Positions 1-64,000 of a stretch of DNA of 64,000 nt are shown piece after piece. The notes under the pieces were generated by a model. It ran no database searches and was not told the origin of the DNA. It saw nothing but the letters and a program-made list of their open reading frames with translations. Positions within the stretch are counted from its first letter, which is position 1, and each line of letters opens with the position of its first letter. A program made the position numbers and the translations under genes. Source of the DNA: Blastocatellia bacterium (GTDB lineage: Bacteria; Acidobacteriota; Blastocatellia; UBA7656; JADIYM01); the NCBI GenBank assembly GCA_044224215.1, contig JBGAKX010000005.1, positions 7,350 to 71,349 on the forward strand, given 5' to 3'.

Positions 1-393
1 ACCTATGCGCTCGAGGTGATCGCAATCGCGGTTGCGATCCTTGGCGTCGCGAGCACGTTGCTGACACTCGTCCTCGAGCGGCGGCGCGAGCTCGCGATGT
101 TGCGGCTTGTCGGCGCCGATCACCGCCAGGTGCGAAAGATGGTCGTCATTGAAGCAGCGATTATCGGCGGCGTGAGCCAGGGCGTCGGGCTAGCGATCGG
201 AATCCTGCTGTCGCTCGTGCTCGTGTACGTCATCAACGTGCAGAGCTTTGGCTGGACGATCCAGTTCCGCATTCCGTGGGCGTTCCTTCTTCAATCGTCG
301 GTGCTGATCATCGTCGCGACCGCGTTGTCGGGAATCTATCCTGCGCGGCGCGCGACCCGGCTCGACGCATCCGCACAGACGGCGGAGGAGTGA
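1..393 (+). CDS. ABC transporter permease, FtsX-like C-terminal region (5'-partial, continues upstream of the window)
   Basis: Translation shows the C-terminal transmembrane helices typical of FtsX/MacB/LolE-type permeases (LVGA...RRATRLDA-like tail). The reading frame is open to the window edge. It is immediately followed by an AttH-like gene, as in attFGH loci. Confidence 0.7.
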
Positions 394-398
394 TTCCA

Positions 399-1514
399 TT
401 GACGTTTGGACGTGTACTCGCACGGGTCCTTATGGTTCTGTTGACGGCGACGCTCGCCGTCGCCGAGACCTCCGACGGATGGCGCCAGGTTTCCCCCGGC
501 TACCAGCTGCAACTGCCTCGCGACCACGCGAGCCATCCTGCGTACAGGGTCGAATGGTGGTACTACACCGGCAACGTTGCCGGTGACGACGGCCGGCATT
601 ACGGATACCAGCTCACGTTCTTCAGGATTGGCGTCGATCCTGCGCCTGCGAATCCCTCGCGCTGGGCGGTTCGCGATCTGTTTGTGGCGCATCTTGCGGT
701 GACGGACATCGACGGATCGTCGTACGCGTTCGCCGAGCGCGCGAATCGTGCCGGGGTCGGGTGGGCCGGCGCCGCAACGGACCATTATCGCGTGTGGAAC
801 GACGACTGGTCCGCGTCGCTCGACGGGCAGACCGGCCGGCACGTACTCGATGCGCGAGACGGCCCGATCGGCGTCTCGCTCGAGCTCGAGCCCGTACGTC
901 CCGCCGCGCTGAATGGAATGCTGGGCTACAGCCAGAAGGGCGCTGACGCGGGAAACGCGTCCGAATACTATTCGCTGACCAGGATGACGACACGAGGGAC
1001 CATCGTCACCGGTGGACGGGCGGTCACGGTCGAGGGGCTCAGCTGGATGGACCACGAATTTGGTACGTCGCTGCTCGAACCCGGCCAGACCGGATGGGAC
1101 TGGTTCTCGATCCAGCTCGACGACGGCACGGACCTGATGGTGTTCCAGCTGCGCCGCGCGGACGGCGCTCGCGACGTGCATTCGAGTGGCACGCTCGTCG
1201 ATCCGACGGGCGCGTCCAGCAGCCTTCGATTCGGCGACTTCGACCTCGCGCCGGGCCGGCGATGGCGTTCGCCCGCAAGCAATGCCGAGTATCCGGTGGC
1301 GTGGCACGTCGAGATACCGTCGCGGCACCTCGGCCTCGACGTCCGTGCCGCGGTCGACGACCAGGAACTGCGGACGGACCGTTCGACTGGCGTCACCTAT
1401 TGGGAGGGAGCGATCACCGTCGCGGGCGAGCACGACGGCCGGCGCGTGACGGGCCGAGGGTACCTCGAGATGACGGGGTACGCGGGGGTGTCGATGGACC
1501 GGGTATTGCAGTAG
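399..1514 (+). CDS. AttH-like lipocalin/CrtC-domain protein (secreted)
   Basis: The motif RVEWWYYTGNV...GYQLTFFRIG is characteristic of the CrtC / AttH lipocalin-like family. There is an N-terminal hydrophobic signal-like segment (MVLLTATLAVA). GGAGGAG precedes the TTG at 399, and an alternative ATG lies at 432. The ORF-track start at 276 overlaps the permease gene. Confidence 0.65.
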   Translation: MTFGRVLARVLMVLLTATLAVAETSDGWRQVSPGYQLQLPRDHASHPAYRVEWWYYTGNVAGDDGRHYGYQLTFFRIGVDPAPANPSRWAVRDLFVAHLAVTDIDGSSYAFAERANRAGVGWAGAATDHYRVWNDDWSASLDGQTGRHVLDARDGPIGVSLELEPVRPAALNGMLGYSQKGADAGNASEYYSLTRMTTRGTIVTGGRAVTVEGLSWMDHEFGTSLLEPGQTGWDWFSIQLDDGTDLMVFQLRRADGARDVHSSGTLVDPTGASSSLRFGDFDLAPGRRWRSPASNAEYPVAWHVEIPSRHLGLDVRAAVDDQELRTDRSTGVTYWEGAITVAGEHDGRRVTGRGYLEMTGYAGVSMDRVLQ

Positions 1515-1536
1515 GGATGCGGGAAGTGGTGGTAAC

Positions 1537-1604
1537 CGCAAAGACGCAAAGATGCAAAGGCAAACATGTCTGTCTTTGCATCTTCGCGTCTCTGCGTCTT
1601 TGCG
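1537..1604. terminator. Long imperfect hairpin (12+11 bp stem with an 8-nt bulge, 13-nt loop) carrying three GCAAAG repeats
   Basis: cgcaaagacgca/aagatgcaaag pairs with ctttgcatctt...tgcgtctttgcg. It sits between the AttH-like gene (stop 1514) and the monooxygenase gene (start 1648). Seen directly in the sequence. Confidence 0.4.
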
Positions 1605-1647
1605 TGAGTTCTTCCTCGCGTGAGTTTCGCGCGACACTCACGCTACA

Positions 1648-2787
1648 ATGCGCCGCATGAAAATCACGATCATCGGGGGCGGCCCCGCAGGTCTGTACTT
1701 TGCGATCCTCATGAAGAGGGCCGACCCGGTGCACGACATCACGGTGTACGAGCGCAATGCGCCCGGCGCGACGTTCGGCTGGGGCGTGGTCTTCTCGGAC
1801 AAGACCCTCTCGTATCTGAAGGACAACGACCTCGAGACGCACGACGAGATCACCCGGTCGTTCGAGACGTGGGACAACGTGGACATCGTCCATCTTGGCG
1901 AGAAGATGACGATCCGCGGCAACAAGTTTTCAGGCATCGCGCGGATCCGTCTGCTGAACATCCTCCAGGCGCGCTGCGCCGAGCTCGGCGTAAGGATGCT
2001 GTTCGAGACCGAGGCCGGGGATCTCGACGCTCTCGCCGCAGACTGCGACCTGCTCGTCGGAGCCGACGGCGTCAACAGCGGCGTGCGGGCCGCCTATTCC
2101 GCTGCGTTCGAACCCTCGCTGGACGTGCGCGCCAACAAGTACATCTGGTTCGGCACCGAGCGCCTCTTTCACGGCTTGACGCTGACGTTTCACGACAACG
2201 CCGACGGTGTGTACGCGGCGCACTCCTACAAGTTCAGCAAGCAGCTGAGCACGTTCATCGTCGAGTGCGATCCCGAGACCTGGCAGAACGCCAGCTTTGC
2301 GGACCGCTCCGACGACGACACTCGCGCGTACCTCGAGGACGTGTTTCGGGAGGACCTCGGCGGGCACCCCCTGCTCTCAAACAACTCCAAGTGGATCAAC
2401 TTCCTGCTCGTCAAGAACCGGCACTGGCACACGAGGAATATCGTGCTGCTTGGCGACGCGCTGCATACGGCCCACTTTTCGATCGGCTCGGGCACAAAGC
2501 TCGCGCTCGAGGACTCGATCGCGCTCGCCGATGCGTTCAAGCGTGAGTCCGACGTCGAGGCCGCGCTCCGGTTGTTCGAACGAAACCGCCGACCAGTCAT
2601 CGACGAATACCAGGATGCCGCGCTCGAGAGCATGGTCTGGTTCGAGAACGCTCGGGCGTACGTGCATCTCGAACCGATGCCGTTTGCGTACGGCTTGATG
2701 ACGCGCAGCAAGAAGATCGACTATGACAACCTGAAGCGCCGCGACCCCGAGTTCATCTCGGCGTACGACCGCGCGGTTGCCAGGTAG
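1648..2787 (+). CDS. FAD-dependent aromatic-ring monooxygenase (UbiH/salicylate-hydroxylase superfamily)
   Basis: N-terminal GxGxxG dinucleotide fold (KITIIGGGPAGLYFA) and a GDALH(T)AHFSIGSG motif typical of the FAD monooxygenase DG/GD fingerprint. Length is 379 aa. Confidence 0.8.
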   Translation: MRRMKITIIGGGPAGLYFAILMKRADPVHDITVYERNAPGATFGWGVVFSDKTLSYLKDNDLETHDEITRSFETWDNVDIVHLGEKMTIRGNKFSGIARIRLLNILQARCAELGVRMLFETEAGDLDALAADCDLLVGADGVNSGVRAAYSAAFEPSLDVRANKYIWFGTERLFHGLTLTFHDNADGVYAAHSYKFSKQLSTFIVECDPETWQNASFADRSDDDTRAYLEDVFREDLGGHPLLSNNSKWINFLLVKNRHWHTRNIVLLGDALHTAHFSIGSGTKLALEDSIALADAFKRESDVEAALRLFERNRRPVIDEYQDAALESMVWFENARAYVHLEPMPFAYGLMTRSKKIDYDNLKRRDPEFISAYDRAVAR

Positions 2788-2806
2788 GATCGCGCCGCGG
2801 CTCGAC

Positions 2807-4195
<1,389 letters not shown>

Positions 4196-4295
4196 TTAAC
4201 GGGTTCGGACGGAGAAGGTCAAGGAAGGCGAAGATGAGGACAGGCCGCAGATTGACGCGGATTGACGCAGATTCGGCATGTCAGCGAATTCACCA

Positions 4296-8309
<4,014 letters not shown>

Positions 8310-8420
8310 CGTCGTATGGAACTATCCGGAATTGTCCGTAGCATAGCATCGAACGGACAAATGAGGGACGGCGCGAATTCCCCCACAACGTGGCGCCGCG
8401 CGCCGTAATATAGAGTCGTC

Positions 8421-9665
8421 ATGGATCTTACGCACACGTTCCAAGAGCTCGGAATTGCCCTGGGACTCGGTCTGCTCGTGGGTCTTCAGCGCGAGCGGAC
8501 GGCGTCTCTGCTGGCCGGGTTTCGGACGTTTCCGCTCGTGACGATCTTCGGCGTGCTCGCGGCGCTGCTCTCGCAGCAGTTCGGAGGGTGGATCCTCGCG
8601 GCCGGGTTTGTCGCGCTCACGGGCATCATAGTCATCGGAAACGTCGTCTCGCTGAAGCAGGGCGAGCGCGATCCGGGCATCACCACCGAGGTCGCAATGC
8701 TGCTGATGTTCGCCGTCGGGGCGTACATCGTCGTCGGCAGCCGCGAGGTCGCGGTTGCCGTCGGCGCTGGCGTCGCGGTGTTGCTCCAGTTCAAGGAGCG
8801 CCTTCATGGCATCGCGTCGAGGCTCGAGGACCGCGACGTCTTTGCGGTGATGCAGTTCGCCCTCGTGTCGCTCGTCATTCTCCCCGCACTGCCGGACCGG
8901 ACATTCGGGCCGTACGACGTGCTCAATCCTCACCAGATCTGGCTGATGGTCGTGCTGATCGTCGGCATCAGCCTTGGCGGATACGTCGCCTACAAGCTGT
9001 TTGGCGAGGGAGCGGGCACCGCGCTCGGCGGGATCCTCGGAGGGTTGATCTCGAGCACGGCCACGACAGTTACATACGCGCGACGCGCTGCCCAGCATCC
9101 AAACGGGACCGCAATCGCCTCGGTGATCATTCTGATTGCGTCGACAACCGTGTTTGGCAGACTGCTGCTCGAGCTGGCGGTCGCGGCTCCGTCGCAGTTT
9201 CGTGCGACGGCGGGTCCGATCGCGGTGATGCTCGCCACGATGATCATCTTGTCGGCCGGCGCGTGGCTGTACGGGCGCGATCCGAATGATCGCATGCCCG
9301 AGCACGACAACCCGTCGGAGCTCAAGCCAGCGATTGCGTTCGGGTTGCTCTACGGCGTCGTGCTCTTTGCGGTCGCGGCGGCAAAGGAGAATTTCGGTAC
9401 GAGCGGTCTGTATGTCGTCGCTGCGCTGTCGGGCCTGACGGACGTCGACGCCATCACGCTGTCGAGCGCCCGGCTTGTGAGCACCGGGTCGATGTCGACG
9501 GCGGACGGCTGGCGCGTCGTGCTGGTCGCCGCGTGTTCAAACCTCGCGTTCAAGGCCGGAACCGTGGCGGTGCTGGGCACGTGGAAGCTGTTCCGAGTCG
9601 TCGGCACGCTGTTCGCCGTCGCGATGGCCGTGGCGGCGATCGTGTTCGTCGTCTGGCGGGACTAG
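8421..9665 (+). CDS. MgtC/SapB-family N-terminal domain plus DUF4010 integral membrane protein
   Basis: N-terminal LGIALGLGLLVGLQRE signature of the MgtC family, followed by many TM helices. Length is 414 aa. Its stop codon overlaps the stop of the convergent citrate synthase gene (shared CTAG). Confidence 0.65.
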   Translation: MDLTHTFQELGIALGLGLLVGLQRERTASLLAGFRTFPLVTIFGVLAALLSQQFGGWILAAGFVALTGIIVIGNVVSLKQGERDPGITTEVAMLLMFAVGAYIVVGSREVAVAVGAGVAVLLQFKERLHGIASRLEDRDVFAVMQFALVSLVILPALPDRTFGPYDVLNPHQIWLMVVLIVGISLGGYVAYKLFGEGAGTALGGILGGLISSTATTVTYARRAAQHPNGTAIASVIILIASTTVFGRLLLELAVAAPSQFRATAGPIAVMLATMIILSAGAWLYGRDPNDRMPEHDNPSELKPAIAFGLLYGVVLFAVAAAKENFGTSGLYVVAALSGLTDVDAITLSSARLVSTGSMSTADGWRVVLVAACSNLAFKAGTVAVLGTWKLFRVVGTLFAVAMAVAAIVFVVWRD

Positions 9666-10951
9666 GTCCGCTCCGAAATCCCGACGTAGTCCCGAATCTC
9701 GATCCCCGTATAGATCTGCCGCGGACGCGCGATCTTCTGATCCGAGTCCGTCAGCATCTCCTGCCACTGCGCCAGCCATCCGCACGTCCGCCCGATCGCG
9801 AACAGCACCGGGAACAGGTCGAGCGGGAACCGCATCGCCTGGTAGATCAGGCCCGAATAGAAGTCCACGTTCGGGTAGAGCTTGCGCTTGATGAAGTACT
9901 CCTCGTTGAGCGCGATCTTCTCGAGCTCCAGCGCGATGTCGAGCAGCGGATTGCGTCCCGTGACCTCAAAGACCTGGTACGCCACCTCCTTGATGATCGT
10001 CGCCCGCGGGTCGTAGTTCTTGTAGACGCGGTGGCCAAATCCCATCAGCCGCTTCTCGCCAGCCTTGACGCGCGCAATGTAGTCCGGGATGTTCGCGACC
10101 GAACCGATCTCGGTCAGCATCCGCAACACCTGCTCGTTTGCGCCGCCGTGCAGCGGTCCGTAGAGCGCGGCAACCGCCCCAGCCATCGCTGAGTACGGGT
10201 CGACATCCGAGCTGCCGATACTGCGCATCGCATTCGTGGAGCAGTTCTGCTCGTGGTCCGCGTGAAGGATGAACAGCACGTCGAGCGCGCGCTCGAGCAC
10301 GGGATCCGGCGTGTACTTGATCTCGGTCATCTTGAACATCATGTTCAGGAAATTGCCCGTGTAGCTGAGATCGTTGTCCGGATACGAAAACGGCATGCCG
10401 ACGCTGTGCCGGTACGCAAACGCCGCAAGCGTCGGCATCTTGGCGATCAGCCGATTGATCTGCTTCTGCCGCGCGCCCTCGTCGAAGATCCGCTTCGCAT
10501 CGGGGTAGAACGTCGACAGCGCGGCAACCGTCGAGCAGAGCATCCCCATCGGGTGTGCGTCGTGGTGAAACCCGTCGATCAGCTTCTTGATGTTCTCGTG
10601 AATGATCGTGTGGTGCGTGATCTCGTGCGTCCACGCCGCAAGCTGCGCCGAATTCGGCAGTTCGCCGTTCAGGATCAGGTACGCGGTCTCGAGATACGTC
10701 GACTTGTGGGCGAGCTGCTCTATGGGATAGCCCCGATACCTCAGAATCCCCTTGTCACCGTCGATGAACGTCACACTGCTCTTGCACGACGCCGTGTTCG
10801 TAAACGCCGGGTCGTACGTCATGAGGCCGAAATCATCCTCCGACGACTTGATCTGTCTGAGATCCATCGCCTTGATCGTTCCGTCGGCGATGGGCACCTC
10901 GTACGTCTTACCGGTTCGATTGTCGGTTATCGTGAGGGTATCGTTCGCCAT
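9662..10951 (-). CDS. gltA: Citrate synthase (type II)
   Basis: Full-length 429 aa. It carries the classic citrate synthase catalytic-His region and overall collinearity (GYGHRVYK..DPR, HGGANE motifs). Confidence 0.9.
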   Translation of the reverse strand: MANDTLTITDNRTGKTYEVPIADGTIKAMDLRQIKSSEDDFGLMTYDPAFTNTASCKSSVTFIDGDKGILRYRGYPIEQLAHKSTYLETAYLILNGELPNSAQLAAWTHEITHHTIIHENIKKLIDGFHHDAHPMGMLCSTVAALSTFYPDAKRIFDEGARQKQINRLIAKMPTLAAFAYRHSVGMPFSYPDNDLSYTGNFLNMMFKMTEIKYTPDPVLERALDVLFILHADHEQNCSTNAMRSIGSSDVDPYSAMAGAVAALYGPLHGGANEQVLRMLTEIGSVANIPDYIARVKAGEKRLMGFGHRVYKNYDPRATIIKEVAYQVFEVTGRNPLLDIALELEKIALNEEYFIKRKLYPNVDFYSGLIYQAMRFPLDLFPVLFAIGRTCGWLAQWQEMLTDSDQKIARPRQIYTGIEIRDYVGISERT

Positions 10952-11100
10952 CAGCAGCTCCTTCTACGGCTCGTGTTCCCGGTGGAGGGTGTTTTTGGGC
11001 GGAGGGAGCATATACTTTGCGCCCGTCAAACGGCAACCGCTCGCCCGAGTCACCTGCAACGGCGCGCGTGCGGCGCGCAATCGTTGCTAACAGCCCGACT

Positions 11101-12633
11101 CTAAAGCTCTTTTACCTGAAACGAGTGCCGCAGCCACGACGCGTCGTCGCGCTCCGGGAAGTCAGAACGGAAATGGCTGCCGCGGCTCTCGGTCCGCGAA
11201 AGTGCGGAGCGCGCGATGAGTCTGCCGAGCGTGACAAAGTTCCACGATGTCGTGTTCAGCGGCCGCCGCCCGATCTCCTCGAGCCGGTCGATCGCGCGTT
11301 CGAGCCCGCCGCGGTCCCGTACGATTCCCACATCGTCCCACATGACCTGGCGCACTTCGCCTCGCACCTGGTCATCGATGCGCCAGTTCTGCGCCTCGCC
11401 AAAGTCGGTGTCGGGCGGCTGCGCAAACTCGATCGCGTCAGGCGCCTCGCGCGCCGCGGCCGCGCCCGCGCGCGCTCCGAACACCAGCCCCTCGAGCAGC
11501 GAATTCGACGCGAGCCGGTTCGCGCCGTGCACACCCGTGCACGTGACTTCGCCGGCCGCGTACAGGCCGGGGACGCTCGTGCGACCCTCGTCGTCGGTGC
11601 GCACGCCGCCCATGCAGTAGTGCGCAGCGGGACTGACCGGGATCGGATCTCGGGCAATGTCGATGTTGTAGAGCATGCACGTGCTGCGGATCCGCGGAAA
11701 CCGCTCGCGCACGAAGGCGTGGTCGAGCGCCGTCATGTCCAGATAGACGCGGTCTGTGTGCGTTCGCCGCATCTCGAAGATGATCGAGCGGCTGACGACG
11801 TCGCGCGGTGCGAGCTCGGCGGCCGGATGGTAGTTCGGCATGAAGCGGTCGCCCGCCTCGTTTCTGAGGATGCCGCCCTCACCGCGCAACGCCTCCGATA
11901 TCAGGAATCTCGGCGCTCCCGGCGCGTTGAGCGCCGTCGGGTGGAACTGCACGAACTCCATGTCCGCCATCACGGCGCCCGCGCGGTACGACATCGCCAT
12001 GCCGTCGCCCGTCGCGACGTCGGGATTTGTGGTGTGCTCGTACAACTGACCGGCACCGCCCGTCGCAAGGACGACGGCCCGGCCGTAGATCGCCTTGATG
12101 CGCTGCGACTCGGGATCGACGTAGGTCACTCCGACGCAGCGGCCGTCCTTGAGAATCAGCGACTGCGTGCATGCATGCGTCAGGTACCCGATGTTCTCGA
12201 AGTCGCGCGACCACGTGAGCAGCGCGCGACCGATCTCGCGGCCCGTCGAGTCGCCGTGCGCGTGCAGGATGCGGCGGCGCGAGTGCGCGGCCTCCTTGGT
12301 GAAGTTCAGCAGGCCTTCATCGCGGTCGAACTCGGCGCCGTGATGAATCAGTTCGAGAATGTATCGCGGACCCTCCTCGACGAGGACCTGCACGACGCTT
12401 GCGTCGCACAGACCCGCGCCGGCGTCGAGCGTGTCCTGCACGTGAAGCTCGATTCGGTCGTCGTCGTTGAGCACGACGGCGATGCCGCCCTGGGCATACT
12501 GCGTGTTGGACTCGTCGATCTGGTCCTTGGTCAGCAATGTCACCCGGCCGGCGGGTGCCAGCGAGATGGCGCTGCGCAAGCCGGCGATTCCACTCCCGAT
12601 GACAATGAAGTCGGTGTGCTCGGCTTCGTGCAT
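11101..12633 (-). CDS. nadB: L-aspartate oxidase
   Basis: FAD-binding GSGIAG, and fumarate reductase/succinate dehydrogenase flavoprotein-like motifs (HYCMGGV, RLASNSLLEGLVFG). The ORF-track N-terminal extension to 12966 was rejected. The ATG at 12633 gives a canonical 511-aa NadB, and the extension would overlap the upstream gene. Confidence 0.85.
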   Translation of the reverse strand: MHEAEHTDFIVIGSGIAGLRSAISLAPAGRVTLLTKDQIDESNTQYAQGGIAVVLNDDDRIELHVQDTLDAGAGLCDASVVQVLVEEGPRYILELIHHGAEFDRDEGLLNFTKEAAHSRRRILHAHGDSTGREIGRALLTWSRDFENIGYLTHACTQSLILKDGRCVGVTYVDPESQRIKAIYGRAVVLATGGAGQLYEHTTNPDVATGDGMAMSYRAGAVMADMEFVQFHPTALNAPGAPRFLISEALRGEGGILRNEAGDRFMPNYHPAAELAPRDVVSRSIIFEMRRTHTDRVYLDMTALDHAFVRERFPRIRSTCMLYNIDIARDPIPVSPAAHYCMGGVRTDDEGRTSVPGLYAAGEVTCTGVHGANRLASNSLLEGLVFGARAGAAAAREAPDAIEFAQPPDTDFGEAQNWRIDDQVRGEVRQVMWDDVGIVRDRGGLERAIDRLEEIGRRPLNTTSWNFVTLGRLIARSALSRTESRGSHFRSDFPERDDASWLRHSFQVKEL

Positions 12634-12715
12634 CGGGCGGATTATGCGCGCCGGCCCCGCACCACGCAACACGGATGAAATTCCGTGTTGCCCATGCGTG
12701 TCCGGGCCACGCGCC

Positions 12716-14572
12716 TCACCGGCGGTCCAGCCAGAGCCACCGTGCGCGGTGTGCCTTCTGCGCGGGCGTCGCGTCATCGCTCGCAACCAGCTTGCACACG
12801 ACGCGCGACGGCGCCTCGGGAACAAGGAGCTCGACGGTGTTCCCGTCACGAGATACCTCGAGCGCCGCAGGATCCTGCGGACCCTTCGAGAAGAGCTCGC
12901 GGGTCGAGGCGAGCGTCGCGGGGCGACCGTCGATTCGAAGCACGACGTCGCCCTTCCGCAATCCAATGCTCGCCGCGGGTCCGTCGTCGTCCACTGCCGT
13001 CACGACGATCTCCGATCCGGACGTCGAGACGCGAACTCCATACTCGACCGACGTCGTCCGACGCTCTCGCTCGAGGCTGAGACCGACGTCCTTGAAAGCA
13101 GCGTCGTAGTCGAGTTCGGCGGTTCCTGAGACGTACTTCGCAAAGAACCCGGCACAGTCCGATCCTGCAACCTCGTTCACCGCGCTCCGAAAATCGATGC
13201 CTCGATATCCTCGTCCCGGCGCGTATTCGGGATGCGCATCCGGCGCATACGCGTACCTGTCGAGCAGCAGGCGCATCACGTCGTCGAGCGACCGCTCGCC
13301 GTTCGTCCGGCGACGGATCTCGAGGTCCAGAAGCAGTGCCACGATCTCGCCCTTGTTGTAGTAGTCGACCGTGGTTCGCATCGCGTCCGTGCGCTGTCGG
13401 GGCGCAACGCCGAGAAACAGCCACGTGTCGAAGCTCGCGCGCTCGAGACTCATCACGGAACGGCCGGGCCTGTTCTCGAGAATGCCGATTTCGTCCGAGA
13501 ACCGATCGAGCATCGGGTCGAGCGACAGGATTCCTGCGCGCGCAAGCGTCAGGTCGCCGTAGTAGCAGGTCAGCCCCTCGACGATCCACAGGCTGGTCGA
13601 GTAGTTCTCGCGGGTGTAGTCGAATGGACCGAGCTCGGCGGGCCGCAACCGCTTGCCGTTCCACAGATGAAAGTGCTCGTGCGAAATCACGCCGAGCAGC
13701 CGGCGGTATTCGTCGTCGTTGCGGCTGTGCAGTTCGCCGGGCTCGACGATCACCGCCGAGTTGAAGTGTTCCATGCCGTCGGGCGCGTCGGCGTCTGACG
13801 CGAGGTGTACGAGAAACAAGTATCGATCGAGGTCCTGTGGCGTGCCCAGCATCGCGTGCTGTGTTTCAGCGATCTTCCGCACGTCCGACGCCAACTGTTT
13901 GAGCGGCTTTCGTTCGTCGAGCTGATGCGTCACCAGGCGGTAGGGGCGACCGCCGACGGCAAACTCGGCGACGTCGAGATCCGGCGCTGCCTCCGTTGGC
14001 GTGTCGGCGAGCAGGTCGTAGTTCGGGAAGTCGAGTTCGGATAAGTCGGGGCGTTGCGAGCGCCCGTTCTCGACCCGCCAACCCCGCGGCGCAACGATCG
14101 AGAGAGTGACGGGTGTCGTCTTTCGCCCGACGACATACATGAAGGCAGACGGACCGTTGACGCTGGCATGCTGCTCGTTCAGCTGGCTGAACGTCCCCGA
14201 GAGATTGTCGGCGAACACGCGATACGAAAAGTCGACGCGGCCGGCGTCCAGGGGAATGACTCGCCAGGTCTGCTTGTCGACCTTGACGACCTCGAGCGGC
14301 GCGCCGTTCTCGGTCGCGGAGACATCATGAACGTTGCGCGCAAAGTCGTAGATCACATACCGGCCCGGAGACCATGCCGGCATCTGAAACTCCATGGGAC
14401 GTCCATCCGTCGATGCACGGATTCGCACGAAGAACTGGTGCGATGCCGGTGCGGGCATCGTCAAGGTGTAGTCGATCCGCTCGGTCTCGTTTACGCGACC
14501 GCCAGCGGGCACCCACGCGCAACCCAGAATCAGTGCGAATGCGAGGACGCGTCGTATGCTCCGGCGAATCAC
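12716..14572 (-). CDS. M61-family glycyl aminopeptidase with C-terminal PDZ domain (secreted)
   Basis: HEHFH zinc-binding motif plus downstream E. A PDZ-like C-terminus (GLRKGDVVLRIDG). The GTG at 14572 gives a clean signal peptide (VIRRSIRRVLAFALILGCAWVPA). The ORF-track ATG at 14653 is also possible. Confidence 0.75.
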   Translation of the reverse strand: MIRRSIRRVLAFALILGCAWVPAGGRVNETERIDYTLTMPAPASHQFFVRIRASTDGRPMEFQMPAWSPGRYVIYDFARNVHDVSATENGAPLEVVKVDKQTWRVIPLDAGRVDFSYRVFADNLSGTFSQLNEQHASVNGPSAFMYVVGRKTTPVTLSIVAPRGWRVENGRSQRPDLSELDFPNYDLLADTPTEAAPDLDVAEFAVGGRPYRLVTHQLDERKPLKQLASDVRKIAETQHAMLGTPQDLDRYLFLVHLASDADAPDGMEHFNSAVIVEPGELHSRNDDEYRRLLGVISHEHFHLWNGKRLRPAELGPFDYTRENYSTSLWIVEGLTCYYGDLTLARAGILSLDPMLDRFSDEIGILENRPGRSVMSLERASFDTWLFLGVAPRQRTDAMRTTVDYYNKGEIVALLLDLEIRRRTNGERSLDDVMRLLLDRYAYAPDAHPEYAPGRGYRGIDFRSAVNEVAGSDCAGFFAKYVSGTAELDYDAAFKDVGLSLERERRTTSVEYGVRVSTSGSEIVVTAVDDDGPAASIGLRKGDVVLRIDGRPATLASTRELFSKGPQDPAALEVSRDGNTVELLVPEAPSRVVCKLVASDDATPAQKAHRARWLWLDRR

Positions 14573-14742
14573 GATCTGGCAGTAGCTCCGTCGAATGGTT
14601 TCGCAGCGCGGCAACGATAGCCGACGTCGTCGTCGAACCCAACGATCCTGCACGAACGCATGACTGTCGTCGAGTGAAGGATTTGACTGGCCGCCGCGTT
14701 CAGAACTGTAAACCAGTCTTTACATGAAGGAGCATCAAGCCA

Positions 14743-16014
14743 ATGAAGAAGACGACGCTCATCGCCCTCGTCGCGTTCGTGATCGCGAGTCTCTCAATGG
14801 TCCGTCCCGCTCAAGCGGGCGTGGGGGACAGCATTCGCAGGCTTGCGGTGTACGACGCGGGAATCGCCGAGTTCCTTGAAGAACGGACGCTCAGCCTGCA
14901 ACCGGGCACGAACACGATCGAATGGCGCAGCCTGATGCCCAAGGCAATGCTCAACACACTGCGCGTCACCGTCGAAGGCGCCGACATCCTGCGTCAGGAC
15001 GTGACGTACGACGGAGCCGACATCGCGGGCAACAAGACTCCCGTCCTTCACCTCGTCGTCGACAACCGCGGCGCGGCGGCATCACGCCGTGTCCTCGTCG
15101 ACTACCTCGCCCCGGACATCGACTGGCGCAGCGACTACACGCTCGCGCTCGAACCGGGCACGAACGGTGCGCCTCCGACCTCCGCGACGCTCGACTCGTG
15201 GGTCACGATGCAGAACAGGACCGGCGCCGACCTGCATGCCGCGTCCGTCGACCTGATCGCGGGCGACATCAATCTCGTCGGAGGCGACGCCGCGCAGTAC
15301 CGCCAACTCGCGTATCAGGCCAACGCGCAGATGGCATCGTACGACAGCTCGTCGACGGAGGCGGGTGTCGGCGGCGCCGTCGTCAGCGGATTGAGCGTGT
15401 TCACGCGGTTCTCGCTCGGGCGCGACATTTCGCTCAACTCGAACACGCCCCTGTGCCGGTTTCCGCTGTTCCAGCACGCAAGGATGGCTGTCGAGGAGCG
15501 AAAGGTATTCGAGAACGAGTACTCCGTGCAGACGCTCGCGCGGGGGAACTTTGTCCTGATCCCCGTCGGGCTCGAGGTTCGGATTGTCACAAAGAACACG
15601 ACGGGAGCGCCGATGCCCGCAGGCACGGTCACGATCTATGCGCGATCCGGCGAGTTCTTTGGGATCGTCGGCCAGGACCGCGTGGGATTCACGCCGGAAG
15701 GGCAGGAGTTCAGCGTGTCGCAGGGTCGTTCGACGACGCTGCTCGGCACTCGCCGTGTGCTCGAGCGGCGCGTCGACGGGCCGTCGAGCACGGACAGGCT
15801 CGTGACCAAGATCGAGGTGGTTCTGACCAACCGATCGTCGGTCGCGGCCGAGGCCTACGTGCGCGAGGGAATCGAGCAGTACGACGACAATCACTGGACC
15901 GTGCTGGAGAGCACGCATCCGAGCGAACGCATCGGTTCCAACAAGTTGCAGTTCAAAGTCACGGTGCCGGCGAACGGATCGACGACCATCGCCTATACGG
16001 TCGAAAACCGCTAG
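14743..16014 (+). CDS. Secreted DUF4139 (DUF4140/DUF4139, 'mucoidy inhibitor MuiA-like') family protein
   Basis: Signal peptide MKKTTLIALVAFVIASLSMVRPAQA. Overall architecture and conserved C-terminal region are typical of DUF4139 proteins. Assigned by recognition only. Confidence 0.5.
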   Translation: MKKTTLIALVAFVIASLSMVRPAQAGVGDSIRRLAVYDAGIAEFLEERTLSLQPGTNTIEWRSLMPKAMLNTLRVTVEGADILRQDVTYDGADIAGNKTPVLHLVVDNRGAAASRRVLVDYLAPDIDWRSDYTLALEPGTNGAPPTSATLDSWVTMQNRTGADLHAASVDLIAGDINLVGGDAAQYRQLAYQANAQMASYDSSSTEAGVGGAVVSGLSVFTRFSLGRDISLNSNTPLCRFPLFQHARMAVEERKVFENEYSVQTLARGNFVLIPVGLEVRIVTKNTTGAPMPAGTVTIYARSGEFFGIVGQDRVGFTPEGQEFSVSQGRSTTLLGTRRVLERRVDGPSSTDRLVTKIEVVLTNRSSVAAEAYVREGIEQYDDNHWTVLESTHPSERIGSNKLQFKVTVPANGSTTIAYTVENR

Positions 16015-16047
16015 TGTCGTTTTGGCAATCGTGGTATTGAGGGCCGC

Positions 16048-16527
16048 ATGATACTACGAGCGCTTCTCTTCATTCGCCTGCCGATCGTCCTGATTGTCAT
16101 CTGGACGGTGATGCGTTTCCTGATGGGAACGGCGTTTAACCAGCCGTATGCCCCTCGTGGAAACGCGGTGTTCTCGATCATCAACCTCACGGTGATCTCA
16201 GCGATCTACTACGGCGCGCTCTCCAAGCGCATCGGACACTTCTCGTGGATCGGCACGATCCTTATCGGCGTGCTGATCGCCGAGGTCGCGCAGGTAATGA
16301 TCTTCTCGGCGACCGGGTTGAGCTTCATGCTTGGACGCACGACCTACTTCACGCATTGGGATGCGTTGAACCTTCCCGAGGGAACCGTTCCGACGATGGG
16401 CCAGGCGATGGGAATACGGGCCATGGCGTTCATCTTCGCGCCCATTTCGGGGATCGTCACGGTCGTGGTTGGGCGACTCCTTGCAGGCCTCGCTCCTGGC
16501 GCAAGGGCGGGGGCCGCAGCGGAGTAG
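16048..16527 (+). CDS. Hypothetical small integral membrane protein (4 predicted TM helices)
   Basis: Hydrophobic helices across the whole 159 aa, with no recognisable motif. Confidence 0.4.
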   Translation: MILRALLFIRLPIVLIVIWTVMRFLMGTAFNQPYAPRGNAVFSIINLTVISAIYYGALSKRIGHFSWIGTILIGVLIAEVAQVMIFSATGLSFMLGRTTYFTHWDALNLPEGTVPTMGQAMGIRAMAFIFAPISGIVTVVVGRLLAGLAPGARAGAAAE

Positions 16528-16550
16528 CTCGACAGCGAACCTGCCGTCGG

Positions 16551-16796
16551 TCAGGTCCGGCTCGCAGACACCAACGAACACTCGGCCGAGCAGTAGGTTG
16601 CTCGGCCGGGTGGTCGGATTGCGCGCTCGCCAAGGACATAGACACCGCACGTCGCGCACGGCACCATCAGCCGGCGCGCATCGCGCGTTCGCGCGGCCGA
16701 GCCGTCAGGTCGCTGCACGGGATCGACCGCCGCGCCCACCGCCTTCGCGATCAGGAACGCAAAGAACGCAGCAACGATCATTCTGAGAATGTCCAT
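16551..16796 (-). CDS. Hypothetical small membrane-anchored zinc-ribbon protein
   Basis: N-terminal TM helix (IVAAFFAFLIAKAV), then C-x2-C ... C-x3-C (CATCG...YCSAEC). It competes with overlapping frame ORFs, so confidence is low. Confidence 0.3.
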   Translation of the reverse strand: MDILRMIVAAFFAFLIAKAVGAAVDPVQRPDGSAARTRDARRLMVPCATCGVYVLGERAIRPPGRATYCSAECSLVSASRT

Positions 16797-16967
16797 CGTC
16801 CGTCCCCCAGTCGCCAGCTGGGGAAAACGATACCACGGCCGGGTGCCGTGTGTCGGGACGCAATCCGGGCCTGGGGGCTCCCGTGAGCGTGCCCGTGTTC
16901 CTATGTAGAATGCCTACTATTCCGCATTCGGCGAGCATGCAACGGACGGTCGGCCGTCACGCTTGAC

Positions 16968-18761
16968 TCAGCTCTTCCCGAATACAGCAACACTGATCGT
17001 CAACGTAGTGGTTCGAGGCGGCTGGTCGGTCGCGGAACGAGTCACAACGTCTCCCGGCACGTGCCATTTTTCGACGAGATACGAAACGATAGCCTCTGTT
17101 CTCTCGTCGGCGATTCCCGCGTGTTCACCCGGTTCCCCGCCGCCCGTGACCGTCCCCCGAAGCATCGGATACTCGGAGATGCTTTGGCCGGCAATATCGA
17201 GCGTCGCCGCAATCGCTGGCGTAACGACTGCGCTGTTGCGAGCGAACACAAGTGGCTCGAGCGTCGCGTTCACGCGAACAAGGACCACCCTGGCGTCCGC
17301 AATTGCGACCCGTTGACGGATATCTTCGACGATCAACTCGAGTGCGTCGCTGCTGACGTCGTGGTCGCTCAAGTAGACAATCCTGATGCCGAGCGGTTCG
17401 CCTGGTCCGGTGAACAGCGAGTAGGTAACGAGTTGGGCTGGTTCGGGAAGGCGAAGCCCGCGTAACTCCTCCGCAGTACGCGTCACGAGCTGTTCCTGGA
17501 TCCTTGCCACCGTCGGAGGCTCTTCAATCTTTGGCGACTCTGCACTTCGCCTGAGCAGATTCGCCGTCGTTGTCGGAATCTGAACGAGCTGGATAGACAT
17601 CGAGTCCACAGGCTCACCCAGTTTCTGCGCAATCAAGTTCTTGAAGTCGCCACTTTCGATGTCGGTGTAGGGTTTGCTCGTGAAAACGGTGAGTTGCAGG
17701 TTTGTCTTGCCGGCGTCGTCGGATACATTCAGCGCTCCAAGATAGGAACGCTGAGAGCCGTCGGGCATCCGCGCGAAACTGGACTGCCAAACAGTCTGGA
17801 CGACCTGGCGAAGTCTGGCATCTTGCTGCTGCGAGAGGATTTCCGACTTGAGTTGACTAAACGACCTGCTCAGCGGAACGAGTGTTATCAGGATGATCAC
17901 CGTGACGGACAGCAGCCGTCCGGGAAGAGTTCCGATCCGCTGGAGCTTCTGGAGCGTGGGAAGCGCATCGATGCGCCTCTGGACAAACCGGCTCTCCGGA
18001 TCATCATATTTCCACGCGGTCACGCGCTCCCGAACGGCATCCGTATCAATGTGAAGGATCAGATACACGATCATCGCCGTGAACGTGATCGCGACAAGGT
18101 TTGTGAAGAAGAGCAGGCCGCCACCCATGGCGACCTGTCTTCCCTCAGTCGGATCGAGGCTCACAGCGACGCCAAGTCCGTACCCGACAACGCACAGTGG
18201 CGGCATCAACGCCACGGCAATGGCAACACCCGGGATCGAGGTTGCGATGCCCTTGACGTCCTTGCAGGTCGCAAGCGACCCAATGGCGCCCGAAAAGAGT
18301 GCAACGGCCAGATCTAGCGTGTTTGGATGTGTCCGGCTGAGTATCTCGCCAGTGATCTCCTTGAACGGCAGCACGCCCACCAGCAGCAACGCGAAACCGA
18401 TTGCAAGAGCGCAGCTCAATACGAGCTTCACAAACCCCCGTACGCCAAGGACGAGGTCCCCCGCCGCCAGCGCAAGGCCGCACGCGAGTATCGGCCCCAT
18501 GAGGGGAGAGATGAGCATCGCGCCGATGATGACGGCCGGACTATTCAGGACGAGGCCGAGCGTGGCGATACCGGCTGAAAACAGGGCCTGCAGCCAGTAG
18601 CTTCCGTCAAGCATGGTTGCCGACTGCTCGAGCTCAATATAGAGGCCGACCTTGCGCTCCTCCGTGATTCCTATGCTCGACGCCACCCGATCCCGAATTG
18701 CATTCAGACGGTAGAGCGCTGGAGGGGAGTGTGTCCGTTCCGGGCTAGACACGAGATTCAC
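16968..18761 (-). CDS. DUF389-family integral membrane protein (TIGR00341-like) with large C-terminal soluble region
   Basis: N-terminal poly-TM region with the GAMLISPLMGPI motif typical of DUF389, then a ~300-aa hydrophilic tail. Confidence 0.6.
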   Translation of the reverse strand: MNLVSSPERTHSPPALYRLNAIRDRVASSIGITEERKVGLYIELEQSATMLDGSYWLQALFSAGIATLGLVLNSPAVIIGAMLISPLMGPILACGLALAAGDLVLGVRGFVKLVLSCALAIGFALLLVGVLPFKEITGEILSRTHPNTLDLAVALFSGAIGSLATCKDVKGIATSIPGVAIAVALMPPLCVVGYGLGVAVSLDPTEGRQVAMGGGLLFFTNLVAITFTAMIVYLILHIDTDAVRERVTAWKYDDPESRFVQRRIDALPTLQKLQRIGTLPGRLLSVTVIILITLVPLSRSFSQLKSEILSQQQDARLRQVVQTVWQSSFARMPDGSQRSYLGALNVSDDAGKTNLQLTVFTSKPYTDIESGDFKNLIAQKLGEPVDSMSIQLVQIPTTTANLLRRSAESPKIEEPPTVARIQEQLVTRTAEELRGLRLPEPAQLVTYSLFTGPGEPLGIRIVYLSDHDVSSDALELIVEDIRQRVAIADARVVLVRVNATLEPLVFARNSAVVTPAIAATLDIAGQSISEYPMLRGTVTGGGEPGEHAGIADERTEAIVSYLVEKWHVPGDVVTRSATDQPPRTTTLTISVAVFGKS

Positions 18762-18847
18762 GTTCGACCACCAAGTCGCACGGCGCAGGCAACGAGCACA
18801 CGAGTAACCTGGCGTCAGGTATGACTATGAAGCGCTGCTTGGCGAGA

Positions 18848-19963
18848 TCAGACATCGTCATCATCGGTTGAACGCTCCAGATACTTGATAAGGAGCACTT
18901 CGTTTCCCTTCTCGTTGAAGATGACTTCGTCAACAAGCTGCGACGCCATCAGGATACCAAATCCACCAGGGCGCATTCCCTGCGTCTCGCGAACAGCCAT
19001 GTGGGCAATCGGGTCACTCATCGGGTTCGAGGTGGCCGAGTGTGCAAGATTTTCTGGATCGAATCCCGCGCCGGGGTCCCGAAAGTGATAGATCACCGCA
19101 CCGCGTCCGCGCACGATCGACACGTCGACGGTGGTACCCGCGTCAAAACCAGCACCGTGTTCCATCGCATTGAGCAGAATTTCGCGAAACGCCCGGAGCA
19201 GCGCGGCCCGCTCGCTGCTCGGGACATCCGATTGAAGCTCATCCACAAACTGAACGATCCGGTCCGCTGTCATCGGTCTACTCGACGCTCGAAGCGTGAG
19301 CCACGTGTTCGACGCAGAAACAACCTCGATGCCGTCACGCCAGTGCTCGGTCTTGATCGCACGACGAACTGCCTCCTCGAAATCGCCGGCGGCGAATGGC
19401 TCACCAAAACATGCAAACGCATGGCTCCGAAGTACGTCGACAATGCGGTCCTGGGGAGACCCGGCTACGAGCAGAATGACTCTCATTCCAGGCGAGATGC
19501 CGTTCGCTTCGTCGAGAAATGCGAGATCCGCCTCAACAGGCAGGTCCGACTGCGTCACAACGACGTCATAGCCCCCACCGCGCATGAGCCTCAGAGCGCC
19601 TATTCCGTTCGACACCGACGCGATTCCACAGCTCTCGCTGGCAGCCACCCGTTCGAGCAGGGCGAGCGTTGCCGAATCACGGCCGACGTAGAGGAGATTT
19701 GGCACGGTGTCACTTGAAGATGGGACGCGCGCAGCGTCGAGCGGCCGGACCACGCCAGCCACCGGAACGTCAGGAGTCTGCAGCACGTCGTATACGTCGA
19801 GCAAGAGGGTTTCTTGTCGCGATGTTACGCCGCTCGGCAAATCAGCAACAGCACGATGTCTGGCGAGTTGAGTGCAGTGCGAAACGCAAGGTTTGCGACG
19901 TCGTGACTCCATACTGCCCGAGTGCGGCGAGAACAACATCGCGGCGAGGAGGATGTCTCGCAC
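18848..19963 (-). CDS. Receiver-like domain fused to an RsbW/SpoIIAB-type anti-sigma-factor serine kinase domain (HATPase_c_2)
   Basis: Central REC-like fold (LLYVGRD...YDVVVTQSDLP...VILLVAG). The C-terminus carries EILLNAMEHG (N-box) and RDPGAGFD (G-box) of partner-switching kinases. The exact start is uncertain. Confidence 0.55.
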   Translation of the reverse strand: MRDILLAAMLFSPHSGSMESRRRKPCVSHCTQLARHRAVADLPSGVTSRQETLLLDVYDVLQTPDVPVAGVVRPLDAARVPSSSDTVPNLLYVGRDSATLALLERVAASESCGIASVSNGIGALRLMRGGGYDVVVTQSDLPVEADLAFLDEANGISPGMRVILLVAGSPQDRIVDVLRSHAFACFGEPFAAGDFEEAVRRAIKTEHWRDGIEVVSASNTWLTLRASSRPMTADRIVQFVDELQSDVPSSERAALLRAFREILLNAMEHGAGFDAGTTVDVSIVRGRGAVIYHFRDPGAGFDPENLAHSATSNPMSDPIAHMAVRETQGMRPGGFGILMASQLVDEVIFNEKGNEVLLIKYLERSTDDDDV

Positions 19964-20129
19964 GTTGCGAGACGCTACGCAGTGTTTGTCCGACGCGAGG
20001 TGCGCGTGGTCGTGTCACCGGTCTTGGCGCGTTTCACAGCCCAATGGCTGCAGGGCTGGGGCTGTCTCTATGCCGACATCATCGCGGCGTGGTTGATCGA
20101 AATCGGGCCGGGCCATATGATGCAAACCA

Positions 20130-21992
20130 ATGCGCCTGATTCGCAGAGTCAGAGCCGCGTGGCGCCTCGGGGGACGGCGAGGCGCGGAAGCCGGAGCTCT
20201 CCGGGTCCTGGTGTCGCTCCTCCCGTCCGAGCGGCAACGTGTCTTCGCTCTCACGATCGTTGCCGGAGTCGTGTGTGGCGCTGTTGCCGTTGCGTTTCAC
20301 CTCGCGATCCGTCTCGCCGAGCGGTTCCTGATCGACCGCTCGTTTTCGGCGCCCGGAACATGGCAAGTCATACTGGTGATTGCGACGCCGACACTCGGTG
20401 GACTCGTGTGCGGCCTCCTCCTTCACTACGTATTTCCGGGAGCTCGTGGCAGTGGAATACCCCAGGTAAAGGCCGCGTACGCCGTCAATGGCGGCCGCGT
20501 TCCGCTTCGGGACGCCGTGGGCAAGTTTCTCGTCGGCGCACTACAGATTGGATCTGGCGCGTCGCTTGGCCGCGAAGGTCCAACGGTCCACATATGTGCA
20601 GGCGTTGTGAGCCGCCTCGGACGCATGGCGGCGCTGTCGCGTCCAAACCTCGCGCGACTGCTGCCGGTCGGCGCCGCTGCAGGCATCGCGGCGGCGTTCA
20701 ACGCGCCCATTGCCGCGGTCACGTTTGCACTCGAGGAGATCGTGGGCGATCTCGATCAGACCATGCTCTCTGGAGTGGTCGTTGCCGCCGCCCTCGCAGC
20801 AGTCACCGAGCGCGGTGTCCTCGGCGAACACCCCGTGTTCGCCGTTCCTCGCGGATACGGACTACACTACGCGTCGTCACTCGGTCTGTATGCGTTTCTC
20901 GGAATCCTTGCAGGTTTCGCGTCACTCGGGTTCACTGAATCGCTCCTGAAACTGCGCGCGCGTTTTCTCGCGATGACGATCGTTCCGAAATGGGCGCAAC
21001 CCGCTCTTGGAGGCCTGGTGACGGGAAGCCTCGCTGTCGTGGCTGCCGTATGGCTTCAGACCGGGGGTGTCACGGGTGGCGGCTATGACACGCTTCTCGA
21101 AGCGCTCTCAGGAAACCTTGGTTTCAAGGTCCTGCTCGTGCTTGGTGGGCTGAAGCTTGTCGCAACTGTTTTCAGCTACAGCAGCGGAGGTGCGGGCGGT
21201 ATCTTCGCTCCTGCACTTTTCATTGGCGGAATGCTCGGCGGCGCGGTGGGATGGTGCGATGTGGCTTTGTTTCATCACCCGCAATCCGAGGTCGGCGCCT
21301 TTGCGCTCGTCGGCATGGGGGCTGTGTTTGCTGGGATCATCCGCGCGCCTATTACGTCTGTGCTCATCATCTTTGAGATGACGGACGGATACTCGCTCGT
21401 ACTCCCACTCATGATCGCAAACATGACGGCGTACGGTCTGGCGCGCCGTTGGCGTCCGACACCCATATACGACGCGTTGCTCGAGCAGGATGGAATCCAC
21501 CTGCCGCACAGGCGCGGCACGGTCAGCCACGCGCTCGAACTCGTGCGAGTCTCTGATGCGATGACCGTTGACCTGGTCACCCTGCCAGCCGCGTTGACCA
21601 CTGACGAGGCCGCCAGGCGGACACAGGAGCTCAGTCATTCAACTTACCCGATCGTTGACGAGCGAGGTGTGTTTGGTGGATTGGTTACGCGAAACAGAAT
21701 GCGGCGCGTCGTCGCGGAAGGTTCCGGTAACGACGAGCTTCAGAAGATCGCCGATCGCGCCAATTATGTCTATCCGGACTATGCGCTCACGCGCGCAGCA
21801 GTACGTATGAACAACCAGGGCGTGTCGCAACTGGCGGTTGTCGACCGCGCAGACGGCCGGCTCGTCGGGTTGATCGCAATGTCGGATATCGTGCGGGCTC
21901 AGGCACGCGCCGTCGAAGAGATCAGCGATATCGACGTTTCCATCGTCCCTCGCTCGAAAGCGACCGCTTCAGAAGACTTCTACCGAGGATGA
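20130..21992 (+). CDS. ClC-family chloride channel / H+-Cl- antiporter with two C-terminal CBS domains
   Basis: ClC selectivity motifs GSGIP, GREGP, and GxFxP-like (GIFAP). C-terminal CBS pair. Confidence 0.85.
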   Translation: MRLIRRVRAAWRLGGRRGAEAGALRVLVSLLPSERQRVFALTIVAGVVCGAVAVAFHLAIRLAERFLIDRSFSAPGTWQVILVIATPTLGGLVCGLLLHYVFPGARGSGIPQVKAAYAVNGGRVPLRDAVGKFLVGALQIGSGASLGREGPTVHICAGVVSRLGRMAALSRPNLARLLPVGAAAGIAAAFNAPIAAVTFALEEIVGDLDQTMLSGVVVAAALAAVTERGVLGEHPVFAVPRGYGLHYASSLGLYAFLGILAGFASLGFTESLLKLRARFLAMTIVPKWAQPALGGLVTGSLAVVAAVWLQTGGVTGGGYDTLLEALSGNLGFKVLLVLGGLKLVATVFSYSSGGAGGIFAPALFIGGMLGGAVGWCDVALFHHPQSEVGAFALVGMGAVFAGIIRAPITSVLIIFEMTDGYSLVLPLMIANMTAYGLARRWRPTPIYDALLEQDGIHLPHRRGTVSHALELVRVSDAMTVDLVTLPAALTTDEAARRTQELSHSTYPIVDERGVFGGLVTRNRMRRVVAEGSGNDELQKIADRANYVYPDYALTRAAVRMNNQGVSQLAVVDRADGRLVGLIAMSDIVRAQARAVEEISDIDVSIVPRSKATASEDFYRG

Positions 21993-22436
21993 GCTGGTTG
22001 AAGGATGGCACGGCCCGCGACCCCTGGCCGCCGGTGCTTCGAGCGGCCGCAACCTGCAGAATCGTGCACGATTCTCGGCAGCTCCTCGAGTCGCGCACTC
22101 GTCCGCGGCCGGCTCTGGCCACGCAAAGAAGAATTGAAGGGCTTCTCAACTCGGAGTACGCTATGTCCGTCCCCAACCCTGGTTAGTGTGATTCCTTCCA
22201 AGTCACTATGGATTTGACGTCACGTCAGACGGTTGCCGGAACCTCGTTCTGCATGCCGAATTCATTCTTCAGCGACGTTGTCAGGCTGAACCGCCTCGGG
22301 ACCGTCAACGGTTGTTCGCCCGGCCGAAACCGATTGTGCGCGACGTCGCGTGCTGATGCTGTCGATTCTGGCTGTGCGGCCGGTTCATAAGTGCCTGTCC
22401 AGCTCGGTCGGGATCGCACAAGGAGCTCAATCAGAA

Positions 22437-24440
22437 ATGCGTAACCTCATTCGTCCGTTACGGCTTGCTCTTATTCTCGGTGCGGTTGTAATCGCACTCT
22501 CCATTGTGTCAGTACACGGCCGTGCACAGCAGGGCGCCGTCGACCTCGACAAGGTTGCGGGTGCGAACCGAGCTCGAGCGGTGCGCGACGCGCTCGCCGT
22601 GCGAGTCGGGGGCATTGACAAGCTTCGCGTCCCATCGAGCGACGCTGCTCTTCCGCAACCGTTGCTCACGGACGGGGCGCCTGACCCTCGCTACCAGATC
22701 ACGGAGGCAAAGAGGTATCTGGGAAAGCTTCTCTTCTTCGACCCTGTCCGGTCCAACCGTATTCACCCGGAGTTCGGAGGCCTTCCGTCCACGGCGCGCA
22801 CCGGTTCGTGCGGGTCATGCCATCTCGGCGAGGTCGCTGGGAAGGCGGGACAAGTGATAAACCTCCACTTGGGGGGCGAGGGACGCGGATTCACCGATTC
22901 GGCCGGAGTGTTTCATGTCCGCAGGCGCATTCAACCGGGTCTGCAAGACGTTATCCCAACCGGCCAGCAGGAGATCATCAACGGCATCGTCGTCAAGGAC
23001 GGACGCTTTGATGCCGTCGACTCCGTTCCGCGTCTATCTCCGAGCATGATCGGTTTTGGATTCAACACACGCCTGCTGTTGAACGGCAAGGCCGGTGAGA
23101 CGGAGTCGGTTGACAATCCGCACCACCTTCCCGCGGCCGAGAATCTTTGCGAAATCGCATTCAACGTTCATCGAATGCTCGAGACCCAGCAATCGGCGAT
23201 TCAGGAATCGCCCGTCTACGTGAAGCTGTTTCACGACGCGTTTCCCGACGAGGCCGCCATCTACGAGCAGACCCTCGATATCAACGATCTGATCAACGAT
23301 GCAACGATCGAACGGGCTGTGGCGACCTTTCTTCGCACGGTCGTCACAAGGAACACGCCGTTTGACCGTTTCCTCGCTGGCGACGACAGTGCACTTACGA
23401 AGAGGCAGCTTAACGGTCTGAAGTTGTTTCTCAACGATACCGCGCACGGCGGGGCAAATTGCATCCAGTGCCACAGTGGTCCGATGCTCAACAAGCAGCT
23501 TGGTGACGAAGCGGGCGTGCTTGTCAACGAGAACTTCTTCAATGTCGGTGTAGGCGACCACCCGCTCCAGCAGCTCGGCGCCATCGCGCTCGAGGACCCG
23601 AACCACCACGATATCGGCCGCGGCGAGATCACGCTGCAATCGGAAGACAACTACAAGTTCCGGACGCTGACGCTGCGGCAGCTCAGGGATTCGGGTGGAC
23701 AGATGATGCATTCGGCGCTGTTCACTTCGACGCGCGAGGTCGTGAACTACTTCAACGCGGGTATACCCCAGGATGCTCTTGCCGTGGCCGCCGGCAATGT
23801 CACGCCGCTCTTTACGCACCCTCGCGGGCCCGGCTCTGAACCCGGGCTTGGGCTGACGCCGAGACAGATTGACGCTCTCGTCGATTTCCTCGACAACGGT
23901 CTCTATGATCCGGCATTCGCGCGCTTCGACCCGAACTCGTCGACGGATTCATTCGAGCTCAACGAGCGGGATCTGATCTATTCGGCGAACCGGCCCGAGC
24001 TTGTTGCATACGGCGCAGTCGACGGATTGATGCCGAGCGGACTCTGCCCGTCGAGCGACGATGGCCTGACCCGGCGCGACCGTGGGCTCGAGTTCCTCGA
24101 TGTGAGCCGACAGATCTTTGTCGGCGTGCGCGGGGTTGAGCGAGACGCCGCGCACAATATGGAGACGCATCACTTGTCGCTCACGAACATCGGAAGCAGC
24201 CCCATCGACACGCATCTCCTGATGTGCTTCATGAATCTGTCGCCTGGGGCGTCGGTTGTCGGCGCAGAAGGGTTTTCGGAGCACCTGCCGTCACCTGGTG
24301 TCCCGTACATGCGCGAATTCGTGCCGCACGGCGAGGTCGACCCCGGCGAGACGATGAATGTCGACGTCATATTCCGAACGAACTCAGCCGAGCAAGTGGG
24401 CTTTACGCTCGATTTCCTGAGCGGCCAGGGCAAGCCGTAG
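22437..24440 (+). CDS. Di-heme cytochrome c peroxidase (CCP/MauG) family protein with extended N-terminal region, secreted
   Basis: Two CxxCH motifs (CGSCH, CIQCH...GPM) in CCP-like spacing and order. The ATG at 22437 is preceded by AGGAG, followed by signal peptide MRNLIRPLRLALILGAVVIALSIVSVHGRAQQ. The ORF-track start at 22350 was rejected. Confidence 0.65.
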   Translation: MRNLIRPLRLALILGAVVIALSIVSVHGRAQQGAVDLDKVAGANRARAVRDALAVRVGGIDKLRVPSSDAALPQPLLTDGAPDPRYQITEAKRYLGKLLFFDPVRSNRIHPEFGGLPSTARTGSCGSCHLGEVAGKAGQVINLHLGGEGRGFTDSAGVFHVRRRIQPGLQDVIPTGQQEIINGIVVKDGRFDAVDSVPRLSPSMIGFGFNTRLLLNGKAGETESVDNPHHLPAAENLCEIAFNVHRMLETQQSAIQESPVYVKLFHDAFPDEAAIYEQTLDINDLINDATIERAVATFLRTVVTRNTPFDRFLAGDDSALTKRQLNGLKLFLNDTAHGGANCIQCHSGPMLNKQLGDEAGVLVNENFFNVGVGDHPLQQLGAIALEDPNHHDIGRGEITLQSEDNYKFRTLTLRQLRDSGGQMMHSALFTSTREVVNYFNAGIPQDALAVAAGNVTPLFTHPRGPGSEPGLGLTPRQIDALVDFLDNGLYDPAFARFDPNSSTDSFELNERDLIYSANRPELVAYGAVDGLMPSGLCPSSDDGLTRRDRGLEFLDVSRQIFVGVRGVERDAAHNMETHHLSLTNIGSSPIDTHLLMCFMNLSPGASVVGAEGFSEHLPSPGVPYMREFVPHGEVDPGETMNVDVIFRTNSAEQVGFTLDFLSGQGKP

Positions 24441-24546
24441 CTGTCGTCGCCTGGCGGGTGGAACGAGGGGCTGCAGGCTCCTCCGATCCACTCGCCAGAC
24501 CCGACCAGATCGGTGGGCACATTGATAGGCGCCGCACGGGTATCGC

Positions 24547-25902
24547 CTAGTCGTTCGAGTATTCGTCGAGCTTTCGGTAGAGCGTCTTCCGGTCGAGTCC
24601 GAGCTGCTCAGCTGCACGCGTCTTATTCCCGCCTGTATCGTCCAGCGTTTGCAGGATGTACTCTCGCTCGAGCTCCCGTAAGGAGAGGCTCCGTTCGCGT
24701 GCACGCGCCACAATGGCCGAAGCCATTCCGGTCGACCATATCCTCTCGGGCAGGTCCTCGGGCGAAAGGACTGCACCGCGCGCAAGAGCGACCGCACGCT
24801 GGACGGCGTTTTCGAGCTCGCGCACGTTGCCTGGCCACGAGTATGCGGTCAGAATCGCAAGTGTCGAAGGCGCCACGTCAAGCGGCGGCCGCCCTGCGGC
24901 CTCGCACACGCGCGTCAGAAAGTGCTCGACGAGCAATGGAATGTCGATCGGCCGCTCACGCAATGGCGGAACACGCACGTGGATGACGTTCAGCCTCCAG
25001 TAGAGGTCCTCGCGGAATTCACCGAGTCGCACCTGCTCATCGAGATCGCGGTTCGTCGCTGCGACGATGCGGACATCGACTTCACGCTCCCTGTCGGCGC
25101 CAACGCGACGAACCGCACCATCCTGCAACGCGCGAAGGAGCTTTGGCTGGAACCCGAGCGGGATGTCGCCGACCTCATCGAGGAACAAAGTCCCGCCATT
25201 CGCTGCCTCGAACAGCCCCGCGCGGGACTGACGAGCTCCTGTGAATGCCCCGCCTGTGTGCCCGAACAACTCCGATTCGATCAGATCTGCAGGTATGGCC
25301 GCACAATTGACAGGCACGAACGCACCACGCCGTTCGGACGTCTCATGGATGGCGCGCGCCACGAGTTCCTTACCGGTTCCCGACTCGCCCGTTATCAGGA
25401 TGGTACTCGTGCTGCGACCTGCCCGGTCGACGAGATCGAACAGTTCCCGCATTGTGCGTGATGCGCCGACGATGCAGGCCGGAGCGTGCGGAACCTCGCG
25501 GCGAAGGCGAGCCTGCTCTCGTTGCGGTGCGCTCGACTCGAGAGCCGCTTCTACTGCACCAAGCAGATCGCCAGTCTCGAACGGCTTGATGAGGTACTGG
25601 AATGCTCCGGACTTGACCATCTCGACGGCGTGCTCCACGGACCCAAAAGCGGTGATCGCTATGACCGGGACTTCAGGTCGAGTCTTCAACACTGCCGCGA
25701 GCACGTCGGACGCGGTCGCTCCGGGCATTCGCACGTCCGATACGATGAGGTCTATGTGCGTTTGTTGCTGGCCAATGCGCACCAGTGCGTCGGTTCCGTC
25801 AACCGCGACCATCGTGTCATAGCCCGATTCCTCGAGAACATCCACCAGCAGATCCCGCATATCGGCGTCGTCTTCAGCGACGAGCAACCGCGCCTTGCTC
25901 AC
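24547..25902 (-). CDS. Sigma-54-dependent Fis-family response regulator (NtrC-like: REC + AAA+ + HTH)
   Basis: REC domain (LLVAEDD...[11 protein letters not shown]). Walker [15 protein letters not shown] motif, and a C-terminal Fis-type HTH. Confidence 0.9.
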
Positions 25903-27391
25903 CTAATACCTCCTTATCCACGGACGGGCTCTTCGTATTGCTCTCCGCCGACCCTGCAAGCGGAATCTGGATCGTAAAGACTGCGCCCCCGGCAGAGGGG
26001 CGCGAGACAAGAATCCTGCCGCCGTGGTCCTCGACGACACGGCGCGAAACGCTGAGACCGAGTCCGGTGCCACGGCCGACGTCCTTCGTTGTAAAGAACG
26101 GTTCGAAAATGTGCTCGATGTGCTCCGGCAGAATGCCATGCCCGGTGTCTTCGATCCGCACGGCTGCAGAACCGGAATGCTCGGATACATCGACTTTGAG
26201 CGTTCCCCCGTCAGGCATCGCCTGGACAGCGTTCATGCATATGTTGAGGAGCACTTGCTGCAAAAGGTCGGCATCCGCGTCTACGACGACATGTCCCGCC
26301 GTGCTGAAATTGACGCTGATTCCAGCAGTTGATGTCTCGGTGCTGAGCAATTCGCAGACGCCCGAAGCGAGTGCGGAGAGGTCGACAGGTACGATCCGCA
26401 TCGAATACGGTCGGGCCAAATCGAGGAGCTGGCGGACGATTCGCACAATCCGATGAGTCTGGTTGCGAATGATAGTGAGGTTGCGCTGGCGCTGATCGAG
26501 CGGGGCGTCAGGTTTGGCAAGAAGTTGCTCGGCGCGGCCGTCGATCACATTCAGCGGCGCTCCCACCTCGTGAGCCACGCCCGCAGCCAGTCGGCCGACG
26601 AGCGCAAGTCGCTCGTTGTGGCGAAACTCGCGCTCGAGTGCGAGGCGCTCATCGGCCTCACGTGCAACCTCGAGTCGCTGTTCCTCGAGCCGACTCACCA
26701 TCCGGTTGAATTCGGCAGCAAGTTCGCCAAATTCGCTTCCCCACGCAGGAAGCGCCACGCGATGTGACAGGTCTCCACTCCCGAGGGCCCGCGCACCCGC
26801 AAGCAGCGATCGGATGGGACGCGCCACGTTCCGACGAGCGACAAAGTACACCACAATAAATATCGTCACGATGAGCAAAAAGGTCGTCGCAGCGACATTC
26901 AGCTGTGCTTGTGCGATATCGGCTTTCACGAACGTCAGAACTTCGATGATCTCAAATGCGCCGCGCCGTCCGGCTCCAAGATCGAGCGGCATCGTCACCG
27001 ACAGGAAGTCAACACCGTTGATCGTGCGAATTCGCTCGATCGTGGCACCCGTCTCGATGACCCTCTCAACATCTGGTGAGTTGCCAAATTCGCCTCCAGC
27101 AAGAGCACTGGGTGTCGCCTCCACATTCCCGTGCTCGTCGTAGAGAACCACGCCCTCGATCTTGAGATTCTCGCTCAGCCGATCGATGAGTCGTTTCGCA
27201 TCGTCAATCCGCCCAGCTCGGTAATCATTGTCGAGCGCGAGTTGCAGTGTTATCGCATGTGCCATCGCCTCGCTGCGCCGGTGCGACATGAGTGCCGAGG
27301 CCTGTCTGTGCACAAGAACATAGCCCGCCGCACCCATGATGGCGCCGACAGCGAGTGTGAGGACAATTACTAACCGCGTGCTTATGCTCAT
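25874..27391 (-). CDS. Sensor histidine kinase (periplasmic sensor, HAMP, HisKA, HATPase_c), cognate partner of the sigma-54 regulator
   Basis: Start ATG at 27391 ([22 protein letters not shown] helix). H-box [16 protein letters not shown] boxes ([22 protein letters not shown]). It overlaps the regulator gene by 29 nt. The ORF-track extension to 27673 was rejected. Confidence 0.8.
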
Positions 27392-27782
27392 GCCATTGCC
27401 GTTGCTCGGTATCACGGAGCAAGTTGGCTGCCATTCGGCGGAGCGGCGCTCGTTCGACCGGCCAACAACATGAAATGACAGCCGCGAGCAGCGCCCGAAC
27501 GTGTTCTGTGTCCTGCGTACCGTGGAATTATGCGACATCGTTGTCGCATTTCGCCACGGCATCCGGTTCGAGGTGCTCGCGCAGCGATACGTTGGTAGCC
27601 GAATGGATCCCCTGCGAACGCCGTATCCTGGCCTTGCGGAGGCAGGGCAGGCCGAACGGGCGCACGCGCACACCGGGTTACGATCAAGACCGTCGGCTCA
27701 TGCACTTGTTCTGCGCGATTCGACACGGTAGCGTTCGCTCGAGTTGAGCCTCGGCACTCGATTCGCAGGACTCACCGACACA

Positions 27783-29354
27783 ATGAGCGAAACGCACCAC
27801 GTTGTCATCGTCCTCATCGGATTGCTCCTCGTTGCCTCGGGCGTGGCAATGGCGACGAGGTGGCTCCGCGTTCCATATACGTTGCTTCTCGTCGTGGTCG
27901 GTCTTGTCATCTCACCGATGCACTTCTTGCCGGTCGTGCATATCTCACCTGATCTGATCCTCCTCGTTTTCCTGCCTGCACTCCTGTTCGAGGCGGCATG
28001 GAATCTGAAGCTCGATCACCTGCGTGCAAACCTCGTTCCCATTCTCACGCTGGCACTTGCCGGTGTCGTTGTGTCGGTGGGAGTCGTGGCCGTGGTCCTT
28101 CACTATGCTGCCGGACTCACGTATCCAACGGCGCTGCTTTTTGGCGCGATGATCTCGGCGACAGATCCCGTGTCGGTGCTTGCGATCTTCAAGAAGCTCA
28201 ACCTGCCGGCACGGCTGTCGAGCGTGGTCGAAGGAGAAAGCCTGTTCAACGACGGAACGGCGGTTGTGGTGTTTCGAATCATTCTCGGTGTAGTCCTTGG
28301 CGTGGTGTCCGATTCGGGTGTCGCTATCGCGTTTTCATCGGTTCGTGAATTCGTGCTCGTCGTCTTCGGTGGCCTTGCGATAGGCGCTGCCGTGGGAGTC
28401 GTGGCATCCACGCTGACGTCGAGATTCGAGGATTATCTGCTCGAGATCACGCTGACCACCGTCGCCGCATACGGTTCGTATTTCGCGGCAGAAACCATCG
28501 GCGTGTCGCCCGTGATCTCTGTACTGGTCGCAGGTCTTGTCATCGGCAACTACGGTCGACGCATCGGGATGTCGGCAACGACGCAGATTGCCGTGAACTC
28601 GTTCTGGGAGTATGCAGCCTTTGTTGTGAACTCGCTGGTGTTCCTTCTGATTGGGCTCGAGGTGCAGCTCTCGTCACTTGCGTCGGACGGGCTGGCGATC
28701 GCCTGCGGGATCGCGGCGATGCTCGCAGGACGAGCCGTGGCCGTTTACACGCTCATGCCGGTCGTCAACAGGTTTACGCAACCCGCACCATGGTCCTGGC
28801 AGCATGTGTTGTTCTGGGGCGGACTTCGGGGTTCGCTCTCGATCGCCCTCGCGTTGAGCCTTCCGCTTACGGTCGCCGACCGGCCCCTGCTCGTGACGAT
28901 GACCTTTGGGGCAGTTCTATTCAGCCTTCTCGCGCAGGGATTGACGATGCGGCCACTGCTGCGGCGTCTCGGTTTCACGAGTGTGGATCGAGGTTGCGAA
29001 GAGCTGGAATTGCTGCAGGCGGCGTTGCTGGTCGAGACGTCTGCGCGAGCGGAGCTTGAATCCCTGAGAGATCGTGGAGGTTTGACAGATACCCTCTATC
29101 GCAAACTTCAAGGCAGTCTCGCAGCTGCGCGCGACGAGCTTCATGCTCGACTCGCGGTACTCGACGTGGAGAACAGCGTGCTCGAGCGCGAACAGGAGCA
29201 GCGAATTCTCGACCACCTCGGCGACATACGGCGGGCACGCCTCGCTGAGCTTGTCCGTGAAGGACTTGTCGCTGAACGAACCTACGAACACCTGCGACGA
29301 CAGCTCGATGACGACATGGGCGAACGAAAGAACCAGAGTACCTCGGAACAGTGA
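27783..29354 (+). CDS. Na+/H+ antiporter, CPA1 (NhaP-type) family with C-terminal cytoplasmic regulatory domain
   Basis: About 12 TM helices with CPA1 motifs (FLPALLFEAAWNL, ATDPVSV). The start is taken at ATG 27783 (MSETHHVVIVLIGLLL). Confidence 0.85.
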   Translation: MSETHHVVIVLIGLLLVASGVAMATRWLRVPYTLLLVVVGLVISPMHFLPVVHISPDLILLVFLPALLFEAAWNLKLDHLRANLVPILTLALAGVVVSVGVVAVVLHYAAGLTYPTALLFGAMISATDPVSVLAIFKKLNLPARLSSVVEGESLFNDGTAVVVFRIILGVVLGVVSDSGVAIAFSSVREFVLVVFGGLAIGAAVGVVASTLTSRFEDYLLEITLTTVAAYGSYFAAETIGVSPVISVLVAGLVIGNYGRRIGMSATTQIAVNSFWEYAAFVVNSLVFLLIGLEVQLSSLASDGLAIACGIAAMLAGRAVAVYTLMPVVNRFTQPAPWSWQHVLFWGGLRGSLSIALALSLPLTVADRPLLVTMTFGAVLFSLLAQGLTMRPLLRRLGFTSVDRGCEELELLQAALLVETSARAELESLRDRGGLTDTLYRKLQGSLAAARDELHARLAVLDVENSVLEREQEQRILDHLGDIRRARLAELVREGLVAERTYEHLRRQLDDDMGERKNQSTSEQ

Positions 29355-29385
29355 CGCTCCGATCATTTGGCATTGGGACCAGCAG

Positions 29386-29874
29386 TCAGAGCCTCTGCAT
29401 CGTGATCAGAACCATCGGGTTGTCTCCGCCCACGCGACTGTAGACGATGGAGTATCCTTCGTCCGGGCTCTCCAGGGTGCCCGACCCCGATCCGTCTTCC
29501 GCAAGCCGGATCGATGTCCCGAGAACCGCCTCGGGTGCCGGCGCTCCGCTGTCGTCCCCGAAGAATGTCGACACGATTGCTCGCGCGCGACCGTCGGCAG
29601 CGTAGTACACACGGATCCGCCTCGTAGCGGACAACTTGAAGAGCTCCAGTTCGTCATCCTTGAGATCGGACTTACCGATGAGCTTGCGAACCTCTTGAGA
29701 CGTCATTCCGAGCTGGATACCCCGGAACACCCCGGTCAGAATGCTGGAACGTTCCACCTGGATCTGGTCATTCTGTGTCGGCAGCGCTGCGAGCGCCGAA
29801 ACGTTGACCTGCAGGGCGATGAGTGCGAACGCTGCCAACCCGGCGATACTGGCGATCCTCATCCGTTGTTTCAT
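29386..29874 (-). CDS. Hypothetical secreted protein (signal peptide, 162 aa)
   Basis: Start ATG at 29874 gives MKQRMRIASIAGLAAFALIALQVNVSALA. No recognisable domain. The ORF-track upstream extension was rejected. Confidence 0.4.
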   Translation of the reverse strand: MKQRMRIASIAGLAAFALIALQVNVSALAALPTQNDQIQVERSSILTGVFRGIQLGMTSQEVRKLIGKSDLKDDELELFKLSATRRIRVYYAADGRARAIVSTFFGDDSGAPAPEAVLGTSIRLAEDGSGSGTLESPDEGYSIVYSRVGGDNPMVLITMQRL

Positions 29875-29888
29875 GACGTGTCCTCCGT

Positions 29889-30185
29889 TCACTCGCTCGC
29901 CAAGCGCGGATCGTCGCCCGTGTCCTCGTCTGAAGATGCCCAGTGGATATTGCGTGACTGCCGTGTTACGACCTCGGGTGTCGCGGCCTCGCGACGACGT
30001 CGTGAAAACGCCACCGGAGCAGCGTTCTTCGCGATGAACACGTGGCGACACGACCGGCAAATGAGCTGATCGCCCGGCCTGGCGTGACTCAGCCAGAATT
30101 GTGTGCACGATGGGCACTGGATGACGCGGACGGTGCTGGCGCCCTCGTTGGCAGCTGGTTTTATCGGAATTTTGTTACGAATCAT
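29889..30185 (-). CDS. Hypothetical zinc-ribbon protein (CPSC...CRSC), 98 aa
   Basis: C-x2-C-x18-C-x2-C (VIQCPSCTQ...LICRSCRH). It ends 15 nt upstream of the secreted-protein start. Low confidence. Confidence 0.3.
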   Translation of the reverse strand: MIRNKIPIKPAANEGASTVRVIQCPSCTQFWLSHARPGDQLICRSCRHVFIAKNAAPVAFSRRRREAATPEVVTRQSRNIHWASSDEDTGDDPRLASE

Positions 30186-30399
30186 CACACCGTGTAGTTT
30201 GCAATCTCCATACCATTGTCGGATTGACGACGCGTCATCCACGGCGCAGGATGCCAGATTGCGGTCGGTCGAGGCGGATGCGCTCAGGTACGTCGTCGTG
30301 CCCGCGCGTATCTCCTCGGAGCGAACACCAACGCCAGTAACGCGGCACATCTCGCCCTGCGCGACCTGCATCCGCCGCGAACGGCTTGCAGGAATCGCG

Positions 30400-32817
30400 C
30401 TACGTACGTTCGACGTGATCCTGCATGCCGCCGACTGAATTCGCGAGCGGCCGAAACTGCAGGGAGTAGAACATCTTCAGATATCGGTCTGTCTGCACTC
30501 TGTCCAAGTCGCTTGTGAATTTCCAGAATCCATAGATTCGAGAAAGCGTCATCAGCCGCTCCGCGTATCGCTTCCACGTGTATCGCTCTTCAACACGGGA
30601 AAGCGCCGACGACGAAACCTGTCGCCAGACTGATGGATCATCGGATGCCCGTTCCAGGAACTCCGCGATTCTGTTGGCAGCAGCCATTCCATCGTTCGGG
30701 TCGATGTGGAATCCCGACACGCCGTCGCGGATGATCTCGCGCGGACCACCGTACCGCGTCGCGAATGTGGGGAGACCTGACGACATCGCCTCGATGATCG
30801 TCAAACCGAAAGCCTCGAAGAGTGCGGGCTGTACAAAGACACCACGGGCGTCGGCGACGGTCCTGTAGAGTTCACCCGCAAGGTTGCGGTCGAGGCGGGC
30901 ACTCAGCCACCGCACCCCGCCATCGAGGTTGAATTGATCCATGAGAGCGTGCATCCGGTCGATCTCTGCCCGCTCCTCGCGGTCCGTCGACAGGTTCCGG
31001 TCGACGTGGCCGCCGATGATAAACAGGTTTGCGACACGCCGCAGACGCTCACTCATGGCGAACCACTCGACGAGCCCTGTCAGGTTCTTGACGCGATCGA
31101 GCCGCGCCATGGTGAAGACAAGGGTCTTGGCTCGATCTTCCAGCACGCCCCGAGAATCCGCGCGCTGACCACCGTAGACCATGTCTTCAATCTGTGACTC
31201 GAGCCCCTTGAGTCGCGAGTCGGAGTCAGCGTACGAGAAATAAACGTCCGGATCCGCTCCGGGTGAAACGATGTTGAACCTGGGGTCGAACACATCGATG
31301 CCGTCGACAACCCTGTAGAGCCCGGGCATCGTGTACGACTGGTAGCTCTCATACTGTCCAACGCTGTACTCGCCACCGGCGATCTCCTGGTACGTGCTCG
31401 TGATGATGAAGTCAGCCGCATTCATCGCGATCAGATCCGCCGTGTATTGACATGAAAAGTGGTACTTCGACTCGTGCTCTTGCCAGTAGATCGCCGACAG
31501 CAGGTACTTGGTCTTTTCGAGCGCGTGCGCAATGTTGCACTGCGTCACGCCAAGCCGACGGCTGAGCAGTGTCGCGACGAGATTGCCGTCCGAGTAGTTT
31601 CCAATGATGAGATCCGGTCGCCCTCTGAACTCGGCGACGACCTCCCGCTCGACCTCGGCGGCAAAACCCTCGAGAAAGGGCCAGATGTCAAAGCGCGAGA
31701 TCCACTGGCGTACGACCTCGCCGCTGTCGCTCCGGAAGGGAACGCGCAGAATCCATGAGTTGCTGCACCCGCGAATGCGCTCGAGTCGCTCGTCGCACGT
31801 TGTCTCTCCGGCATCGGGGATAAGGCGCGTGACAACAAGTATCGTAGGCTCAACCTCGACTCCCTGGACGTGCAATCGATCGCGCATCTCGCACTCGAGT
31901 GCTCGAACCTGGTCAAGAATGTAGACGACCTGACCGCCCGTGTCGGGCAACCCGAGAACATTGTCCTGCCCAAAGAAGCCGTGAGGCGACAGGATCAGGA
32001 TTCTCGAGATCATCGGAACCCGGGCGAGGAACGATTCGAGCGACATGGGCGACGGCGCCTCGAGGATGTCACGCAACAGGTTCATCGTGTCCATCGCTCG
32101 CCCAACCGTGTTCCCCCATCCTGCTGCAAATCCGATGCGAGCCATAGGTTCTGCGACATCTGACCATGGCGACTCGGGGACGAGCGGCTCGAGAAGTCCA
32201 ATCGCCTGACGCAGCGCCGTACGAAACGCGTCAACGCTTGAAAAACTCTTCGCAACGAGCAGCGTCTGGCCATCGATCGCGTGCAGTGTCAAGAATGTCA
32301 GGAGCCGCGCATGGCCCTCCTTCAGGTTCCTGAACATCTCGCTCGACAGTTGACGGTTCAGGAACTGGACACCGAGGCCGATCGACTCGGACTCCTGCAG
32401 TCGTGGATGGCCTTCCCTGAAGGGGCCAAAATCGACCTCGAGGGGCTCCGCTTTGGTGCGGCTCGGCGCGAGGTGCTCGCGGAAGGTGAGATACTCGGCG
32501 ACCGTCACCTCCTCGAGTACGAGGCTTTCGAGGTGAAACCTTACGTATTCCCAGCGCCCGATACGTTTGCGCACTGCCAGGTACGCCCACGGCTCACGAA
32601 ACGACCCGTCTTGCAGTTCACGCACGAACTGCGCGAGCGGCGAGGCTCGAAGTCCGTCGCCGTACTTCTGGCAGACATCTTCAAAGCCCTGCCGGAGATC
32701 AGACTGAAGCAGAAACGGCCGCTCCATACCGAAGTACGCGCGCATCAAGGCGTCGATGACGTTGCGATGCTCGCGCGCATACTCGATCAGATCATCACTC
32801 ACGGTTTTCCACGTCAA
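30400..32817 (-). CDS. Sucrose synthase (SuSy; UDP/ADP-glucose:fructose glucosyltransferase)
   Basis: About 805 aa, with the N-terminal SuSy-specific regulatory/EPBD region (TVAEYLTFREHLAP...). The GT-B catalytic part carries ...SPHGFFGQDNVLGLPDTGGQVVYILDQVRALE..., which is diagnostic of sucrose synthases. Confidence 0.85.
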   Translation of the reverse strand: MTWKTVSDDLIEYAREHRNVIDALMRAYFGMERPFLLQSDLRQGFEDVCQKYGDGLRASPLAQFVRELQDGSFREPWAYLAVRKRIGRWEYVRFHLESLVLEEVTVAEYLTFREHLAPSRTKAEPLEVDFGPFREGHPRLQESESIGLGVQFLNRQLSSEMFRNLKEGHARLLTFLTLHAIDGQTLLVAKSFSSVDAFRTALRQAIGLLEPLVPESPWSDVAEPMARIGFAAGWGNTVGRAMDTMNLLRDILEAPSPMSLESFLARVPMISRILILSPHGFFGQDNVLGLPDTGGQVVYILDQVRALECEMRDRLHVQGVEVEPTILVVTRLIPDAGETTCDERLERIRGCSNSWILRVPFRSDSGEVVRQWISRFDIWPFLEGFAAEVEREVVAEFRGRPDLIIGNYSDGNLVATLLSRRLGVTQCNIAHALEKTKYLLSAIYWQEHESKYHFSCQYTADLIAMNAADFIITSTYQEIAGGEYSVGQYESYQSYTMPGLYRVVDGIDVFDPRFNIVSPGADPDVYFSYADSDSRLKGLESQIEDMVYGGQRADSRGVLEDRAKTLVFTMARLDRVKNLTGLVEWFAMSERLRRVANLFIIGGHVDRNLSTDREERAEIDRMHALMDQFNLDGGVRWLSARLDRNLAGELYRTVADARGVFVQPALFEAFGLTIIEAMSSGLPTFATRYGGPREIIRDGVSGFHIDPNDGMAAANRIAEFLERASDDPSVWRQVSSSALSRVEERYTWKRYAERLMTLSRIYGFWKFTSDLDRVQTDRYLKMFYSLQFRPLANSVGGMQDHVERT

Positions 32818-32835
32818 CCGGCCACTTCAACCCGC

Positions 32836-35001
32836 TCAAGATCTTGGTGTGGCGGTCCTGGCAAGGTCCATCGGGGGCTTCGGAAGACCGCCTGCAAATT
32901 CATAGTGTGCGATTCCCTCGAGAATGCCGAGCGCCGCTCGCCCCTCGGCAAAGAATATGCGGTCGCGGCCCTCGAGCGCACGCAATTCAGAACTATAGCC
33001 GCCGACGACGACACCGCGAGTGTCGCCGACGAGCATTTCGATGTCGTTGCCCGAATCACCAGCAACGAGGAACGCATCGAGGGGGAGTCCCCATTTGTAT
33101 GCGAGATAACGGAGCGCGAGCCCCTTCGACGCGCGGATCGGGAGAACGTCGAGGTAGCGACCAGACGAGACGATCAAACGCGCCTGGAGCCCGCACGTCC
33201 GGAGCATTGCGGCAAGGTCGCGCACACTTGGCATTCGACCCGGGTCGATGTTGTAACTGAGCTTGAACTCGCGCTGATTCTCCGCAGCCTGGGGCTCGAG
33301 CCCCGGGAGCCCTCCAAGGGCGTTTTCAACGGCATCGCGTCGCCACCGGTGTCGGATGTGCTCCGCCCATCCGCCATCCTGTCGGAGGTCGGGACCGTAG
33401 TTGATCTCGCTGCCGACTGACGTAATCAGTACGTCCGGCGTGGGAACTCGCCAGCGGGCCAGCACTGCCGCGGCACTTTCAAGACTTCGGCCCGTGGCGA
33501 TGCCGAATGCCACCCGATCCGAACGATCAGCAATCCACTCGACGAGTTGGTCGAGCCCGTGCCGATTGCCTATCAACGTGTTGTCGATGTCAGATACCAG
33601 CGCGTTCGTGACGAGCGGCAATTGAGACGCGCTGTCGCGCTTGAGTGAGACACGGCCTCGACGGATGCGCTTTCGCTCACGCCGAAGGACCGCTTGCACG
33701 TTCTTCACATACTTCTCGACATGCGCGAACCACGTGTAGTGCGTTCGGACGCCTTTTACTCCGTTGCGCGACCATTGCCTCCATTGCTCCGGGTTCGAAA
33801 TGGCCGCCTCAAGAGCCTGTGCAATCGCCGACGGGTCGAGCGGATCAACAAGCAAACCGTTTCGACAGTTGTCGACGATGTCGCGCGGTCCGCCATCGTT
33901 CGTCGCGACGATCGGCAGACCGCTCGCCGCCGCCTCAATCAGCGTCAGTCCGAACGGCTCTGTAAGCGCGGGGTTCACGAAGACACCCCGCCGCCTCACG
34001 GCGAGCCGATAAATCCCCGCGAGTTCGCCCTGAGTGTGCTGCTTCGGGATCGCCACGCGTCCGTAGAGGTCATACCGATCGATGTCGAGCAGGAGATCCA
34101 TGTAGACGTCGCGCGGCGTCTCGTCGAGTTCACGGATGTCGACGCGGTTCCCGATGACAAGGACGAGGTTCGCCAGTTCGCGCAGACTCGGTGAACCGGC
34201 ATAGGCAGCTAGCAGGCGTCGAAGGTTTTTCCGGGCATCCGGTCTGCTGATCGCGAGAATCAATGGCTTGGCGGGCTCGCGCAGGAAACGATCGATGAGT
34301 CCCGCCGCGCGTTCCTCGGTCAGGTCGCGCTGCGGCGGCGAAAATCTCGTCACGTCCGTTCCCGGTGGTATCACAGCCGCTCGCCGACAGTCGAAATTTT
34401 CGTAGAGTCGATATTGATCCGTGATTTCCTGTCGCGTGCTCGTCACGACAAGCGACGCATGTGCGAGGACAGCCTCTTCGGCCGAGATTCGCCGTTCAAA
34501 GTTGTACTGACGATCAATGGTCGATTCGCGCCTTCCGGCTGCCACGAGCCGTGCCCGCTTGCATCGTCCGAGCGAATGGCCGGTGTGCACATGCGGTATG
34601 CCAAGCAGATACGAGAGTTTCCGAGCGACCTCGCCCGCGTCAGCGTAGTGCGAGTGGATAACGTCGGGGCGCCGTCCTCGCCGCCGGATGTGCAACAGGA
34701 TTCTGTCGACAAGTTGATCGTGATGCGGCCAGAGCAGTTCCTTGCGGATGTACCGACGTGGCCCGAACGGAAGGCGCCGGATCTGCGCGTTTGGTGCAAG
34801 CGCTTCAACAGGCACGGCGTAATCCGTTGAAACATTCGGGTCCTCGATGAGCCGGGTCACGAGCTCCACACGTTCGACGCCCGGATGTTGAGACAACGCA
34901 CGGGCAAGTTCCACGACGTAGGTCACCTGCCCGCCCGTGTCGGCATCGCGGCCAAGCTCAAGATCTGTGCCGCGAACAAGCCCGTGAAGGCTGAGCATCA
35001 T
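32836..35001 (-). CDS. Sucrose-phosphate synthase fused to a sucrose-phosphate phosphatase-like HAD domain (SPS/SPP)
   Basis: GT-B glucosyltransferase domain (LSLHGLVRG...DTGGQVTYVVELARAL) as in SPS. The C-terminal HAD domain carries DIDNTL (DxDxT) and GDSGND motifs as in SPP. Start ATG at 35001 (MMLSLHG). Confidence 0.85.
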   Translation of the reverse strand: MMLSLHGLVRGTDLELGRDADTGGQVTYVVELARALSQHPGVERVELVTRLIEDPNVSTDYAVPVEALAPNAQIRRLPFGPRRYIRKELLWPHHDQLVDRILLHIRRRGRRPDVIHSHYADAGEVARKLSYLLGIPHVHTGHSLGRCKRARLVAAGRRESTIDRQYNFERRISAEEAVLAHASLVVTSTRQEITDQYRLYENFDCRRAAVIPPGTDVTRFSPPQRDLTEERAAGLIDRFLREPAKPLILAISRPDARKNLRRLLAAYAGSPSLRELANLVLVIGNRVDIRELDETPRDVYMDLLLDIDRYDLYGRVAIPKQHTQGELAGIYRLAVRRRGVFVNPALTEPFGLTLIEAAASGLPIVATNDGGPRDIVDNCRNGLLVDPLDPSAIAQALEAAISNPEQWRQWSRNGVKGVRTHYTWFAHVEKYVKNVQAVLRRERKRIRRGRVSLKRDSASQLPLVTNALVSDIDNTLIGNRHGLDQLVEWIADRSDRVAFGIATGRSLESAAAVLARWRVPTPDVLITSVGSEINYGPDLRQDGGWAEHIRHRWRRDAVENALGGLPGLEPQAAENQREFKLSYNIDPGRMPSVRDLAAMLRTCGLQARLIVSSGRYLDVLPIRASKGLALRYLAYKWGLPLDAFLVAGDSGNDIEMLVGDTRGVVVGGYSSELRALEGRDRIFFAEGRAALGILEGIAHYEFAGGLPKPPMDLARTATPRS

Positions 35002-35552
35002 CACATCCAGTCGTCGCCCTTTCACGTGCTTTCCAACGACCTCGTTCGGTGTGAGGCACGACGTCGTGCTTCGCGACGAGCGGAATGTGGGAATGGACCC
35101 TCGCCAGCGCTGCGCTGGCATCCCGGCACGCCGAATCCGACATGCACGGCACGAACTCTGTTGATCCGTCCCGCGCTTTCTTGTTCATGCCCCAATTCAC
35201 TCTGGATGAGTGCAACTTGCGTTCCGCGCATCGAGCCGACGTGAAAGCAATGCGACACACGCGTGGACTCCGGCGCGCCGTGGCGAAATGGGGCAGGCCT
35301 GTCCCAAAACTCCACGACTGCGCTGTCTCGTGGGTCCGGCCCTACGGTGCTGTTGGACGATCCGGCACGTGCTCCAAGGATCGTCCGAGACCAGATCAAC
35401 GTCCTGCAACTTTCGATCCGACTCGCGGATCGGAACGCAGGCGCCGCACGAATCGCCACGACTTGTCCGTCAATGCGCAGACATTCGGTCACGGATGGTA
35501 CGGGGGTTGCGTAAGTCAGGACGGATTTCCAATTCCATGCCGCGCCAGTCGA

Positions 35553-36815
35553 ATGGACCGGATAGGCCGAACAGCCGTCGTTCTTCTCATGCTCACCTGG
35601 TTGGCGGGTATGGCCTGCTGGGGGCCGCCCGCACAACGGCGGCAGGTGCAAATAACCCTCTGGCACGGTATGGAATCGGGAATCAACAACAGGGTCCTCG
35701 CCGCCAAAATCGATCAGTTCAACCGCCTGCACAGCGATATCCTTCTCGAGGCACAGGTGTATGGCGCGGCCGATCAACTCGGGCCAAAGCTTGACGCCGC
35801 CGTCGCCGGCCGCACGCCTCCGGATTTGCTGTGGTGGGCACCGGCATACTTTCCGAAGTATGCCAAGGCAGGTGTGTTGAGGAGCGTGGACGACTTCATC
35901 GCTCAGGACCCGACTTTCTCAAAGGACGACATCTACGCGTCGCTCTGGGAACTGGGCACGATGGACGGCGAGGTGTACGCCACTCCGTTCTCCGCAAACA
36001 ACCTGGCGGTCTACTACAACAAGGCAATGTTCGCTCGCGCCGGGATCGATCGGCCTCCGCAGACGTGGGCCGAGTTTCGCGATGCAGCGGCACGACTCAC
36101 TCGCGACGGTGTTTCCGGATTCCAACTACCAATTGGCACGTCCGAGTGGACCGTCTGGACGTGGGAGTGTTTCCTCTGGCAGGCAGGTGGCGAACTGCTC
36201 ACATCGGGGAAACACGAGGCCGCGTTTGGCGCGCCCGCCGGAGTGGAGGCTCTCGATTTCTGGAAATCGCTTGTGAAGGACGGCTCAGCAGTGTTCTCGG
36301 AAGCGGACGCGGGATACAAGATGGATGACCTCCTTTCGGGCCGTGTTGCCATGGTCATTAACGGACCGTGGAACCTCGCACTCCTCAACGATCGGACTGA
36401 TGTCGACGTGGGCGTGTTCCCGCTCCCGCGCGATCGGCAAGCGGCAACGAATATCGGTGGCGAGTCGCTGTTTCTCTTCCGCTCGGATCCAGCGCGCGAG
36501 CACGCCGCGTGGGAATTTATGAAGTTTGTCATGAGCCCGGATTTTCAGGTGGACTGGGCGATCGCCACTGGATACCTCCCCGTGTCAAAGTCGGCCGCGA
36601 ACACCGAACGGTATCAGGCATTCCTTCGGGACAATCCGATCGTGAAGGTTCATAACGACCAGATGACCGTTGGCCGGGCGCGACCGTCCATTCCCGAATA
36701 CCCTGCAATGTCGGCAATACTCGGACGCCACATTGAGGCCGCGCTCTATGGAAAGTACTCCTCAGAGGAGGCGCTTTCGCGAGCCTCGGCAGATGTCGAT
36801 CGGCTGTTCCAATGA
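35553..36815 (+). CDS. ABC transporter substrate-binding protein, family 1 (sugar/oligosaccharide)
   Basis: Signal peptide/lipobox-like MDRIGRTAVVLLMLTWLAGMAC, then an SBP_bac_1-type fold. The ORF-track start at 35085 was rejected because it overlaps the SPS gene on the other strand. Confidence 0.85.
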   Translation: MDRIGRTAVVLLMLTWLAGMACWGPPAQRRQVQITLWHGMESGINNRVLAAKIDQFNRLHSDILLEAQVYGAADQLGPKLDAAVAGRTPPDLLWWAPAYFPKYAKAGVLRSVDDFIAQDPTFSKDDIYASLWELGTMDGEVYATPFSANNLAVYYNKAMFARAGIDRPPQTWAEFRDAAARLTRDGVSGFQLPIGTSEWTVWTWECFLWQAGGELLTSGKHEAAFGAPAGVEALDFWKSLVKDGSAVFSEADAGYKMDDLLSGRVAMVINGPWNLALLNDRTDVDVGVFPLPRDRQAATNIGGESLFLFRSDPAREHAAWEFMKFVMSPDFQVDWAIATGYLPVSKSAANTERYQAFLRDNPIVKVHNDQMTVGRARPSIPEYPAMSAILGRHIEAALYGKYSSEEALSRASADVDRLFQ

Positions 36816-37684
36816 CGCGCGGACACAGAGACGCCGTCGCAGCGTATCTCTTCGTGCTCCCGGCGGGGCTACTTCTCGGCATCTTCGTGATCTACCCGAT
36901 CTGCGAACTCTGCTACGTGAGTCTGCACGAGTGGAACATCCTCGACGACCGGATGACGTACGTCGCGACGGCCAACTACAGCGCCATATTCGCGGACGAC
37001 GGATTCTGGCAGGCGGTGGTGAACACGGTGACGTTCACCGCGGTTACCGTGCCGGTCGGAATGGCAATTTCGCTTGCGCTCGCATTGTTGCTCGATTCCC
37101 GTCTGAAGGCGTTTGGGATTCTGCGTACCGCACTCTTCACCCCGGTCGTTACGTCAAGCGTCGCGGCAGGAATCGTCTTTGTCTGGCTGCTGAACGACGA
37201 CCGTGGTCTCATCAATGGAACCCTTCGATGGTTTGGCGTCGATGGACCAAACTGGCTTCAGAGCGAGACGTGGGCCATGCCAGCCGTAATCTTGATGTGG
37301 CTCTGGAAGCAGGCGGGATACAACATGGTGCTGTTTCTTGCGGGTCTCCAGGCAATTCCCTCGAGCACGTACGAGGCCGCCGAAATTGACGGCGCCCGAC
37401 CCGGCTGGCAGACGTTCCGGCTCATCACGTGGCCGCAGCTCTGGCCTACGACGTTCTTCGTTCTCGTGGTTTCGGTCATCTTCGCGTTCCGGGCGTTCGA
37501 TCAGATGTACGTCATGACCCGCGGAGGTCCAGTCGGCTCGACAACCACGCTTGTGTACTACGTGTTCGACAAGGCGTTCAAGTTTGGCGACATGGGGCAG
37601 GCCGCTGCCGTCTCGACGCTGATGCTCGCGATGGTCATGGCGCTAACGTGGATGCAGTTCAGGTTTCGTCACCGCGAGGAATGA
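36812..37684 (+). CDS. ABC sugar transporter permease (MalF/UgpA-like)
   Basis: 6-TM BPD_transp_1 permease with an EAA loop (EAAEIDGA). Its start overlaps the SBP gene stop (ATGA). Confidence 0.85.
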   Translation: MTRGHRDAVAAYLFVLPAGLLLGIFVIYPICELCYVSLHEWNILDDRMTYVATANYSAIFADDGFWQAVVNTVTFTAVTVPVGMAISLALALLLDSRLKAFGILRTALFTPVVTSSVAAGIVFVWLLNDDRGLINGTLRWFGVDGPNWLQSETWAMPAVILMWLWKQAGYNMVLFLAGLQAIPSSTYEAAEIDGARPGWQTFRLITWPQLWPTTFFVLVVSVIFAFRAFDQMYVMTRGGPVGSTTTLVYYVFDKAFKFGDMGQAAAVSTLMLAMVMALTWMQFRFRHREE

Positions 37685-37687
37685 TCA

Positions 37688-38506
37688 ATGCCCGCTCGCA
37701 AGAGGATGTCCGTCTGGAGATGGCTCTCGGCGCTGCTCGTTGCCATCGTGTTCCTTGTCCCGATCTGGTCGATGCTCGTAACGTCGCTCGCGAACCCTAA
37801 CGAGGCTGGCACGGGAACAGGCCTCATCCCGCGGACGCTTCGACTCGAGAACTATTCCGAGGCCTGGCAGGCAACCAACTTCTCTCGCCAGTTCCTGAAC
37901 AGCCTGATTGTGGCACTCACCGTGACGGCAGGGCAGATCGTCACGTCGCTGATGGCTGGGTACGCGTTTGCGCGAATCCGATTCTTTGGCCGCGATACGC
38001 TCTTGATGGTGCTGCTGAGTACGGTCATCGTCCCGTTTCAGGTTCTTGTCATTCCTGTCTTCGTCATTCTTGCCAAGCTGAGCTGGATAAATTCATATTG
38101 GGCGCTCATCGTGCCGTCGCTTGCGAATGCCTTTGGTATCTTTCTGTTCACTCAGTTCTTTCAGACGATTCCATATGAACTCGAAGAGGCAGCGTACGTT
38201 GACGGCGCAAGCCGATGGCGTGTGCTCTGGCAGATCATGGTGCCGCTCGCGAGGCCAGCCATCGCAACGCTCTTCATGTTCACGTTCGTCGCCGAGTGGA
38301 ACGAGCTCTTCAAGCCGCTGGTGCTTACGAGCACGAACAACATGCGAACGGTTCAACTCGGCCTCACGGTCTTTCAGGAGCAGTTTCGAGTCGACTATGT
38401 TCACCTTATGGCCGCCGTCGTATTTGCAACGGTTCCAAGTGTCGTGCTGTTCTTCCTCGGACAGAAGCAGTTCGTGAGGGGTATCGCCACGACCGGGTTA
38501 CGGTGA
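37688..38506 (+). CDS. ABC sugar transporter permease (MalG/UgpE-like)
   Basis: BPD_transp_1 permease with an EAA loop (EEAAYVDGASRWRV). Confidence 0.85.
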   Translation: MPARKRMSVWRWLSALLVAIVFLVPIWSMLVTSLANPNEAGTGTGLIPRTLRLENYSEAWQATNFSRQFLNSLIVALTVTAGQIVTSLMAGYAFARIRFFGRDTLLMVLLSTVIVPFQVLVIPVFVILAKLSWINSYWALIVPSLANAFGIFLFTQFFQTIPYELEEAAYVDGASRWRVLWQIMVPLARPAIATLFMFTFVAEWNELFKPLVLTSTNNMRTVQLGLTVFQEQFRVDYVHLMAAVVFATVPSVVLFFLGQKQFVRGIATTGLR

Positions 38507-38553
38507 CGCAACGGAGCGGAAGGCGGTGACTTCCGGAGCAGGACGTATTCCGG

Positions 38554-38796
38554 TTGCTCGTGGCGGGGGCGCGGTCGGATCACGTCGCAGAAATAGAAGT
38601 CGCGCCGACCGATGATGGCGAGCGATCGCTTGCAGAGCTTGCGATCGAAGGATGCGTGATCGCCGTCATCCGTCGCGATGACGGACTCGTCGTTCCAAAG
38701 GGTTCGACACGCGTTCATGCTGGAGACGTTCTGACGGTCGTCGGGAACGAGGAGGCGATTCGTGAGCTTCGCGGGCGTCTGGCTCTCTTGAACTGA
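38554..38796 (+). CDS. Stand-alone TrkA-C (RCK_C) domain protein, 80 aa, TTG start; possible gene remnant
   Basis: The segment ...IAVIRRDDGLVVPKGSTRVHAGDVLTVVGNEEAI... matches the TrkA_C fold. There is no N-terminal RCK_N domain. An in-frame stop lies at 38527. Confidence 0.35.
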   Translation: MLVAGARSDHVAEIEVAPTDDGERSLAELAIEGCVIAVIRRDDGLVVPKGSTRVHAGDVLTVVGNEEAIRELRGRLALLN

Positions 38797-38890
38797 AGGA
38801 TCGGATACCGCCTCACTCGTCGCAGCGTGCGCCGTTGCGTGGACCGATCAGGGCTTCCCACGTTTGGCGACGATCGGCGAATAGTGGCCG

Positions 38891-41212
38891 ATGCCTAGAG
38901 TTCACGCAGCTGCGAGTCGGACGACGCACGTGGTAATGTCCGGTGAGGAGACGCGGGCCATCGGCGAATACTCACAAGGTGAAGGTCCCTCCCGACGGAC
39001 TCTTCTGGCGGCTGCGGCAGCAATAGGTGCCCTCATCGCCTGGCTGGTGCTGGGAACCGCTACGGGTCCGCGGTTGGACTACGTCATTGGCGATCGCGTC
39101 ACGCAGGAGATTGTGGCGCCGGTCCAGTTGTCTGTTCCGGATCCGCAACTGACGGAAGCCCGTCGATCGGAGGCAGCGGACCTGGTACCTCCGGTCTTCG
39201 ACATCAGGCGTGGCGCCCTCGCCGATTCCATCGACCGATTCTCAGTGGCGCTGACGCGTTTGGGCGCGGACTTCAACGGGTCGGAGCGCGGCCGATTCGC
39301 ATCAAGTCCGGACGCGTTCGCGGCAGCGCACCAGGCCGAGCTCCCTTTTGGCGGGAAGCCAGTCATTGCAATCTTTGCTCGCCAAAGATTCAATCCGAGC
39401 CTCATCGCATCCGTCAAACGTGCACTTGAGACGCAGTCGTCGAAGCTCGTCTTGGCTGATGACGTCCCCGCGGTTCCGAACCTAACGGCGTACGACACGG
39501 CCACCGGCACGAGCTATCCTGTCCTCTTCCGCGATGTCACCCGGCTCTCGGAAGCGAAGGAAGGACTCCGCCGAGAGATTCTTTCGCTTGATGGCATTCC
39601 GCCTGCCGATCGACGTGTCCTCGCCGACGAACTCAACCCGCTCGTTTCTGTGACGTTGACACCGAATTCATCGTTGACAAATGCCGCACGCGAACAGGCG
39701 CGGGCATCCGTCGGAGATGTATCGGACGAGTACACCCCGGGCGAGGTGATCGGATACAGAAACCAGACCGTCGATCTCCGAATGTCGAGAGCCCTTGACG
39801 CAATCAACAAAACCCGCCGGACCCCGAACCTGCTTGCGCGTGGCTCCGGCGTGGTCATTCTGGCATGGTCTCTGCTTTTCGGGTTGTGGCTCGCCGCATC
39901 GCATGATCCGAAGCGTGTGCCCGGGCCGCGTCGCTCGTTTCTACTCTCGAGCCTGCTCCTGCTGCTCCAGGTTGGGTTCATCCGACTTGGGTTCGAGGTA
40001 TCCACTCGTCTCGGATCGTTCGCCCACGCAGGACTGCACGCCGAACCGATGTACGTCCTCGCGACCCCGCTGGTTGTCGCGCCACTTGCAACTGCCTTGC
40101 TCGGCGGCGGAGTCCTGGGTCTCGTCGAGGCACTCACGCTGGTGCCGCTCGTCGTGCTGATGACCTCGGCGCTTCCGTCCGGAGGATTGCCGGTCGGCGT
40201 GTTCGTGGTCGTCTTGTCCCTGGTCGCCGTCCGGGCGGCGTCGACGTACCATGCGCGCCTTGTCGTCGCGAGTGCCGCGATCGCCCTCGCACTTGGAAGC
40301 GTCGTTGCGGTTGCCGCGGCACTCCTGGTGTCGGGCACATCGTCCGTGAGCATGGGCGTCGTCGGCGTCGATGTCGGCCTTGCCTCCCTCGGCGCCGTGT
40401 TTTCCGCAGCCCTGACAGCGATTCTCTTGCCCGCTGCAGAGCTTGCGTTCGGAATCGTCAGCGACGTTCGCCTTCTCGAGCTTGCGAACGCGGACAGGCC
40501 GCTTCTGAGGGAACTCGCCATTCGCGCACCCGGGACGCACCAGCACTCCTACGTGATGAGCTCCATCGCGACGGAAGCCGCAAAGGCCATCGGTGCGAAC
40601 GTACTGCTTGTGCGAATAGGAGCCTACTACCACGATATCGGCAAGCTTCACGCGCCCGAAATGTTCGTTGAGAACCAGTCGGGAGGCCCGAATCCGCACG
40701 ACGAGCTCGATCCGGTCGAAAGCGCGCGACAGATAATCAGGCACGTCTCGTGGGGCATGGAGCGCGCACAGGAGGAAGGGCTCCCGGAGCAGGTTCGCGA
40801 GCTCATTACGGGGCACCATGGCACCCGAACGCTGCATTTCTTTTTGGAGAAGGCACGGCGTACGGCGCCTGAAGGGACCTTGGTTGACGAGAGCATGTTT
40901 CGTTATCCGGGGCCCAAGCCTCAAACGCGTGAGTCGGCGATTCTGATGCTCGCGGATGGGGCCGAAGCGGCGGTTCGCAGCCTTGACGACCCGACTCGGG
41001 AGGCGGTTGATGCGATTGTTGGCAAGATCGCGGATTCGGTACTGGCCGACAAACAACTCGACGAATGCGTTCTGACGATCGGGGAGTTCGAGCAGGTGCG
41101 GGAGGCGATCGTCGAGGCGCTGCTCAGCCTCCACCACAAGCGAATCAAGTACCCAGGTTTCAACCAGTCGACGGTTGTCCCGGACACCGATCGACTGGCC
41201 TGTTCAGAATAG
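38891..41212 (+). CDS. 7TM receptor with intracellular HD hydrolase (PgpH/YqfF-like HDIG membrane phosphohydrolase)
   Basis: Large N-terminal extracytoplasmic domain, 7 TM helices, and a C-terminal HD domain with HDIGK and the H...GHHG...D metal-ligand pattern. Confidence 0.75.
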   Translation: MPRVHAAASRTTHVVMSGEETRAIGEYSQGEGPSRRTLLAAAAAIGALIAWLVLGTATGPRLDYVIGDRVTQEIVAPVQLSVPDPQLTEARRSEAADLVPPVFDIRRGALADSIDRFSVALTRLGADFNGSERGRFASSPDAFAAAHQAELPFGGKPVIAIFARQRFNPSLIASVKRALETQSSKLVLADDVPAVPNLTAYDTATGTSYPVLFRDVTRLSEAKEGLRREILSLDGIPPADRRVLADELNPLVSVTLTPNSSLTNAAREQARASVGDVSDEYTPGEVIGYRNQTVDLRMSRALDAINKTRRTPNLLARGSGVVILAWSLLFGLWLAASHDPKRVPGPRRSFLLSSLLLLLQVGFIRLGFEVSTRLGSFAHAGLHAEPMYVLATPLVVAPLATALLGGGVLGLVEALTLVPLVVLMTSALPSGGLPVGVFVVVLSLVAVRAASTYHARLVVASAAIALALGSVVAVAAALLVSGTSSVSMGVVGVDVGLASLGAVFSAALTAILLPAAELAFGIVSDVRLLELANADRPLLRELAIRAPGTHQHSYVMSSIATEAAKAIGANVLLVRIGAYYHDIGKLHAPEMFVENQSGGPNPHDELDPVESARQIIRHVSWGMERAQEEGLPEQVRELITGHHGTRTLHFFLEKARRTAPEGTLVDESMFRYPGPKPQTRESAILMLADGAEAAVRSLDDPTREAVDAIVGKIADSVLADKQLDECVLTIGEFEQVREAIVEALLSLHHKRIKYPGFNQSTVVPDTDRLACSE

Positions 41213-41406
41213 GGCAGTCGCGGCGCGCAGTCCGTGCACGCGCGTCATCGGCGCGTGAAACGGCGTGGGCTTCGGTGTCCACCTTGTCCGGACGGATCGA
41301 AGCGGTTGGCTGGCGGACGCGTGTCAGTTGAATGCCCGGGTCATTGCTTCGCGCTGGACAGTAGATGCGCTCGCGTTGTGCCTGTGCGTGCGCGGACTGC
41401 CCCAAA

Positions 41407-42138
41407 TCAGCCCGAGCGGCGGGGCGCACTGGCGATTGCCGAACGCGCTCGAGCGATTCCCGGACTGTCGGGATGCGCTCGCGCAAGCCTGTCGACGGCG
41501 GCGTTCGCCTCGTCGACTTTGCCTTCTGCCGACAGCGCCATGGCCAGTCCAAGGAGCGCGGCCTCGTGGGTGGCATCGATGGCGAGCGCGCCGTTGTAGT
41601 CGTCAATCGCCCGACTCATGCGGGGTGAGTCGAGGATCGAGTACGCCATGCCGCGCGACGCAAGGATTCCCGCATTTCTCGGCTCGATCGCGAGAGCACG
41701 ACTGTACGCCGCGACAGCGTCGGCAAGGAGCGTGCGCGCATCGGCCGTCTCGGGGCTCGCGACGACCGCAGCCGCAAAGTTGGCATCGCCAAGCCCTGCG
41801 AGCGGCTCCGCGCTCTTCGGCCTCAGCTCGCTTGCGCGTCGATAGTACGTGATCGAATCGGCCGGCTTCCCGGCGATCCGCAACAGCGCCTCGGCCAGGT
41901 TGAACTGCGCATCATAGTCGTTTGGACGAGCGTTGACAGCTGCGATGGCGCGGTTCAGCTCTTCGTCAGAGAGCTCGTCGCTTCCGGCCGGCGAAGGACT
42001 GGTCTGAGGCGTCGACACATTCACCGCCGCGGGAACACCTTGAGGCTGACGCGATCGATCAAAGGCGTTTGCCGCGAGGAATCCGACGGCCGCGCCGATC
42101 GCCAACCCGACGAGAAACCGTAGCAGGCCTGACGGCAT
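41407..42138 (-). CDS. Membrane-anchored tetratricopeptide-repeat protein
   Basis: N-terminal TM helix (LLRFLVGLAIGAAVGFLAANAF), then TPR-like A/L-rich repeats. Confidence 0.55.
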   Translation of the reverse strand: MPSGLLRFLVGLAIGAAVGFLAANAFDRSRQPQGVPAAVNVSTPQTSPSPAGSDELSDEELNRAIAAVNARPNDYDAQFNLAEALLRIAGKPADSITYYRRASELRPKSAEPLAGLGDANFAAAVVASPETADARTLLADAVAAYSRALAIEPRNAGILASRGMAYSILDSPRMSRAIDDYNGALAIDATHEAALLGLAMALSAEGKVDEANAAVDRLARAHPDSPGIARARSAIASAPRRSG

Positions 42139-43025
42139 CAGGGCTTTGCGGTGCCCTCGCGGGCTGTCGGTTCACCCGCGCGGTTCGTCGAGTCGGCCGC
42201 GCCTGAGGGAGCGGCACCCGTGACGGAAAGCGTCTCGATGAAGAACGACCTGACGGCGTCGAGCCCACCGACACCGGGGCCGAGCAGCGACGTGCCATGC
42301 CCGCCCTTGTCGTACACCTGCACCTTGTAACGCGGATTGTGGACGGTTGCGGCAAGCGCTGCCGTCTGTGGGCCGTCGTCCACGTCGTCGCGAGCAGCGA
42401 TCATGAGCAGCGGCCGATCGCCATACTTTGCGATCGCCGGCTCCGTGGGAAGGCTACCGTGATAGTTCAGACCGACCGACAGAAGCACTGTCGACCGAAT
42501 GACGGTCGGGTGGTCGGCGGCGTAGATGAGCGCGTTCGATGCGCCGTAGGACGCGCCGATCAAGCCGATCCGCGTGGCGTCGACCGCGGTCCTGGACTTC
42601 AGGAACTCGACGGCGGCGGCGATGTCCCGCTGCGTGCTCCAGCCGGGCGGAATGCTGCCGTGCGATCCGCGGGTGGATTCACCGAACCCACGTCCGTCGA
42701 TCGCGAGTACGACAAACCCCGCGTCGCGCATCGCCGTGGCAAAGGTCGCGTACGACGCTCGATTCGACTGAAACTGGTGGAGCGCGAGGATGGCTGGCGC
42801 GGGCGTCTGCTCGGGGAGGTACAGGTCGCCGACGATGGCAACGCTGTCGTCGTCATCGGTCGTGAACGTGACGCGTTCGGGCGCGCCTTTTGTGGCGGGT
42901 GAGGGTTGCGGAGAGGACGGCGCGTTCGCGGCAGCCGGGATGCCCGAGGTCTGACTGCACGACGCGGTCACGACGAGGAGCAATGCGCCGAGGATTGCCT
43001 GTGCGACGAAGGGGGTTCTATCCAC
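42138..43025 (-). CDS. Alpha/beta-hydrolase (dienelactone hydrolase/S9-like) lipoprotein
   Basis: Lipobox LLVVTASC. Nucleophile elbow GASYGA. Conserved D and H (DKGGHG) downstream. Confidence 0.7.
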   Translation of the reverse strand: MDRTPFVAQAILGALLLVVTASCSQTSGIPAAANAPSSPQPSPATKGAPERVTFTTDDDDSVAIVGDLYLPEQTPAPAILALHQFQSNRASYATFATAMRDAGFVVLAIDGRGFGESTRGSHGSIPPGWSTQRDIAAAVEFLKSRTAVDATRIGLIGASYGASNALIYAADHPTVIRSTVLLSVGLNYHGSLPTEPAIAKYGDRPLLMIAARDDVDDGPQTAALAATVHNPRYKVQVYDKGGHGTSLLGPGVGGLDAVRSFFIETLSVTGAAPSGAADSTNRAGEPTAREGTAKP

Positions 43026-43059
43026 AGATTGACGACCTCCGGGGAGGGTGAGGTGTTGC

Positions 43060-43487
43060 GGGAGAGTGGATCTGTAAGCCGAATTCTGTTCCCGCCTTTC
43101 GGCAGGTGGCGATCATTCATCTAGGCCGGCAATTGCTCGCCGGCTCGAGCGACCTACCCGGAGGTCGTGGCCTTCCGCCCCCGAGGGAGCCTGGGCACTT
43201 GGACGGGCCGTCCTGGTTGACGCCTCCCTATTTGGTCTTGCACCGCGAGGAGTTTGCCTAGCCGCCGGATGTCACCATCGGCGCTGGTGGGCTCTTACCG
43301 CCACCGTTTCACTCATCACCTGATCCCTCTTTCGAGGGCCATCGGCTGACCTGTTCTCTGTTGCACTTGTCGTCGGGTCACCCCGCCTGGCCGTTAACCA
43401 GCTCGCTGCCCTTCAGTGTTCGGACTTTCCTCCCGCGACCCGGGCCGAAGCCCGGAACGCCGGCGATCGCCTGATCCGCTCTCCCAC
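43060..43487 (-). ncRNA. rnpB: RNase P RNA, bacterial type A
   Basis: The minus-strand transcript contains the universally conserved P4 strands GGAGGAAAGUCCG and ...ACAGAAUUCGGCUUACAG. It also contains CAACAGAGAACAGGUCAGCCGAUGGCCC, GGUAAGAGCCCACCAG, CAAGACCAAAUAGGGAGG and a P15-P17-like CCUAGAUGAAUGA region. These are collinear with E. coli M1 RNA by direct comparison from memory. P1 pairs GGGAGAGCGGAUC with GAUCCACUCUCCC. Confidence 0.85.
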
Positions 43488-43569
43488 AACGGGTCAAGTA
43501 TAGCAAGCGAGCGGCGGCGAACAAGCGGGCGCGGCGGGACGCGGGCCGTTCGACGGCCTCGCGAGCGCG

Positions 43570-43881
43570 TCAGTCGAACGCGTCGATGAACGTCTTCATG
43601 AGGTATGGGTTGTTGGACTTGATCCGGCCGGTCAGGAAGTCCGACATCCCGGGATAGTGATGCCCGTTGTACATCTTCACAAAGAGCTCTTCTGTCGTCT
43701 TGACAAAGCAGTCGGCATTCTCGACTGCCCGTCCCGGTTCGACGCTGCACGACTCTGGCCCGATCGTCACCGTCCACCGCAGCTCGTCGAGCGAGAAGTA
43801 GAACGTCATCTCCTTTTCGGCCCGCCCGGGGCGAAACCGGGACTCGAGGTGTCTGAAAATGTCGTCCGCCGTCTCCGCCAT
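43570..43881 (-). CDS. SCP2 sterol-carrier-like domain protein (103 aa)
   Basis: The ATG at 43881 is preceded by GGAGGAG at about 8 nt. The SCP2-like pattern includes ...TFYFSLDELRWTV...KTTEELFVKMYNG...LTGRIK. The ORF-track start at 43902 was rejected. Confidence 0.55.
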   Translation of the reverse strand: MAETADDIFRHLESRFRPGRAEKEMTFYFSLDELRWTVTIGPESCSVEPGRAVENADCFVKTTEELFVKMYNGHHYPGMSDFLTGRIKSNNPYLMKTFIDAFD

Positions 43882-44149
43882 CGGTGTTCTCCTCCGGGTC
43901 AATCACTGCAGTCAAGTGTCGGAAAGCGGGCCCTCTTATAGCCGCTGCGGAGTCCCGAAACAAGCCCCGCCGATGGCGGGTCAATTGGCTTGACTAATCG
44001 AGGCCCGGTGATATTCTAGGGCCCGACTTCGGCTGCCCCTGCCTTGCCGCATTCCCGCGGCCCCGCGGCAGCCGAGCCGTCTGGTTCGTTCGAATATTCA
44101 CAGCACCCGTTTTCCCATTGTTCTTCGGTCTCTTACGGAGAGGATCGCC

Positions 44150-46018
44150 ATGAACACCAGTCGTCTTCGTGTTCGCGTCGGCACGATGTCCGGACGCGTC
44201 GCGCTTGCCGCAATCGCGGTTTCCCTGCTCACCTTCAATTTTGTGCCTGCCAGCGCGCAAGGCGGGGGCTCGCGGCCCGTCGCGCACGATCGCAGCGCCC
44301 GCATCATCGAGGGGAAGGAACGCTCGATAAAGCTCAAGGGCAAGGCGTCCGAGGGCGGCAACAAGGCGCTCGTGTACACGATCTCGTCGTTCCCGCAGCA
44401 CGGAACGCTCACCGAGATGGATACGCAGAAGGGCAAGGTCACCTACACGCCCGACAGCGGCTTTTCGGGTGAGGACGCGTTTGCGTTCACCGTGAACGAC
44501 GGAACGGCCGAAAGCGATCCAGGCAATGTCCGCCTGATGGTCTACAAGCGTGGCGAAGCGCCGACCGGTCCGTCGCTGACGGCCGACGAGGTCCGAACGA
44601 TCGTGCAGGTCGCGGCGACTTCGATCAACGATTCGACAGCGGTCGTCGCCGTCATCGACCGCGCGGGACGCGTGCTTGCTGTCTACAAGCGCTCGGGCGC
44701 CAACAAGAACGACGTCGAGCGCGCGCTTGCGCTCGCACGGACGGGAGCGTTCTTCAGTAACAACGCGGCGCCGCTGTCGTCGCGTACAGTCCGCACGCTT
44801 GGCGGTGTTCACTTCCCGCCGGGCATTCGCGATGCCGGGCCGTCGGATCTTTATTCCATCGAGACGACGAACCGCGGATGTCCGTTCAACGTAACCTACA
44901 ACCCTGGCAAGGACTATCCTGTCTACACAAACCTTGATGGCACGGGTCCCGGCCTTGGTATCGGGACTGGAAAGCCGGACTTCTATGATGACGCCGGCAA
45001 GGTCGTCGATCCTGGCGGTTTCCCCATCTACAAGAACAATCAGGTTGCGGGCGGCATCGGTGTGACCGTTGCGTTTCCGTATAACCTCGGCACGCAGGGT
45101 GTCACGCAGGCGACGACGGCGGCCGAGTACGCTTCGTTCCAGGCGTCTCTCGCGCTCGGCGGGCCCGCTCTTCCACTACCTCCCCCGAACCGCGTCTACC
45201 TTGGCGGCATCGAGCTTCCGTTCTCACCGTTCCTGGACCAGATCGATCGCGGAATCCCAACACCTACTCCAACGGGTGCTGGTCCTGGCGTTGGATCGTT
45301 CGACCCGAACCGGTTCATCTTTGGCCCCGTTGCGGGCGGATTCGCACCCGACGGCTGGCTTGTAGGCCCGCTCTCGGGACGCCGGTTGACAGCTGCACAG
45401 GTCAACAACATCGTGATGAACTGCTTCAACGAGGCAAAGATCACTCGCGCAGCGATTCGTCTTCCGCTTGGTTCACCAGCGTCGATGGTTTTCGCCGTCG
45501 GAGATATTGACGGAACGCTTCTTGGTGTGTTCCGGATGCCTGATTCGACGATCTTCTCCATTGATGTTGCCATTGCAAAATCTCGAAACGTCGTCTGGTT
45601 CAGCACAGACGGGTACGTTGACCTACCTGGCATCCCTCCGGGAACTGCGGTGACAAACAACACGCTCTATGCCGGCGGTCAGCCGTTCTTCCCGATCGGC
45701 ATCAACAACAGCCAGCCAGGGCCGTTCTTTGACACGTTCCTGCGTGATGCTGCGAACCCTTGTACTCAGGGCTCTCAGCGCCGCAATCCCAACCAGAGTG
45801 GCATCGTGTGGTTCCCCGGTTCGGCGCCGCTGTTTTCTGGAAACACGATCGTCGGCGGACTGGGCGTGTCTGGTGACGGCGTCACGCAGGACGACGTGGT
45901 CACGTCCGCAGGTACGACAGGGTACGAAGCGCCTCTCGCGATTCGGGCGGACCAGGTGATCATCCGCGGCGTCCGGATGCCGTACATGAAGTTTAACCGG
46001 AATCCCCACGTTCCGTAG
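44150..46018 (+). CDS. Secreted protein: signal peptide, bacterial Ig/cadherin-like domain, two GlcG/HbpS-like (DUF336, heme-binding/degrading family) domains with large insertions
   Basis: Signal peptide (RVALAAIAVSLLTFNFVPASAQG). Ig-like segment (VYTISSFPQHGTLTEMD...YTPDSGFSGEDAFAFTVNDG). DUF336 hallmarks: TADEVRTIVQVAAT...AVVAVIDRAGRVLAVY, the GGFPI/GGQPFFPI motif, and the terminal GGLGVSGDGVTQDDVV signature. Confidence 0.6.
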   Translation: MNTSRLRVRVGTMSGRVALAAIAVSLLTFNFVPASAQGGGSRPVAHDRSARIIEGKERSIKLKGKASEGGNKALVYTISSFPQHGTLTEMDTQKGKVTYTPDSGFSGEDAFAFTVNDGTAESDPGNVRLMVYKRGEAPTGPSLTADEVRTIVQVAATSINDSTAVVAVIDRAGRVLAVYKRSGANKNDVERALALARTGAFFSNNAAPLSSRTVRTLGGVHFPPGIRDAGPSDLYSIETTNRGCPFNVTYNPGKDYPVYTNLDGTGPGLGIGTGKPDFYDDAGKVVDPGGFPIYKNNQVAGGIGVTVAFPYNLGTQGVTQATTAAEYASFQASLALGGPALPLPPPNRVYLGGIELPFSPFLDQIDRGIPTPTPTGAGPGVGSFDPNRFIFGPVAGGFAPDGWLVGPLSGRRLTAAQVNNIVMNCFNEAKITRAAIRLPLGSPASMVFAVGDIDGTLLGVFRMPDSTIFSIDVAIAKSRNVVWFSTDGYVDLPGIPPGTAVTNNTLYAGGQPFFPIGINNSQPGPFFDTFLRDAANPCTQGSQRRNPNQSGIVWFPGSAPLFSGNTIVGGLGVSGDGVTQDDVVTSAGTTGYEAPLAIRADQVIIRGVRMPYMKFNRNPHVP

Positions 46019-46028
46019 GCCAACTGCC

Positions 46029-48503
46029 ATGCGCCACGCTCATTCGCGGCCAGTTCTCAGCACCCGCCTGCTCGTCGTCATAGGATTGGTGCTCGTTGGC
46101 GGTGGATTCGCGGTCGTCGGTCTCTCCCAGGGCCGAGGTCCCGCAGCCGCTGCGACCGGGCCGCAGAAGGGCCCCGGCACCGGGTTCCTTCACAAAGATC
46201 ATTCGGGAATGGTGGCAATTCCGGGCCAGGCGGGGAAGACCCGCGAGCTGAAATGCGAGACGTGCCACGCGGTCTCCGTGGAGGCTCCGGATACAAACCG
46301 CTTCCCGGGTCCGGATCTCGAGAAGTACCCCGAGACGGCGAAGCTGGCCGCCACCGGCACCAAGCTGAACGGTCTTGGATTTCCCAAGTCGCACTCTGCG
46401 TGCGTCGAGTGTCACAAGGAGATCGCTCCCGGTCCTGGCGGCAAGTACTGCGGCCTTTGTCATGACACGCTGCAGAAGCTGCGCGTATTCCCGAAGGCGA
46501 ACGTCCAGCTGTCGCAGTTCGCCGACCGCTACTCGCACAAGGCCCACAAGGACTACTACGACAACAATCCCGACACCTTCAAGACCGCCGCGGTTTCAAG
46601 GCCCGCTGCGTCGCACGGCATTTTCGGGTCCGCGACCACGTTCGGTACGGCGGACATCCTGCGTGTCTCGTACGTCGCGCCGCCGGCTGAAAAGGGGCTT
46701 CGGTGCTCGACGTGCCACATCCCGGCGACGGGCGGCGTGAAGATGCAGCTGCCGCTGCATGCGAACTGCTTTGAATGCCACGCGAACGAAAAGATTGTCT
46801 CCAAGAAGGCCGACACCTATGCGATGAACTGCGTCGGCTGCCACGCCAACATGGCCTTGAACGATCCGACGGTCGACGAGAAGCTCAAGCCGGTCAAGGA
46901 CGCACTGAACGCGATCGCTCCGGTCATCGATCCGTTCCGTGTCGTCATCACGCCGTCCGGCGCGGGACACGCGCAGTTCAACCACGTCGGCGGCGCCGCG
47001 AAGTACCACGAGGTCCTCAAACCGGATGCCGGCAAGAGCGCCGGGAAGACCATCGAAGGCAAGATGGCCTGCCTGTTCTGCCACACATCGGTGGAGAAGG
47101 CCGCAACGCGCGCCCAGGTCATGGCGTTCGCGGTCAAGAAGACCGATCCTCAGCTCGTCCAGCCGCCGGCGTCCGCATGCGTGGTGTGCCACGTCCACGC
47201 GGTGCAGATGGTCGTTCCCGACAAGCCGTCCAAGACGGGCCGCGCGGGATGCACGGTCTGTCATACGGCGGCCGATGCCGCCAAGCCGGCTCCCGCAACA
47301 CACAGTCTGGGCGAGGCAGCTCCTGCGGCGACGCCGGCAAAGCCCGAGGCGACGCCTCCCGCGGCAAAGCCCGAACCGGCCAAGCCCACAACCGCGCCGG
47401 CGGCGAAACCCGAGCCTGCAAAGCCGGCGGCTCCGAAGCCCGAGCCGACAAAACCTGCGACCGCGCCGGCCGCGAAGCCCGTGGAAACCCCGAAGGTTGA
47501 GACGCCCAAACCGGCCGCGACGCCTGCGCCGGCAAAGCCCGAGACGCCAAAGGTCGAGCCACCCAAGCCCGCACCGACAGAAGCTCCCAAGACGGCCCCG
47601 GCGCCCGAACCCAAGCCTGCAGAACCCGCGGCGCCCAAGCCTCAGGCTGCACCTGCAAGCGGCGGCACGGTCGACTACTCAAAGGGCTACCCGCCCACAG
47701 CGCCCGGCTCGTCGCACCTGAGCCTACCGAACCCGATGCTGCTTGGGGATCCCAAGACCAGCGACCAGTGGGGTCTTGACGGAACGTGGGGGATTTCGAA
47801 GCTCACACACCAGGATCACTCCGAGAAGTACAAGGTTTCGTGCGCCACGTGCCATCACACGAACGGTGCAGGTAACGCGGCGATCGGCGAGCAGGTGCAG
47901 CGTTGCGTGAGCTGCCACAAGGCCGAGGGCGACGAGAAGAACCCGTCCAGCAAGGACGGCGACGAACTCTGGGTGAAGAACGCATTCCACCTGGGTGAAA
48001 CCGGTTGCATCGAGTGTCACAAGCGCGAGTCGGCCAAGAACCCGAATTCGAAGGCTGCGACGACGTGCGCAGGATGCCACCAGCCGAAAGGCAGCGCTGA
48101 CGCGGACCGCGTGCTGAAGGGCCTGTTCCGCGACGCTACGACGGCCGTCGCGTTCAAGGTTCCCGGCTTTGCAGACACGTGGCCTCGCTGGCAGACGCGG
48201 CCTGCCGGATTCGGACTGCTCGGTGGCCAAAGCCTCGCAGGGTCGTTCGGCGGCGCGTCTGTTCGGGCGCTCGTTTGCGACGTTCCGGCGCGACTCTGGT
48301 ATGCACAGTTCGCCGGGTCCGGGTCGCATCGCTCGGCGCGTGTCGTTTCGCACGCGCGGTGGCAACGGCATGAACCCTCGCATGCCGCGCGTTCTCGATC
48401 GCCGCAGGTTCAACTCGCGCCCTCGTGGCGTGGCGAACTGCCCAGACTCGCACTGGCGATCGCGCTCGTGGACCGGAACGCCGGGCACGGCTACAGGATC
48501 TGA
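46029..48503 (+). CDS. Multiheme cytochrome c, 13 CxxCH motifs, with an internal Pro/Ala/Lys-rich linker and a C-terminal tetraheme module
   Basis: Signal peptide/TM helix (LLVVIGLVLVGGGFAVVGL). Thirteen CxxCH motifs were counted (CETCH, CVECH, CGLCH, CSTCH, CFECH, CVGCH, CLFCH, CVVCH, CTVCH, CATCH, CVSCH, CIECH, CAGCH). The start lies 11 nt after the upstream gene stop. The last ~135 codons are Arg-rich and atypical (see findings). Confidence 0.8.
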   Translation: MRHAHSRPVLSTRLLVVIGLVLVGGGFAVVGLSQGRGPAAAATGPQKGPGTGFLHKDHSGMVAIPGQAGKTRELKCETCHAVSVEAPDTNRFPGPDLEKYPETAKLAATGTKLNGLGFPKSHSACVECHKEIAPGPGGKYCGLCHDTLQKLRVFPKANVQLSQFADRYSHKAHKDYYDNNPDTFKTAAVSRPAASHGIFGSATTFGTADILRVSYVAPPAEKGLRCSTCHIPATGGVKMQLPLHANCFECHANEKIVSKKADTYAMNCVGCHANMALNDPTVDEKLKPVKDALNAIAPVIDPFRVVITPSGAGHAQFNHVGGAAKYHEVLKPDAGKSAGKTIEGKMACLFCHTSVEKAATRAQVMAFAVKKTDPQLVQPPASACVVCHVHAVQMVVPDKPSKTGRAGCTVCHTAADAAKPAPATHSLGEAAPAATPAKPEATPPAAKPEPAKPTTAPAAKPEPAKPAAPKPEPTKPATAPAAKPVETPKVETPKPAATPAPAKPETPKVEPPKPAPTEAPKTAPAPEPKPAEPAAPKPQAAPASGGTVDYSKGYPPTAPGSSHLSLPNPMLLGDPKTSDQWGLDGTWGISKLTHQDHSEKYKVSCATCHHTNGAGNAAIGEQVQRCVSCHKAEGDEKNPSSKDGDELWVKNAFHLGETGCIECHKRESAKNPNSKAATTCAGCHQPKGSADADRVLKGLFRDATTAVAFKVPGFADTWPRWQTRPAGFGLLGGQSLAGSFGGASVRALVCDVPARLWYAQFAGSGSHRSARVVSHARWQRHEPSHAARSRSPQVQLAPSWRGELPRLALAIALVDRNAGHGYRI
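47272..47660 (+). repeat. Low-complexity tandem AKPEP/TPKVE-type repeats (Pro/Ala/Lys/Glu-rich linker) inside the 13-heme cytochrome gene
   Basis: Visible degenerate nucleotide repeats (aagcccgagcc..., gcgccggc...) encoding AAKPEPAKPTTAPAAKPEPAKPAAPKPEPTKP... Confidence 0.6.
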
Positions 48504-48662
48504 TGGGCGGCGGCCTGCACCTGGCGTTCGCCTTGTTTTCATCGAGTCGCTTCGAATTGGATTGAATCTCACGCAGGCAACTGGTTCAGGACGTGCCGGC
48601 GTTCCGCAAGTCGCGAGGTTGGCGACGAGTCCGGAGAGCCGTGTCCTCGACACACTCAGACC

Positions 48663-49523
48663 ATGAAAAGAACGATCCCTCTTCTTGCCCTCGTCGCGGC
48701 ACTCTCGGTCACCGCGTGGCTTTCCGACCGGACGAGCGCCCAGGATACGGCGTACAACTATGGGTCGTTCGATCACAAGGAGCACGACGCCGCACTCGAC
48801 AAATCCGCGCAGGAGCGCATCGCGTGCGACGTCTGCCATCGGCGCGACGACGCGAGCTCGCAGCTCTACTTTCCGGGCCACAATGCGTGCATTCAGTGTC
48901 ACGCGACGCAGTTCACGTCCCAGTCGCTCCAGATCTGCGCCGTCTGCCACAAGGACGTCGCGACGCAGGGGCGCGCGCTGAAGGACTTTCCCGCGCAGCG
49001 CAAGGACTACGGCGTCAGGTTCGACGGCGCGGGCAACAAGAGCCAGCACGTCGTCCACATGAAGGAAGCGCTCCCGGACGGCACCAAGATGTCGTGCTCC
49101 TTCTGCCATGCGGCGCAGGGCTCGAATATGGCATTCCCCTCGCACCCCGAGTGCTACGCGTGCCACACGCCAGGTGCGAATTCGAAGGCGGCGTCGCAGG
49201 AATTGAGCACGTGCTCGGTCTGCCACCCCGGCGCTACCGAGCCCAACTCCGAGATGCGACGTCTTGTCAGCACCCGACGCAATGACGCGCTGCCCTACCG
49301 GTTCCGGCATCTCGACCATAACCGGTCCGGCCGGATCGGCAACGATTGCGCCAAGTGCCACAACGACGCGGCCGGAATTCACGTGGCGTCCACCGCAACG
49401 CGCGAGCATCGGGTCAAACCGGGGTTCAACTGCTACGAGTGCCACCGAGGCGGGGGTCTGTCGCGGATCACTGAGACATCGTGCGGAAGCTGTCACGGCG
49501 TCGTCGTGTTCCCGCCGCTGTAG
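48663..49523 (+). CDS. Multiheme cytochrome c, 9 CxxCH motifs, periplasmic
   Basis: Signal peptide MKRTIPLLALVAALSVTAWLS. Nine CxxCH motifs (CDVCH, CIQCH, CAVCH, CSFCH, CYACH, CSVCH, CAKCH, CYECH, CGSCH). Confidence 0.8.
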   Translation: MKRTIPLLALVAALSVTAWLSDRTSAQDTAYNYGSFDHKEHDAALDKSAQERIACDVCHRRDDASSQLYFPGHNACIQCHATQFTSQSLQICAVCHKDVATQGRALKDFPAQRKDYGVRFDGAGNKSQHVVHMKEALPDGTKMSCSFCHAAQGSNMAFPSHPECYACHTPGANSKAASQELSTCSVCHPGATEPNSEMRRLVSTRRNDALPYRFRHLDHNRSGRIGNDCAKCHNDAAGIHVASTATREHRVKPGFNCYECHRGGGLSRITETSCGSCHGVVVFPPL

Positions 49524-49754
49524 ATTCATCCGTCCTCGAGCGCGCCGCGACAATCCTGCAGGAACAGGGCGTTGACATAACAGGGTCACGCACTTAGGAT
49601 TGTTGTCCTGCCGTGCGTCGAGCACGTGCACTCGGGACCTTAGCGAGATCCGACGTTGAAGCACCCAGGGAAGGCCGGCCACGAATGCGCTTCGGCGCCC
49701 GGTGTGAGCCGCACCCGTTTCTTGGAACACATTGAAGCCGGAGACCACACTTTC

Positions 49755-50291
49755 ATGAGATATGCCAAGGCCGTTCTCTGCATCTGCGCGCTGGCAGTAT
49801 TTGGCGCGCTGTCATTCCACGTTGCGACCTCGTCCGCTGCCTCCGTTGATCCGACCCAGGCTGCGGTTGACTACTCGAAGGGCTACCCTGTGGAAGCTCC
49901 GGGTGCGTCGCACATGAGCCTTCCGAACCCCATGCTGCTCGGCGACCCCAAGACGAGCGACCAGTGGGGCCTCGATGACACGTGGGGAATCGCGAAATTC
50001 ACGCACCAGGACCACACCGAGAAATACAAGGTGTCGTGCCATACGTGCCACCATACAAACGGCAAGGACAATGCCGCCCTGACCGAGAACGTCGACCGTT
50101 GCGTGAAGTGCCACATGGCCGAGGGCAACGAGAAGAACCCGACGAACGCGGCCGGCGACGAACTCGACATCAAGAACGCATTTCACATCGGTGAGACGGG
50201 CTGTATCGAGTGCCACAAGCGCGAATCAGAGAAGAATCCGAACTCGAAGGCCGCCGCGACATGCGCCGGCTGCCACGAGAAGAAGGGCTAA
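49755..50291 (+). CDS. Tetraheme cytochrome c (cytochrome c3/c7-like), paralogous to the C-terminal module of the 13-heme protein
   Basis: Start ATG at 49755 (MRYAKAVLCICALAVFGALSFHVATSSAAS signal peptide). Four CxxCH motifs. About 80 % identical over ~140 aa to residues encoded at 47671-48097. Confidence 0.8.
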   Translation: MRYAKAVLCICALAVFGALSFHVATSSAASVDPTQAAVDYSKGYPVEAPGASHMSLPNPMLLGDPKTSDQWGLDDTWGIAKFTHQDHTEKYKVSCHTCHHTNGKDNAALTENVDRCVKCHMAEGNEKNPTNAAGDELDIKNAFHIGETGCIECHKRESEKNPNSKAAATCAGCHEKKG

Positions 50292-50298
50292 CGCCATC

Positions 50299-50328
50299 AC
50301 ACGGGCCGTCCCCCAGGACGGCCCGTGT
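50299..50328 (+). terminator. Perfect 13-bp stem / 4-nt loop hairpin immediately after the tetraheme cytochrome gene
   Basis: ACACGGGCCGTCC-ccca-GGACGGCCCGTGT, 8 nt after the TAA stop. Seen directly. Confidence 0.55.
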
Positions 50329-50373
50329 CTCATCCCAGGGCGCCCCCGCGGCAACTGTTTGAATCGAAGCACC

Positions 50374-51927
50374 ATGTCGACACCACAGAATCCGGAAGTC
50401 GGACTCCCAGCCGATAGCCTACCCACCCAGGCGAAACAGACCTCAGGCACAAACTTCCTCGATCGCGTGCTCAAGCAGCTCAGCTCGGTTCGGTTTGGCG
50501 TATCGCTGCTGATCCTGATGATCATCCTCAGTATGACCGGGATGCTGATCATGCAGATCAACGTCGAGGGATTTGACAAGTACTACGCGACGCTCACCCC
50601 GTCGCAGCAATGGCTCTACACGGATCCGATTCTGCGAGCGATCCGCAACGTGACCGGATGGCGGCTCCAGGGATGGAACATCCTGTCGCTCGTCGACATC
50701 TACAAGTCGTACGTATTCATCACGCTGCTCGCCATTCTGACGCTGAACGTCATCCTCGCGTCGATAGACCACTTTCCAGGTGCGTGGCGTTACATCACCC
50801 GAAAGAAGCTCACGGCCTCGAAGCCGTATGTGCTTCACCAGACCTACAACGCGACGGTCGAGAGCGACGGAAGCGACGCCGAGGCGGCGCAGATTGCCGC
50901 CCTCTGTCGTCACCTTGGCTACACGCCGACGATCACGCGCGAGGCGTCGCGCACGACGGTCTTTGCAGAGCGCGGAGCGTGGAACCGGCTCGGTGCGTAC
51001 TTTGTCCACGTCGGCCTTCTCGTCATCTTCACTGCGGGATTTCTGACGTGGCGGTCGTCGCACACCGGCAGCATGACGCTCACGCCCGGCGCCGAGGCGA
51101 CGACGATTCAGGGCTTGCTGTACGACCTGGACCGCGTTCAGGTCGGCGAGTTCGCGCTTCCCTTCACCGTCGAATGCACCGACATCCAGCAGACGCTGAT
51201 CCGTCCGGACGGGTCGCTGGACGCGAGCAACACGGTCGACTGGTTCACGCGCATACGCATCGCGGACCCCGCAACGGGCAAGAACCTCGATGCCGACGTG
51301 CACATGAACAAGCCCGTCGACTATCGCGGCTACCGTTTCTTCCAGTCCAGTTATCAGAACGTTGCAAAGGCCCGGACGGTGACGCTGCAGATCGACCGGC
51401 CGAACGCGCAGCCTGAACTGGTCGAGTTGCGGGTGAACCAGCCGACGACGCTGTCCGACGGCCGTACGATCGTCTTTGCCAACTTCACCGGCAACGAGAC
51501 CGACGCAAACAACGCGACCGACTATGACAAGCCCGCCGCCGCGCTGCAGGTCGTCGGCGGAGCCGGGGGGCCGCCGCAGTCGTTCGTCGTTCGCGCGGCC
51601 GGAGCGCCTGTTGATTCGACGGGCGTCACTGCGCTCGGCGGTGCGACGGCCACGCTTGTGAGCTTTGAAAAGGTCGGAGCGAGCCACACGCTCTCGGTTC
51701 AGTACGACCCTGGTGCATGGGTTTTTTACATCGGCTCCGTTATTCTTGTGGCCGCATTGATGTCCGTGTTCTTCGCCTCGCACCGTCGAATCTGGTTTGT
51801 GCTTGAGAAGGACAAGGACGGAGCGCACAAGATCTATGTCGGCGGGCATGCCAACCGAAACCGCCCGGCGTTTGAGCGGCAGTTCAAGGACTTGGTAGCG
51901 GCGCTCGCGCCTACCGCGCCAGCGTGA
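50374..51927 (+). CDS. Cytochrome c biogenesis protein ResB/Ccs1 (system II, CcsB)
   Basis: N-terminal TM helix, large periplasmic domain, and C-terminal TM helices with the conserved His. ResB-like collinearity. Start ATG at 50374. The ORF-track start at 50191 overlaps the terminator. Confidence 0.75.
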   Translation: MSTPQNPEVGLPADSLPTQAKQTSGTNFLDRVLKQLSSVRFGVSLLILMIILSMTGMLIMQINVEGFDKYYATLTPSQQWLYTDPILRAIRNVTGWRLQGWNILSLVDIYKSYVFITLLAILTLNVILASIDHFPGAWRYITRKKLTASKPYVLHQTYNATVESDGSDAEAAQIAALCRHLGYTPTITREASRTTVFAERGAWNRLGAYFVHVGLLVIFTAGFLTWRSSHTGSMTLTPGAEATTIQGLLYDLDRVQVGEFALPFTVECTDIQQTLIRPDGSLDASNTVDWFTRIRIADPATGKNLDADVHMNKPVDYRGYRFFQSSYQNVAKARTVTLQIDRPNAQPELVELRVNQPTTLSDGRTIVFANFTGNETDANNATDYDKPAAALQVVGGAGGPPQSFVVRAAGAPVDSTGVTALGGATATLVSFEKVGASHTLSVQYDPGAWVFYIGSVILVAALMSVFFASHRRIWFVLEKDKDGAHKIYVGGHANRNRPAFERQFKDLVAALAPTAPA

Positions 51928-51937
51928 GGGAGACCGT

Positions 51938-53503
51938 ATGAGCACTATCAGTCGGATCGACGTTCACAACCTGCCATCGGGCAGCGAGCCGCTCTCGGCG
52001 CGCTTGACCGGCTGGCTGCCCGTCGCGATTCCCATCGCGCTGGCGGCGACCATCGTCTTCCTCCGGGTGCAGTTCGGCGAAACTCGCTTCCTGTATGACG
52101 GGACGCTGATTGTCCTCGCGCTCGTGTGCTTCCTGTTTGCGTCGGTGATCGGTCTCATCGAGATGTACGCGGACAAGTCGGTCCTCGGTCGATGGGGCCT
52201 CCTGATGGCATCGAGCGGCCTCATGTTCAACGCGGCCGCGTGGGGCACGCGTTGGGTCGCGGCCGGCGATCGCGAGGGCTGGATTCGATGGGTCTTCCGA
52301 TACGTGCCGTTTGCGAACCTCTATGACCTGTCGATCGCGTTTTCGATGGGCGCTGCACTGACGACCGTCATCATCTGTCGCAAGAAGGAGTCGCGCGTCG
52401 TCATGGGCGTGTCGATGTTGATGGCGGCGCTGATCGTCACGCTGGCGATCTTCCTCGGGCGCCAGTTCATCGATCTGCCGCCAGTGCTCGACAGCTACTG
52501 GCGGCCGATCCACGTCGGGATCGCGTCGACGAGCTACGGCGTCGTGCTCGTCTGCTTCAGCATTGCGGTGCTCTACCTGATCAAGGACGGGTTCAAGATC
52601 GAGGGGATGGGAGCGTTCGTCGCTATCCTCGGTCTCGGCATCTTTGGCACGATCAACCGCTTCTCGCTGATCACGAGCGGAACGTACGGCCTCAATGTCT
52701 TTTTTGGCGCGGGCGACGAGCGATCGACACTTCCGCTTCGCGCGACGGTACCGGTCGTTGGCCCGCTCATGGTCCTGGCAATGCTGCTGCTCGTCGGCGC
52801 GCTCGCGTGCTTCGCCGCCGACCTCTATCGAGGGGACGAGCGGCTCAAGAAGTACGGGTTCTGGGCGATGTGGGGCTCGGCTGCGGCGCAGCTTGGGTCG
52901 ATCGTGACGCTCTTCTACCAGATGAAGGCGATCAACGGCACGATCGCCTCGCGGATCGACCTGGCGTCGCAGGCTGGCTATCCCAAGGTTGCTGAATGGC
53001 TTACGGCCAACGGCATCCCGTTGACGACTGCCGGAGTGCAGCAGGCGAACAAGGTCTTCGAGATGAACAACGCGCAGCTCAGCGTGTCCGGAAATTCGAA
53101 CCCGGTCGAACTCGGCGCGCTGTTCACCCTGCTCGCCCTCACGGGGCTGGTTCTGATGTTCGGCTTCCGCACCGAGCGCGTCATCGAACGGCTGCCGTCG
53201 CTCGAGCGGCTCGACGAGCTCATGTACAAGACCGGCGCCGTTGCGTTTACCGGTCTCGCGATGCTGCTCATCACGGGAGCCGTCTGGGCGAACGAGTCGT
53301 GGGGACGGTACTGGGGCTGGGATTCCAAGGAGACGGGCGCGCTCGTGGCGTGGCTCGCGTACGCGGGCTTCCTGCACACGCGCATCGCTCACGGCTGGAG
53401 CGGACGACGCAGCGCGTACTTTGCCATCGTCGGATTCCTGCTCGTCATCTTCACGTATCTCGGCGTCAGCTACCTGCTGCCGGGCCTTCACTCCTACGCA
53501 TGA
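51938..53503 (+). CDS. ccsA: Cytochrome c-type biogenesis protein CcsA/ResC (heme exporter/lyase with WWD domain)
   Basis: Tryptophan-rich WWD motif (WGRYWGWDSKETGALVAWLAYA), flanking conserved His residues, and polytopic membrane topology. Confidence 0.85.
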   Translation: MSTISRIDVHNLPSGSEPLSARLTGWLPVAIPIALAATIVFLRVQFGETRFLYDGTLIVLALVCFLFASVIGLIEMYADKSVLGRWGLLMASSGLMFNAAAWGTRWVAAGDREGWIRWVFRYVPFANLYDLSIAFSMGAALTTVIICRKKESRVVMGVSMLMAALIVTLAIFLGRQFIDLPPVLDSYWRPIHVGIASTSYGVVLVCFSIAVLYLIKDGFKIEGMGAFVAILGLGIFGTINRFSLITSGTYGLNVFFGAGDERSTLPLRATVPVVGPLMVLAMLLLVGALACFAADLYRGDERLKKYGFWAMWGSAAAQLGSIVTLFYQMKAINGTIASRIDLASQAGYPKVAEWLTANGIPLTTAGVQQANKVFEMNNAQLSVSGNSNPVELGALFTLLALTGLVLMFGFRTERVIERLPSLERLDELMYKTGAVAFTGLAMLLITGAVWANESWGRYWGWDSKETGALVAWLAYAGFLHTRIAHGWSGRRSAYFAIVGFLLVIFTYLGVSYLLPGLHSYA

Positions 53504-53519
53504 CATTCCGTTGAGTCTC

Positions 53520-53550
53520 GGCGCGGTGTTCAACCCGTGAACGCCGCGCC
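53520..53550 (+). terminator. 13-bp stem (one G·U) / 5-nt loop hairpin after ccsA
   Basis: GGCGCGGTGTTCA-acccg-TGAACGCCGCGCC, seen directly. It overlaps the ORF-track start of the next gene, which argues for the downstream start at 53585. Confidence 0.5.
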
Positions 53551-53584
53551 GGGACTTCACCATCGTTTCCACGCCCACCTGATC

Positions 53585-54475
53585 ATGAGCGACACGACCA
53601 ACACGAACGCAAACATCGAGCTGATGAAGGCCAAGCTCGAAGCCCACAAGAAGGACAAGCTGCTGCATCTGCTGAGCGGGCTCTTCGTTGGCCTGCTGGT
53701 CGGATTCTTCGGAGCCAACTGGATGAACGCGCGGCCGGCGGCGATCGGACCCGCCGCCGGACAGGCAGCCGTGGGCGGTGCAGACCTTCCGGCCGATCAT
53801 CCCGCCGTCGAGGGCGGAGGCGCGGGAGCAGGAGCGGGCGCGGCGATGCCTGAGGTGCAGGCCAAGCTGAAGGCGGCGGACGACAACCCCCAGGACTTCG
53901 ACGCGCAGATGGAAGCCGCGGCGATGTTTTTCCGGATCAACAACTTTGCCAAGTCGGTCGAGTATCTTGAACGTGCGAGCAAGCTGAAGCCGAATGATCC
54001 GGACACGCTCGCAAACCTCGCGAGGGTCCAGTTGCGCAGCGGGGACATGGAGCAGGCAATTGCAAACGCCCGCAAAGCGTACGACCTGAAGCCCGACGAC
54101 TTTGACAACACCGTGCTGCTGGCCAATCTGCTGTTCGACACCGAGAAGTTCGTGGACGCGCAGCCGCTCTACGAAAAGGCGCTCGTCATGAAGCCCGACG
54201 ACGTCGACGTCCGCACGGATCTCGGCACGAGCTACTTCAAGGCGGGCAATCCCGACAAGGCCATCGCCACCTACCGCGAATCGCTCAAGCGCGACCCCAA
54301 GCACCAGAATACACTCGTCAACATCGCGCATGTCGCCATTGCAAAAGGTGACTCTGCGGTCGCCGAGGACGCGCTGACCAAGCTCGCGGCGGTCAATCCG
54401 CAGAACGCCGAACTCGCCAGCTTGCGGACGCAGCTCGACGAGCTCAAGAAGACTGGAAAGATTCCGACACACTAG
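53585..54475 (+). CDS. Membrane-anchored TPR-repeat protein
   Basis: TM helix (LLHLLSGLFVGLLVGFFGANW), Gly/Ala-rich spacer, then several TPR units (AKSVEYLERASKLKPNDPDTLANLARV...). Confidence 0.6.
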   Translation: MSDTTNTNANIELMKAKLEAHKKDKLLHLLSGLFVGLLVGFFGANWMNARPAAIGPAAGQAAVGGADLPADHPAVEGGGAGAGAGAAMPEVQAKLKAADDNPQDFDAQMEAAAMFFRINNFAKSVEYLERASKLKPNDPDTLANLARVQLRSGDMEQAIANARKAYDLKPDDFDNTVLLANLLFDTEKFVDAQPLYEKALVMKPDDVDVRTDLGTSYFKAGNPDKAIATYRESLKRDPKHQNTLVNIAHVAIAKGDSAVAEDALTKLAAVNPQNAELASLRTQLDELKKTGKIPTH

Positions 54476-54570
54476 GTCCGTGCGTCGCGTTGCCCGCCGG
54501 CGCTAACCGGCACCAACGAAACGCTCAAAGACCAGCCCCGCGGCTGCTTCGTCGTTGCATATCGGTCCGG

Positions 54571-54603
54571 TTGGTGATATCTGTGGCACCAACACACTGG
54601 TGC
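54571..54603. promoter_or_regulatory. Composite palindrome built from three TGGTG/CACCA hexamers (TTGGTG-N10-CACCAA overlapping GCACCA-N6-TGGTGC) about 110 nt upstream of the cNMP-binding gene
   Basis: Seen directly. A candidate dimeric transcription-factor operator. Confidence 0.35.
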
Positions 54604-54708
54604 TCATAGTTTGTTTCCGGAGGACACCGGCTTTCGCCGATTCCTCCTTGCTTTTCCCCACACATTCCCAGGTCTCAACCCCCTGCGGGGCCGGACTCGG
54701 GAGGAACC

Positions 54709-57174
54709 ATGCCACAAGAGATCCAGAAGCGTCGGGATGTGCTCGCGGCCATCAAGAGTGTGGCCGCCATTGCAGACATCACCGCTGAGCATGCCGGGCA
54801 TTTCGAGCACGAGATCGACCTCGAAGTCATCGTCTACGGCCGCAACTACAACGGCAAGAAGGTCGGTCCGTACGTGCGCCTCCTCGTCTACCAGAACGGC
54901 GAGGACGTCATGCGCGAGGGCGAGTGGGGCGGGAACACGTTCTACGTCGTGGTCGAGGGCAAGGCCGACGTGCTGATCGACAGCGCGAACGGCATCGTCA
55001 AGGTCGCCGAGATATCGCAGGGCGACATCCTCGGCGAGATGTCGATCCTTGCGGGTGTGCCGCGATCCGCGACCGTTCGTGCACCGCAGGGCGGCGCCGT
55101 GAAGGTGCTCGAGGTTCAGCGTCCGGCGCTCCGGTTGCTGCGCAAGCTGCCGCATTTTGGTGAGTCGCTCGACCGGTCGTATCGCCATCACGGCAGAAAC
55201 CAGATTCTCCAGGTACTCGGGTCCGTGGAGCACCTGTCGACGGACGCGATCAAGGCGCTTGAGGGCATCTCGCAGTTCCGCGTGTACGGCAAGGGGCACG
55301 TCCTGTTCCGTGCGGGCGAGCAGATTCGTCGTGTCTACCTTCTCAAGACCGGCTGGCTGCGAATGTCGCAACAGGCTAAGACCTCGCTGCTCGCGGCGGT
55401 GCCCGGGTATGGCAACGTGAAATCGCTGTCGTGGGACACCCCGTCGCCGGACAGCTACTTTGGTCCGTCACACGCGTTCGGCCTGGAGGGCGTCCAGCAG
55501 GATGCAACGTGGCGCCACTCGGGCGTGCTGCTCGGACGCACCGAGATGCTCGAGGTGTCGGTGTCGGAGCTCCGAAAGAACCCGCAGCTCGTTGCGCTCC
55601 TTGGGCACGCGCTGCAGACCCTCGAGATCAAGGACGCGCAGGCCGACAAGGGTCCGCCGGCCCCGGTCGCCGAGGCGCAACGCGAACTGATCGCGAACGG
55701 GCTCGTCGACGGGACGAACCTGTTGCTGATGGACATGGAGCTGTGCGTCCGGTGCGGCAACTGCTCGCTTGCCTGCAATCACCAGCACGGCAACTCGAGA
55801 CTGCTGCGACGGGGCATTTCGATCACGCGCCCCGAGACGCTCAAGAAGAACTCGCATACGCAGCACCTCATGAATCCGTCGGTCTGCATGCACTGCATGG
55901 ACCCCGAGTGCATGACGGGCTGTCCGACGGGAGCGATCGGTCGCTTCCCCGGCGGCTATGTCGACATCGATCCGAAGACGTGCATCGGGTGCGGCGACTG
56001 CGCGACGCAGTGCCCGTACGACGCCATCTCGCTGATCGCGCGACGGCCAAAGCCTGGTGAGAAATCGAATGCGCTTGTCGAGATGTTCAGCCTGGCGCCT
56101 GCGCCGATACCCGAGTCGGTCGAAACGACCGAGGACCTCGTTGCGGTCAAGTGCAACCTTTGCAGCAATACGCCGCTGAACCCGCCGGGCGCGAAGTCGC
56201 GCAAGTACAGCTGCGAAGAGAACTGTCCAACTGGTGCGCTTCTGCGTGTGAGCCCGCGTGTCTACTTTGACGAGATCGCCAACATCGAGGGCGTCATCTT
56301 CAAGGACGATACGCACATCGTTTCCAAACACACGTCGCACCGCGATCCCAAGAAGCGACTCATTCACCTGCTCGGCATCGTGCTCACGCTGGCGCTTGCC
56401 GCGGTGAGCGTGGCGGCGCTTTACAGAATCGGCCGCGACAATCCGCTCCTTGGATCGTGGTTCAACTTCTACTGGTTCACCGGGATTGTTGGTCTTCTCG
56501 CGATCACGTGGGTGATGTTGTACCCGATCCGCCGACAGATCTTCCGCAAACGCGTCATTCCGTTGCGCTACTGGATGCTGTCGCATGCCTACATGGGCGT
56601 GATCGCGGGCGTGCTCCTTCTCATGCACGCCGGGACGCGCGGTGGCGGCCTGCTGACCACGTCGCTGATGATCACGTTCGACCTGGTCATCCTGACGGGG
56701 TTGTGGGGCATCGCCACGTACTACGTCGTGCCGAGAGTGCTCACAAAGATCGAGGAGCAACCGCTCCTCGTCGACGACCTCATCCTCAGACGGCAGGAAC
56801 TGACTGAGGAGATCGCGGACACGGTCGCCCGCGCGTCGCAGCCGACGCGTGATGCGATCGAGAAGGGCGTCATTCCGCACTTCCTGACGTTTGGCTATCT
56901 GCTGGGACAGTATTTCTCGGCAAAGCCGCTCGCGGTGAATACTGCAGAAGCCCGCAAGCATTTTGAGCAGACGGCGATGACGCTTCCTCCCAACGAGCGC
57001 GATTCGTTCTTTGGCGCTGTCGAGCGCGCGGCGACGCTGCGTCGGGTCGACGCGCTCATCCTGCTGCACCGGTCGCTCAAGGCGTGGCTCGCACCGCACG
57101 TCCTGACGACGTCGCTCATGCTCGCCCTGATGATCGTGCACATCATTCAGGTCATCTATTTCGCCGTGAAATGA
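54709..57174 (+). CDS. Cyclic-nucleotide-binding (2x cNMP) domain protein fused to a four-cluster [4Fe-4S] ferredoxin module and a C-terminal His-containing polytopic membrane domain
   Basis: cNMP-binding signature GEMSIL...RSATVRA and a second degenerate CAP-like domain. Cysteine motifs: CVRCGNCSLAC, CMHCMDPECMTGCP, CIGCGDCATQCP, and CNLCSN...C-x3-CP (the NrfC/PsrB-like tetra-cluster pattern). At least 5 C-terminal TM helices. Confidence 0.7.
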   Translation: MPQEIQKRRDVLAAIKSVAAIADITAEHAGHFEHEIDLEVIVYGRNYNGKKVGPYVRLLVYQNGEDVMREGEWGGNTFYVVVEGKADVLIDSANGIVKVAEISQGDILGEMSILAGVPRSATVRAPQGGAVKVLEVQRPALRLLRKLPHFGESLDRSYRHHGRNQILQVLGSVEHLSTDAIKALEGISQFRVYGKGHVLFRAGEQIRRVYLLKTGWLRMSQQAKTSLLAAVPGYGNVKSLSWDTPSPDSYFGPSHAFGLEGVQQDATWRHSGVLLGRTEMLEVSVSELRKNPQLVALLGHALQTLEIKDAQADKGPPAPVAEAQRELIANGLVDGTNLLLMDMELCVRCGNCSLACNHQHGNSRLLRRGISITRPETLKKNSHTQHLMNPSVCMHCMDPECMTGCPTGAIGRFPGGYVDIDPKTCIGCGDCATQCPYDAISLIARRPKPGEKSNALVEMFSLAPAPIPESVETTEDLVAVKCNLCSNTPLNPPGAKSRKYSCEENCPTGALLRVSPRVYFDEIANIEGVIFKDDTHIVSKHTSHRDPKKRLIHLLGIVLTLALAAVSVAALYRIGRDNPLLGSWFNFYWFTGIVGLLAITWVMLYPIRRQIFRKRVIPLRYWMLSHAYMGVIAGVLLLMHAGTRGGGLLTTSLMITFDLVILTGLWGIATYYVVPRVLTKIEEQPLLVDDLILRRQELTEEIADTVARASQPTRDAIEKGVIPHFLTFGYLLGQYFSAKPLAVNTAEARKHFEQTAMTLPPNERDSFFGAVERAATLRRVDALILLHRSLKAWLAPHVLTTSLMLALMIVHIIQVIYFAVK

Positions 57175-57176
57175 GG

Positions 57177-57199
57177 GCAAGGGCCCGCCCGGCCCTTGC
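57177..57199 (+). terminator. 9-bp perfect hairpin (GCAAGGGCC-cgccc-GGCCCTTGC) followed by TTCCTC, 3 nt after the stop
   Basis: Seen directly. Confidence 0.5.
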
Positions 57200-57231
57200 T
57201 TCCTCGAGGCGCTCGAACCGCAACCTACGCC

Positions 57232-58701
57232 ATGGCAACGAGCAAATTCACTATCATTCGCAAGGACCTCCAGACGGACCCGTCTGTTGTCGACAGTGAC
57301 GGCCTCACGATCGGGCGCCTTGTCAGCAACGACCTGCCGCTCAACCACCCCGAGGTTTCGCGCACGCACGCGGGTATCAAGGAGGTCGGTGGCGACTACT
57401 GGATATTCAACCTCTCGAATGCCAACGGGACCATCCTCAACGGTGCGCCGGTAGACAGCGCACCGCTGGCGGCTGGCGACGTCATTCAGCTCGGGCCATT
57501 CACGTTGCTTGTTTCGTTCACCGATCGCGTGCTGACGCTCACGGTCGAGGTGAGCGTCAACCCGATGCGCGTCGAGAATGCCGGCGCAGCGGGTGCGACG
57601 GTCGATCAGGCCGGCAAGACGATGATGCTCAACCCGGCCATGTTGGCTGCCCAGCAGCAGAAGGCAGCGCCGGGCGGCACTCAGCGACTGGCAATGACAG
57701 GCAAGCTCACCGGCATGCTCGCCAAGCCGGAAGAGCTCGCGCTGAAGGTCTTCTGGGAGAAGCGCCAGCGCGACGAAGGCAAGATGGCCGAGCGCACGGA
57801 CCTGAAGCCGAACCTTCAAAAGGGCCGTGTCGGCAAGATCCGCTTCAACTGGAGATCGTCGTCCGACCTGCGCAGGCCGTGGCCCGTCGGGCTGTTTCTG
57901 TGGGGTACGATCCTTGTCGCGGTGGGCGCGATCGCAGCGACGTTTCTCTACAAGCAGGCGTACACGAAGGGGCCGCTCGCCGACGTGCATACGCGCACCG
58001 CGCTCGCTCAGGCAGAGCCGGCTCTCGCGATCGCAAAGACCGCAAACGCCAACTCGTGCACGACGTGCCACTCGCTCACAAAGTCGATGGCCGGCCAGTG
58101 TGCCGAGTGCCACACGACGCCCGGGTTCAAGTCTACCGTTTCGCACGAACACGAGATGGCCGGCGTCACGTGCTCCGAGTGCCATGGACAGGACCATCGC
58201 GGCAACGCATTCAGGCTCGCGGCGGCCGAGACGTCTTGCGACACGTGTCACAGGCAGGGCTACGTCTTCAAGAGCGTTGCCCAGGGGAAGGACATCGTCC
58301 TGCAGACGCCGCACGGCGGCGCGAACATCGGCTACCCCGTGACCAACGGCCAGTGGACGTGGGCCGGCTGGCCTGAAGAGAAATGGAAGAAGCGCGGATT
58401 GCCGAAGACCGCGGCGGCCTTTGACATCAAGGGCCAGTTCCACGTCATCCACGTCGACAACGGAAAGCCGCTGGAGCAGGTTCAGTGCTCGGACTGCCAC
58501 ACCAAGGGCTTCGAGCCTGCAAACATCACGAAGGGCGTCCGCGAGTCGTGCGCGTCGTGCCACGGCGACACTGTGGCCCAGGCGGGCGCGTCGCCGTCGA
58601 GGGGCGCGCAGTGCACGTCCTGCCACCAGCAGCATACCGAGGGCAAGGACCCGTACGCGCTTGTGCGCGCGCGCGAGGTCAACGCGGCTCGAACAAAATG
58701 A
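57232..58701 (+). CDS. FHA-domain protein fused via one TM helix to a periplasmic heptaheme cytochrome c
   Basis: N-terminal FHA fold (TIGRLVSNDLPLNHPEVSRTHAGI...GDYWIFNLSNANGTILNG, i.e. the GR...S.H...N.NGT pattern). TM helix PVGLFLWGTILVAVGAIAATFLY. Seven CxxCH motifs (CTTCH, CAECH, CSECH, CDTCH, CSDCH, CASCH, CTSCH). Confidence 0.75.
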   Translation: MATSKFTIIRKDLQTDPSVVDSDGLTIGRLVSNDLPLNHPEVSRTHAGIKEVGGDYWIFNLSNANGTILNGAPVDSAPLAAGDVIQLGPFTLLVSFTDRVLTLTVEVSVNPMRVENAGAAGATVDQAGKTMMLNPAMLAAQQQKAAPGGTQRLAMTGKLTGMLAKPEELALKVFWEKRQRDEGKMAERTDLKPNLQKGRVGKIRFNWRSSSDLRRPWPVGLFLWGTILVAVGAIAATFLYKQAYTKGPLADVHTRTALAQAEPALAIAKTANANSCTTCHSLTKSMAGQCAECHTTPGFKSTVSHEHEMAGVTCSECHGQDHRGNAFRLAAAETSCDTCHRQGYVFKSVAQGKDIVLQTPHGGANIGYPVTNGQWTWAGWPEEKWKKRGLPKTAAAFDIKGQFHVIHVDNGKPLEQVQCSDCHTKGFEPANITKGVRESCASCHGDTVAQAGASPSRGAQCTSCHQQHTEGKDPYALVRAREVNAARTK

Positions 58702-58758
58702 TCGGCGCTCATGGACTCCCCGTCCGGCGCAATGTGATGGACCGGTGAAACGTACATC

Positions 58759-60435
58759 ATGAAGAAGTCGCAACTCATCATTACCATCCTGATGCTCGTC
58801 ATTCTGGTCGCGGCTGCATTTGGCACGCGTTACCTGAATGTGAATCTCGGCGCCGTGCCCTGGTACGGCTGGACGGCACTCGCGATCGTGCTGATCGTCA
58901 TCGGAGTGATCGGCCTGATACTCGAGACGTCACGCGACCGGCGGGACCTGAAGGCTGCCACGATCGAGGCGGAACGCGAAGCCGCCGAACGGCTCGAGGC
59001 ATCCAAGCACCCTGACCTTGCGGTAAACGTCGCCGCATTGGACCCCGGTGGACCCGCGTATCCGCACCCTGTCATCAACTCGGCCACGTGCATCGGCTGT
59101 CATGCGTGCGTGGACGCTTGCCCGCATGACGTGCTCGCAATCGTGAACGGCATCTCCACTCCGATCGCGCTCGATCAGTGCATGGAGGACACCGGGTGCC
59201 AGGTTGAATGCCCGACCAGCCCCAAGTCCTGCATCGTGGTCAACACAAAGAAGAAGATTCCGGAGCGGAAGGTTCCAAAGCGCGACAACCGATTCATGAC
59301 CAATGTTCCCGGCATCTACCTGATCGGCGACGTATCGGGAGTTCCACTCATCAAGAACGCGATCAACGAGGGCGGCGCGGTCATCGAGCACATCGCCGAG
59401 GACCTTCAGAAGAAGGGCGGCAACGGCCAGGCGGAATACGATGTCGCGATCGTCGGCGTCGGACCCGGCGGTCTTTCGGCCGCGGCGCTCGCAAAGCAGA
59501 AGGGTCTGCGCTACGTAGCGCTCGAACAGGACAAGGTCGTCGCCACGATTCAGGCCTACCCGGCCGGCAAGTACGTGTTCTTCAAGCCCGACACGGTCGA
59601 GACGGACGGCGGCATCGAGCTACCCGGCGCCGGTCTTCCAAAGGAGCAGATGATCGGCTCGTGGCTTGACACGATCAAGAACAACTCGCTCAAGATCAAC
59701 GAGTACGAGACGTGCAAGAGCGTCAAGAACGAGAACGGCCTCTTCGTGGTCCGCACCGATTCGGAGAAGACCAAGCAGAGCGCCGAGTACAGGTCACAGA
59801 CGGTCATCATCGCCGTGGGTGGCCGCGGCACGCCGATGCGCCTCAAGGTGCCAGGCGAAGAGATCAAGCTGCAGGTGACGCCGAGCGCTCCGGTTATGTC
59901 GTCCTTCTGCGTCAAGTGCGGCCAGCCGCGCGAGGGCGCGGCGACCGTCTGTCCGAAGTGCAACGCTGCGTATCCGTCTCGCATTCCGCCGCCGTTCGAG
60001 GACGAGAAGGTGAAGTATCGCCTCAGCGATCCGAATCTTTTCTCGGGCAAGCACTGCATCGTCGTTGGCGCCGGCAACTCGGCGATCGAGTGCGCGGTGG
60101 ATCTCGCGTCGTATCGCTCGGAAGACGGCACGCAGATCATCGGATGGCGCGACAACGTCGTCACGCTCGTCATCCGGAGCGACTTCAAGGGCGACCTGAA
60201 GCTCGGCAACAAGATGCTGTGCTATGAGTGCATGGACGAGGGGAAGATCACGACCCACTTCCGAAAGGCATTCAAGGAGATCACGCCGACCGAGGTCGTG
60301 CTCATGAGCGCGCGCGAGCGCGACCCGGCCACGGCAAAGGAGACCGACCGAATCCGCAACGACTACATCTTTGCGCTGATCGGCGGCGACAAGCCGACCA
60401 AGTTCCTCGAGAGCATGGGAATCCAGATCGGCTAG
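58759..60435 (+). CDS. Membrane-anchored 2x[4Fe-4S] ferredoxin domain fused to an FAD/NAD(P)-binding (thioredoxin-reductase-like) oxidoreductase with an inserted zinc ribbon
   Basis: Two N-terminal TM helices. Ferredoxin motifs [12 protein letters not shown] and C-x5-C-x3-CP. Two Rossmann GxGxxG motifs ([25 protein letters not shown]). Zinc ribbon CVKCG...CPKCN. Confidence 0.7.
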
Positions 60436-60506
60436 CCAACGACGGACCGACCCGTGACGAGGCGCCATCGTGCGCCTCGTCGTCTTTCCGATGGTTTGGG
60501 GGGAGC

Positions 60507-61373
60507 ATGAACGAAGATCTGCTGAGCTTGATGCCAACAACCGAGATGACGCGACGGCGCTTTGTCGTCACGTCGCTTGCGGCCGGATTTGCGCTTGCGG
60601 TGCAGCCCGTATCCGCGCAGACCGTGATCACGACCGATTCACAAGGTCTCGAGGCCGGCGAAGTCCAGATCCCGGTTTCAGACGGGAAGATGCCTGCCTA
60701 CCGCGCGATGCCGCTCAAGGGAAAGAATTTCCCGGTGGTGCTCGTCGTTCAGGAGATCTTCGGCGTCCACGAGCACATTCGGGACGTGTGCCGGCGTTTC
60801 GCAAAGCTTGGACACATGGCGATCGCGCCGGAGCTTTACGCGCGACAGGGCGATGTATCAAAGATGACCGACATCCAGGAGATCATCACAAACGTCGTCT
60901 CAAAGGTGCCGGATTCGCAGGTGATGTCCGATCTCGACGCCACCGCGGCATGGGCCGGCGCATCCGGCAAGGCCGACGTGAAGAAGCTCGGCATCACCGG
61001 CTTCTGCTGGGGGGGCCGCATCGTGTGGCTCTATGCTGCCCACAACCCCAAGCTCAAGGCCGGAGTCGCCTGGTACGGCCGTCTCGTCGGTCAGCCATCG
61101 GAACTCCAGCCAAAGTATCCGATCGATCTCGTCAAGGAACTGAAGGCACCCGTGCTTGGCCTCTACGGCGCAAGCGACCAGGGAATCCCCGTCGATACGG
61201 TCGAGAAGATGCAGGCGGCCTTGAAGTCGGCCGGCAGCAAGTCCGAGATCGTGCTCTACCCCGACACGCCTCACGGTTTCAACGCCGACTACCGCCCGTC
61301 ATACCGCAAGGAACAGGCGCAGGACGGTTGGAAACGGCTGAACGCCTGGTTCGCCAGGTACGGCGCGGCGTAG
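60507..61373 (+). CDS. Dienelactone hydrolase family protein with twin-arginine (Tat) signal peptide
   Basis: Tat motif [28 protein letters not shown] nucleophile motif GFCWGG. Conserved D and H (YPDTPHGF). Confidence 0.8.
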
Positions 61374-61380
61374 GACGTAC

Positions 61381-61420
61381 TTGCCGCAGATTTGCGCGAA
61401 TTTGCGCAAATCTGCGGCAA
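61381..61420. terminator. Perfect 17-bp inverted repeat (TTGCCGCAGATTTGCGC-gaattt-GCGCAAATCTGCGGCAA): bidirectional terminator between convergent genes
   Basis: Seen directly. It lies between the stop of the DLH gene (61373, + strand) and the stop of the tricorn protease gene (61428, - strand). Confidence 0.65.
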
Positions 61421-61427
61421 AGAACGG

Positions 61428-64000
61428 TTACCGTCCGTCGGGCGGCGGAGGTGCAACGATCTTCTTTGGAGGATTCTTCCTGAGCTCCTCCATCAGGATC
61501 GTCACGGCGCGCTCGAGCGTCGGGTCCTGGCCCTTGGCCACCAGGTCAGGTCTGTCGACGACTTCGATGTCGGGCGACACGCCCTCGTTCTCGACGGCCC
61601 ACTTGCCGTCGGTGTCGAGGAACCGGAATCGCGGAGCGCTGATGTTGCCGCCGTCGACAACGCTCGGATTTCCGGAGATGCCGATCAGCCCGCCCCACGT
61701 GCGCGTTCCGATCAGCGGTCCAAGCCCGCGCTTCCGGAAGTAATACGGGAACGCGTCTCCGCCGGAGCTCGAATATCCATTGATCAGCGTCACCTTGGGA
61801 CCATTGTTCGTATAGTTCGGAATCGTGTTCAGCTCGAGCCCGCGCTGTGACCAGTAGTTCAGAAGGGGCCGGTCGAGAAGCTCGATCATCCGATCCGGGA
61901 TGAATCCGCCGCCGTTGTAGCGGTCGTCGATGATCAGCGCCTCCTTCTGAGCCTGCTGATAGAAGCCCTTGAAGAGCTCGCGATTCCCTTCGTTCGCCGT
62001 GTTCGGCAGGTGGATGTAACCGATGCGACCGCCAGACGCCTTCTCGACATAGGCGCGCCGCGACTGCACCCAGTCCAGGTACCGCAGGTTCGTCTCCTTG
62101 CGGATCGGTCGCACCATCTCGTCGTGCGCCCCTGCCGTCTCGGGTCGTGAGTTCAGGGTCAGCGTCACGATCTCGCCCGCGCGGTTCTCCATCAGCTCGT
62201 AGAAGTTCTTCACTCCCTTTGTGGAACGGCCGTTCACGGCGAGTATGAACTCGCCCTCGGACGCCTTGATCCCGGGCTCTGTCAGCGGCGACCGGAAGTC
62301 GTCCGACCAGTTTTCGCCGGGAAAGATCTTCGCGATCTTGAAGTAGCCCGACGGGTCGGCCACGATGTCGGCCCCCAGCAGGCCGGTGTCGACACGCTCG
62401 ACCGATTCGGAATCGCCCGGCGTCACGTATGCGTGGCCCGTGTTGAGCTCACCGGCAATTTCGCCAAACACGTAGTCGAGGTCGGACCTCGTTGCGACGA
62501 AGGGTATGAGCGGCTGGTACTTCGCGCGGACTCCGTTCCAATCGATCATGTCCATCCCCGGGTCGTAGAACCAGTCACGCAGGATCCTCCAGACGTCGAC
62601 GTACTCCTGCTGCCATTCCTGGCGCGGATCGATCTTGAGGTTCATCTTGTCGAGCGCCAACTGGCCGTCGCCTGCCTTCTGGCCGGACCGCACACCGATG
62701 ATCCCGTAGTTGCCCTGGCTCTGATACAGGACCTGTTTGCCGTCGGCCGACAGCGCGTATCCGGTGACGCCGTCGAGAATCGTCTGCTTCTCCTTGGCCT
62801 CGACGTTGTAGAACTCGAGCTTCGAGCCGGGACCCTGCCCTGTGATGTAGAGCACGCCGTCCGGTGTGGCGGCAAGACCGCCGTAGTTCCCGGGCGCGCC
62901 CGGTATGGCCCGCACGCGCCGGTCGAATCCGTCGACGTCGATCTTCACGACGGGAGCCGCCGTAGCGGCGGCCTGGGCGCCCTCAGCGGGTTTTGGCGGC
63001 TCGGGTGCGGGTGTCGCGGTAGCCGCCGGCTTCTCCTCCTTGGGCTTCTCCTCGTCGCTCTTTGGCAGGAACAGCGCCGGACCGTCCTTTGAGAGCACCG
63101 CCACGTAGACACGCGTCGGGTTCGTGTACACGTAGTTGAATTCAAAGCTGCTGAACGTGAGGTTGAAGTCGCGGTTCGAGACGAAGTACAGGTACCGGCC
63201 CTTCGGGTCGAACGCCGGGCTGTCGTCGTTCGTCATGCCCGTCGACAGCTGATAGTTCTTGCCATCCGTGAGGTTGTGCACCCAGATCGTCGAGTACTGC
63301 GTCTCGGCGTTCTTGGTGTACGCAATCCACTTGCTGTCCGGAGCCCACGTGTAGGTTCCGATGTCGTTGGTCGTGCTGTGGTCCACGTCGACGATCTTGC
63401 CCGTATCGATGTCGATGTACCGCAGACGCTGGTTCTTGTCGCCCCACGCGAGCTTCTTCGAATCCGGCGACCAGATGGCCGGGAACATCCAGATGTTCAG
63501 CCCGTTCGTCAGCCGGCGCTCCTCGCCCGTACCATCCTGGCGACGCAGATACAACTCGTACTCGCCCGTCCGGTCGCTCTGATATGCGATCCACTTCCCG
63601 TCGGGAGACCATGCGGCCGCAAGCTCGCGGATACCGGGCGTATTGGTGAGGTTGCGGATCTCGCCTTCCTTTGCGGGCACGGTGAAGATGTCGCCGCGCG
63701 CCGCGAACACCGCACGCGCGCCCGTCGGCGAGATGTCGAACGAGTCGATGTTGTCCTTGACGTTCTTGAAGTACGGGATCGTGTGCGGGAAGTCGCCCGT
63801 GACCACGATCGGCACGCGCTCGTCACGACCGCTCGCGACGTCATAGCGGTAGATGTAACCGCCGCACTCGTACACCACGGAATTGGGACCGGCACTCGGC
63901 CACAGCACGTCGAAGTCGGCGTGCGTCGTGACCTTCTTCAGCTGTTTGGTCTTGGTGTCGTAGGCAAACAGGTTGTAGAGCTTCTCGCGATCCGACGCGA
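61428..64000 (-). CDS. Tricorn protease homologue (beta-propellers, PDZ, S41-type peptidase domain); N-terminus lies beyond the window end
   Basis: PD40/WD40-like propeller repeats, a PDZ domain and a C-terminal S41 protease core (GGGFIPDRMIELL, GTRTWGGLIGIS). Tricorn is over 1000 aa, and the frame stays open to coordinate 64000. Confidence 0.8.
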   Translation of the reverse strand, partial: ASDREKLYNLFAYDTKTKQLKKVTTHADFDVLWPSAGPNSVVYECGGYIYRYDVASGRDERVPIVVTGDFPHTIPYFKNVKDNIDSFDISPTGARAVFAARGDIFTVPAKEGEIRNLTNTPGIRELAAAWSPDGKWIAYQSDRTGEYELYLRRQDGTGEERRLTNGLNIWMFPAIWSPDSKKLAWGDKNQRLRYIDIDTGKIVDVDHSTTNDIGTYTWAPDSKWIAYTKNAETQYSTIWVHNLTDGKNYQLSTGMTNDDSPAFDPKGRYLYFVSNRDFNLTFSSFEFNYVYTNPTRVYVAVLSKDGPALFLPKSDEEKPKEEKPAATATPAPEPPKPAEGAQAAATAAPVVKIDVDGFDRRVRAIPGAPGNYGGLAATPDGVLYITGQGPGSKLEFYNVEAKEKQTILDGVTGYALSADGKQVLYQSQGNYGIIGVRSGQKAGDGQLALDKMNLKIDPRQEWQQEYVDVWRILRDWFYDPGMDMIDWNGVRAKYQPLIPFVATRSDLDYVFGEIAGELNTGHAYVTPGDSESVERVDTGLLGADIVADPSGYFKIAKIFPGENWSDDFRSPLTEPGIKASEGEFILAVNGRSTKGVKNFYELMENRAGEIVTLTLNSRPETAGAHDEMVRPIRKETNLRYLDWVQSRRAYVEKASGGRIGYIHLPNTANEGNRELFKGFYQQAQKEALIIDDRYNGGGFIPDRMIELLDRPLLNYWSQRGLELNTIPNYTNNGPKVTLINGYSSSGGDAFPYYFRKRGLGPLIGTRTWGGLIGISGNPSVVDGGNISAPRFRFLDTDGKWAVENEGVSPDIEVVDRPDLVAKGQDPTLERAVTILMEELRKNPPKKIVAPPPPDGR

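Follow-up and report, generated by a model that had tools for sequence, protein, structure and literature searches.

The closest described counterpart of the locus analysed here is the 'NHC' cluster of Ferrigenium straubiae, which consists of an FHA-1TM-nonahaem cytochrome c, a 5-TM protein that InterPro does not match, and a [4Fe-4S] protein that, like the FHA domain, was placed in the cytosol (bioRxiv 10.64898/2026.01.22.701106, section 6.3.2). This cluster, from a 2026 preprint, is the sole counterpart found in the literature, and it is unfused and uncharacterised. In NarH-NarI and type B succinate:quinone/fumarate reductases, a cytoplasm-facing FeS chain exchanges electrons with a dihaem b anchor that conducts them across the bilayer, and complex II has a flavoprotein at the cytoplasmic end. 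In NOX, MsrQ, FdnI, HyaC, and CybB, NAD(P)H-flavin lies on the inner side, and a pair of bis-His b haems is stacked across the membrane, with the paired His residues 13–14 apart. Tmc, Hmc, and DsrMKJOP of sulfate reducers connect the redox pools of periplasm and cytoplasm through a multihaem cytochrome c in the periplasm, a NarI-type cytochrome b in the membrane, and an HdrD/CCG-type FeS protein in the cytoplasm. The ferredoxins NrfC, PsrB, DsrO, DmsB, and ArrB, with 16 Cys and four [4Fe-4S] clusters, are Tat-exported or contained in molybdoenzyme/NrfD-type complexes and are never fused to membrane or cNMP domains. CAP-type domains normally control an output, which is an HTH, a kinase inhibitor, or a channel in CAP/CRP-FNR proteins, PKA R subunits, and cNMP-gated channels.

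The gene studied here lies in the window, i.e., the whole analysed stretch of 64,000 nucleotides from a Blastocatellia bacterium (Table 1). It is one uninterrupted ORF with no internal stops and encodes, in this order, a conserved N-terminal segment, two cNMP-binding domains (CNB-A and CNB-B), a 4x[4Fe-4S] ferredoxin, and a 5-TM domain with four conserved His residues (His4). Pfam, alignment, and hydropathy confirmed the architecture given in an earlier note on this DNA, namely a pair of CAP-type cNMP domains, a ferredoxin with four clusters that resembles NrfC and PsrB, and a membrane domain containing His residues. The protein had 195 matches among GTDB species genomes. Its full-length homologs, of 794–847 aa, formed more than 120 clusters, and in 84 of 84 fetched Blastocatellia loci the offset between the FeS and membrane parts was fixed and the full-length fusion was kept. 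The fusion is therefore real, and a frameshift artefact is ruled out; the possibility raised in the earlier note, that the membrane part is a separate gene behind a hidden stop or frameshift, did not hold for this unbroken 821-aa ORF. In Thermoanaerobaculia, the membrane part naturally has a gene of its own, as it probably does in the Ferrigenium cluster too, which favours the functional reading rather than weakening it. With moderate confidence, we favour the reading that the fusion protein forms the core of an inner-membrane redox module built from three proteins, which would act as an outward NAD(P)H-to-haem c wire regulated by cNMP and phospho-Thr.

Table 1. Positions in the window of the fusion gene, its parts, its partner genes, and the upstream features
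Feature	Position (nt)	Strand	Basis
Accessory same-strand cluster	44150..54475	+	Pfam, haem counts
Accessory cluster genes: Big_9/HbpS-like; ResB; CcsA; CcmH/CycH-like TPR protein	within 44150..54475	+	
13-haem MtrC/MtrF-like cytochrome (accessory cluster)	46029-48503	+	
9-haem c7-like cytochrome (accessory cluster)	48663-49523	+	
Tetrahaem c3 (accessory cluster)	49656-50291	+	
Promoter-like element	54555..54583	+	TTGCAT, -35-like (54555-54560), 13 nt, GTGATATC (54574-81)
Two overlapping inverted repeats ("operator-like" palindrome)	54570..54603	.	Repeat search
RBS GGGAGG, 5 nt 5' of ATG	54699..54704	+	TCGGGAGG invariant in five aligned ortholog upstream regions
Fusion gene, 821 aa	54709..57174	+	ORF, domain profiles, full-length homologs, alignment A1
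cNMP-binding domain A (CNB-A), aa ~56-145	54874..55143	+	Best PF00027 stretch, aa 60-141
cNMP-binding-like domain B (CNB-B), aa ~178-290	55240..55578	+	Second PF00027 stretch
Four-cluster ferredoxin, aa ~338-516, 16 invariant Cys, predicted cytoplasmic	55720..56256	+	Fer4_11 and related Pfam families
5-TM membrane domain, aa ~547-821	56347..57171	+	Hydropathy, charge bias, family conservation
Cytoplasmic helical insert, ~115 aa, TM4-TM5	56734..57078	+	Structure models; found across the stand-alone family
Partner 1, FHA-1TM-heptahaem c	57196..58701	+	Pfam FHA, Cytochrom_c3_2, Cytochrome_C7; motif and TM counts
Partner 2, two N-terminal TM, Fer4 dicluster, two-Rossmann FAD/NAD(P)H flavoprotein	58759..60435	+	Pfam, NCBIfam, TM

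The three building blocks and the predicted topology of the Ferrigenium cluster, matched by description, are shared with the window module. The FeS and 5-TM genes are separate in Ferrigenium, whereas they are fused in the window and accompanied by two cNMP domains; furthermore, the FHA protein has seven c haems instead of nine, and a Fer4-flavoprotein partner is a difference from the Ferrigenium cluster. The layout of NarH-NarI and type B succinate:quinone reductase resembles that of the proposed module, which would also share the cytoplasmic flavoprotein of complex II; however, the FeS part and the anchor are fused in the window, there is no Mo or succinate catalytic subunit, and on the periplasmic side the partner is not (only) quinone but a multihaem cytochrome c. 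The flavin and the two stacked haems of the NOX/FdnI group would likewise have equivalents in the proposed module. NOX, MsrQ, and cytochrome b561 have four or six TM helices, whereas the window domain has five and a 115-aa cytoplasmic helical insert, and an FeS chain between flavin and haems distinguishes the window module from them. Tmc, Hmc, and DsrMKJOP embody the same concept, but without flavoprotein, cNMP, or FHA domains or fusions of this kind.

PF00027 (cNMP_binding) matched two stretches of the fusion protein, with an E-value of 1.2e-20 and 73.7 bits against a gathering cut-off of 27.5. The phosphate-binding cassette of CNB-A was intact (G109-E110-MSILAGVP-R119-S-A-T122, nt 55033-55074); among 29 homologs, G109, R119, and T122 were invariant, and E110 was at least 90% conserved. 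It aligned with 'GELAL..PRAATV' of PKA RI, and CNB-A is, like the domains of CAP/CRP-FNR proteins, PKA R subunits, and cNMP-gated channels, a genuine PF00027 domain that has the Gly-Glu...Arg-Ser/Thr-Ala cassette. The two domains in tandem recall the layout of PKA R subunits. CNB-B was a beta-barrel in the predicted structure model, and its cassette (FGLEG...W268) was degenerate in the 29 homologs: the Glu position was occupied by Leu/Val, and the Arg position by an invariant Trp (W268). The loss of cassette residues, which the earlier note had considered a sign of a non-binding domain, was thus found in CNB-B and not in CNB-A (GEMS...PRSAT). In a Thermoanaerobaculia homolog, the cassette at the CNB-B position was intact (FGEAAL..ARTATV). 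Pfam and NCBIfam scans detected no HTH families in the fusion protein, unlike CRP/FNR transcription factors, and a kinase-inhibitor or channel output was likewise absent. The regulated entity would be the electron-transfer chain, for which a characterised precedent was not found in the literature. Gating of the proposed electron-transfer subunit by cNMP is plausible; the large ORFs of the window included neither a cyclase nor a Ser/Thr kinase.

A set of Fer4 families matched aa ~340-515 (Pfam; Fer4_11, E 9.3e-9). In 29 homologs, 16 of 16 Cys residues were invariant (C346/349/352/356, C393/396/401/405, C425/428/431/435, and C482/485/502/506), as were the motifs CxxCxxCxxxC, CxxCx4CxxxCP, CxxCxxCxxxCP, and CxxCx16CxxxCP. 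This places the ferredoxin in the 16-Cys fold class of NrfC, PsrB, DsrO, DmsB, and ArrB. The best NCBIfam matches were DsrO, DmsB, ArrB, TtrB, and NrfC, all far under cut-off, and no equivalog score was reached (DsrO, 69.5 vs 200; DmsB, 58.4 vs 214; NrfC, 46.5 vs 378). PDB sequence matches were PsrB (2vpw_B), ArrB (6cz7_B), and HycB. A Pfam/ORF survey of the locus yielded no gene for an NrfD-type or molybdopterin subunit. The N-terminus contained no Tat or Sec signal: the hydrophobic h-region was absent, and the segment following the N-terminal KRR carried K, E, and D. The second Arg of KRR varied in homologs (KHR, KHS, and NHK). Charge-bias counts gave five K/R before TM1 and four in the TM2-TM3 loop. 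Because a signal peptide is absent and the inner loops are rich in K/R, the sensor and FeS parts are predicted to face the cytoplasm (N-in). This supports the proposal of the earlier note that the FeS clusters are cytoplasmic, unlike those of NrfC and PsrB.

Hydropathy analysis of the membrane domain yielded five TM helices (~551-569, 589-607, 623-641, 647-669, and 795-820). TM3 contains H626 and H640 (nt 56584-86 and 56626-28), and TM5 contains H797 and H811 (nt 57097-99 and 57139-41). Among divergent relatives, H626 and H640 were each conserved in 54 of 54 and H797 and H811 each in 51 of 51 aligned sequences; H544, H553, and H787 were not conserved. The conserved His residues that had been noted in the TM helices were thereby confirmed and narrowed to these four. 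R608, W622, and W793 were also conserved in the 54 divergent representatives, and G664 and G667 were invariant too; His4 together with R608, W622, and W793 belonged to the handful of columns that stay invariant when identity is ~25%. The H-x13-H pairs were also invariant in alignments A3 and A4. In each pair the residues are 14 apart, and TM3 and TM5 both run in-to-out; each pair begins 3–4 residues past an invariant Trp, the adjacent helix has invariant Gly residues, and an invariant Arg lies at the inner face. H155 and H169 of FdnI had the identical 14-residue spacing in an hhalign superposition, with an alignment probability of 4.7% for the E. coli profile. The two invariant pairs on TM3 and TM5 suggest that the domain probably binds a pair of b-type haems, located close to opposite faces of the membrane.

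The family of stand-alone and fused 5-TM domains comprised 1,673 representatives (clusters at 50% identity), which are currently annotated as 'hypothetical protein' alone. No Pfam or PDB match was found over aa ~540-821, and sequence, profile, and fold comparisons gave no significant match of the membrane domain to any known cytochrome b family. Among 31 family relatives, 14, 10, and 6 matched DUF4405, Ni_hydr_CYTB, and Ferric_reduct, respectively, all under the Pfam thresholds (best E 5e-4 to 2e-3); weak as they are, these matches converge on three families of b-haem membrane proteins, and precomputed hits of relatives add to them. The window protein itself matched none of these families (PF14358, PF01292, and PF01794). 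In hhalign comparisons, the above probability of 4.7% was obtained with the profile of E. coli FdnI/FdoI/HyaC/CybB/YodB/YceJ, and 0.1–2.8% with single sequences. Sequence comparison detected no relationship to NarI or SdhC, and no quinone-site motif was identified in the domain. From its sequence pattern, the domain probably represents a previously unrecognised, widespread family of putative dihaem cytochromes b. The helical insert between TM4 and TM5 was the best-scoring part of both AlphaFold models (pLDDT ~85–92) and may possibly serve as a docking surface; both models were of low confidence, with pLDDT <50 and 45–65 in the FeS and TM regions, respectively, and inter-cofactor distances are not readable from them. 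In one protein (P0134), the His4 domain is joined to a heptahaem c part and one additional TM helix; it is a single metagenomic representative and may be a mis-call.

Partner 1 contains an FHA domain (aa 38-100), a TM helix (aa 233-251), and seven CxxCH haem c sites, and its FHA domain and haem c sites are predicted to lie in the cytoplasm and periplasm, respectively. Its gene was directly downstream of the fusion gene in 71 of 71 eligible loci, even where the flanks differed. The flavoprotein part of partner 2 belongs to Pyr_redox_3 and is YpdA-like, with both GxGxxG/A dinucleotide motifs kept; its best NCBIfam match was the YpdA-type bacillithiol-disulfide reductase, under cut-off (127.6 vs 339.9). 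The partner 2 gene was found in 54 of 57 eligible loci, and the other three, amply flanked, had no flavoprotein gene. In three loci (L089, L090, and L091) of Thermoanaerobaculia, another class of Acidobacteriota, Pyr_redox_3, two cNMP domains, and Fer4 were in one protein, whose gene is followed by those for an unfused 5-TM protein and for a protein with FHA and multihaem c parts. This fusion was colinearly homologous to the window fusion protein (E 1e-45), and its N-terminal part was homologous to the partner 2 flavoprotein (E 1e-32). These Rosetta-stone gene fusions tie the fusion protein to the flavoprotein and the multihaem cytochromes and, together with the b-haem-like His pattern, support its role as a transmembrane electron-transfer subunit, as the earlier note had suggested. 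The Thermoanaerobaculia loci also encode one to two FHA domains and an extra FHA/PatA_N protein.

The accessory cluster was found only in the closest relatives, with the same gene order in L001, L005, L008, and L092; the ResB, CcsA, and TPR genes were absent from more distant loci. Alongside the module, the close relatives have another 26 c-haem sites as well as a dedicated set of System II maturation genes, and further periplasmic multihaem cytochromes were present at many loci. A PIG-L (BshB/MshB-like) gene was inserted in the operons of L003, L004, and L017.

In the module, electrons would pass from NAD(P)H via FAD and the Fer4 clusters of the flavoprotein to the four [4Fe-4S] clusters, then to the inner and the outer haem b, and from there through the FHA protein, with its seven c haems, to soluble or outer multihaem cytochromes. 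H626 and H797 would ligate the haem near the cytoplasmic face, and H640 and H811 that near the periplasmic face. The wire might be switched on and off by cNMP on domain A and by phospho-Thr recognition through the FHA domain. An outward direction is favoured, i.e., an electron-export valve, which would be an analogue of NADPH oxidase or dihaem complex II whose wiring leads to cytochromes c and not to O2 or quinone. We infer the cofactors, the direction of flow, and the use of quinone from the sequences. More specifically, and only tentatively, the module may be a quinone-independent valve gated by second messengers, in which cNMP and a Ser/Thr-kinase signal (FHA) would open a direct path from NAD(P)H through FAD, ~6 FeS clusters, two b haems, and seven c haems, dumping cytoplasmic reducing power on periplasmic or extracellular multihaem cytochromes. 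If true, this valve would rest on an unrecognised and widespread (>1,600 clusters) family of dihaem membrane cytochromes b.

A rather unlikely alternative is a quinone-coupled dehydrogenase, in which the FeS-haem b fusion and the flavoprotein exchange electrons with the menaquinone pool, as an NAD(P)H:quinone enzyme or from quinol to a cytoplasmic acceptor, in the manner of dihaem complex II or NarHI. The FHA-heptahaem c protein would then be a separate CymA/NrfH-like quinol dehydrogenase, and cytochrome c would be linked via quinone and not from haem to haem. Type B succinate:quinone reductase has this layout of flavoprotein, FeS protein, and dihaem anchor, the single-TM multihaem cytochromes CymA and NrfH are quinol dehydrogenases, and FdnI and HyaC of the weakly matching Ni_hydr_CYTB family carry quinone sites. 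A quinol dehydrogenase was also proposed for the FHA-nonahaem protein of Ferrigenium (10.64898/2026.01.22.701106). However, the membrane domain shows neither an identified quinone-site motif nor significant homology to quinone-reactive cytochromes b, and the invariable adjacency of the cytochrome c gene (71/71), together with the heptahaem c-membrane fusion in P0134, favours a physical complex. The quinone-coupled and direct-wire readings are mutually compatible.

The direction of flow might also be reversed, with electrons from Fe(II), reduced humics, or other cells entering via multihaem c, haem b, and FeS to the flavoprotein, which would reduce NAD(P)+ or a cytoplasmic disulfide, e.g., of a low-molecular-weight thiol. 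The counterpart in Ferrigenium, an Fe(II) oxidiser, was proposed as an inward route (10.64898/2026.01.22.701106), and the YpdA-type match of the flavoprotein, although under cut-off, and the PIG-L insertions in three operons are consistent with this reading. We consider this improbable: such movement opposes the membrane potential, donors at the level of Fe(II) could reduce NAD(P)+ (-320 mV) only in a strongly uphill reaction, and the operon has no coupling-ion module. Blastocatellia, moreover, are known mainly as aerobic heterotrophs.

Still less probable is a redox/second-messenger sensor, in which the FeS clusters and haems would monitor how reduced the cytoplasm or the membrane is, signals would be relayed by the cNMP and FHA domains, and net electron flux would be incidental. 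Signalling domains are indeed unusually dense, with two cNMP domains here and FHA and FHA/PatA_N in Thermoanaerobaculia, and output regulation is the normal job of CAP-type domains; however, Pfam and NCBIfam revealed no output domain (HTH, kinase, cyclase, or channel) in the three proteins, and ~6 FeS clusters, two b haems, seven c haems, and an NAD(P)H flavoprotein, with the additional c-haem sites and maturation genes of the close relatives, far exceed the needs of a sensor. That the four His residues are not haem ligands but have a metal, structural, or transport role in a domain merely tethering the FeS part is very improbable: the domain has no significant similarity to any haem protein and the Ferrigenium authors did not recognise a redox motif in the 5-TM protein of that cluster (10.64898/2026.01.22.701106), but two 14-residue-spaced His pairs on co-oriented helices are the classical bis-His dihaem pattern, the recurring weak family matches are solely to haem b families, and FeS and haem c partners always accompany the domain.

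Upstream of the fusion gene, 9 of 53 orthologs, namely the closest relatives, had TTGCAT-N13-GTGRTATY at a distance of 90–135 nt from the start codon; shuffled sequences averaged 0.75 occurrences and never exceeded 3. GTGATATC may be read as a promoter-like extended -10 (TG-n-TATCTG). Since a strict sigma-70 scan of the upstream region gave no match, the element is regarded as a conserved motif and not as a proven promoter. The operator-like palindrome that had been reported before the gene exists, with GTTGGTG-N10-CACCAAC at 54570-54593 overlapping GCACCA-N6-TGGTGC at 54586-54603, followed by a T-rich tail (0.08 exact patterns expected per window). However, the repeats were not conserved in ortholog loci L001-L004, L005, L008, L092, and L093, and the left arm overlaps the conserved TTGCAT-N13-GTGRTATC. 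The second inverted repeat scored as a weak terminator-like hairpin.

The target gene encodes a fusion protein in which Pfam assigned cNMP_binding to two stretches, domains A and B (E 1.2e-20), and a group of Fer4 families to aa ~340–515, with no family match for the last ~280 residues. In PDB sequence searches, the N-terminus matched PKA/PKG regulatory domains and the FeS part matched PsrB (2vpw_B), ArrB, and HycB; the top NCBIfam ranks were DsrO, DmsB, ArrB, TtrB, and NrfC, every score being far under the cut-off. A search of 5.8 billion proteins yielded full-length homologs (54–76% identity, 794–847 aa) in more than 120 clusters, mostly from Blastocatellia MAGs and named either 'cyclic nucleotide-binding domain-containing protein' or 'Fe-S-cluster-containing dehydrogenase component/CRP-like cAMP-binding protein' and nothing else. 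Since so many clusters carry the full-length protein, the fusion is real and conserved and not a frameshift artefact. A hidden frameshift joining a separate membrane gene was ruled out by the continuous ORF, the full-length homologs, and the offset between the FeS and membrane parts, which was identical in 84 of 84 fetched loci. The earlier note had described one protein combining cNMP domains, a four-cluster ferredoxin, and a His-bearing membrane domain, with which the ORF, Pfam, and the homologs agree; the separate membrane gene that it had considered was not the case in any of the three lines examined (ORF, homologs, and 84 loci).

Features of the window, with the evidence or occurrence of each
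Feature	Position	Strand	Evidence or occurrence
Hybrid histidine kinase with Reg_prop repeats, 1,337 aa	4296–8309	−	
CCP/MauG-like dihaem peroxidase, 696 aa	22350–24440	+	
Sucrose synthase	30400–32817	−	
Sucrose-phosphate synthase/sucrose-6F-phosphate phosphatase fusion	32836–35121	−	
7TM receptor with intracellular HD hydrolase	38891–41212	+	
HbpS-like (PF03928) protein	44150–46018	+	also Big_9, Cadherin_5, signal peptide
Tetrahaem c3	49656–50291	+	mechanical ORF
ResB	50191–51927	+	mechanical ORF
Upstream set: HbpS-like protein, 13-haem MtrC/MtrF-like, 9-haem, and 4-haem cytochromes, ResB, CcsA, CcmH-like TPR			window and closest relatives only
Inverted repeat GTTGGTG-N10-CACCAAC	54570–54593		upstream of target
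Inverted repeat GCACCA-N6-TGGTGC	54586–54603		upstream of target
Target fusion gene	54709–57174	+	single continuous 821-aa ORF
Target aa 1–55, preceding domain A	54709–54873		very highly conserved, mostly invariant IDLEVIVYGRNYNGKKVGPYV
Partner 1: FHA domain, one TM helix, seven CxxCH	57196–58701	+	Pfam, motif and TM counts
Partner 2: two TM helices, Fer4 dicluster domain, two-Rossmann Pyr_redox_3/YpdA-like flavoprotein	58759–60435	+	Pfam, NCBIfam, hydropathy

In an alignment with homologs (A1, n = 29), all 16 Cys residues of the four cluster motifs were invariant. The cassette of domain A (G109-E110-MSILAGVP-R119-S-A-T122) nearly equals that of PKA RI (GELAL..PRAATV), and G109, R119, and T122 were invariant. 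The cassette of domain B (FGLEG...W268) has lost both the Glu that contacts ribose and the Arg that binds phosphate, with an invariant Trp in place of the Arg. The loss of cassette residues, which the earlier note had named as the sign of a degenerate domain, therefore applies to domain B only; domain A was intact, and the target is predicted to have one competent cNMP domain. The target N-terminus reads KRR, in place of which homologs have KHR, KHS, or NHK, and the segment after it holds K, E, and D, in agreement with the previous reading that no Tat signal is present. Tat export of the FeS domain was rejected on the basis of the non-conserved KRR, the absence of a hydrophobic h-region, the N-terminal position of the cNMP domains, and a K/R-rich segment before TM1.

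Hydropathy analysis of the target revealed five TM helices, with five K/R residues before TM1, four in the TM2–TM3 loop, and a TM4–TM5 loop of 118 aa. Under the positive-inside rule, this charge distribution predicts a cytoplasmic location for the cNMP part, the FeS part, and the long TM4–TM5 loop, with the C-terminus outside; the cytoplasmic location proposed earlier for the FeS clusters agrees with both the hydropathy and the K/R distribution. The membrane domain had no sequence match in Pfam or PDB. When 1.84 billion representatives were searched exhaustively with a profile, 1,673 relatives reached E ≤ 1e-3, and 335 of them E ≤ 1e-10; the relatives include stand-alone proteins of 270–300 aa and further cNMP+Fer4 fusions of 623–946 aa. 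Among 54 divergent representatives, H626, H640, H797, H811, R608, W622, and W793 were conserved wherever aligned, and H544, H553, and H787 showed no conservation, so that the first four of these His residues remain from the conserved membrane His proposed previously. At ~25% identity, the sole invariant columns were R608, H626, H640, G664, G667, W793, H797, and H811.

Both His pairs have a 14-residue spacing with Trp-x3 ahead of each, and their helices both run from inside to outside. Such a layout is the classical one for a transmembrane stack of two bis-His b haems, and H155/H169 of FdnI showed the same spacing in an hhalign superposition. Matches of the relatives to DUF4405 (14/31), Ni_hydr_CYTB (10/31), and Ferric_reduct (6/31) were sub-threshold, a few precomputed matches were likewise of this kind, and hhalign probabilities against E. 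coli NarI, FdnI, MsrQ, and CybB and a six-paralog b561 profile were 0.1–4.7%. We therefore treated the domain as a family of its own, and it appears to be a separate, new family of predicted dihaem cytochromes b. The full-length AlphaFold model of the target (pLDDT 59, FeS region <50) was too poor for inter-domain geometry.

The target gene was followed by the FHA-haem c gene in all 71 loci with enough flank (of 84), and the flavoprotein gene was present in 54 of 57 such loci (of 84). These partner genes stay even where the flanking genes wholly differ. The FHA domain in the window has the canonical GR...SxxH...NG residues, and the strict pattern was also found in 61 of 82 orthologs. A 9-haem c7-like gene was present in 24 of 50 long loci. 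A dedicated role in cytochrome c maturation was rejected as a general function because the ResB/CcsA/TPR genes accompany only the closest relatives (loci L001, L005, and L008); locus L092 had the same gene order as the loci with these genes.

In three Thermoanaerobaculia loci (L089, L090, and L091), a protein of ~790 aa combined Pyr_redox_3 (aa 7–286) with a pair of cNMP domains and the four-cluster ferredoxin. A stand-alone 276–279-aa 5-TM His4 protein came after it, then an FHA-multihaem c protein, and, for L089 and L090, an HbpS-like protein after that. Residues 361–777 of the fusion were colinear with target aa 56–519 (28% identity, E 1e-45), and its N-terminus aligned with the window flavoprotein (E 1e-32). 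Thus, the flavoprotein, cNMP sensor, ferredoxin, and membrane domain are pairwise joined in different lineages, and pairwise fusion across lineages is a standard mark of a single functional unit. In addition, P0134, a metagenomic representative of 1277 aa from the membrane-domain family search, contained seven CxxCH motifs (aa 708–874), an extra TM helix (954–972), and the His4 membrane domain (1009–1275). Its predicted topology would fit a fusion of a periplasmic cytochrome with a b-type domain, to be read with caution as a single representative. The multihaem cytochrome of L089 and L090 bears two FHA domains, and an extra PatA_N(DUF4388)+FHA protein precedes the module (L089 2644–3603, L090 2485–3390); phospho-Thr control seems even heavier in Thermoanaerobaculia.

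In the pathway that we propose, cytoplasmic NAD(P)H would reduce the FAD of the flavoprotein, whose Fer4 domain would pass electrons to the target's four [4Fe-4S] clusters. From there, electrons would move through the inner haem b (H626 and H797) and the outer haem b (H640 and H811) to the FHA protein with its seven c haems, and finally to soluble or outer multihaem cytochromes. Outward flow is favoured because it is downhill and helped by the membrane potential, inward flow to NAD(P)+ being uphill on both counts. That domain A keeps an intact cassette and the FHA domain its canonical residues suggests that the chain may be switched by a cNMP and a Ser/Thr kinase; a non-exhaustive survey of the window's large ORFs turned up neither an adenylate/guanylate cyclase nor a Ser/Thr kinase. 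Tight control would be sensible for a potentially wasteful NAD(P)H-oxidising valve. The earlier reading of a cNMP-gated transmembrane electron-transfer subunit is largely supported, with the amendments that competence is predicted for just one of the cNMP domains, the palindrome is not a conserved operator, and the membrane domain cannot be assigned to a known cytochrome b family.

In function, the module is akin to NarHI, dihaem complex II, NADPH oxidase, and the Tmc/Hmc complexes, yet it belongs to none of these systems. It appears to be a transmembrane redox module built on an apparently new dihaem membrane family, widespread and with unusual regulatory domains. Among described systems, the NHC cluster of Ferrigenium straubiae, itself uncharacterised, comes nearest. 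It encodes an FHA-1TM-nonahaem c protein, a [4Fe-4S] protein, and a 5-TM protein without an InterPro match; the authors of the study described the combination of FHA and a multihaem cytochrome as previously unreported and left the 5-TM protein uninterpreted (bioRxiv 10.64898/2026.01.22.701106). Literature searches for the architecture returned nothing beyond this preprint, and other searches gave no characterised example of an FeS or cytochrome electron-transfer protein under cNMP regulation.

To our knowledge, the known routes to extracytoplasmic cytochromes (CymA, ImcH/CbcL, NapC, and Ndh2/DMK) go via the quinone pool. Soil Acidobacteria are abundant and have many multihaem cytochromes without an assigned function. 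If the proposed pathway is correct, these bacteria would have a new electron-export route in the form of a direct flavin-FeS-haem b wire, and a cofactor and role would be assigned to a large family of 'hypothetical' 5-TM proteins, including the component that the 2026 study of an Fe(II) oxidiser left uninterpreted. It would also be unusual, as a principle of regulation, for cNMP or phospho-Thr to control the electron-transfer chain itself and not transcription or a channel. Through the invariant His, Cys, and cassette residues, the route, the family role, and the regulation are all open to mutagenesis.

Upstream of the target, TTGCAT-N13-GTG(A/G)TAT(C/T) was kept in the nine closest upstream regions, 90–135 nt before the start codon (shuffle mean 0.75), and we read it as a promoter-like motif with a putative −35 element, 17-nt spacer, and extended −10. 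More distant orthologs have GATTGACTAA in its place (25 of the 53 upstream regions). The target gene thus probably heads its own transcription unit. The palindromic operator-like element pointed out earlier is present, and its exact pattern is expected 0.08 times per window by chance in a post hoc test; it was absent from every ortholog examined, and its left arm overlaps the promoter-like motif, which explains the region better. An operator at this site is possible but unsupported. In L001 (GCA_963852865.1), the spacer that separates the target ortholog from the TPR gene is 1.2 kb versus ~230 nt, and positions 8830–9800 contain several copies of a ~120–240-nt repeat (e.g., 'cacgacgacccgctcgttgcacgaa.ccgctgcgcga.aggtagcgacc' and 'gggtgatcagtaccgcgagcgacagcgagcgggtggtcctgaaatcggaccgatcac'), which may be a MITE/REP-like element.

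HbpS-like proteins adjoin the module in the window, L089 (9421–11127), and L090 (9163–10860), spanning both Blastocatellia and Thermoanaerobaculia, and may be a further conserved extracytoplasmic partner. A gene for a PIG-L family deacetylase (BshB/MshB-like) lies between the FHA-haem c and flavoprotein genes in L003/L004 (14042–14965) and also in L017; together with the YpdA-like flavoprotein, it hints at a link to low-molecular-weight thiols. The tetrahaem c3 and ResB ORFs share 100 nt and have long non-conserved N-terminal extensions, and their true starts are probably internal, at Met35 for c3 (MRYAKAVL..., signal peptide) and around MSTPQNPEV for ResB. GTDB-listed TPA/MAG records titled 'uncultured Heliomicrobium / Heliobacteriaceae / Clostridia' (L006, L007, L012, L017, L022, L024, L027, L031, L033, L042, L046, L051, L054, and L084) contained the Blastocatellia-type operon with 52–69% protein identity and the same synteny, and these titles look taxonomically mislabelled. 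Elsewhere in the window, the adjoining sucrose genes constitute a plant/cyanobacterial-type sucrose pathway in an acidobacterium.

Follow-up and report, generated by a model that had tools for sequence, protein, structure and literature searches.

An FHA domain fused through a single membrane helix to a heptaheme cytochrome c, a predicted part of a regulated electron conduit in soil Acidobacteria

The question that this locus raises is what a cytoplasmic FHA domain does at the head of a membrane-anchored multiheme cytochrome c. The gene lies at 57232..58701 on the + strand of the window (the whole stretch of 64,000 nucleotides analysed here), where an uninterrupted open reading frame (ORF) with an ATG start encodes 489 residues that match the Pfam FHA family and the cytochrome c3/c7 families. 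An in-frame TTG is found 5' of the ATG at 57196; the ATG is preferred because orthologues begin M-A-T-S-K-F. The first-pass annotation of this DNA proposed a search for homologous fusions, and these are numerous; more than 270 full-length homologues of 45-99% identity display the same FHA-TM-heptaheme layout in a single ORF. A genome scan yielded 176 stretches that encode a relative, 80 of these loci were retrieved, and residue conservation in the protein was counted over 82 orthologues of 38-99% identity. A promoter and terminator scan of 53400-61500 gave no signal above shuffled expectation.

The N-terminal part is an FHA domain (residues 1-107, 57232..57552, + strand) with the motifs G28-R29, S43-R44-T45-H46 and N65-G66. 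The profile check of the fold that the first pass had suggested gives a PF00498 match over residues 26-88 at 53.5 bits against a gathering score of 20.7 (E=3.3e-14), and the N-terminal 223 residues alone score 55.1 bits. The AF2 model is a beta-sandwich over residues 1-107 with pLDDT 75-83. GarA/OdhI and Rv1747 are the nearest solved FHA domains by sequence, and the alignment with GarA is gapless over G-R, S-R-x-H and N-G-T (E=2e-11). The phosphothreonine (pThr) pocket residues Arg, Ser, His and Asn had all been expected; the Arg, Ser and Asn are near-invariant (80-82 of the 82 orthologues; R29 and S43 82/82, R44 and N65 81/82), and the His is kept in fewer (H46, 75/82).

Between this domain and the membrane, after a linker that is taken up below, comes a basic juxtamembrane segment (residues 165-215, 57724..57876, + strand) that is modeled by AF2 as a helix over residues 165-181. 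Its residues A170, L171, F174, W175, R178, R180, G183, K184 ... G201, W207, D212 and L213 are invariant in the 82 orthologues; outside the domains, no stretch of the protein is better conserved in the family than the one encoded at ~57800, and the segment is kept even in fusion variants that lack the haems. The single TM helix that follows (residues 216-241, 57877..57954, + strand) is assigned an N-in/C-out orientation from hydropathy, an AF2 helix at 217-243 and its basic cytoplasmic flank; the protein has no N-terminal signal peptide, and strongly basic sequence precedes the helix. The haem domain is accordingly predicted, from the single helix and basic flank, to be on the periplasmic side. 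Of the AF2 model, only the FHA domain and the juxtamembrane and TM helices can be used; pLDDT in the haem domain is below 50.

The C-terminal domain (residues 242-489, 57955..58698, + strand) contains seven CxxCH motifs between residues 276 and 465 that account for every one of the 14 Cys in the protein; in 20,000 shuffled sequences such motifs numbered 0.0145 on average and never exceeded 2. All seven motifs are near-invariant in the 82 orthologues, as are seven further His (H253, H307, H322, H361, H404, H407 and H468). Since the seven further His match the seven CxxCH in number, bis-His ligation of the haems throughout the domain is inferred. Pfam matches above threshold are Cytochrom_c3_2 (42.5 bits), Cytochrome_C7 (39.5) and Paired_CXXCH_1 (25.7). 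The architecture and topology first proposed for this protein, i.e. a cytoplasmic FHA domain, one TM helix and a periplasmic cytochrome with seven CxxCH, are thus borne out by Pfam, AF2, hydropathy and the motif count.

The neighboring genes suggest what the haems may be connected to. Directly downstream (58759..60435, + strand) is a gene for a 558-residue protein that by Pfam/NCBIfam and conservation consists of two N-terminal TM helices, a 2x[4Fe-4S] ferredoxin and a YpdA/TrxR-like FAD/NAD(P)H flavoprotein with a Cys4 zinc-ribbon insert; this Fd-FAD reductase gene is downstream of the FHA-heptaheme gene in 53/55 loci. Upstream (54709..57174, + strand) is a gene for an 821-residue protein, assigned by Pfam/NCBIfam, conservation and synteny, with two cNMP-binding domains, a four-[4Fe-4S] ferredoxin and a C-terminal 5-TM domain. 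It is upstream on the same strand in 83/85 loci and strictly adjacent in 66/74, and at one locus (L003) it overlaps the FHA gene by 4 bp. In lineages other than the clade of the window the parts occur as single polypeptides: FHA-TM-heptaheme-TM-Fd-FAD in at least nine cluster representatives (P0244, P0246, P0248, P0250, P0252, P0253, P0262, P0267 and P0274), the heptaheme domain with the 5-TM domain in P0344, and the FHA module directly with the reductase, without haems, in P0272, P0278, P0289 and P0312. On the basis of these fusions the FHA-heptaheme protein, the 5-TM protein and the reductase are considered to be functionally linked. The two partners that the first-pass annotation had put forward, the Fd-FAD reductase and the cNMP-FeS protein, are therefore well chosen, being next door in nearly every locus and fused to the heptaheme unit elsewhere.

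The soluble part of the upstream partner has a clear cNMP domain (PF00027, 73.7 bits against 27.5), and its phosphate-binding cassette G109-E110...R119-x-A121-T122 is conserved (G109 74/74, E110 73/74, R119 72/74, A121 73/74). Four [4Fe-4S] clusters are assigned to the ferredoxin part because it has 16 invariant Cys. This FeS domain is NrfC/DsrO-like, with a DsrO model score of 69.5 bits against a cutoff of 200, and the loop-charge pattern predicts that it faces the cytoplasm. An N-terminal K-R-R-D-V-L sequence was considered as a Tat signal and rejected; the twin Arg varies among orthologues (H/R at position 8), and the loop charges are those of a cytoplasmic domain.

The 5-TM domain of the same protein (residues 547-821, 56347..57171, + strand) is, from conservation, hydropathy and the AF2 model, a predicted di-haem-b membrane wire. 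Its invariant His are H553, H626/H640 (an H-x13-H pair in TM3), H787 and H797/H811 (an H-x13-H pair in TM5). The two pairs are invariant in 73-74/74 orthologues and are located at matching depths of TM3 and TM5 as modeled by AF2, and they most likely hold two stacked b-haems that would span the bilayer. The family of the domain is less clear. Cytochrome b561 (PF01292) is matched below threshold in 3/18 orthologues (best 28.1 bits against 30.1, E=2e-6) and not by the sequence of the window itself; the ferric reductase domain PF01794 shows no match. None of the hhalign comparisons of the 5-TM alignment with E. coli FdnI (E=0.068, the best), CybB (E=0.12), NarI (E=0.56) and MsrQ is significant, a profile search of PDB sequences returned nothing meaningful, and fold comparison found no structural match and no recognizable solved relative. 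Homologue searches by single sequence and by profile reached only close, mostly fragmentary Acidobacteriota relatives, and did not reach Gallionellaceae or ptd proteins. Without a Pfam family or a solved relative, the domain is a candidate for a new haem-b membrane fold.

Further upstream, Pfam and CxxCH counts identify three more multiheme cytochrome c genes with 13, 9 and 4 CxxCH (46029..50291, + strand), i.e. 26 further haem sites. Homologues of these flank the module in 26/84 loci, and the three probably exchange electrons with the module in the periplasm or farther out. Between them and the three-gene module, directly upstream of the latter, are System II cytochrome c maturation genes for ResB, CcsA/CcsB and a CcmH/CycH-like TPR protein (50191..54475, + strand; Pfam/NCBIfam). 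The ResB and CcsA/CcsB genes are 3.7-7 kb upstream of the FHA-heptaheme gene on the same strand, the listed ResB ORF overlaps the preceding gene and its start is uncertain, and the order of the maturation genes is the same in L004, L008 and L009.

Most likely, then, soil Acidobacteria use the three proteins as a regulated path for electrons through the inner membrane. The explanation that fits best, and which we hold with moderate confidence, is a three-protein complex that would connect cytoplasmic NAD(P)H with periplasmic multiheme cytochromes in either direction under FHA and cNMP regulation. The FHA domain, the Thr-rich linker and the basic juxtamembrane helix would face the cytoplasm, one helix would cross the membrane, and the seven-haem bis-His cytochrome would be periplasmic. 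The membrane-anchored cytoplasmic ferredoxin-FAD flavoprotein would take electrons from NAD(P)H, or give them back; the cNMP-binding protein would relay them over its four [4Fe-4S] clusters into its own 5-TM domain, where the two stacked b-haems on the His pairs would carry them over the bilayer; and the heptaheme domain would collect them at the periplasmic side and hand them to the neighboring 4-, 9- and 13-haem cytochromes. Flow would most likely be outward, i.e. the export or disposal of electrons to extracytoplasmic acceptors. Through the FHA domain the cytochrome subunit would be docked and regulated from the cytoplasm, and the cNMP domains may provide a second regulatory input.

A stronger form of this proposal is possible but is advanced tentatively. 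The module may be an exporter that is self-contained and independent of quinone, in which FAD accepts electrons from NAD(P)H, six [4Fe-4S] clusters relay them to two membrane-spanning b-haems in an unrecognized 5-TM fold, and seven c-haems receive them at the end, the whole being switched by Ser/Thr phosphorylation, with the FHA domain reading its own TxxL linker, and by cyclic nucleotides. If this is so, the module would be a bacterial counterpart of the regulated NADPH oxidases that feeds multiheme cytochromes and not oxygen, and a switched exporter of this kind would be widespread in soil Acidobacteria with fused forms in other phyla.

The electrons might instead travel through the quinone pool. 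The heptaheme protein would then be a CymA/NapC/ImcH-like quinol:cytochrome oxidoreductase at the periplasmic face, and the Fd-FAD and FeS-5TM proteins would form an NAD(P)H:quinone reductase of the NDH-2 or succinate dehydrogenase type, with FHA and cNMP regulation retained. One TM helix followed by haems does resemble NrfH/CymA, as is likewise argued in a preprint on Ferrigenium (bioRxiv 10.64898/2026.01.22.701106), and an invariant periplasmic juxtamembrane motif, Y244-x-P246-G247-x-L249...H253-x-R255, is found where a quinol site would sit. Moreover, no 5-TM gene is near the fused FHA-heptaheme-Fd-FAD gene of L086; the 5-TM protein may therefore be non-obligatory or encoded elsewhere, and another transmembrane carrier would be needed there. 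However, neither NapC/NirT (PF03264) nor any other quinol-dehydrogenase family of Pfam and NCBIfam is matched at E <=0.01 and no quinone-site motif was identified, and both the near-universal adjacency of a 5-TM domain with two H-x13-H pairs and the P0344 fusion favor a direct haem path. Passage by way of quinone is for these reasons considered doubtful.

How far the FHA domain is a phosphorylation switch depends in part on the linker (residues 108-164, 57553..57723, + strand), a cytoplasmic segment that is variable among the 82 orthologues except for four conserved Txx[L/I/V/M/F] motifs, which are candidate pThr sites. Thr with a hydrophobic residue at +3 is conserved at T130 (77/82), T150 (72/82), T156 (79/82) and T160 (58/82). 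Together with the FHA domain these candidate sites would constitute a cytoplasmic docking or phospho-switch module; and since the pThr pocket is complete in the clade of the window and four conserved TxxL sites adjoin it, the FHA domain of this clade is probably a phospho-switch that acts either between subunits or, like GarA/OdhI, in cis. In the wider family the canonical pocket is lost in 22/38 distant representatives, so that phospho-reading is apparently not universal for FHA-multiheme fusions. An association of the canonical pocket with a TGxL linker motif across the distant relatives is suggestive only (Fisher p=0.06, with non-independent sequences).

Alternatively, the FHA domain could be a purely structural, phosphorylation-independent scaffold for cytoplasmic parts, as in YscD of type III secretion, GltG of gliding motility and EssC of type VII secretion, and could hold among others the AAA+ ATPase whose gene directly follows the FHA-cytochrome gene in 15/55 loci, all of this without kinase signaling. 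Such a role is consistent with the pocket-degenerate distant representatives, in which both the FHA fold and the juxtamembrane motif persist, with sub-threshold matches of the protein to the Yop-YscD_cpl, TagH and GltG models, and with the finding of no Ser/Thr kinase gene within the window, where phosphatase and second FHA genes were likewise searched for and not found; GarA, too, uses its pThr pocket to bind target enzymes with no phosphate required. Yet R29, S43, R44 and N65 are near-invariant down to 38% identity, and retention of these pocket residues is not known from FHA folds with a purely structural role, YscD for example. The four TxxL motifs next to the domain are, in addition, the typical ligand pattern of FHA domains, and at the L086 fusion locus two Ser/Thr kinase genes are directly downstream of the fused gene. 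A purely structural FHA domain thus appears unlikely.

Haem-containing periplasmic sensor domains are known in other bacteria, and FHA and cNMP domains are signaling modules; the protein might then be a transducer rather than a conduit, its haems sensing the extracytoplasmic redox state and its FHA domain recruiting phosphoproteins as output. This is quite improbable given the seven bis-His haems in a row, the NAD(P)H flavoprotein and the FeS chain of six clusters to which the gene is strictly linked, the maturation genes and the 26 additional haem sites, all of which point to bulk electron transfer, and given the four proteins in which the FHA module is fused to the reductase without any haems. 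Finally, the possibility that a sequencing frameshift joined separate FHA and cytochrome genes, an assembly or annotation artefact, can be dismissed, since there is no stop or shift in the single ORF, the same architecture and length recur in the >270 independent homologues and 176 scan stretches, and the DNA at ~57800 where such a junction would fall encodes the conserved juxtamembrane motif.

The preferred reading, a regulated conduit, can be compared with systems already on record. The first pass knew of no described FHA-cytochrome c fusion, and this holds only in part. A list from 2023 includes FHA proteins of Gallionellaceae that have 10 CxxCH (PMC10734462), and a 2026 preprint describes, without a function, a protein with a cytosolic FHA domain, one TM helix and nine haems (the Ferrigenium NHC) together with 5-TM and [4Fe-4S] neighbors (bioRxiv 10.64898/2026.01.22.701106). 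The protein of the window shares with NHC the cytosolic FHA domain, the one TM helix and the periplasmic multiheme domain, and has no signal peptide; the 5-TM protein without known motifs and the [4Fe-4S] protein that adjoin NHC correspond to the two halves of the gene at 54709-57174. The differences are that, compared by description only, the Gallionellaceae and Ferrigenium proteins have nine or ten haems rather than seven; that they belong to betaproteobacterial Fe(II) oxidizers rather than Acidobacteriota; that their FeS and 5-TM proteins are encoded by separate genes, unlike the cNMP-containing fusion of the window; and that neither an Fd-FAD partner nor fusions are reported for NHC.

A second cluster with no assigned function, ptdABCDEFG of marine Alphaproteobacteria and others, encodes an FAD/NAD(P) oxidoreductase (PtdC), a cNMP+4Fe-4S protein (PtdE), a ferric-reductase-like TM protein (PtdF) and multihemes (bioRxiv 10.1101/2023.11.21.568154). 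All four kinds of part, as compared by description only, are present in the window. However, the TM domain of the window is not recognizably ferric-reductase-like, and its cNMP-FeS and TM domains are fused and have four clusters against two in ptd. The ptd cluster has a porin and penta-, tetra- and deca-haem proteins with no FHA domain reported; the cluster of the window has no porin and haem counts of 13, 9, 4 and 7.

The operating logic proposed for the module is the same as that of the Tmc, Hmc and Dsr complexes of sulfate reducers. In TmcABCD, HmcABCDEF and DsrMKJOP electrons cross the inner membrane by way of a cytoplasmic FeS protein and a b-type subunit in the membrane, together with a multiheme cytochrome c in the periplasm. 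Searches with Pfam and NCBIfam, and with hhalign in the case of NarI (E=0.56), found in the module no HdrD-like CCG domain and no NarI-like or NrfD-like subunit; the FeS domain of the window is NrfC/DsrO-like yet predicted to be cytoplasmic, and the flavoprotein entry for NAD(P)H and the FHA and cNMP regulatory domains are lacking in Tmc, Hmc and Dsr. The NOX/di-haem ferric reductase domain has two His pairs 13 residues apart on its third and fifth TM helices, which is also the arrangement in the 5-TM domain, and the module shares with NOX/MsrQ an NAD(P)H-FAD input and cytoplasmic signaling domains. It differs from them in having five TM helices rather than six and no PF01794, MsrQ hhalign or structural match, as well as in the FeS clusters predicted between flavin and membrane and in an acceptor that would be a c-type haem chain.

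With respect to the cytoplasmic region, GarA/OdhI and Rv1747 are phosphorylated at Thr motifs that lie outside the FHA domain and serve as its ligands, in cis or in trans; the window protein has the same G-R / S-R-x-H / N-G-T pocket, and its four TxxL motifs parallel those Thr motifs. However, GarA and OdhI regulate TCA and glutamate enzymes as soluble proteins, Rv1747 belongs to the ABC transporters, and none of the three has haems or is part of a redox complex. The membrane helix followed by a periplasmic multiheme domain is shared with NapC/NirT/CymA/NrfH and with ImcH, which like the window protein has seven haems. The 215-residue cytoplasmic FHA region before the helix, the linkage to FeS and flavin genes and the absence of a family profile match set it apart from NapC/NirT/CymA.

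Few groups of soil bacteria are as abundant as the Acidobacteriota, whose respiratory flexibility is still little understood. With a conserved NAD(P)H-to-multiheme module they would have a way to pass electrons to metals, humics or partner organisms outside the cytoplasm, or a means of redox balancing. The reach of the module extends over the 176 scan stretches with a relative plus the fused variants elsewhere, and its carriers include Pyrinomonadaceae and Chloracidobacterium relatives. How Ser/Thr phosphorylation or cyclic nucleotides regulate bacterial electron-transfer chains at the post-translational level has hardly been explored; with one FHA domain and two cNMP domains built into its redox subunits, the module provides defined residues at which such regulation may be approached, i.e. 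R29, S43, T130/T150/T156/T160 and the four TM His. The module also connects, through a shared list of parts, two reports that had stood unexplained, one on the Ferrigenium NHC and one on the ptd cluster.

The gene at 57232-58701 (+) encodes a single polypeptide of 489 residues that joins an FHA domain, one membrane helix and seven CxxCH motifs, an architecture first read from the sequence and now supported alike by Pfam, hydropathy and motif count. An in-frame TTG lies at 57196, 5' of the ATG at 57232, and the latter is taken as the start because the orthologues all begin at the equivalent of M-A-T-S-K-F. The FHA domain (residues 26-88) scores 53.5 bits against a Pfam gathering score of 20.7 (E=3.3e-14), and three multiheme cytochrome families lie above threshold in the C-terminal half. 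In an AlphaFold2 model residues 1-107 form a beta-sandwich (pLDDT 75-83), followed by one helix at 165-181 and by another, long one at 217-243; hydropathy gives a single membrane helix at 216-241. The seven CxxCH motifs use all 14 cysteines of the protein, and 20,000 composition-preserving shuffles yielded a mean of 0.0145 such motifs and a maximum of 2. The protein lacks an N-terminal signal peptide and is strongly basic just ahead of the helix, which assigns the FHA end to the cytoplasm and the haem end to the periplasm; ResB and CcsA/CcsB genes a few kb upstream fit this placement of the haems.

That the gene is a frameshift or other artefact can be rejected. A protein search finds at least 271 homologues, which among the matches listed are full-length and 45-99% identical with the same FHA and cytochrome domains; these derive mostly from Acidobacteriota/Blastocatellia metagenome-assembled genomes and bear merely the database name "FHA domain-containing protein". 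With one genome scanned per species, 176 matching stretches encode a relative, and 80 of these loci were retrieved. The region around 57800, where a shift had been envisaged, codes for the segment that, outside the domains, is best conserved in the family. Many of the loci (L006, L007, L021, L028, L034, L039 and others) come from bins labelled "uncultured Clostridia", "Heliomicrobium" or "Heliobacteriaceae"; their synteny is clearly of Acidobacteriota type, and these taxon names are probably wrong.

Across 82 orthologues of 38-99% identity the FHA binding pocket is retained: G28-R29, S43-R44-T45 and N65-G66 are invariant or nearly so, and H46 is kept in 75 of the 82, which answers the question of whether the canonical Arg, Ser, His and Asn are present. 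The domain gives a gap-free alignment with GarA (E=2e-11), and the FHA domains of OdhI and Rv1747 are likewise close. All seven CxxCH motifs are invariant or nearly so, as are seven additional histidines (H253, H307, H322, H361, H404, H407 and H468), a number that fits seven bis-His haems with the ligation deduced from conservation. The segment that connects the FHA domain with the helix contains a conserved basic juxtamembrane motif (A170, L171, F174, W175, R178, R180, G183, K184), which continues with G201, W207, D212 and L213. The linker around T130-T160 is variable apart from four threonines, T130 (77/82), T150 (72/82), T156 (79/82) and T160 (58/82), each with Leu or another hydrophobic residue at +3. 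Thr-x-x-Leu/Ile is the usual FHA ligand pattern, and the four are candidates for phosphorylation and subsequent binding, either in cis or from one subunit to another.

The FHA-cytochrome is the middle member of a tight three-gene unit with a gap of 57 bp on either side. The 821-residue product of the gene directly upstream (54709-57174, +) contains two cNMP-binding domains, the first with a conserved phosphate-binding cassette (G109, E110, R119, A121, T122), an NrfC/DsrO-type ferredoxin whose 16 invariant cysteines would be enough for four [4Fe-4S] clusters, and a C-terminal five-helix membrane domain modelled at pLDDT 80-97. Loop charges put the FeS part in the cytoplasm. A Tat signal was considered and rejected because the N-terminal Arg-Arg varies among orthologues. 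Invariant histidines of the membrane domain are H553, H626/H640 in the third helix, and H787 and H797/H811 in the fifth; the pairs H626/H640 and H797/H811 are each spaced by 13 residues at matching depths in the modelled membrane. Three of 18 orthologues of this 5-TM domain fall just under the Pfam cytochrome b561 threshold (best 28.1 bits vs 30.1), and the histidine pattern and these weak profile matches suggest that it would bind two b-haems. A profile search of PDB sequences gave no match, nor did hhalign find significant similarity to E. coli MsrQ, FdnI, NarI or CybB, and the domain is therefore regarded as a family of its own. This His-rich domain (56296-57171; cluster representatives P0121-P0456) has no Pfam family, and public gene callers often give it as a separate "hypothetical protein" fragment. 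Straight after the stop codon, within the gap ahead of the FHA gene, is a short G+C-rich inverted repeat, GGGCAAGGGCC...GGCCCTTGC (57175-57205), which is not called by a terminator scan.

Directly downstream (58759-60435, +) a 558-residue Fd-FAD reductase combines two N-terminal membrane helices, an eight-cysteine ferredoxin and a YpdA/thioredoxin-reductase-like FAD/NAD(P)H flavoprotein with a Cys4 zinc-ribbon insert. The first-pass annotation had proposed either neighbour as a candidate partner, and their association is borne out in related genomes. In 83 of 85 loci a cNMP-FeS-5TM homologue precedes the FHA gene in the same orientation, the remaining two lacking upstream sequence, and in 66 of 74 it is strictly adjacent; in one locus the genes overlap by 4 bp. 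The Fd-FAD gene comes next in 53 of 55. When 1.84 billion cluster representatives were searched with a profile, 112 matched at E<=1e-30. At least nine representatives encode FHA, TM, heptaheme, TM, ferredoxin and FAD in a single chain, joined at a "PWYxW" helix that corresponds to the second helix of the window reductase; one (P0344) fuses the heptaheme to a 5-TM domain, four are haem-free (FHA, TM, short loop, TM, ferredoxin, FAD), and others carry two to five FHA domains preceding a seven- or six-haem unit. The FHA-juxtamembrane module, heptaheme unit, reductase and 5-TM domain are therefore recurring partners, and synteny and fusions together make a strong case for a functional link of the FHA-cytochrome with both neighbours. 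Some genomes hold two copies of the whole module (L049 and L082, both on contig CAZJQQ010000008.1; L065 and L073; L062 and L070). In 15 of 55 related loci, many of them Blastocatellia, an AAA+ ATPase is inserted, as in locus L003 (11588-12727), where a 379-residue protein with AAA_2 and ClpB D2-small domains is encoded between the FHA-cytochrome and Fd-FAD genes; it is absent from the window, and may be a remodelling factor recruited by FHA.

Farther upstream of the module the window encodes ResB, CcsA/CcsB and a CcmH-like TPR protein, as well as three additional cytochromes, whose CxxCH motifs number 13, 9 and 4. The 13-haem protein (46029-48503, 824 residues) carries a hydrophobic anchor at its N-terminus and matches MtrC/MtrF domain II/IV; its surroundings contain no recognised outer-membrane porin gene. 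The 4-haem c3-like ORF (49656-50291) is 79% identical over 141 residues to residues 548-688 of the 13-haem ORF (47670-48092), as though a tetraheme module had recently been duplicated inside the cluster. A 622-residue protein adjoining the cluster upstream (44150-46018) has bacterial Ig/cadherin-like domains and a C-terminal HbpS-like (haem-binding/degrading) domain. In the window and its closest relatives the module is followed by a dienelactone hydrolase ORF (60228-61373). Its true start is likely an internal Met that precedes the twin-arginine-like sequence T-R-R-R-F-V-V, and such a signal points to a periplasmic location of the enzyme. Elsewhere a 696-residue protein with a di-haem cytochrome c peroxidase/MauG domain and 2 CxxCH (22350-24440, +) adjoins a sigma-54 response regulator and HAMP histidine kinase (24547-27673, -), and sucrose synthase adjoins a sucrose-phosphate synthase/phosphatase fusion gene (30400-35121, -), a sucrose pathway in this presumed Acidobacterium.

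In the proposed mechanism electrons would enter from NAD(P)H at the FAD of the reductase and pass through its two clusters to the four of the cNMP protein, from these to two b-haems on four invariant membrane histidines, and thence through the seven c-haems to the neighbouring cytochromes. On bioenergetic principles outward flow, for export or disposal, is more likely than import, because transfer from periplasmic cytochromes to NAD(P)+ would be uphill in terms of redox potential and would also oppose the membrane potential. A quinone-mediated path may operate instead of a direct membrane wire, as the fused FHA-heptaheme-Fd-FAD gene of locus L086 has no cNMP-FeS-5TM gene nearby; by profile the FHA-cytochrome is not a NapC/NirT-type quinol dehydrogenase. 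The FHA domain would serve for docking or gating on the cytoplasmic side, with the cNMP domains as a second regulatory input.

The intact pocket and adjacent TxxL motifs suggest that FHA in the window's clade is a phospho-switch like those of GarA/OdhI or Rv1747, and phospho-signalling through it is plausible. Gene context does not support phospho-regulation: the window contains no kinase, phosphatase or second FHA gene. Two Ser/Thr kinase genes of L086 (11545-16219; Pkinase plus FGE-sulfatase domain) do lie directly downstream of its fused gene. The canonical pocket is lost in 22 of 38 distant representatives of the wider family, and a TGxL motif occurs in 7/16 with the pocket vs 3/22 without it, a suggestive association (p=0.06, the sequences not being independent). 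Phospho-reading may be a trait of the window's clade and docking the ancestral role of the FHA fold.

The first-pass annotation knew of no described FHA-cytochrome c fusion; two direct precedents can be named. In a pangenome table of the Gallionellaceae, 27 genomes are given with a cytochrome called "Forkhead-associated protein" that has 10 CxxCH (PMC10734462), and Ferrigenium straubiae has a cytosolic-FHA, one-TM, nonaheme protein adjoining a motif-less five-TM protein and a [4Fe-4S] protein, whose authors were aware of no prior report and left its function open (bioRxiv 10.64898/2026.01.22.701106). By description this is the same kind of module, but that of the window has seven haems, and its FeS and 5-TM parts are fused to cNMP domains. 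The parts list also agrees, again by description, with the ptd cluster of marine bacteria, whose function is "completely unknown" and which comprises an FAD/NAD(P) oxidoreductase, a cNMP-binding 4Fe-4S protein, a ferric-reductase-like membrane protein and several multihemes (bioRxiv 10.1101/2023.11.21.568154); ptd has a porin in addition. The Tmc/Hmc/Dsr transmembrane complexes are alike in operating logic and the NADPH oxidases on the input side, but the window module does not qualify as a member of any of these. We class it among the inner-membrane cytochrome-c/FeS/flavin electron-transfer modules, as a new form equipped with regulatory FHA and cNMP domains and with a 5-TM subunit of unclassified type. 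It is a conserved, uncharacterised module, widespread in a major soil phylum, that offers precise residues for testing.

Follow-up and report, generated by a model that had tools for sequence, protein, structure and literature searches.

Electron exit from the cytoplasmic membrane is known in few model bacteria, in which it runs through quinol-oxidising cytochromes, and the known inner-membrane steps of extracellular electron transfer (EET) are quinol oxidases (ImcH, CbcL and CymA). We know of no inner-membrane EET step for soil Acidobacteriota or for many uncultured groups with large multihaem cytochromes. The window analysed here (the whole 64,000-nucleotide stretch of DNA, from a Blastocatellia bacterium of the phylum Acidobacteriota) carries several multihaem cytochrome genes and, on the same strand, a gene for a membrane-anchored ferredoxin-flavoprotein (the target; Table 1). 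This raises the question of what the target does beside these cytochromes, and whether it could hand cytoplasmic electrons to them. Current annotation of the genes concerned goes no further than the labels "NAD(P)-binding domain-containing protein", "thioredoxin reductase" and "cyclic nucleotide-binding domain-containing protein", the members of its clusters bear only the name "thioredoxin reductase" or FHA labels, and a full-text literature search found no description of the family or the system.

Table 1 Features of the target and of its surroundings, in positions of the window.
Feature	Position	Strand	Basis
13-haem MtrC-like cytochrome	46029-48503	+	Pfam, haem motif counts
9-haem cytochrome	48663-49523	+	Pfam, haem motif counts
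Tetrahaem c3-type cytochrome	49656-50291	+	Pfam, haem motif counts
System II cytochrome c biogenesis: ResB, CcsA, CcmH/CycH-like TPR	50191..54475	+	Pfam
Protein of 821 aa: 2 x cNMP-binding, four [4Fe-4S] (16 invariant Cys), five-TM module	54709..57174	+	Pfam, NCBIfam, conservation
Putative di-haem b module of the 821-aa protein, residues 535-821, H626-x13-H640 (TM3), H797-x13-H811 (TM5)	56311..57174	+	Invariant His
Protein of 501 aa: FHA domain (cytoplasmic), one TM, seven-haem cytochrome c (periplasmic)	57196..58701	+	FHA and cytochrome c3/c7 Pfam
Target: TM-anchored ferredoxin-flavoprotein, 558 aa	58759..60435	+	ORF, Pfam and NCBIfam matches, homologues
TM hairpin: TM1 residues 6-24, short periplasmic GAVPWYGW loop, TM2 37-56	58774..58926	+	Hydropathy, charge counts
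2x[4Fe-4S] ferredoxin domain, residues ~100-160	59056..59238	+	Fer4 models, invariant Cys
Relocated C-terminal FAD segment, residues ~166-220: strand, G190-D191, helix	59254..59418	+	TrxR / lipoamide dehydrogenase matches
FAD-binding domain, first part, residues 226-370, GxGxxG 233-238, E256	59434..59868	+	Pyr_redox_3 positions 2-148; YpdA 7a7b residues 6-140
Cys4 zinc-ribbon insertion, C384, C387, C398, C401	59908..59961	+	Cys invariant where ribbon present
NAD(P)-binding domain, residues ~413-525, G437-A-G439-N-S-A442, R473-S474	59995..60333	+	Pfam and TrxR alignments

The anchored ferredoxin and its flavoprotein

In the ORF list the target has exactly the boundaries given in Table 1 and starts with ATG. 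It is a real gene, given that the database holds a 100% identical protein and more than 1,300 homologues, with full-length matches at 55-88% identity in Acidobacteriota. The two TM helices that the first-pass annotation took for a tether are present as hydrophobic stretches at residues ~6-24 and 37-56, with a charge distribution consistent with N-in/C-in, and in the homologue alignments the loop motif between them is conserved, with G31 and W38 invariant. These helices are weakly modelled (pLDDT about 60), and cytochrome-fused homologues have a cytochrome c domain in place of TM1. The same annotation had called the anchor and the cluster context unusual and soluble homologues common; within the target's own family both anchor and context are the rule, and the remark on soluble homologues is true of distant, unpermuted relatives but not of the family itself. 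Among 125 representatives of at least 400 aa, 71 consist of the ferredoxin-flavoprotein alone, and the genomic context was viewed for a few of these.

Bacterial-type Pfam models (Fer4, Fer4_2, Fer4_7 and Fer4_10) match residues 103-153, and cysteines 111, 114, 117, 121, 141, 147, 151 and 158 are invariant in 64-66 of 67 aligned sequences, in agreement with the 2x[4Fe-4S] ferredoxin domain first annotated. The first cysteine motif is canonical (C111-x2-C114-x2-C117-x3-C121P) and the second atypical (C141-x5-C147-x3-C151P plus the additional invariant C158); together they would offer the eight ligands for the two predicted clusters. The AF2 model of this domain is unreliable (pLDDT <50).

The remainder of the chain is a flavoprotein with two dinucleotide folds, as had been proposed. 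Pyr_redox_3 and Pyr_redox_2 match residues 227-557 at 104 bits (cut-off 30) and 87.5 bits (cut-off 26.1), which places the target in the superfamily, and in the homologue alignments the FAD motif G233-x-G235-x-x-G238, the NAD(P) motif G437-x-G439, G190-D191 and R473-S474 are all invariant, with position 442 always Ala or Ser. A Foldseek search of the PDB gave probability 1.00 and E values of 1e-18 to 1e-11 for Bdr, TrxR and TrxR-type ferredoxin-NADP reductases (FNRs), the best matches being Bdr/YpdA (E 2e-18) and the FNRs 2zbw, 3ab1, 3lzw, 6gar and 5ygq; the pLDDT of the flavoprotein model is mostly about 75-95, with a few loops at 53-70. By sequence and by model, then, the flavoprotein is TrxR-like and closest to YpdA/Bdr and the TrxR-type FNRs, rather than GltD/NfnB-like, and it does not belong to an unrelated, well-characterised family with a different conserved genomic context. 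Narrower memberships were tried and rejected. YpdA/Bdr (TIGR04018) scores 127.6 bits against a cut-off of 339.9 and the cysteine of its GGGPCG motif is missing; low-Mr TrxR (TIGR01292) scores 64.8 against 343 and its CxxC is not conserved; and for GltD, NfnB, DPD and the glutamate-synthase small subunit there is no Fer4_20 match, while the GltD-like NCBIfam models match short stretches at ~30 bits against 343-516.

The order of the parts departs from the canonical FAD-N, NAD, FAD-C arrangement. Residues 166-214 match the C-terminal GD segment of canonical enzymes, and the relocated segment corresponds to the final ~50 residues in the chains of TrxR and lipoamide dehydrogenase, yet in the target it lies before the first GxGxxG, and the chain stops at the equivalent of YpdA residue ~264 of 328. 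When the sequence is rearranged (222-558 followed by 160-221), its alignments with YpdA, TrxR and AhpF stay collinear past the junction and score higher, and collinear alignment with the canonical enzymes is obtained only for this construct and not for the native order. The model has the expected strand (186-190) and helix (197-219) at block-mean pLDDT of 86-90, but 63 for residues 191-200. At the level of sequence the target flavoprotein is hence a circularly permuted member of the TrxR fold. Because the polypeptide stops before the equivalent of the GD segment it has no C-terminal extension, and the YumC-like C-terminal subdomain, with its aromatic residue or His on the flavin re-face, is absent.

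The redox-active CxxC of the NADPH domain is absent as well. The only CxxC there is C488/C491, with Val in place of C488 in 49 of 67 sequences, and C491 and C319 are conserved in the family as single cysteines. Cys14 of the GGGPCG motif has a functional role in YpdA/Bdr; where 7a7b and 7a76 have GGGPCG the target has GVGPGG, and the homologues inspected have Gly or Ala at the cysteine's position. The lack of both a conserved CxxC and the Bdr cysteine argues for FNR-like over disulfide-reductase chemistry, and this absence of thiol chemistry, together with the covalently attached ferredoxin, suggests NAD(P)H-dependent reduction of the ferredoxin domain; the use of NAD(P)H would follow from the motifs.

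The flavoprotein is interrupted by a C-x2-C...C-x2-C ribbon, as the first-pass annotation had noted, which we locate between the FAD and NAD(P) domains (C384-x2-C387-x10-C398-x2-C401). Of 66 related loci, 50 have the ribbon, 15 lack it and one has it twice, a distribution that marks it as a dispensable, variable accessory insertion.

Partner proteins, fusions and gene context

Two genes accompany the target. The FHA-cytochrome, with seven CxxCH motifs and its TM helix at residues 228-252, adjoins the target on the 5' side of the same strand, and the 821-aa cNMP-FeS gene lies in turn 5' of the FHA-cytochrome gene. A cNMP-FeS-membrane gene stands directly upstream of the target homologue in 57 of 71 related loci, and an FHA/seven-haem cytochrome is fused in frame to the target homologue in 39 of 66; FHA domains occur in 26 of the 125 representatives of at least 400 aa. 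One tetrahaem-fused homologue, 35% identical, abuts a cNMP-FeS-b protein of the same kind.

The FeS domain of the 821-aa protein is NrfC/DsrO-like by NCBIfam. The membrane module that follows it carries four histidines that are invariant across 23 modules of 18-59% identity and that pair across two parallel helices into one inner and one outer site, and an hhalign comparison with a stand-alone 291-aa homologue gave E 1.5e-6. In at least nine other 50%-identity clusters the ferredoxin-flavoprotein is fused to such a four-His module, in either order. No Pfam cytochrome b model reaches threshold on the module, but when 23 diverse modules were scanned one by one the sub-threshold matches converged on Ni_hydr_CYTB, DUF4405 and Ferric_reduct, the best being Ni_hydr_CYTB, a quinone-reactive cytochrome b family. 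A purified DUF4405 protein has haem b bound and four central His (PMC11334425). A Pfam scan of the window's own module at E values up to 10 returned nothing relevant, an HMM profile of the module had no match among PDB sequences, and Foldseek with a mediocre AF2 model of the module (pLDDT 69) gave nothing better than E 0.58 in the PDB. The module weakly resembles di-haem cytochrome b families and putatively binds haem b.

Positive-inside counts agree with the order of the fusions, FHA-TM-haems-TM-Fd. Both the charges and the fusions place the c haems in the periplasm and the ferredoxin, FAD and NAD(P) domains in the cytoplasm; a periplasmic ferredoxin, which would have spoken against the earlier proposal, is not what the fusions indicate. 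Tat export of the 821-aa protein, considered for its N-terminus KRRDVLAAI, was rejected: the family consensus is HR, charged residues and then two cNMP-binding domains follow, and the charge distribution puts the FeS domain inside.

Further upstream, the three cytochromes between 46029 and 50291 are likely downstream electron carriers, and in 32 of 71 loci the core genes have a homologue of the 9-haem protein beside them. The intervening ResB, CcsA and TPR genes keep the same order in the two closest loci (L008 and L009), and are adjacent in only 3 of 71 loci overall; they are context only, in the target's clade, and a role of the target in cytochrome c maturation, which was considered, is unlikely on this count. 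Elsewhere the surroundings vary. In one distant locus, genes for cytochromes of 20 and 31 haems and for a putative barrel are grouped with a stand-alone module and the flavoprotein. A distant homologue has a CcsA gene as its immediate neighbour, and some loci have an AAA ATPase inserted. In one lineage (L003/L004) the homologue adjoins genes for FtsW, PP2C, a Ser/Thr kinase, FHA and PilZ without the FeS-b partner, and that of L075 is fused to the module without an adjacent cytochrome. A promoter and terminator scan returned counts not above chance, with one sigma-70-like site at 49572-49600.

A proposed electron path and its alternatives

With somewhat better than even confidence, we propose that the target serves, on the cytoplasmic side, as the pyridine-nucleotide terminus of a transmembrane conduit of three proteins, by which electrons would reach periplasmic multihaem cytochromes. 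NAD(P)H would reduce the FAD of the permuted TrxR-like flavoprotein, from which electrons would go singly to the target's own two [4Fe-4S] clusters and next to the four of the cNMP-binding 821-aa protein. They would cross the membrane via two stacked b haems on the four invariant histidines of the module, leave it on the periplasmic side through the FHA-cytochrome's seven c haems and pass onward to the larger multihaem cytochromes encoded upstream. The TM hairpin would dock the flavoprotein at the complex, and in many relatives may merely link it to the cytochrome; the cNMP-binding domains and the FHA domain, which binds phospho-threonine, probably serve to gate the conduit or to assemble it. 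A link to the upstream FeS protein and FHA-cytochrome had been proposed in the first-pass annotation and is supported by the conserved adjacency, the in-frame cytochrome fusions and the module-fusion clusters described above, and the target most likely feeds NAD(P)H electrons to these neighbours. On established bioenergetic grounds, outward electron flow is downhill in redox terms and aided by the membrane potential, and it is for this reason that we propose the outward direction.

Given that di-haem b proteins often react with quinones, we only infer that the conduit is independent of them. The module could instead hold a quinone/quinol site, so that the complex would be an NAD(P)H:quinone oxidoreductase and/or would oxidise quinol and pass the electrons to the c haems, as do CbcL, CymA and NarI-type proteins. 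The module's top sub-threshold Pfam match points this way, as does the fact that the known inner-membrane EET steps are quinol oxidases, but the full cofactor path from cytoplasmic FeS clusters to periplasmic haems needs no quinone, the single-chain fusions of flavoprotein, ferredoxin and module resemble NOX-type through-conduits, and no quinone-site motif came to light in the analyses described above. We consider a quinone-linked complex unlikely; the conduit appears to bypass quinones, and the route appears to be widespread. The same parts could also run in reverse, from periplasmic or extracellular donors through the cytochromes to NAD(P)+ or the ferredoxin domain. Multihaem conduits serve electron uptake in some bacteria, and each of the cofactors could in principle work in either direction. 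TrxR-type FNRs, too, operate both ways (PMC10294844 and related papers). Yet inward electrons would move against the membrane potential, the step from c-haem potentials to NAD(P)+ is uphill and the conserved core comes without a coupling-ion subunit, and we judge this direction decidedly unlikely.

A signalling role is suggested by the FHA and cNMP-binding domains built into the core proteins, by the FHA domains among the representatives, by the PP2C, Ser/Thr kinase, FHA and PilZ genes around L003/L004 and by the AAA ATPase insertions: rather than carry electrons in bulk, the complex might sense the redox state of the NAD(P)H or cytochrome pool and pass this information to signalling by cNMP, PilZ and FHA/Ser-Thr-kinase. 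However, a sensor would need far fewer cofactors than six FeS clusters, two putative b haems and seven c haems, nearby cytochromes of 9 to 31 haems and a putative outer-membrane barrel suggest flux, and the core has no output domain (kinase, cyclase or DNA-binding), all of which makes a sensor very unlikely. We find it highly improbable that the target is a thiol-disulfide reductase of the Bdr/TrxR kind, acting through NADPH or the ferredoxin domain on a low-molecular-weight disulfide or on a membrane thioredoxin-like protein for cytochrome c maturation. Its nearest relatives in sequence and fold are indeed YpdA/Bdr and TrxR, ResB and CcsA lie near in the window and CcsA abuts a distant homologue, and C491 and C319 are conserved as single cysteines; against this, there is no CxxC, the position of Bdr Cys14 is Gly or Ala, the scores stay far from the family cut-offs (TIGR04018 128 against 340, TIGR01292 65 against 343), the ResB/CcsA adjacency is confined to the 3 of 71 loci, and the fusion partners are haem c and haem b modules, not thioredoxin folds.

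Significance and relation to known systems

The core of three genes, which are often merged by fusion into two or a single one, is a concrete candidate for linking NAD(P)H directly to periplasmic cytochromes. Were quinones bypassed, the conduit would be a regulated valve for electrons, through which energy is dissipated and not conserved, and such a valve would change how redox balance and the reduction of metals and humics are modelled in its carriers. We put forward tentatively, at somewhat less than even confidence, that these proteins form a new, widespread class of quinone-independent NAD(P)H:multihaem-cytochrome transmembrane oxidoreductases: a bacterial analogue of NADPH oxidase made of non-homologous parts (permuted TrxR-fold flavoprotein with ferredoxin, new di-haem b module and haem c), switched by cAMP/cGMP and phospho-threonine, that supplies the missing inner-membrane EET step in Acidobacteriota and other phyla. 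Apart from this proposal, the target clearly exemplifies circular permutation within the TrxR fold, and the membrane module of the 821-aa protein defines a new putative di-haem b module.

Among known systems, the TrxR-type FNRs (Bacillus subtilis YumC 3lzw, C. tepidum 3ab1, T. thermophilus 2zbw, B. cereus FNR1/2 6gar/6gas and R. palustris 5ygq) have the fold in common with the target, with FAD and NAD(P) motifs in both and a redox-active CxxC in neither. Their ferredoxin is a separate partner, whereas that of the target is covalently attached, and at ~17% identity the target differs further in being permuted, in lacking the C-terminal subdomain and in having an N-terminal 2x[4Fe-4S] domain, a TM hairpin and an inserted ribbon. 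YpdA/Bdr (TIGR04018; 7a7b, 7a76), a Pyr_redox_3 subgroup, is the best match in sequence (128 bits) and fold (Foldseek E 2e-18), but the score is far below 340, GVGPGG replaces GGGPCG, and the target is permuted, ferredoxin-fused and membrane-bound in a cytochrome context. The NfnB/GltD-like enzymes, including the Cac_0764-type Fnor (PMC12221290), combine FAD, two [4Fe-4S] clusters and NAD(P)H in one polypeptide with one-electron transfer at the ferredoxin level, as the target would. They are soluble, with a helical Fer4_20 FeS domain and a Pyr_redox_2 in canonical order (PMC12221290); the target has a bacterial-type Fer4 dicluster, a permuted Pyr_redox_3-type flavoprotein and a membrane anchor.

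At the level of whole complexes, Hmc, Tmc and DsrMKJOP of sulfate reducers share with the target system periplasmic multihaem c cytochromes, FeS proteins and a membrane cytochrome b, putative in the target system, that bridge periplasm and cytoplasm. In the target system, unlike in these, the four-cluster FeS domain is cytoplasmic, an NAD(P)-flavoprotein takes the place of the HdrD-like CCG protein, an NrfD-like subunit is lacking, and cNMP-binding and FHA domains are built in. The proposed logic is that of NOX/FRE and Fre-MsrQ, in which electrons of cytoplasmic NAD(P)H pass through a flavin and two b haems, held by H-x13-H pairs on two parallel helices, to an acceptor outside, and the fused relatives of the target would carry the whole NOX-like set in one polypeptide. 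The parts are different: the NOX/FRE dehydrogenase is FNR-like, whereas the target has no FAD_binding_8 or NAD_binding_6 Pfam matches and has Pyr_redox_3 instead; the target system would insert a six-cluster FeS wire and have as acceptor a covalently or genetically attached haem c; and the module of the 821-aa protein spans the membrane with five TM helices, includes a cytoplasmic insert of 120 aa and has no Pfam match at threshold. Our best reading is that the target chain would work like NOX while being non-homologous to it, and is not a member of that family.

Domain layout and fold of the ferredoxin-flavoprotein

The ORF proposed by the first-pass annotation is a real gene: it encodes 558 aa with the layout described, and the protein collection contains an entry 100% identical to it along with over 1300 homologues. 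Full-length relatives, at 55–88% identity, belong to Acidobacteriota (Vicinamibacterales, Blastocatellia) and carry no annotation beyond "NAD(P)-binding domain-containing protein" or "thioredoxin reductase". As proposed, hydropathy places two TM helices at residues ~6–24 and ~37–56, and Pfam identifies a 2x[4Fe-4S] ferredoxin (Fer4 dicluster domain, residues 103–153; cysteines 111, 114, 117, 121, 141, 147, 151 and 158) and a two-dinucleotide-fold flavoprotein (Pyr_redox_3/Pyr_redox_2, residues 227 to 557). The predicted zinc ribbon is likewise present, as a ~35-aa insertion at the FAD/NAD(P) domain boundary (C384, C387, C398 and C401). In an alignment of 63 homologues all twelve of these cysteines are invariant except C114 (at least 90%), as are G233/G235/G238 (FAD), G437/G439 (NAD(P)), G190-D191 and R473. 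The invariant R473-S474, past strand 2 of the NAD(P) domain, gives a faint hint that NADPH may be the substrate. The ferredoxin motif CIGCH (residues 111–115) fits the haem c pattern CxxCH, so naive haem counts come out at 8, not 7, for fused homologues and at 1 for the stand-alone protein; this eighth "CxxCH" is no haem site.

Of 66 related loci, 50 carry the ribbon, one has it doubled and 15 (Pyrinomonadaceae, Bryobacteraceae and others) lack it, which makes it an accessory feature. The doubled-ribbon homologue is a fused protein of 1161 aa with several extra CxxC...CxxC units, in both the FHA-to-TM linker and the flavoprotein insertion; ribbons seem to have been gained repeatedly within the family.

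The top NCBIfam match is YpdA/Bdr (128 bits, cut-off 340), followed by TrxR (65 bits, cut-off 343), and GltD-like models match only short pieces. Bdr structures 7a7b and 7a76 are the best PDB matches by sequence. With an AlphaFold2 model (overall pLDDT 72; flavoprotein mostly about 75–95, ferredoxin domain <50), Foldseek also ranks Bdr first (E 2e-18), then TrxR-type ferredoxin-NADP reductases (2zbw, 3ab1, 3lzw, 6gar/6gas, 5ygq) and TrxRs. Homologue alignments contain no conserved CxxC: most homologues have Val in place of C488, the only conserved single cysteines are C491 and C319, and the Bdr cysteine of GGGPCG is replaced (GVGPGG). The protein is therefore a flavoprotein of the TrxR fold that lacks thiol chemistry, as the TrxR-type FNRs do, and it carries its ferredoxin covalently attached. 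An NfnB/GltD type was rejected, given that this type, to which the recently described Fnor class belongs (PMC12221290), combines Fer4_20 with Pyr_redox_2.

The segment order is also circularly permuted. In a PDB sequence search, residues 166–214 align with the final ~50 residues of canonical enzymes (7jyp 290–340 of 343; 3cty 238–305 of 319; lipoamide dehydrogenases ~300–345), and the C-terminus (527–557) matches YpdA 234–264 of 328, so that the chain ends where the GD segment normally starts. A rearranged construct (residues 222–558 followed by 160–221) is collinear across its artificial junction with YpdA 7a76 (construct 271–391 to chain 212–322 of 326), E. coli TrxR (202–384 to 138–300), TIGR01292 (203–373 to model 135–277 of 300), AhpF and lipoamide dehydrogenase. 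Scores for the whole protein, a native-order control fragment and the construct are 127.6, 129.1 and 137.8 bits with YpdA, and 64.8, 66.5 and 71.1 with TrxR. The AlphaFold2 model has strand 186–190 and helix 197–219 just before β1 (227–232); block-mean pLDDT of the relocated GD segment is 86–90, but 63 at residues 191–200. The order ferredoxin, GD segment, GxGxxG is common to all relatives found in a search of 1.84 billion representatives (2069 matches, 378 with E <1e-30; typical alignment, query residues ~99–369).

Gene linkage, fusions and topology

The FHA-cytochrome and FeS membrane protein noted upstream on the same strand are both there, and with the flavoprotein gene they form a core. 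Linkage was assessed in 65 loci from species-representative genomes plus 6 from identical-protein look-ups, whose ORFs were searched with the window proteins. The cNMP-FeS-membrane gene lies directly upstream of the flavoprotein homologue in 57 of 71 loci, the remainder being mostly truncated contigs, and 32 loci have 9-haem protein homologues beside the core. The two closest loci (L008, L009) keep the window order of 9-haem cytochrome, c3, ResB, CcsA, TPR and core. FHA-cytochrome and flavoprotein are a single ORF of 950–1160 aa in 39 of 66 non-redundant loci, ordered FHA, TM, seven CxxCH, TM, ferredoxin, flavoprotein. These ORFs match our protein only from residue ~29, so the cytochrome takes the place of TM1; they retain the periplasmic motif GA(V/L)PWYGW. 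A 35%-identity homologue with a fused tetrahaem domain adjoins a 778-aa cNMP and Fer4_11 protein bearing the same membrane module. The fusions exclude coincidental adjacency and, haem c being necessarily on the outer face, fix the topology, with the ferredoxin, FAD and NAD(P) domains in the cytoplasm.

Membrane anchor and cluster context had been thought unusual; a survey of 125 representatives (at least 400 aa) indicates that both are the norm in the family. The ferredoxin-flavoprotein stands alone in 71, and almost all of these have a TM helix at the N-terminus; it is fused to at least three haem c motifs in 41 (22 with FHA too), to the putative di-haem b module described below in nine, and to FHA only in four.

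Some Blastocatellia loci have an AAA ATPase gene (AAA_2/AAA_5/MCM-like, ~380–410 aa), at times together with a PIG-L deacetylase-like and a 161-aa protein, between the FHA-cytochrome and flavoprotein genes; the window has none. The dienelactone hydrolase is not conserved beside the core in other loci. L009 and L001 also have a tricorn homologue close to the core.

Features in the window and in related loci (window features first; locus features in each locus's own positions)
Sequence	Feature	Position	Strand	Remarks
Window	7TM receptor, intracellular HD hydrolase domain	38891-41212		Flanks region
Window	Secreted 622-aa protein	44150-46018		Big_9/cadherin-like Ig and HbpS-like haem-degrading domains; directly ahead of 13-haem cytochrome gene
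Window	Secreted 13-haem, 9-haem and tetrahaem c3-type cytochromes	46029-50291		Just upstream; CxxCH counts; 824 aa, 13 CxxCH, MtrC/MtrF-like domains, then 286 aa, 9 CxxCH
Window	Sigma-70-like promoter match	49572-49600		Ahead of c3 gene
Window	ResB, CcsA, CcmH/CycH-like TPR protein	50191-54475		After the three multihaem cytochromes
Window	cNMP-FeS-membrane protein (821 aa)	54709-57174	+	Two cNMP-binding domains, NrfC/DsrO-like FeS domain, C-terminal membrane domain; cNMP domains and KRRDVLAAI read at 54709-55600 (residues 1-300)
Window	FHA-cytochrome	57196-58701	+	FHA, one TM helix, seven CxxCH
Window	Ferredoxin-flavoprotein	58759-60435	+	CIGCH at 59089-59103
Window	Dienelactone hydrolase	60508-61373		72-nt gap after flavoprotein gene; twin-arginine-like signal; listed ORF start 60228 is an upstream artefact
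Window	Tricorn-type protease (PD40, PDZ_Tricorn, Peptidase_S41)	61428-63908	-	Flanks region
L002	Inserted AAA ATPase	1912-3042
L005	Inserted AAA ATPase	7007-9972
L011, L012/L013	Inserted AAA ATPase
L003 (also L004)	FtsW/RodA, PP2C phosphatase, Ser/Thr kinase, 308-aa FHA protein, PilZ protein, flavoprotein	3424-11656		62%-identical homologue
L045	Fused doubled-ribbon homologue	3669-7151
L072 (also L073)	Module, flavoprotein and cytochrome cluster	6996-15027		Compact; genome carries T9SS-tail proteins
L078	C-terminus of CcsA cytochrome c assembly protein	2-274		Adjoins start of 441-aa single-TM homologue; second case of cytochrome-biogenesis genes beside the family

The membrane module of the 821-aa protein

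Sixteen cysteines, predicted to bind four [4Fe-4S] clusters, and His 553, 626, 640, 787, 797 and 811 are 98–100% conserved in the 821-aa protein. H626-x13-H640 lies within TM3 and H797-x13-H811 within TM5; both helices run inside to outside by charge counts, and this parallel arrangement gives an inner (626/797) and an outer (640/811) histidine pair. The module recurs fused to the ferredoxin-flavoprotein in either order among 50%-identity cluster representatives (C-terminal in P0326, P0356, P0363 and P0380; N-terminal in P0370, P0379 and P0381), one fusion having a 20-haem cytochrome next; P0373 and P0324 match independently of the module profile. L072, a distant locus that is probably Bacteroidota-like, has a 291-aa membrane protein that shares the two H-x13-H pairs and directly precedes a 437-aa single-TM ferredoxin-flavoprotein; cytochromes with 20 and 31 haems and a putative outer-membrane barrel protein of 543 aa come next. 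The 291-aa protein aligns with the window module by hhalign (E 1.5e-6, all four histidines), and the cluster resembles a full conduit of the porin-cytochrome type, with NAD(P)H entry.

Across 23 modules (18–59% identity) only four Gly, two Trp and the four His are invariant, and no solved structure matches by fold or by profile. Scanned member by member against Pfam, the modules give only sub-threshold matches, to Ni_hydr_CYTB (6; best 3.5e-5), DUF4405 (5; 2e-4), Ferric_reduct (5; 1.7e-3), DUF4079 and Cytochrome_B. These appear to converge on di-haem cytochrome b families, with weak homology to known ones, and the module would represent a divergent or new family. A purified DUF4405 protein with four central histidines binds haem b (PMC11334425).

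Proposed electron path, possible control and known systems

The data are read most economically as a chain from NAD(P)H to haem c, in line with the NAD(P)H feed into both neighbours originally proposed. Electrons would pass from NAD(P)H to FAD and the two [4Fe-4S] clusters of the flavoprotein, then to the four clusters of the 821-aa protein, its inner and outer haem b, the seven haems c of the FHA-cytochrome and finally the upstream-encoded cytochromes with 4, 9 and 13 haems. We infer every part of this picture that goes beyond the sequence anatomy, the logic of the topology, and the linkage or fusion of genes. The chain may instead run inward, but by standard bioenergetics outward flow would be downhill and helped by the membrane potential, and flow to NAD(P)+ opposed by both. 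The b module may also serve as a quinone site, in which case the system would be an NAD(P)H:quinone and/or quinol:cytochrome c oxidoreductase. A thiol reductase is disfavoured, with the cysteines missing and family scores sub-threshold.

The complex may also be mainly a redox sensor. The PP2C, kinase, FHA and PilZ genes at L003/L004, where no cNMP-FeS-b gene is adjacent, point to a tie with Ser/Thr and c-di-GMP signalling, and the AAA ATPase insertions point to signalling as well. For the NAD(P)H-to-haem c chain, candidate control domains are built into the proteins. As read from sequence, of the two cNMP-binding domains the first carries a canonical phosphate-binding cassette, GEMSILAGVPRSAT, and the second is degenerate, and the FHA domain retains its GR, SRxH and NG residues. 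Gating or assembly of the conduit by cyclic-nucleotide and phospho-threonine signals is thus plausible, and would make sense, since a valve of this kind would be a drain on both reducing power and membrane potential. The N-terminal KRRDVLAAI of the 821-aa protein resembles a Tat motif; its RR is not conserved.

Literature searches found no description of the family or system, and the family behind the core is large and uncharacterised. NADPH oxidase/ferric reductase and Fre-MsrQ resemble the proposed chain in combining NAD(P)H, flavin, two b haems and an outside acceptor, and the Hmc/Tmc/Dsr complexes resemble the core in combining haem c, cytochrome b and FeS across the membrane. The core belongs to none of these: it differs in its permuted TrxR-fold dehydrogenase with fused ferredoxin, its cytoplasmic FeS domain, its built-in regulatory domains and a membrane module apparently from a divergent or new family.
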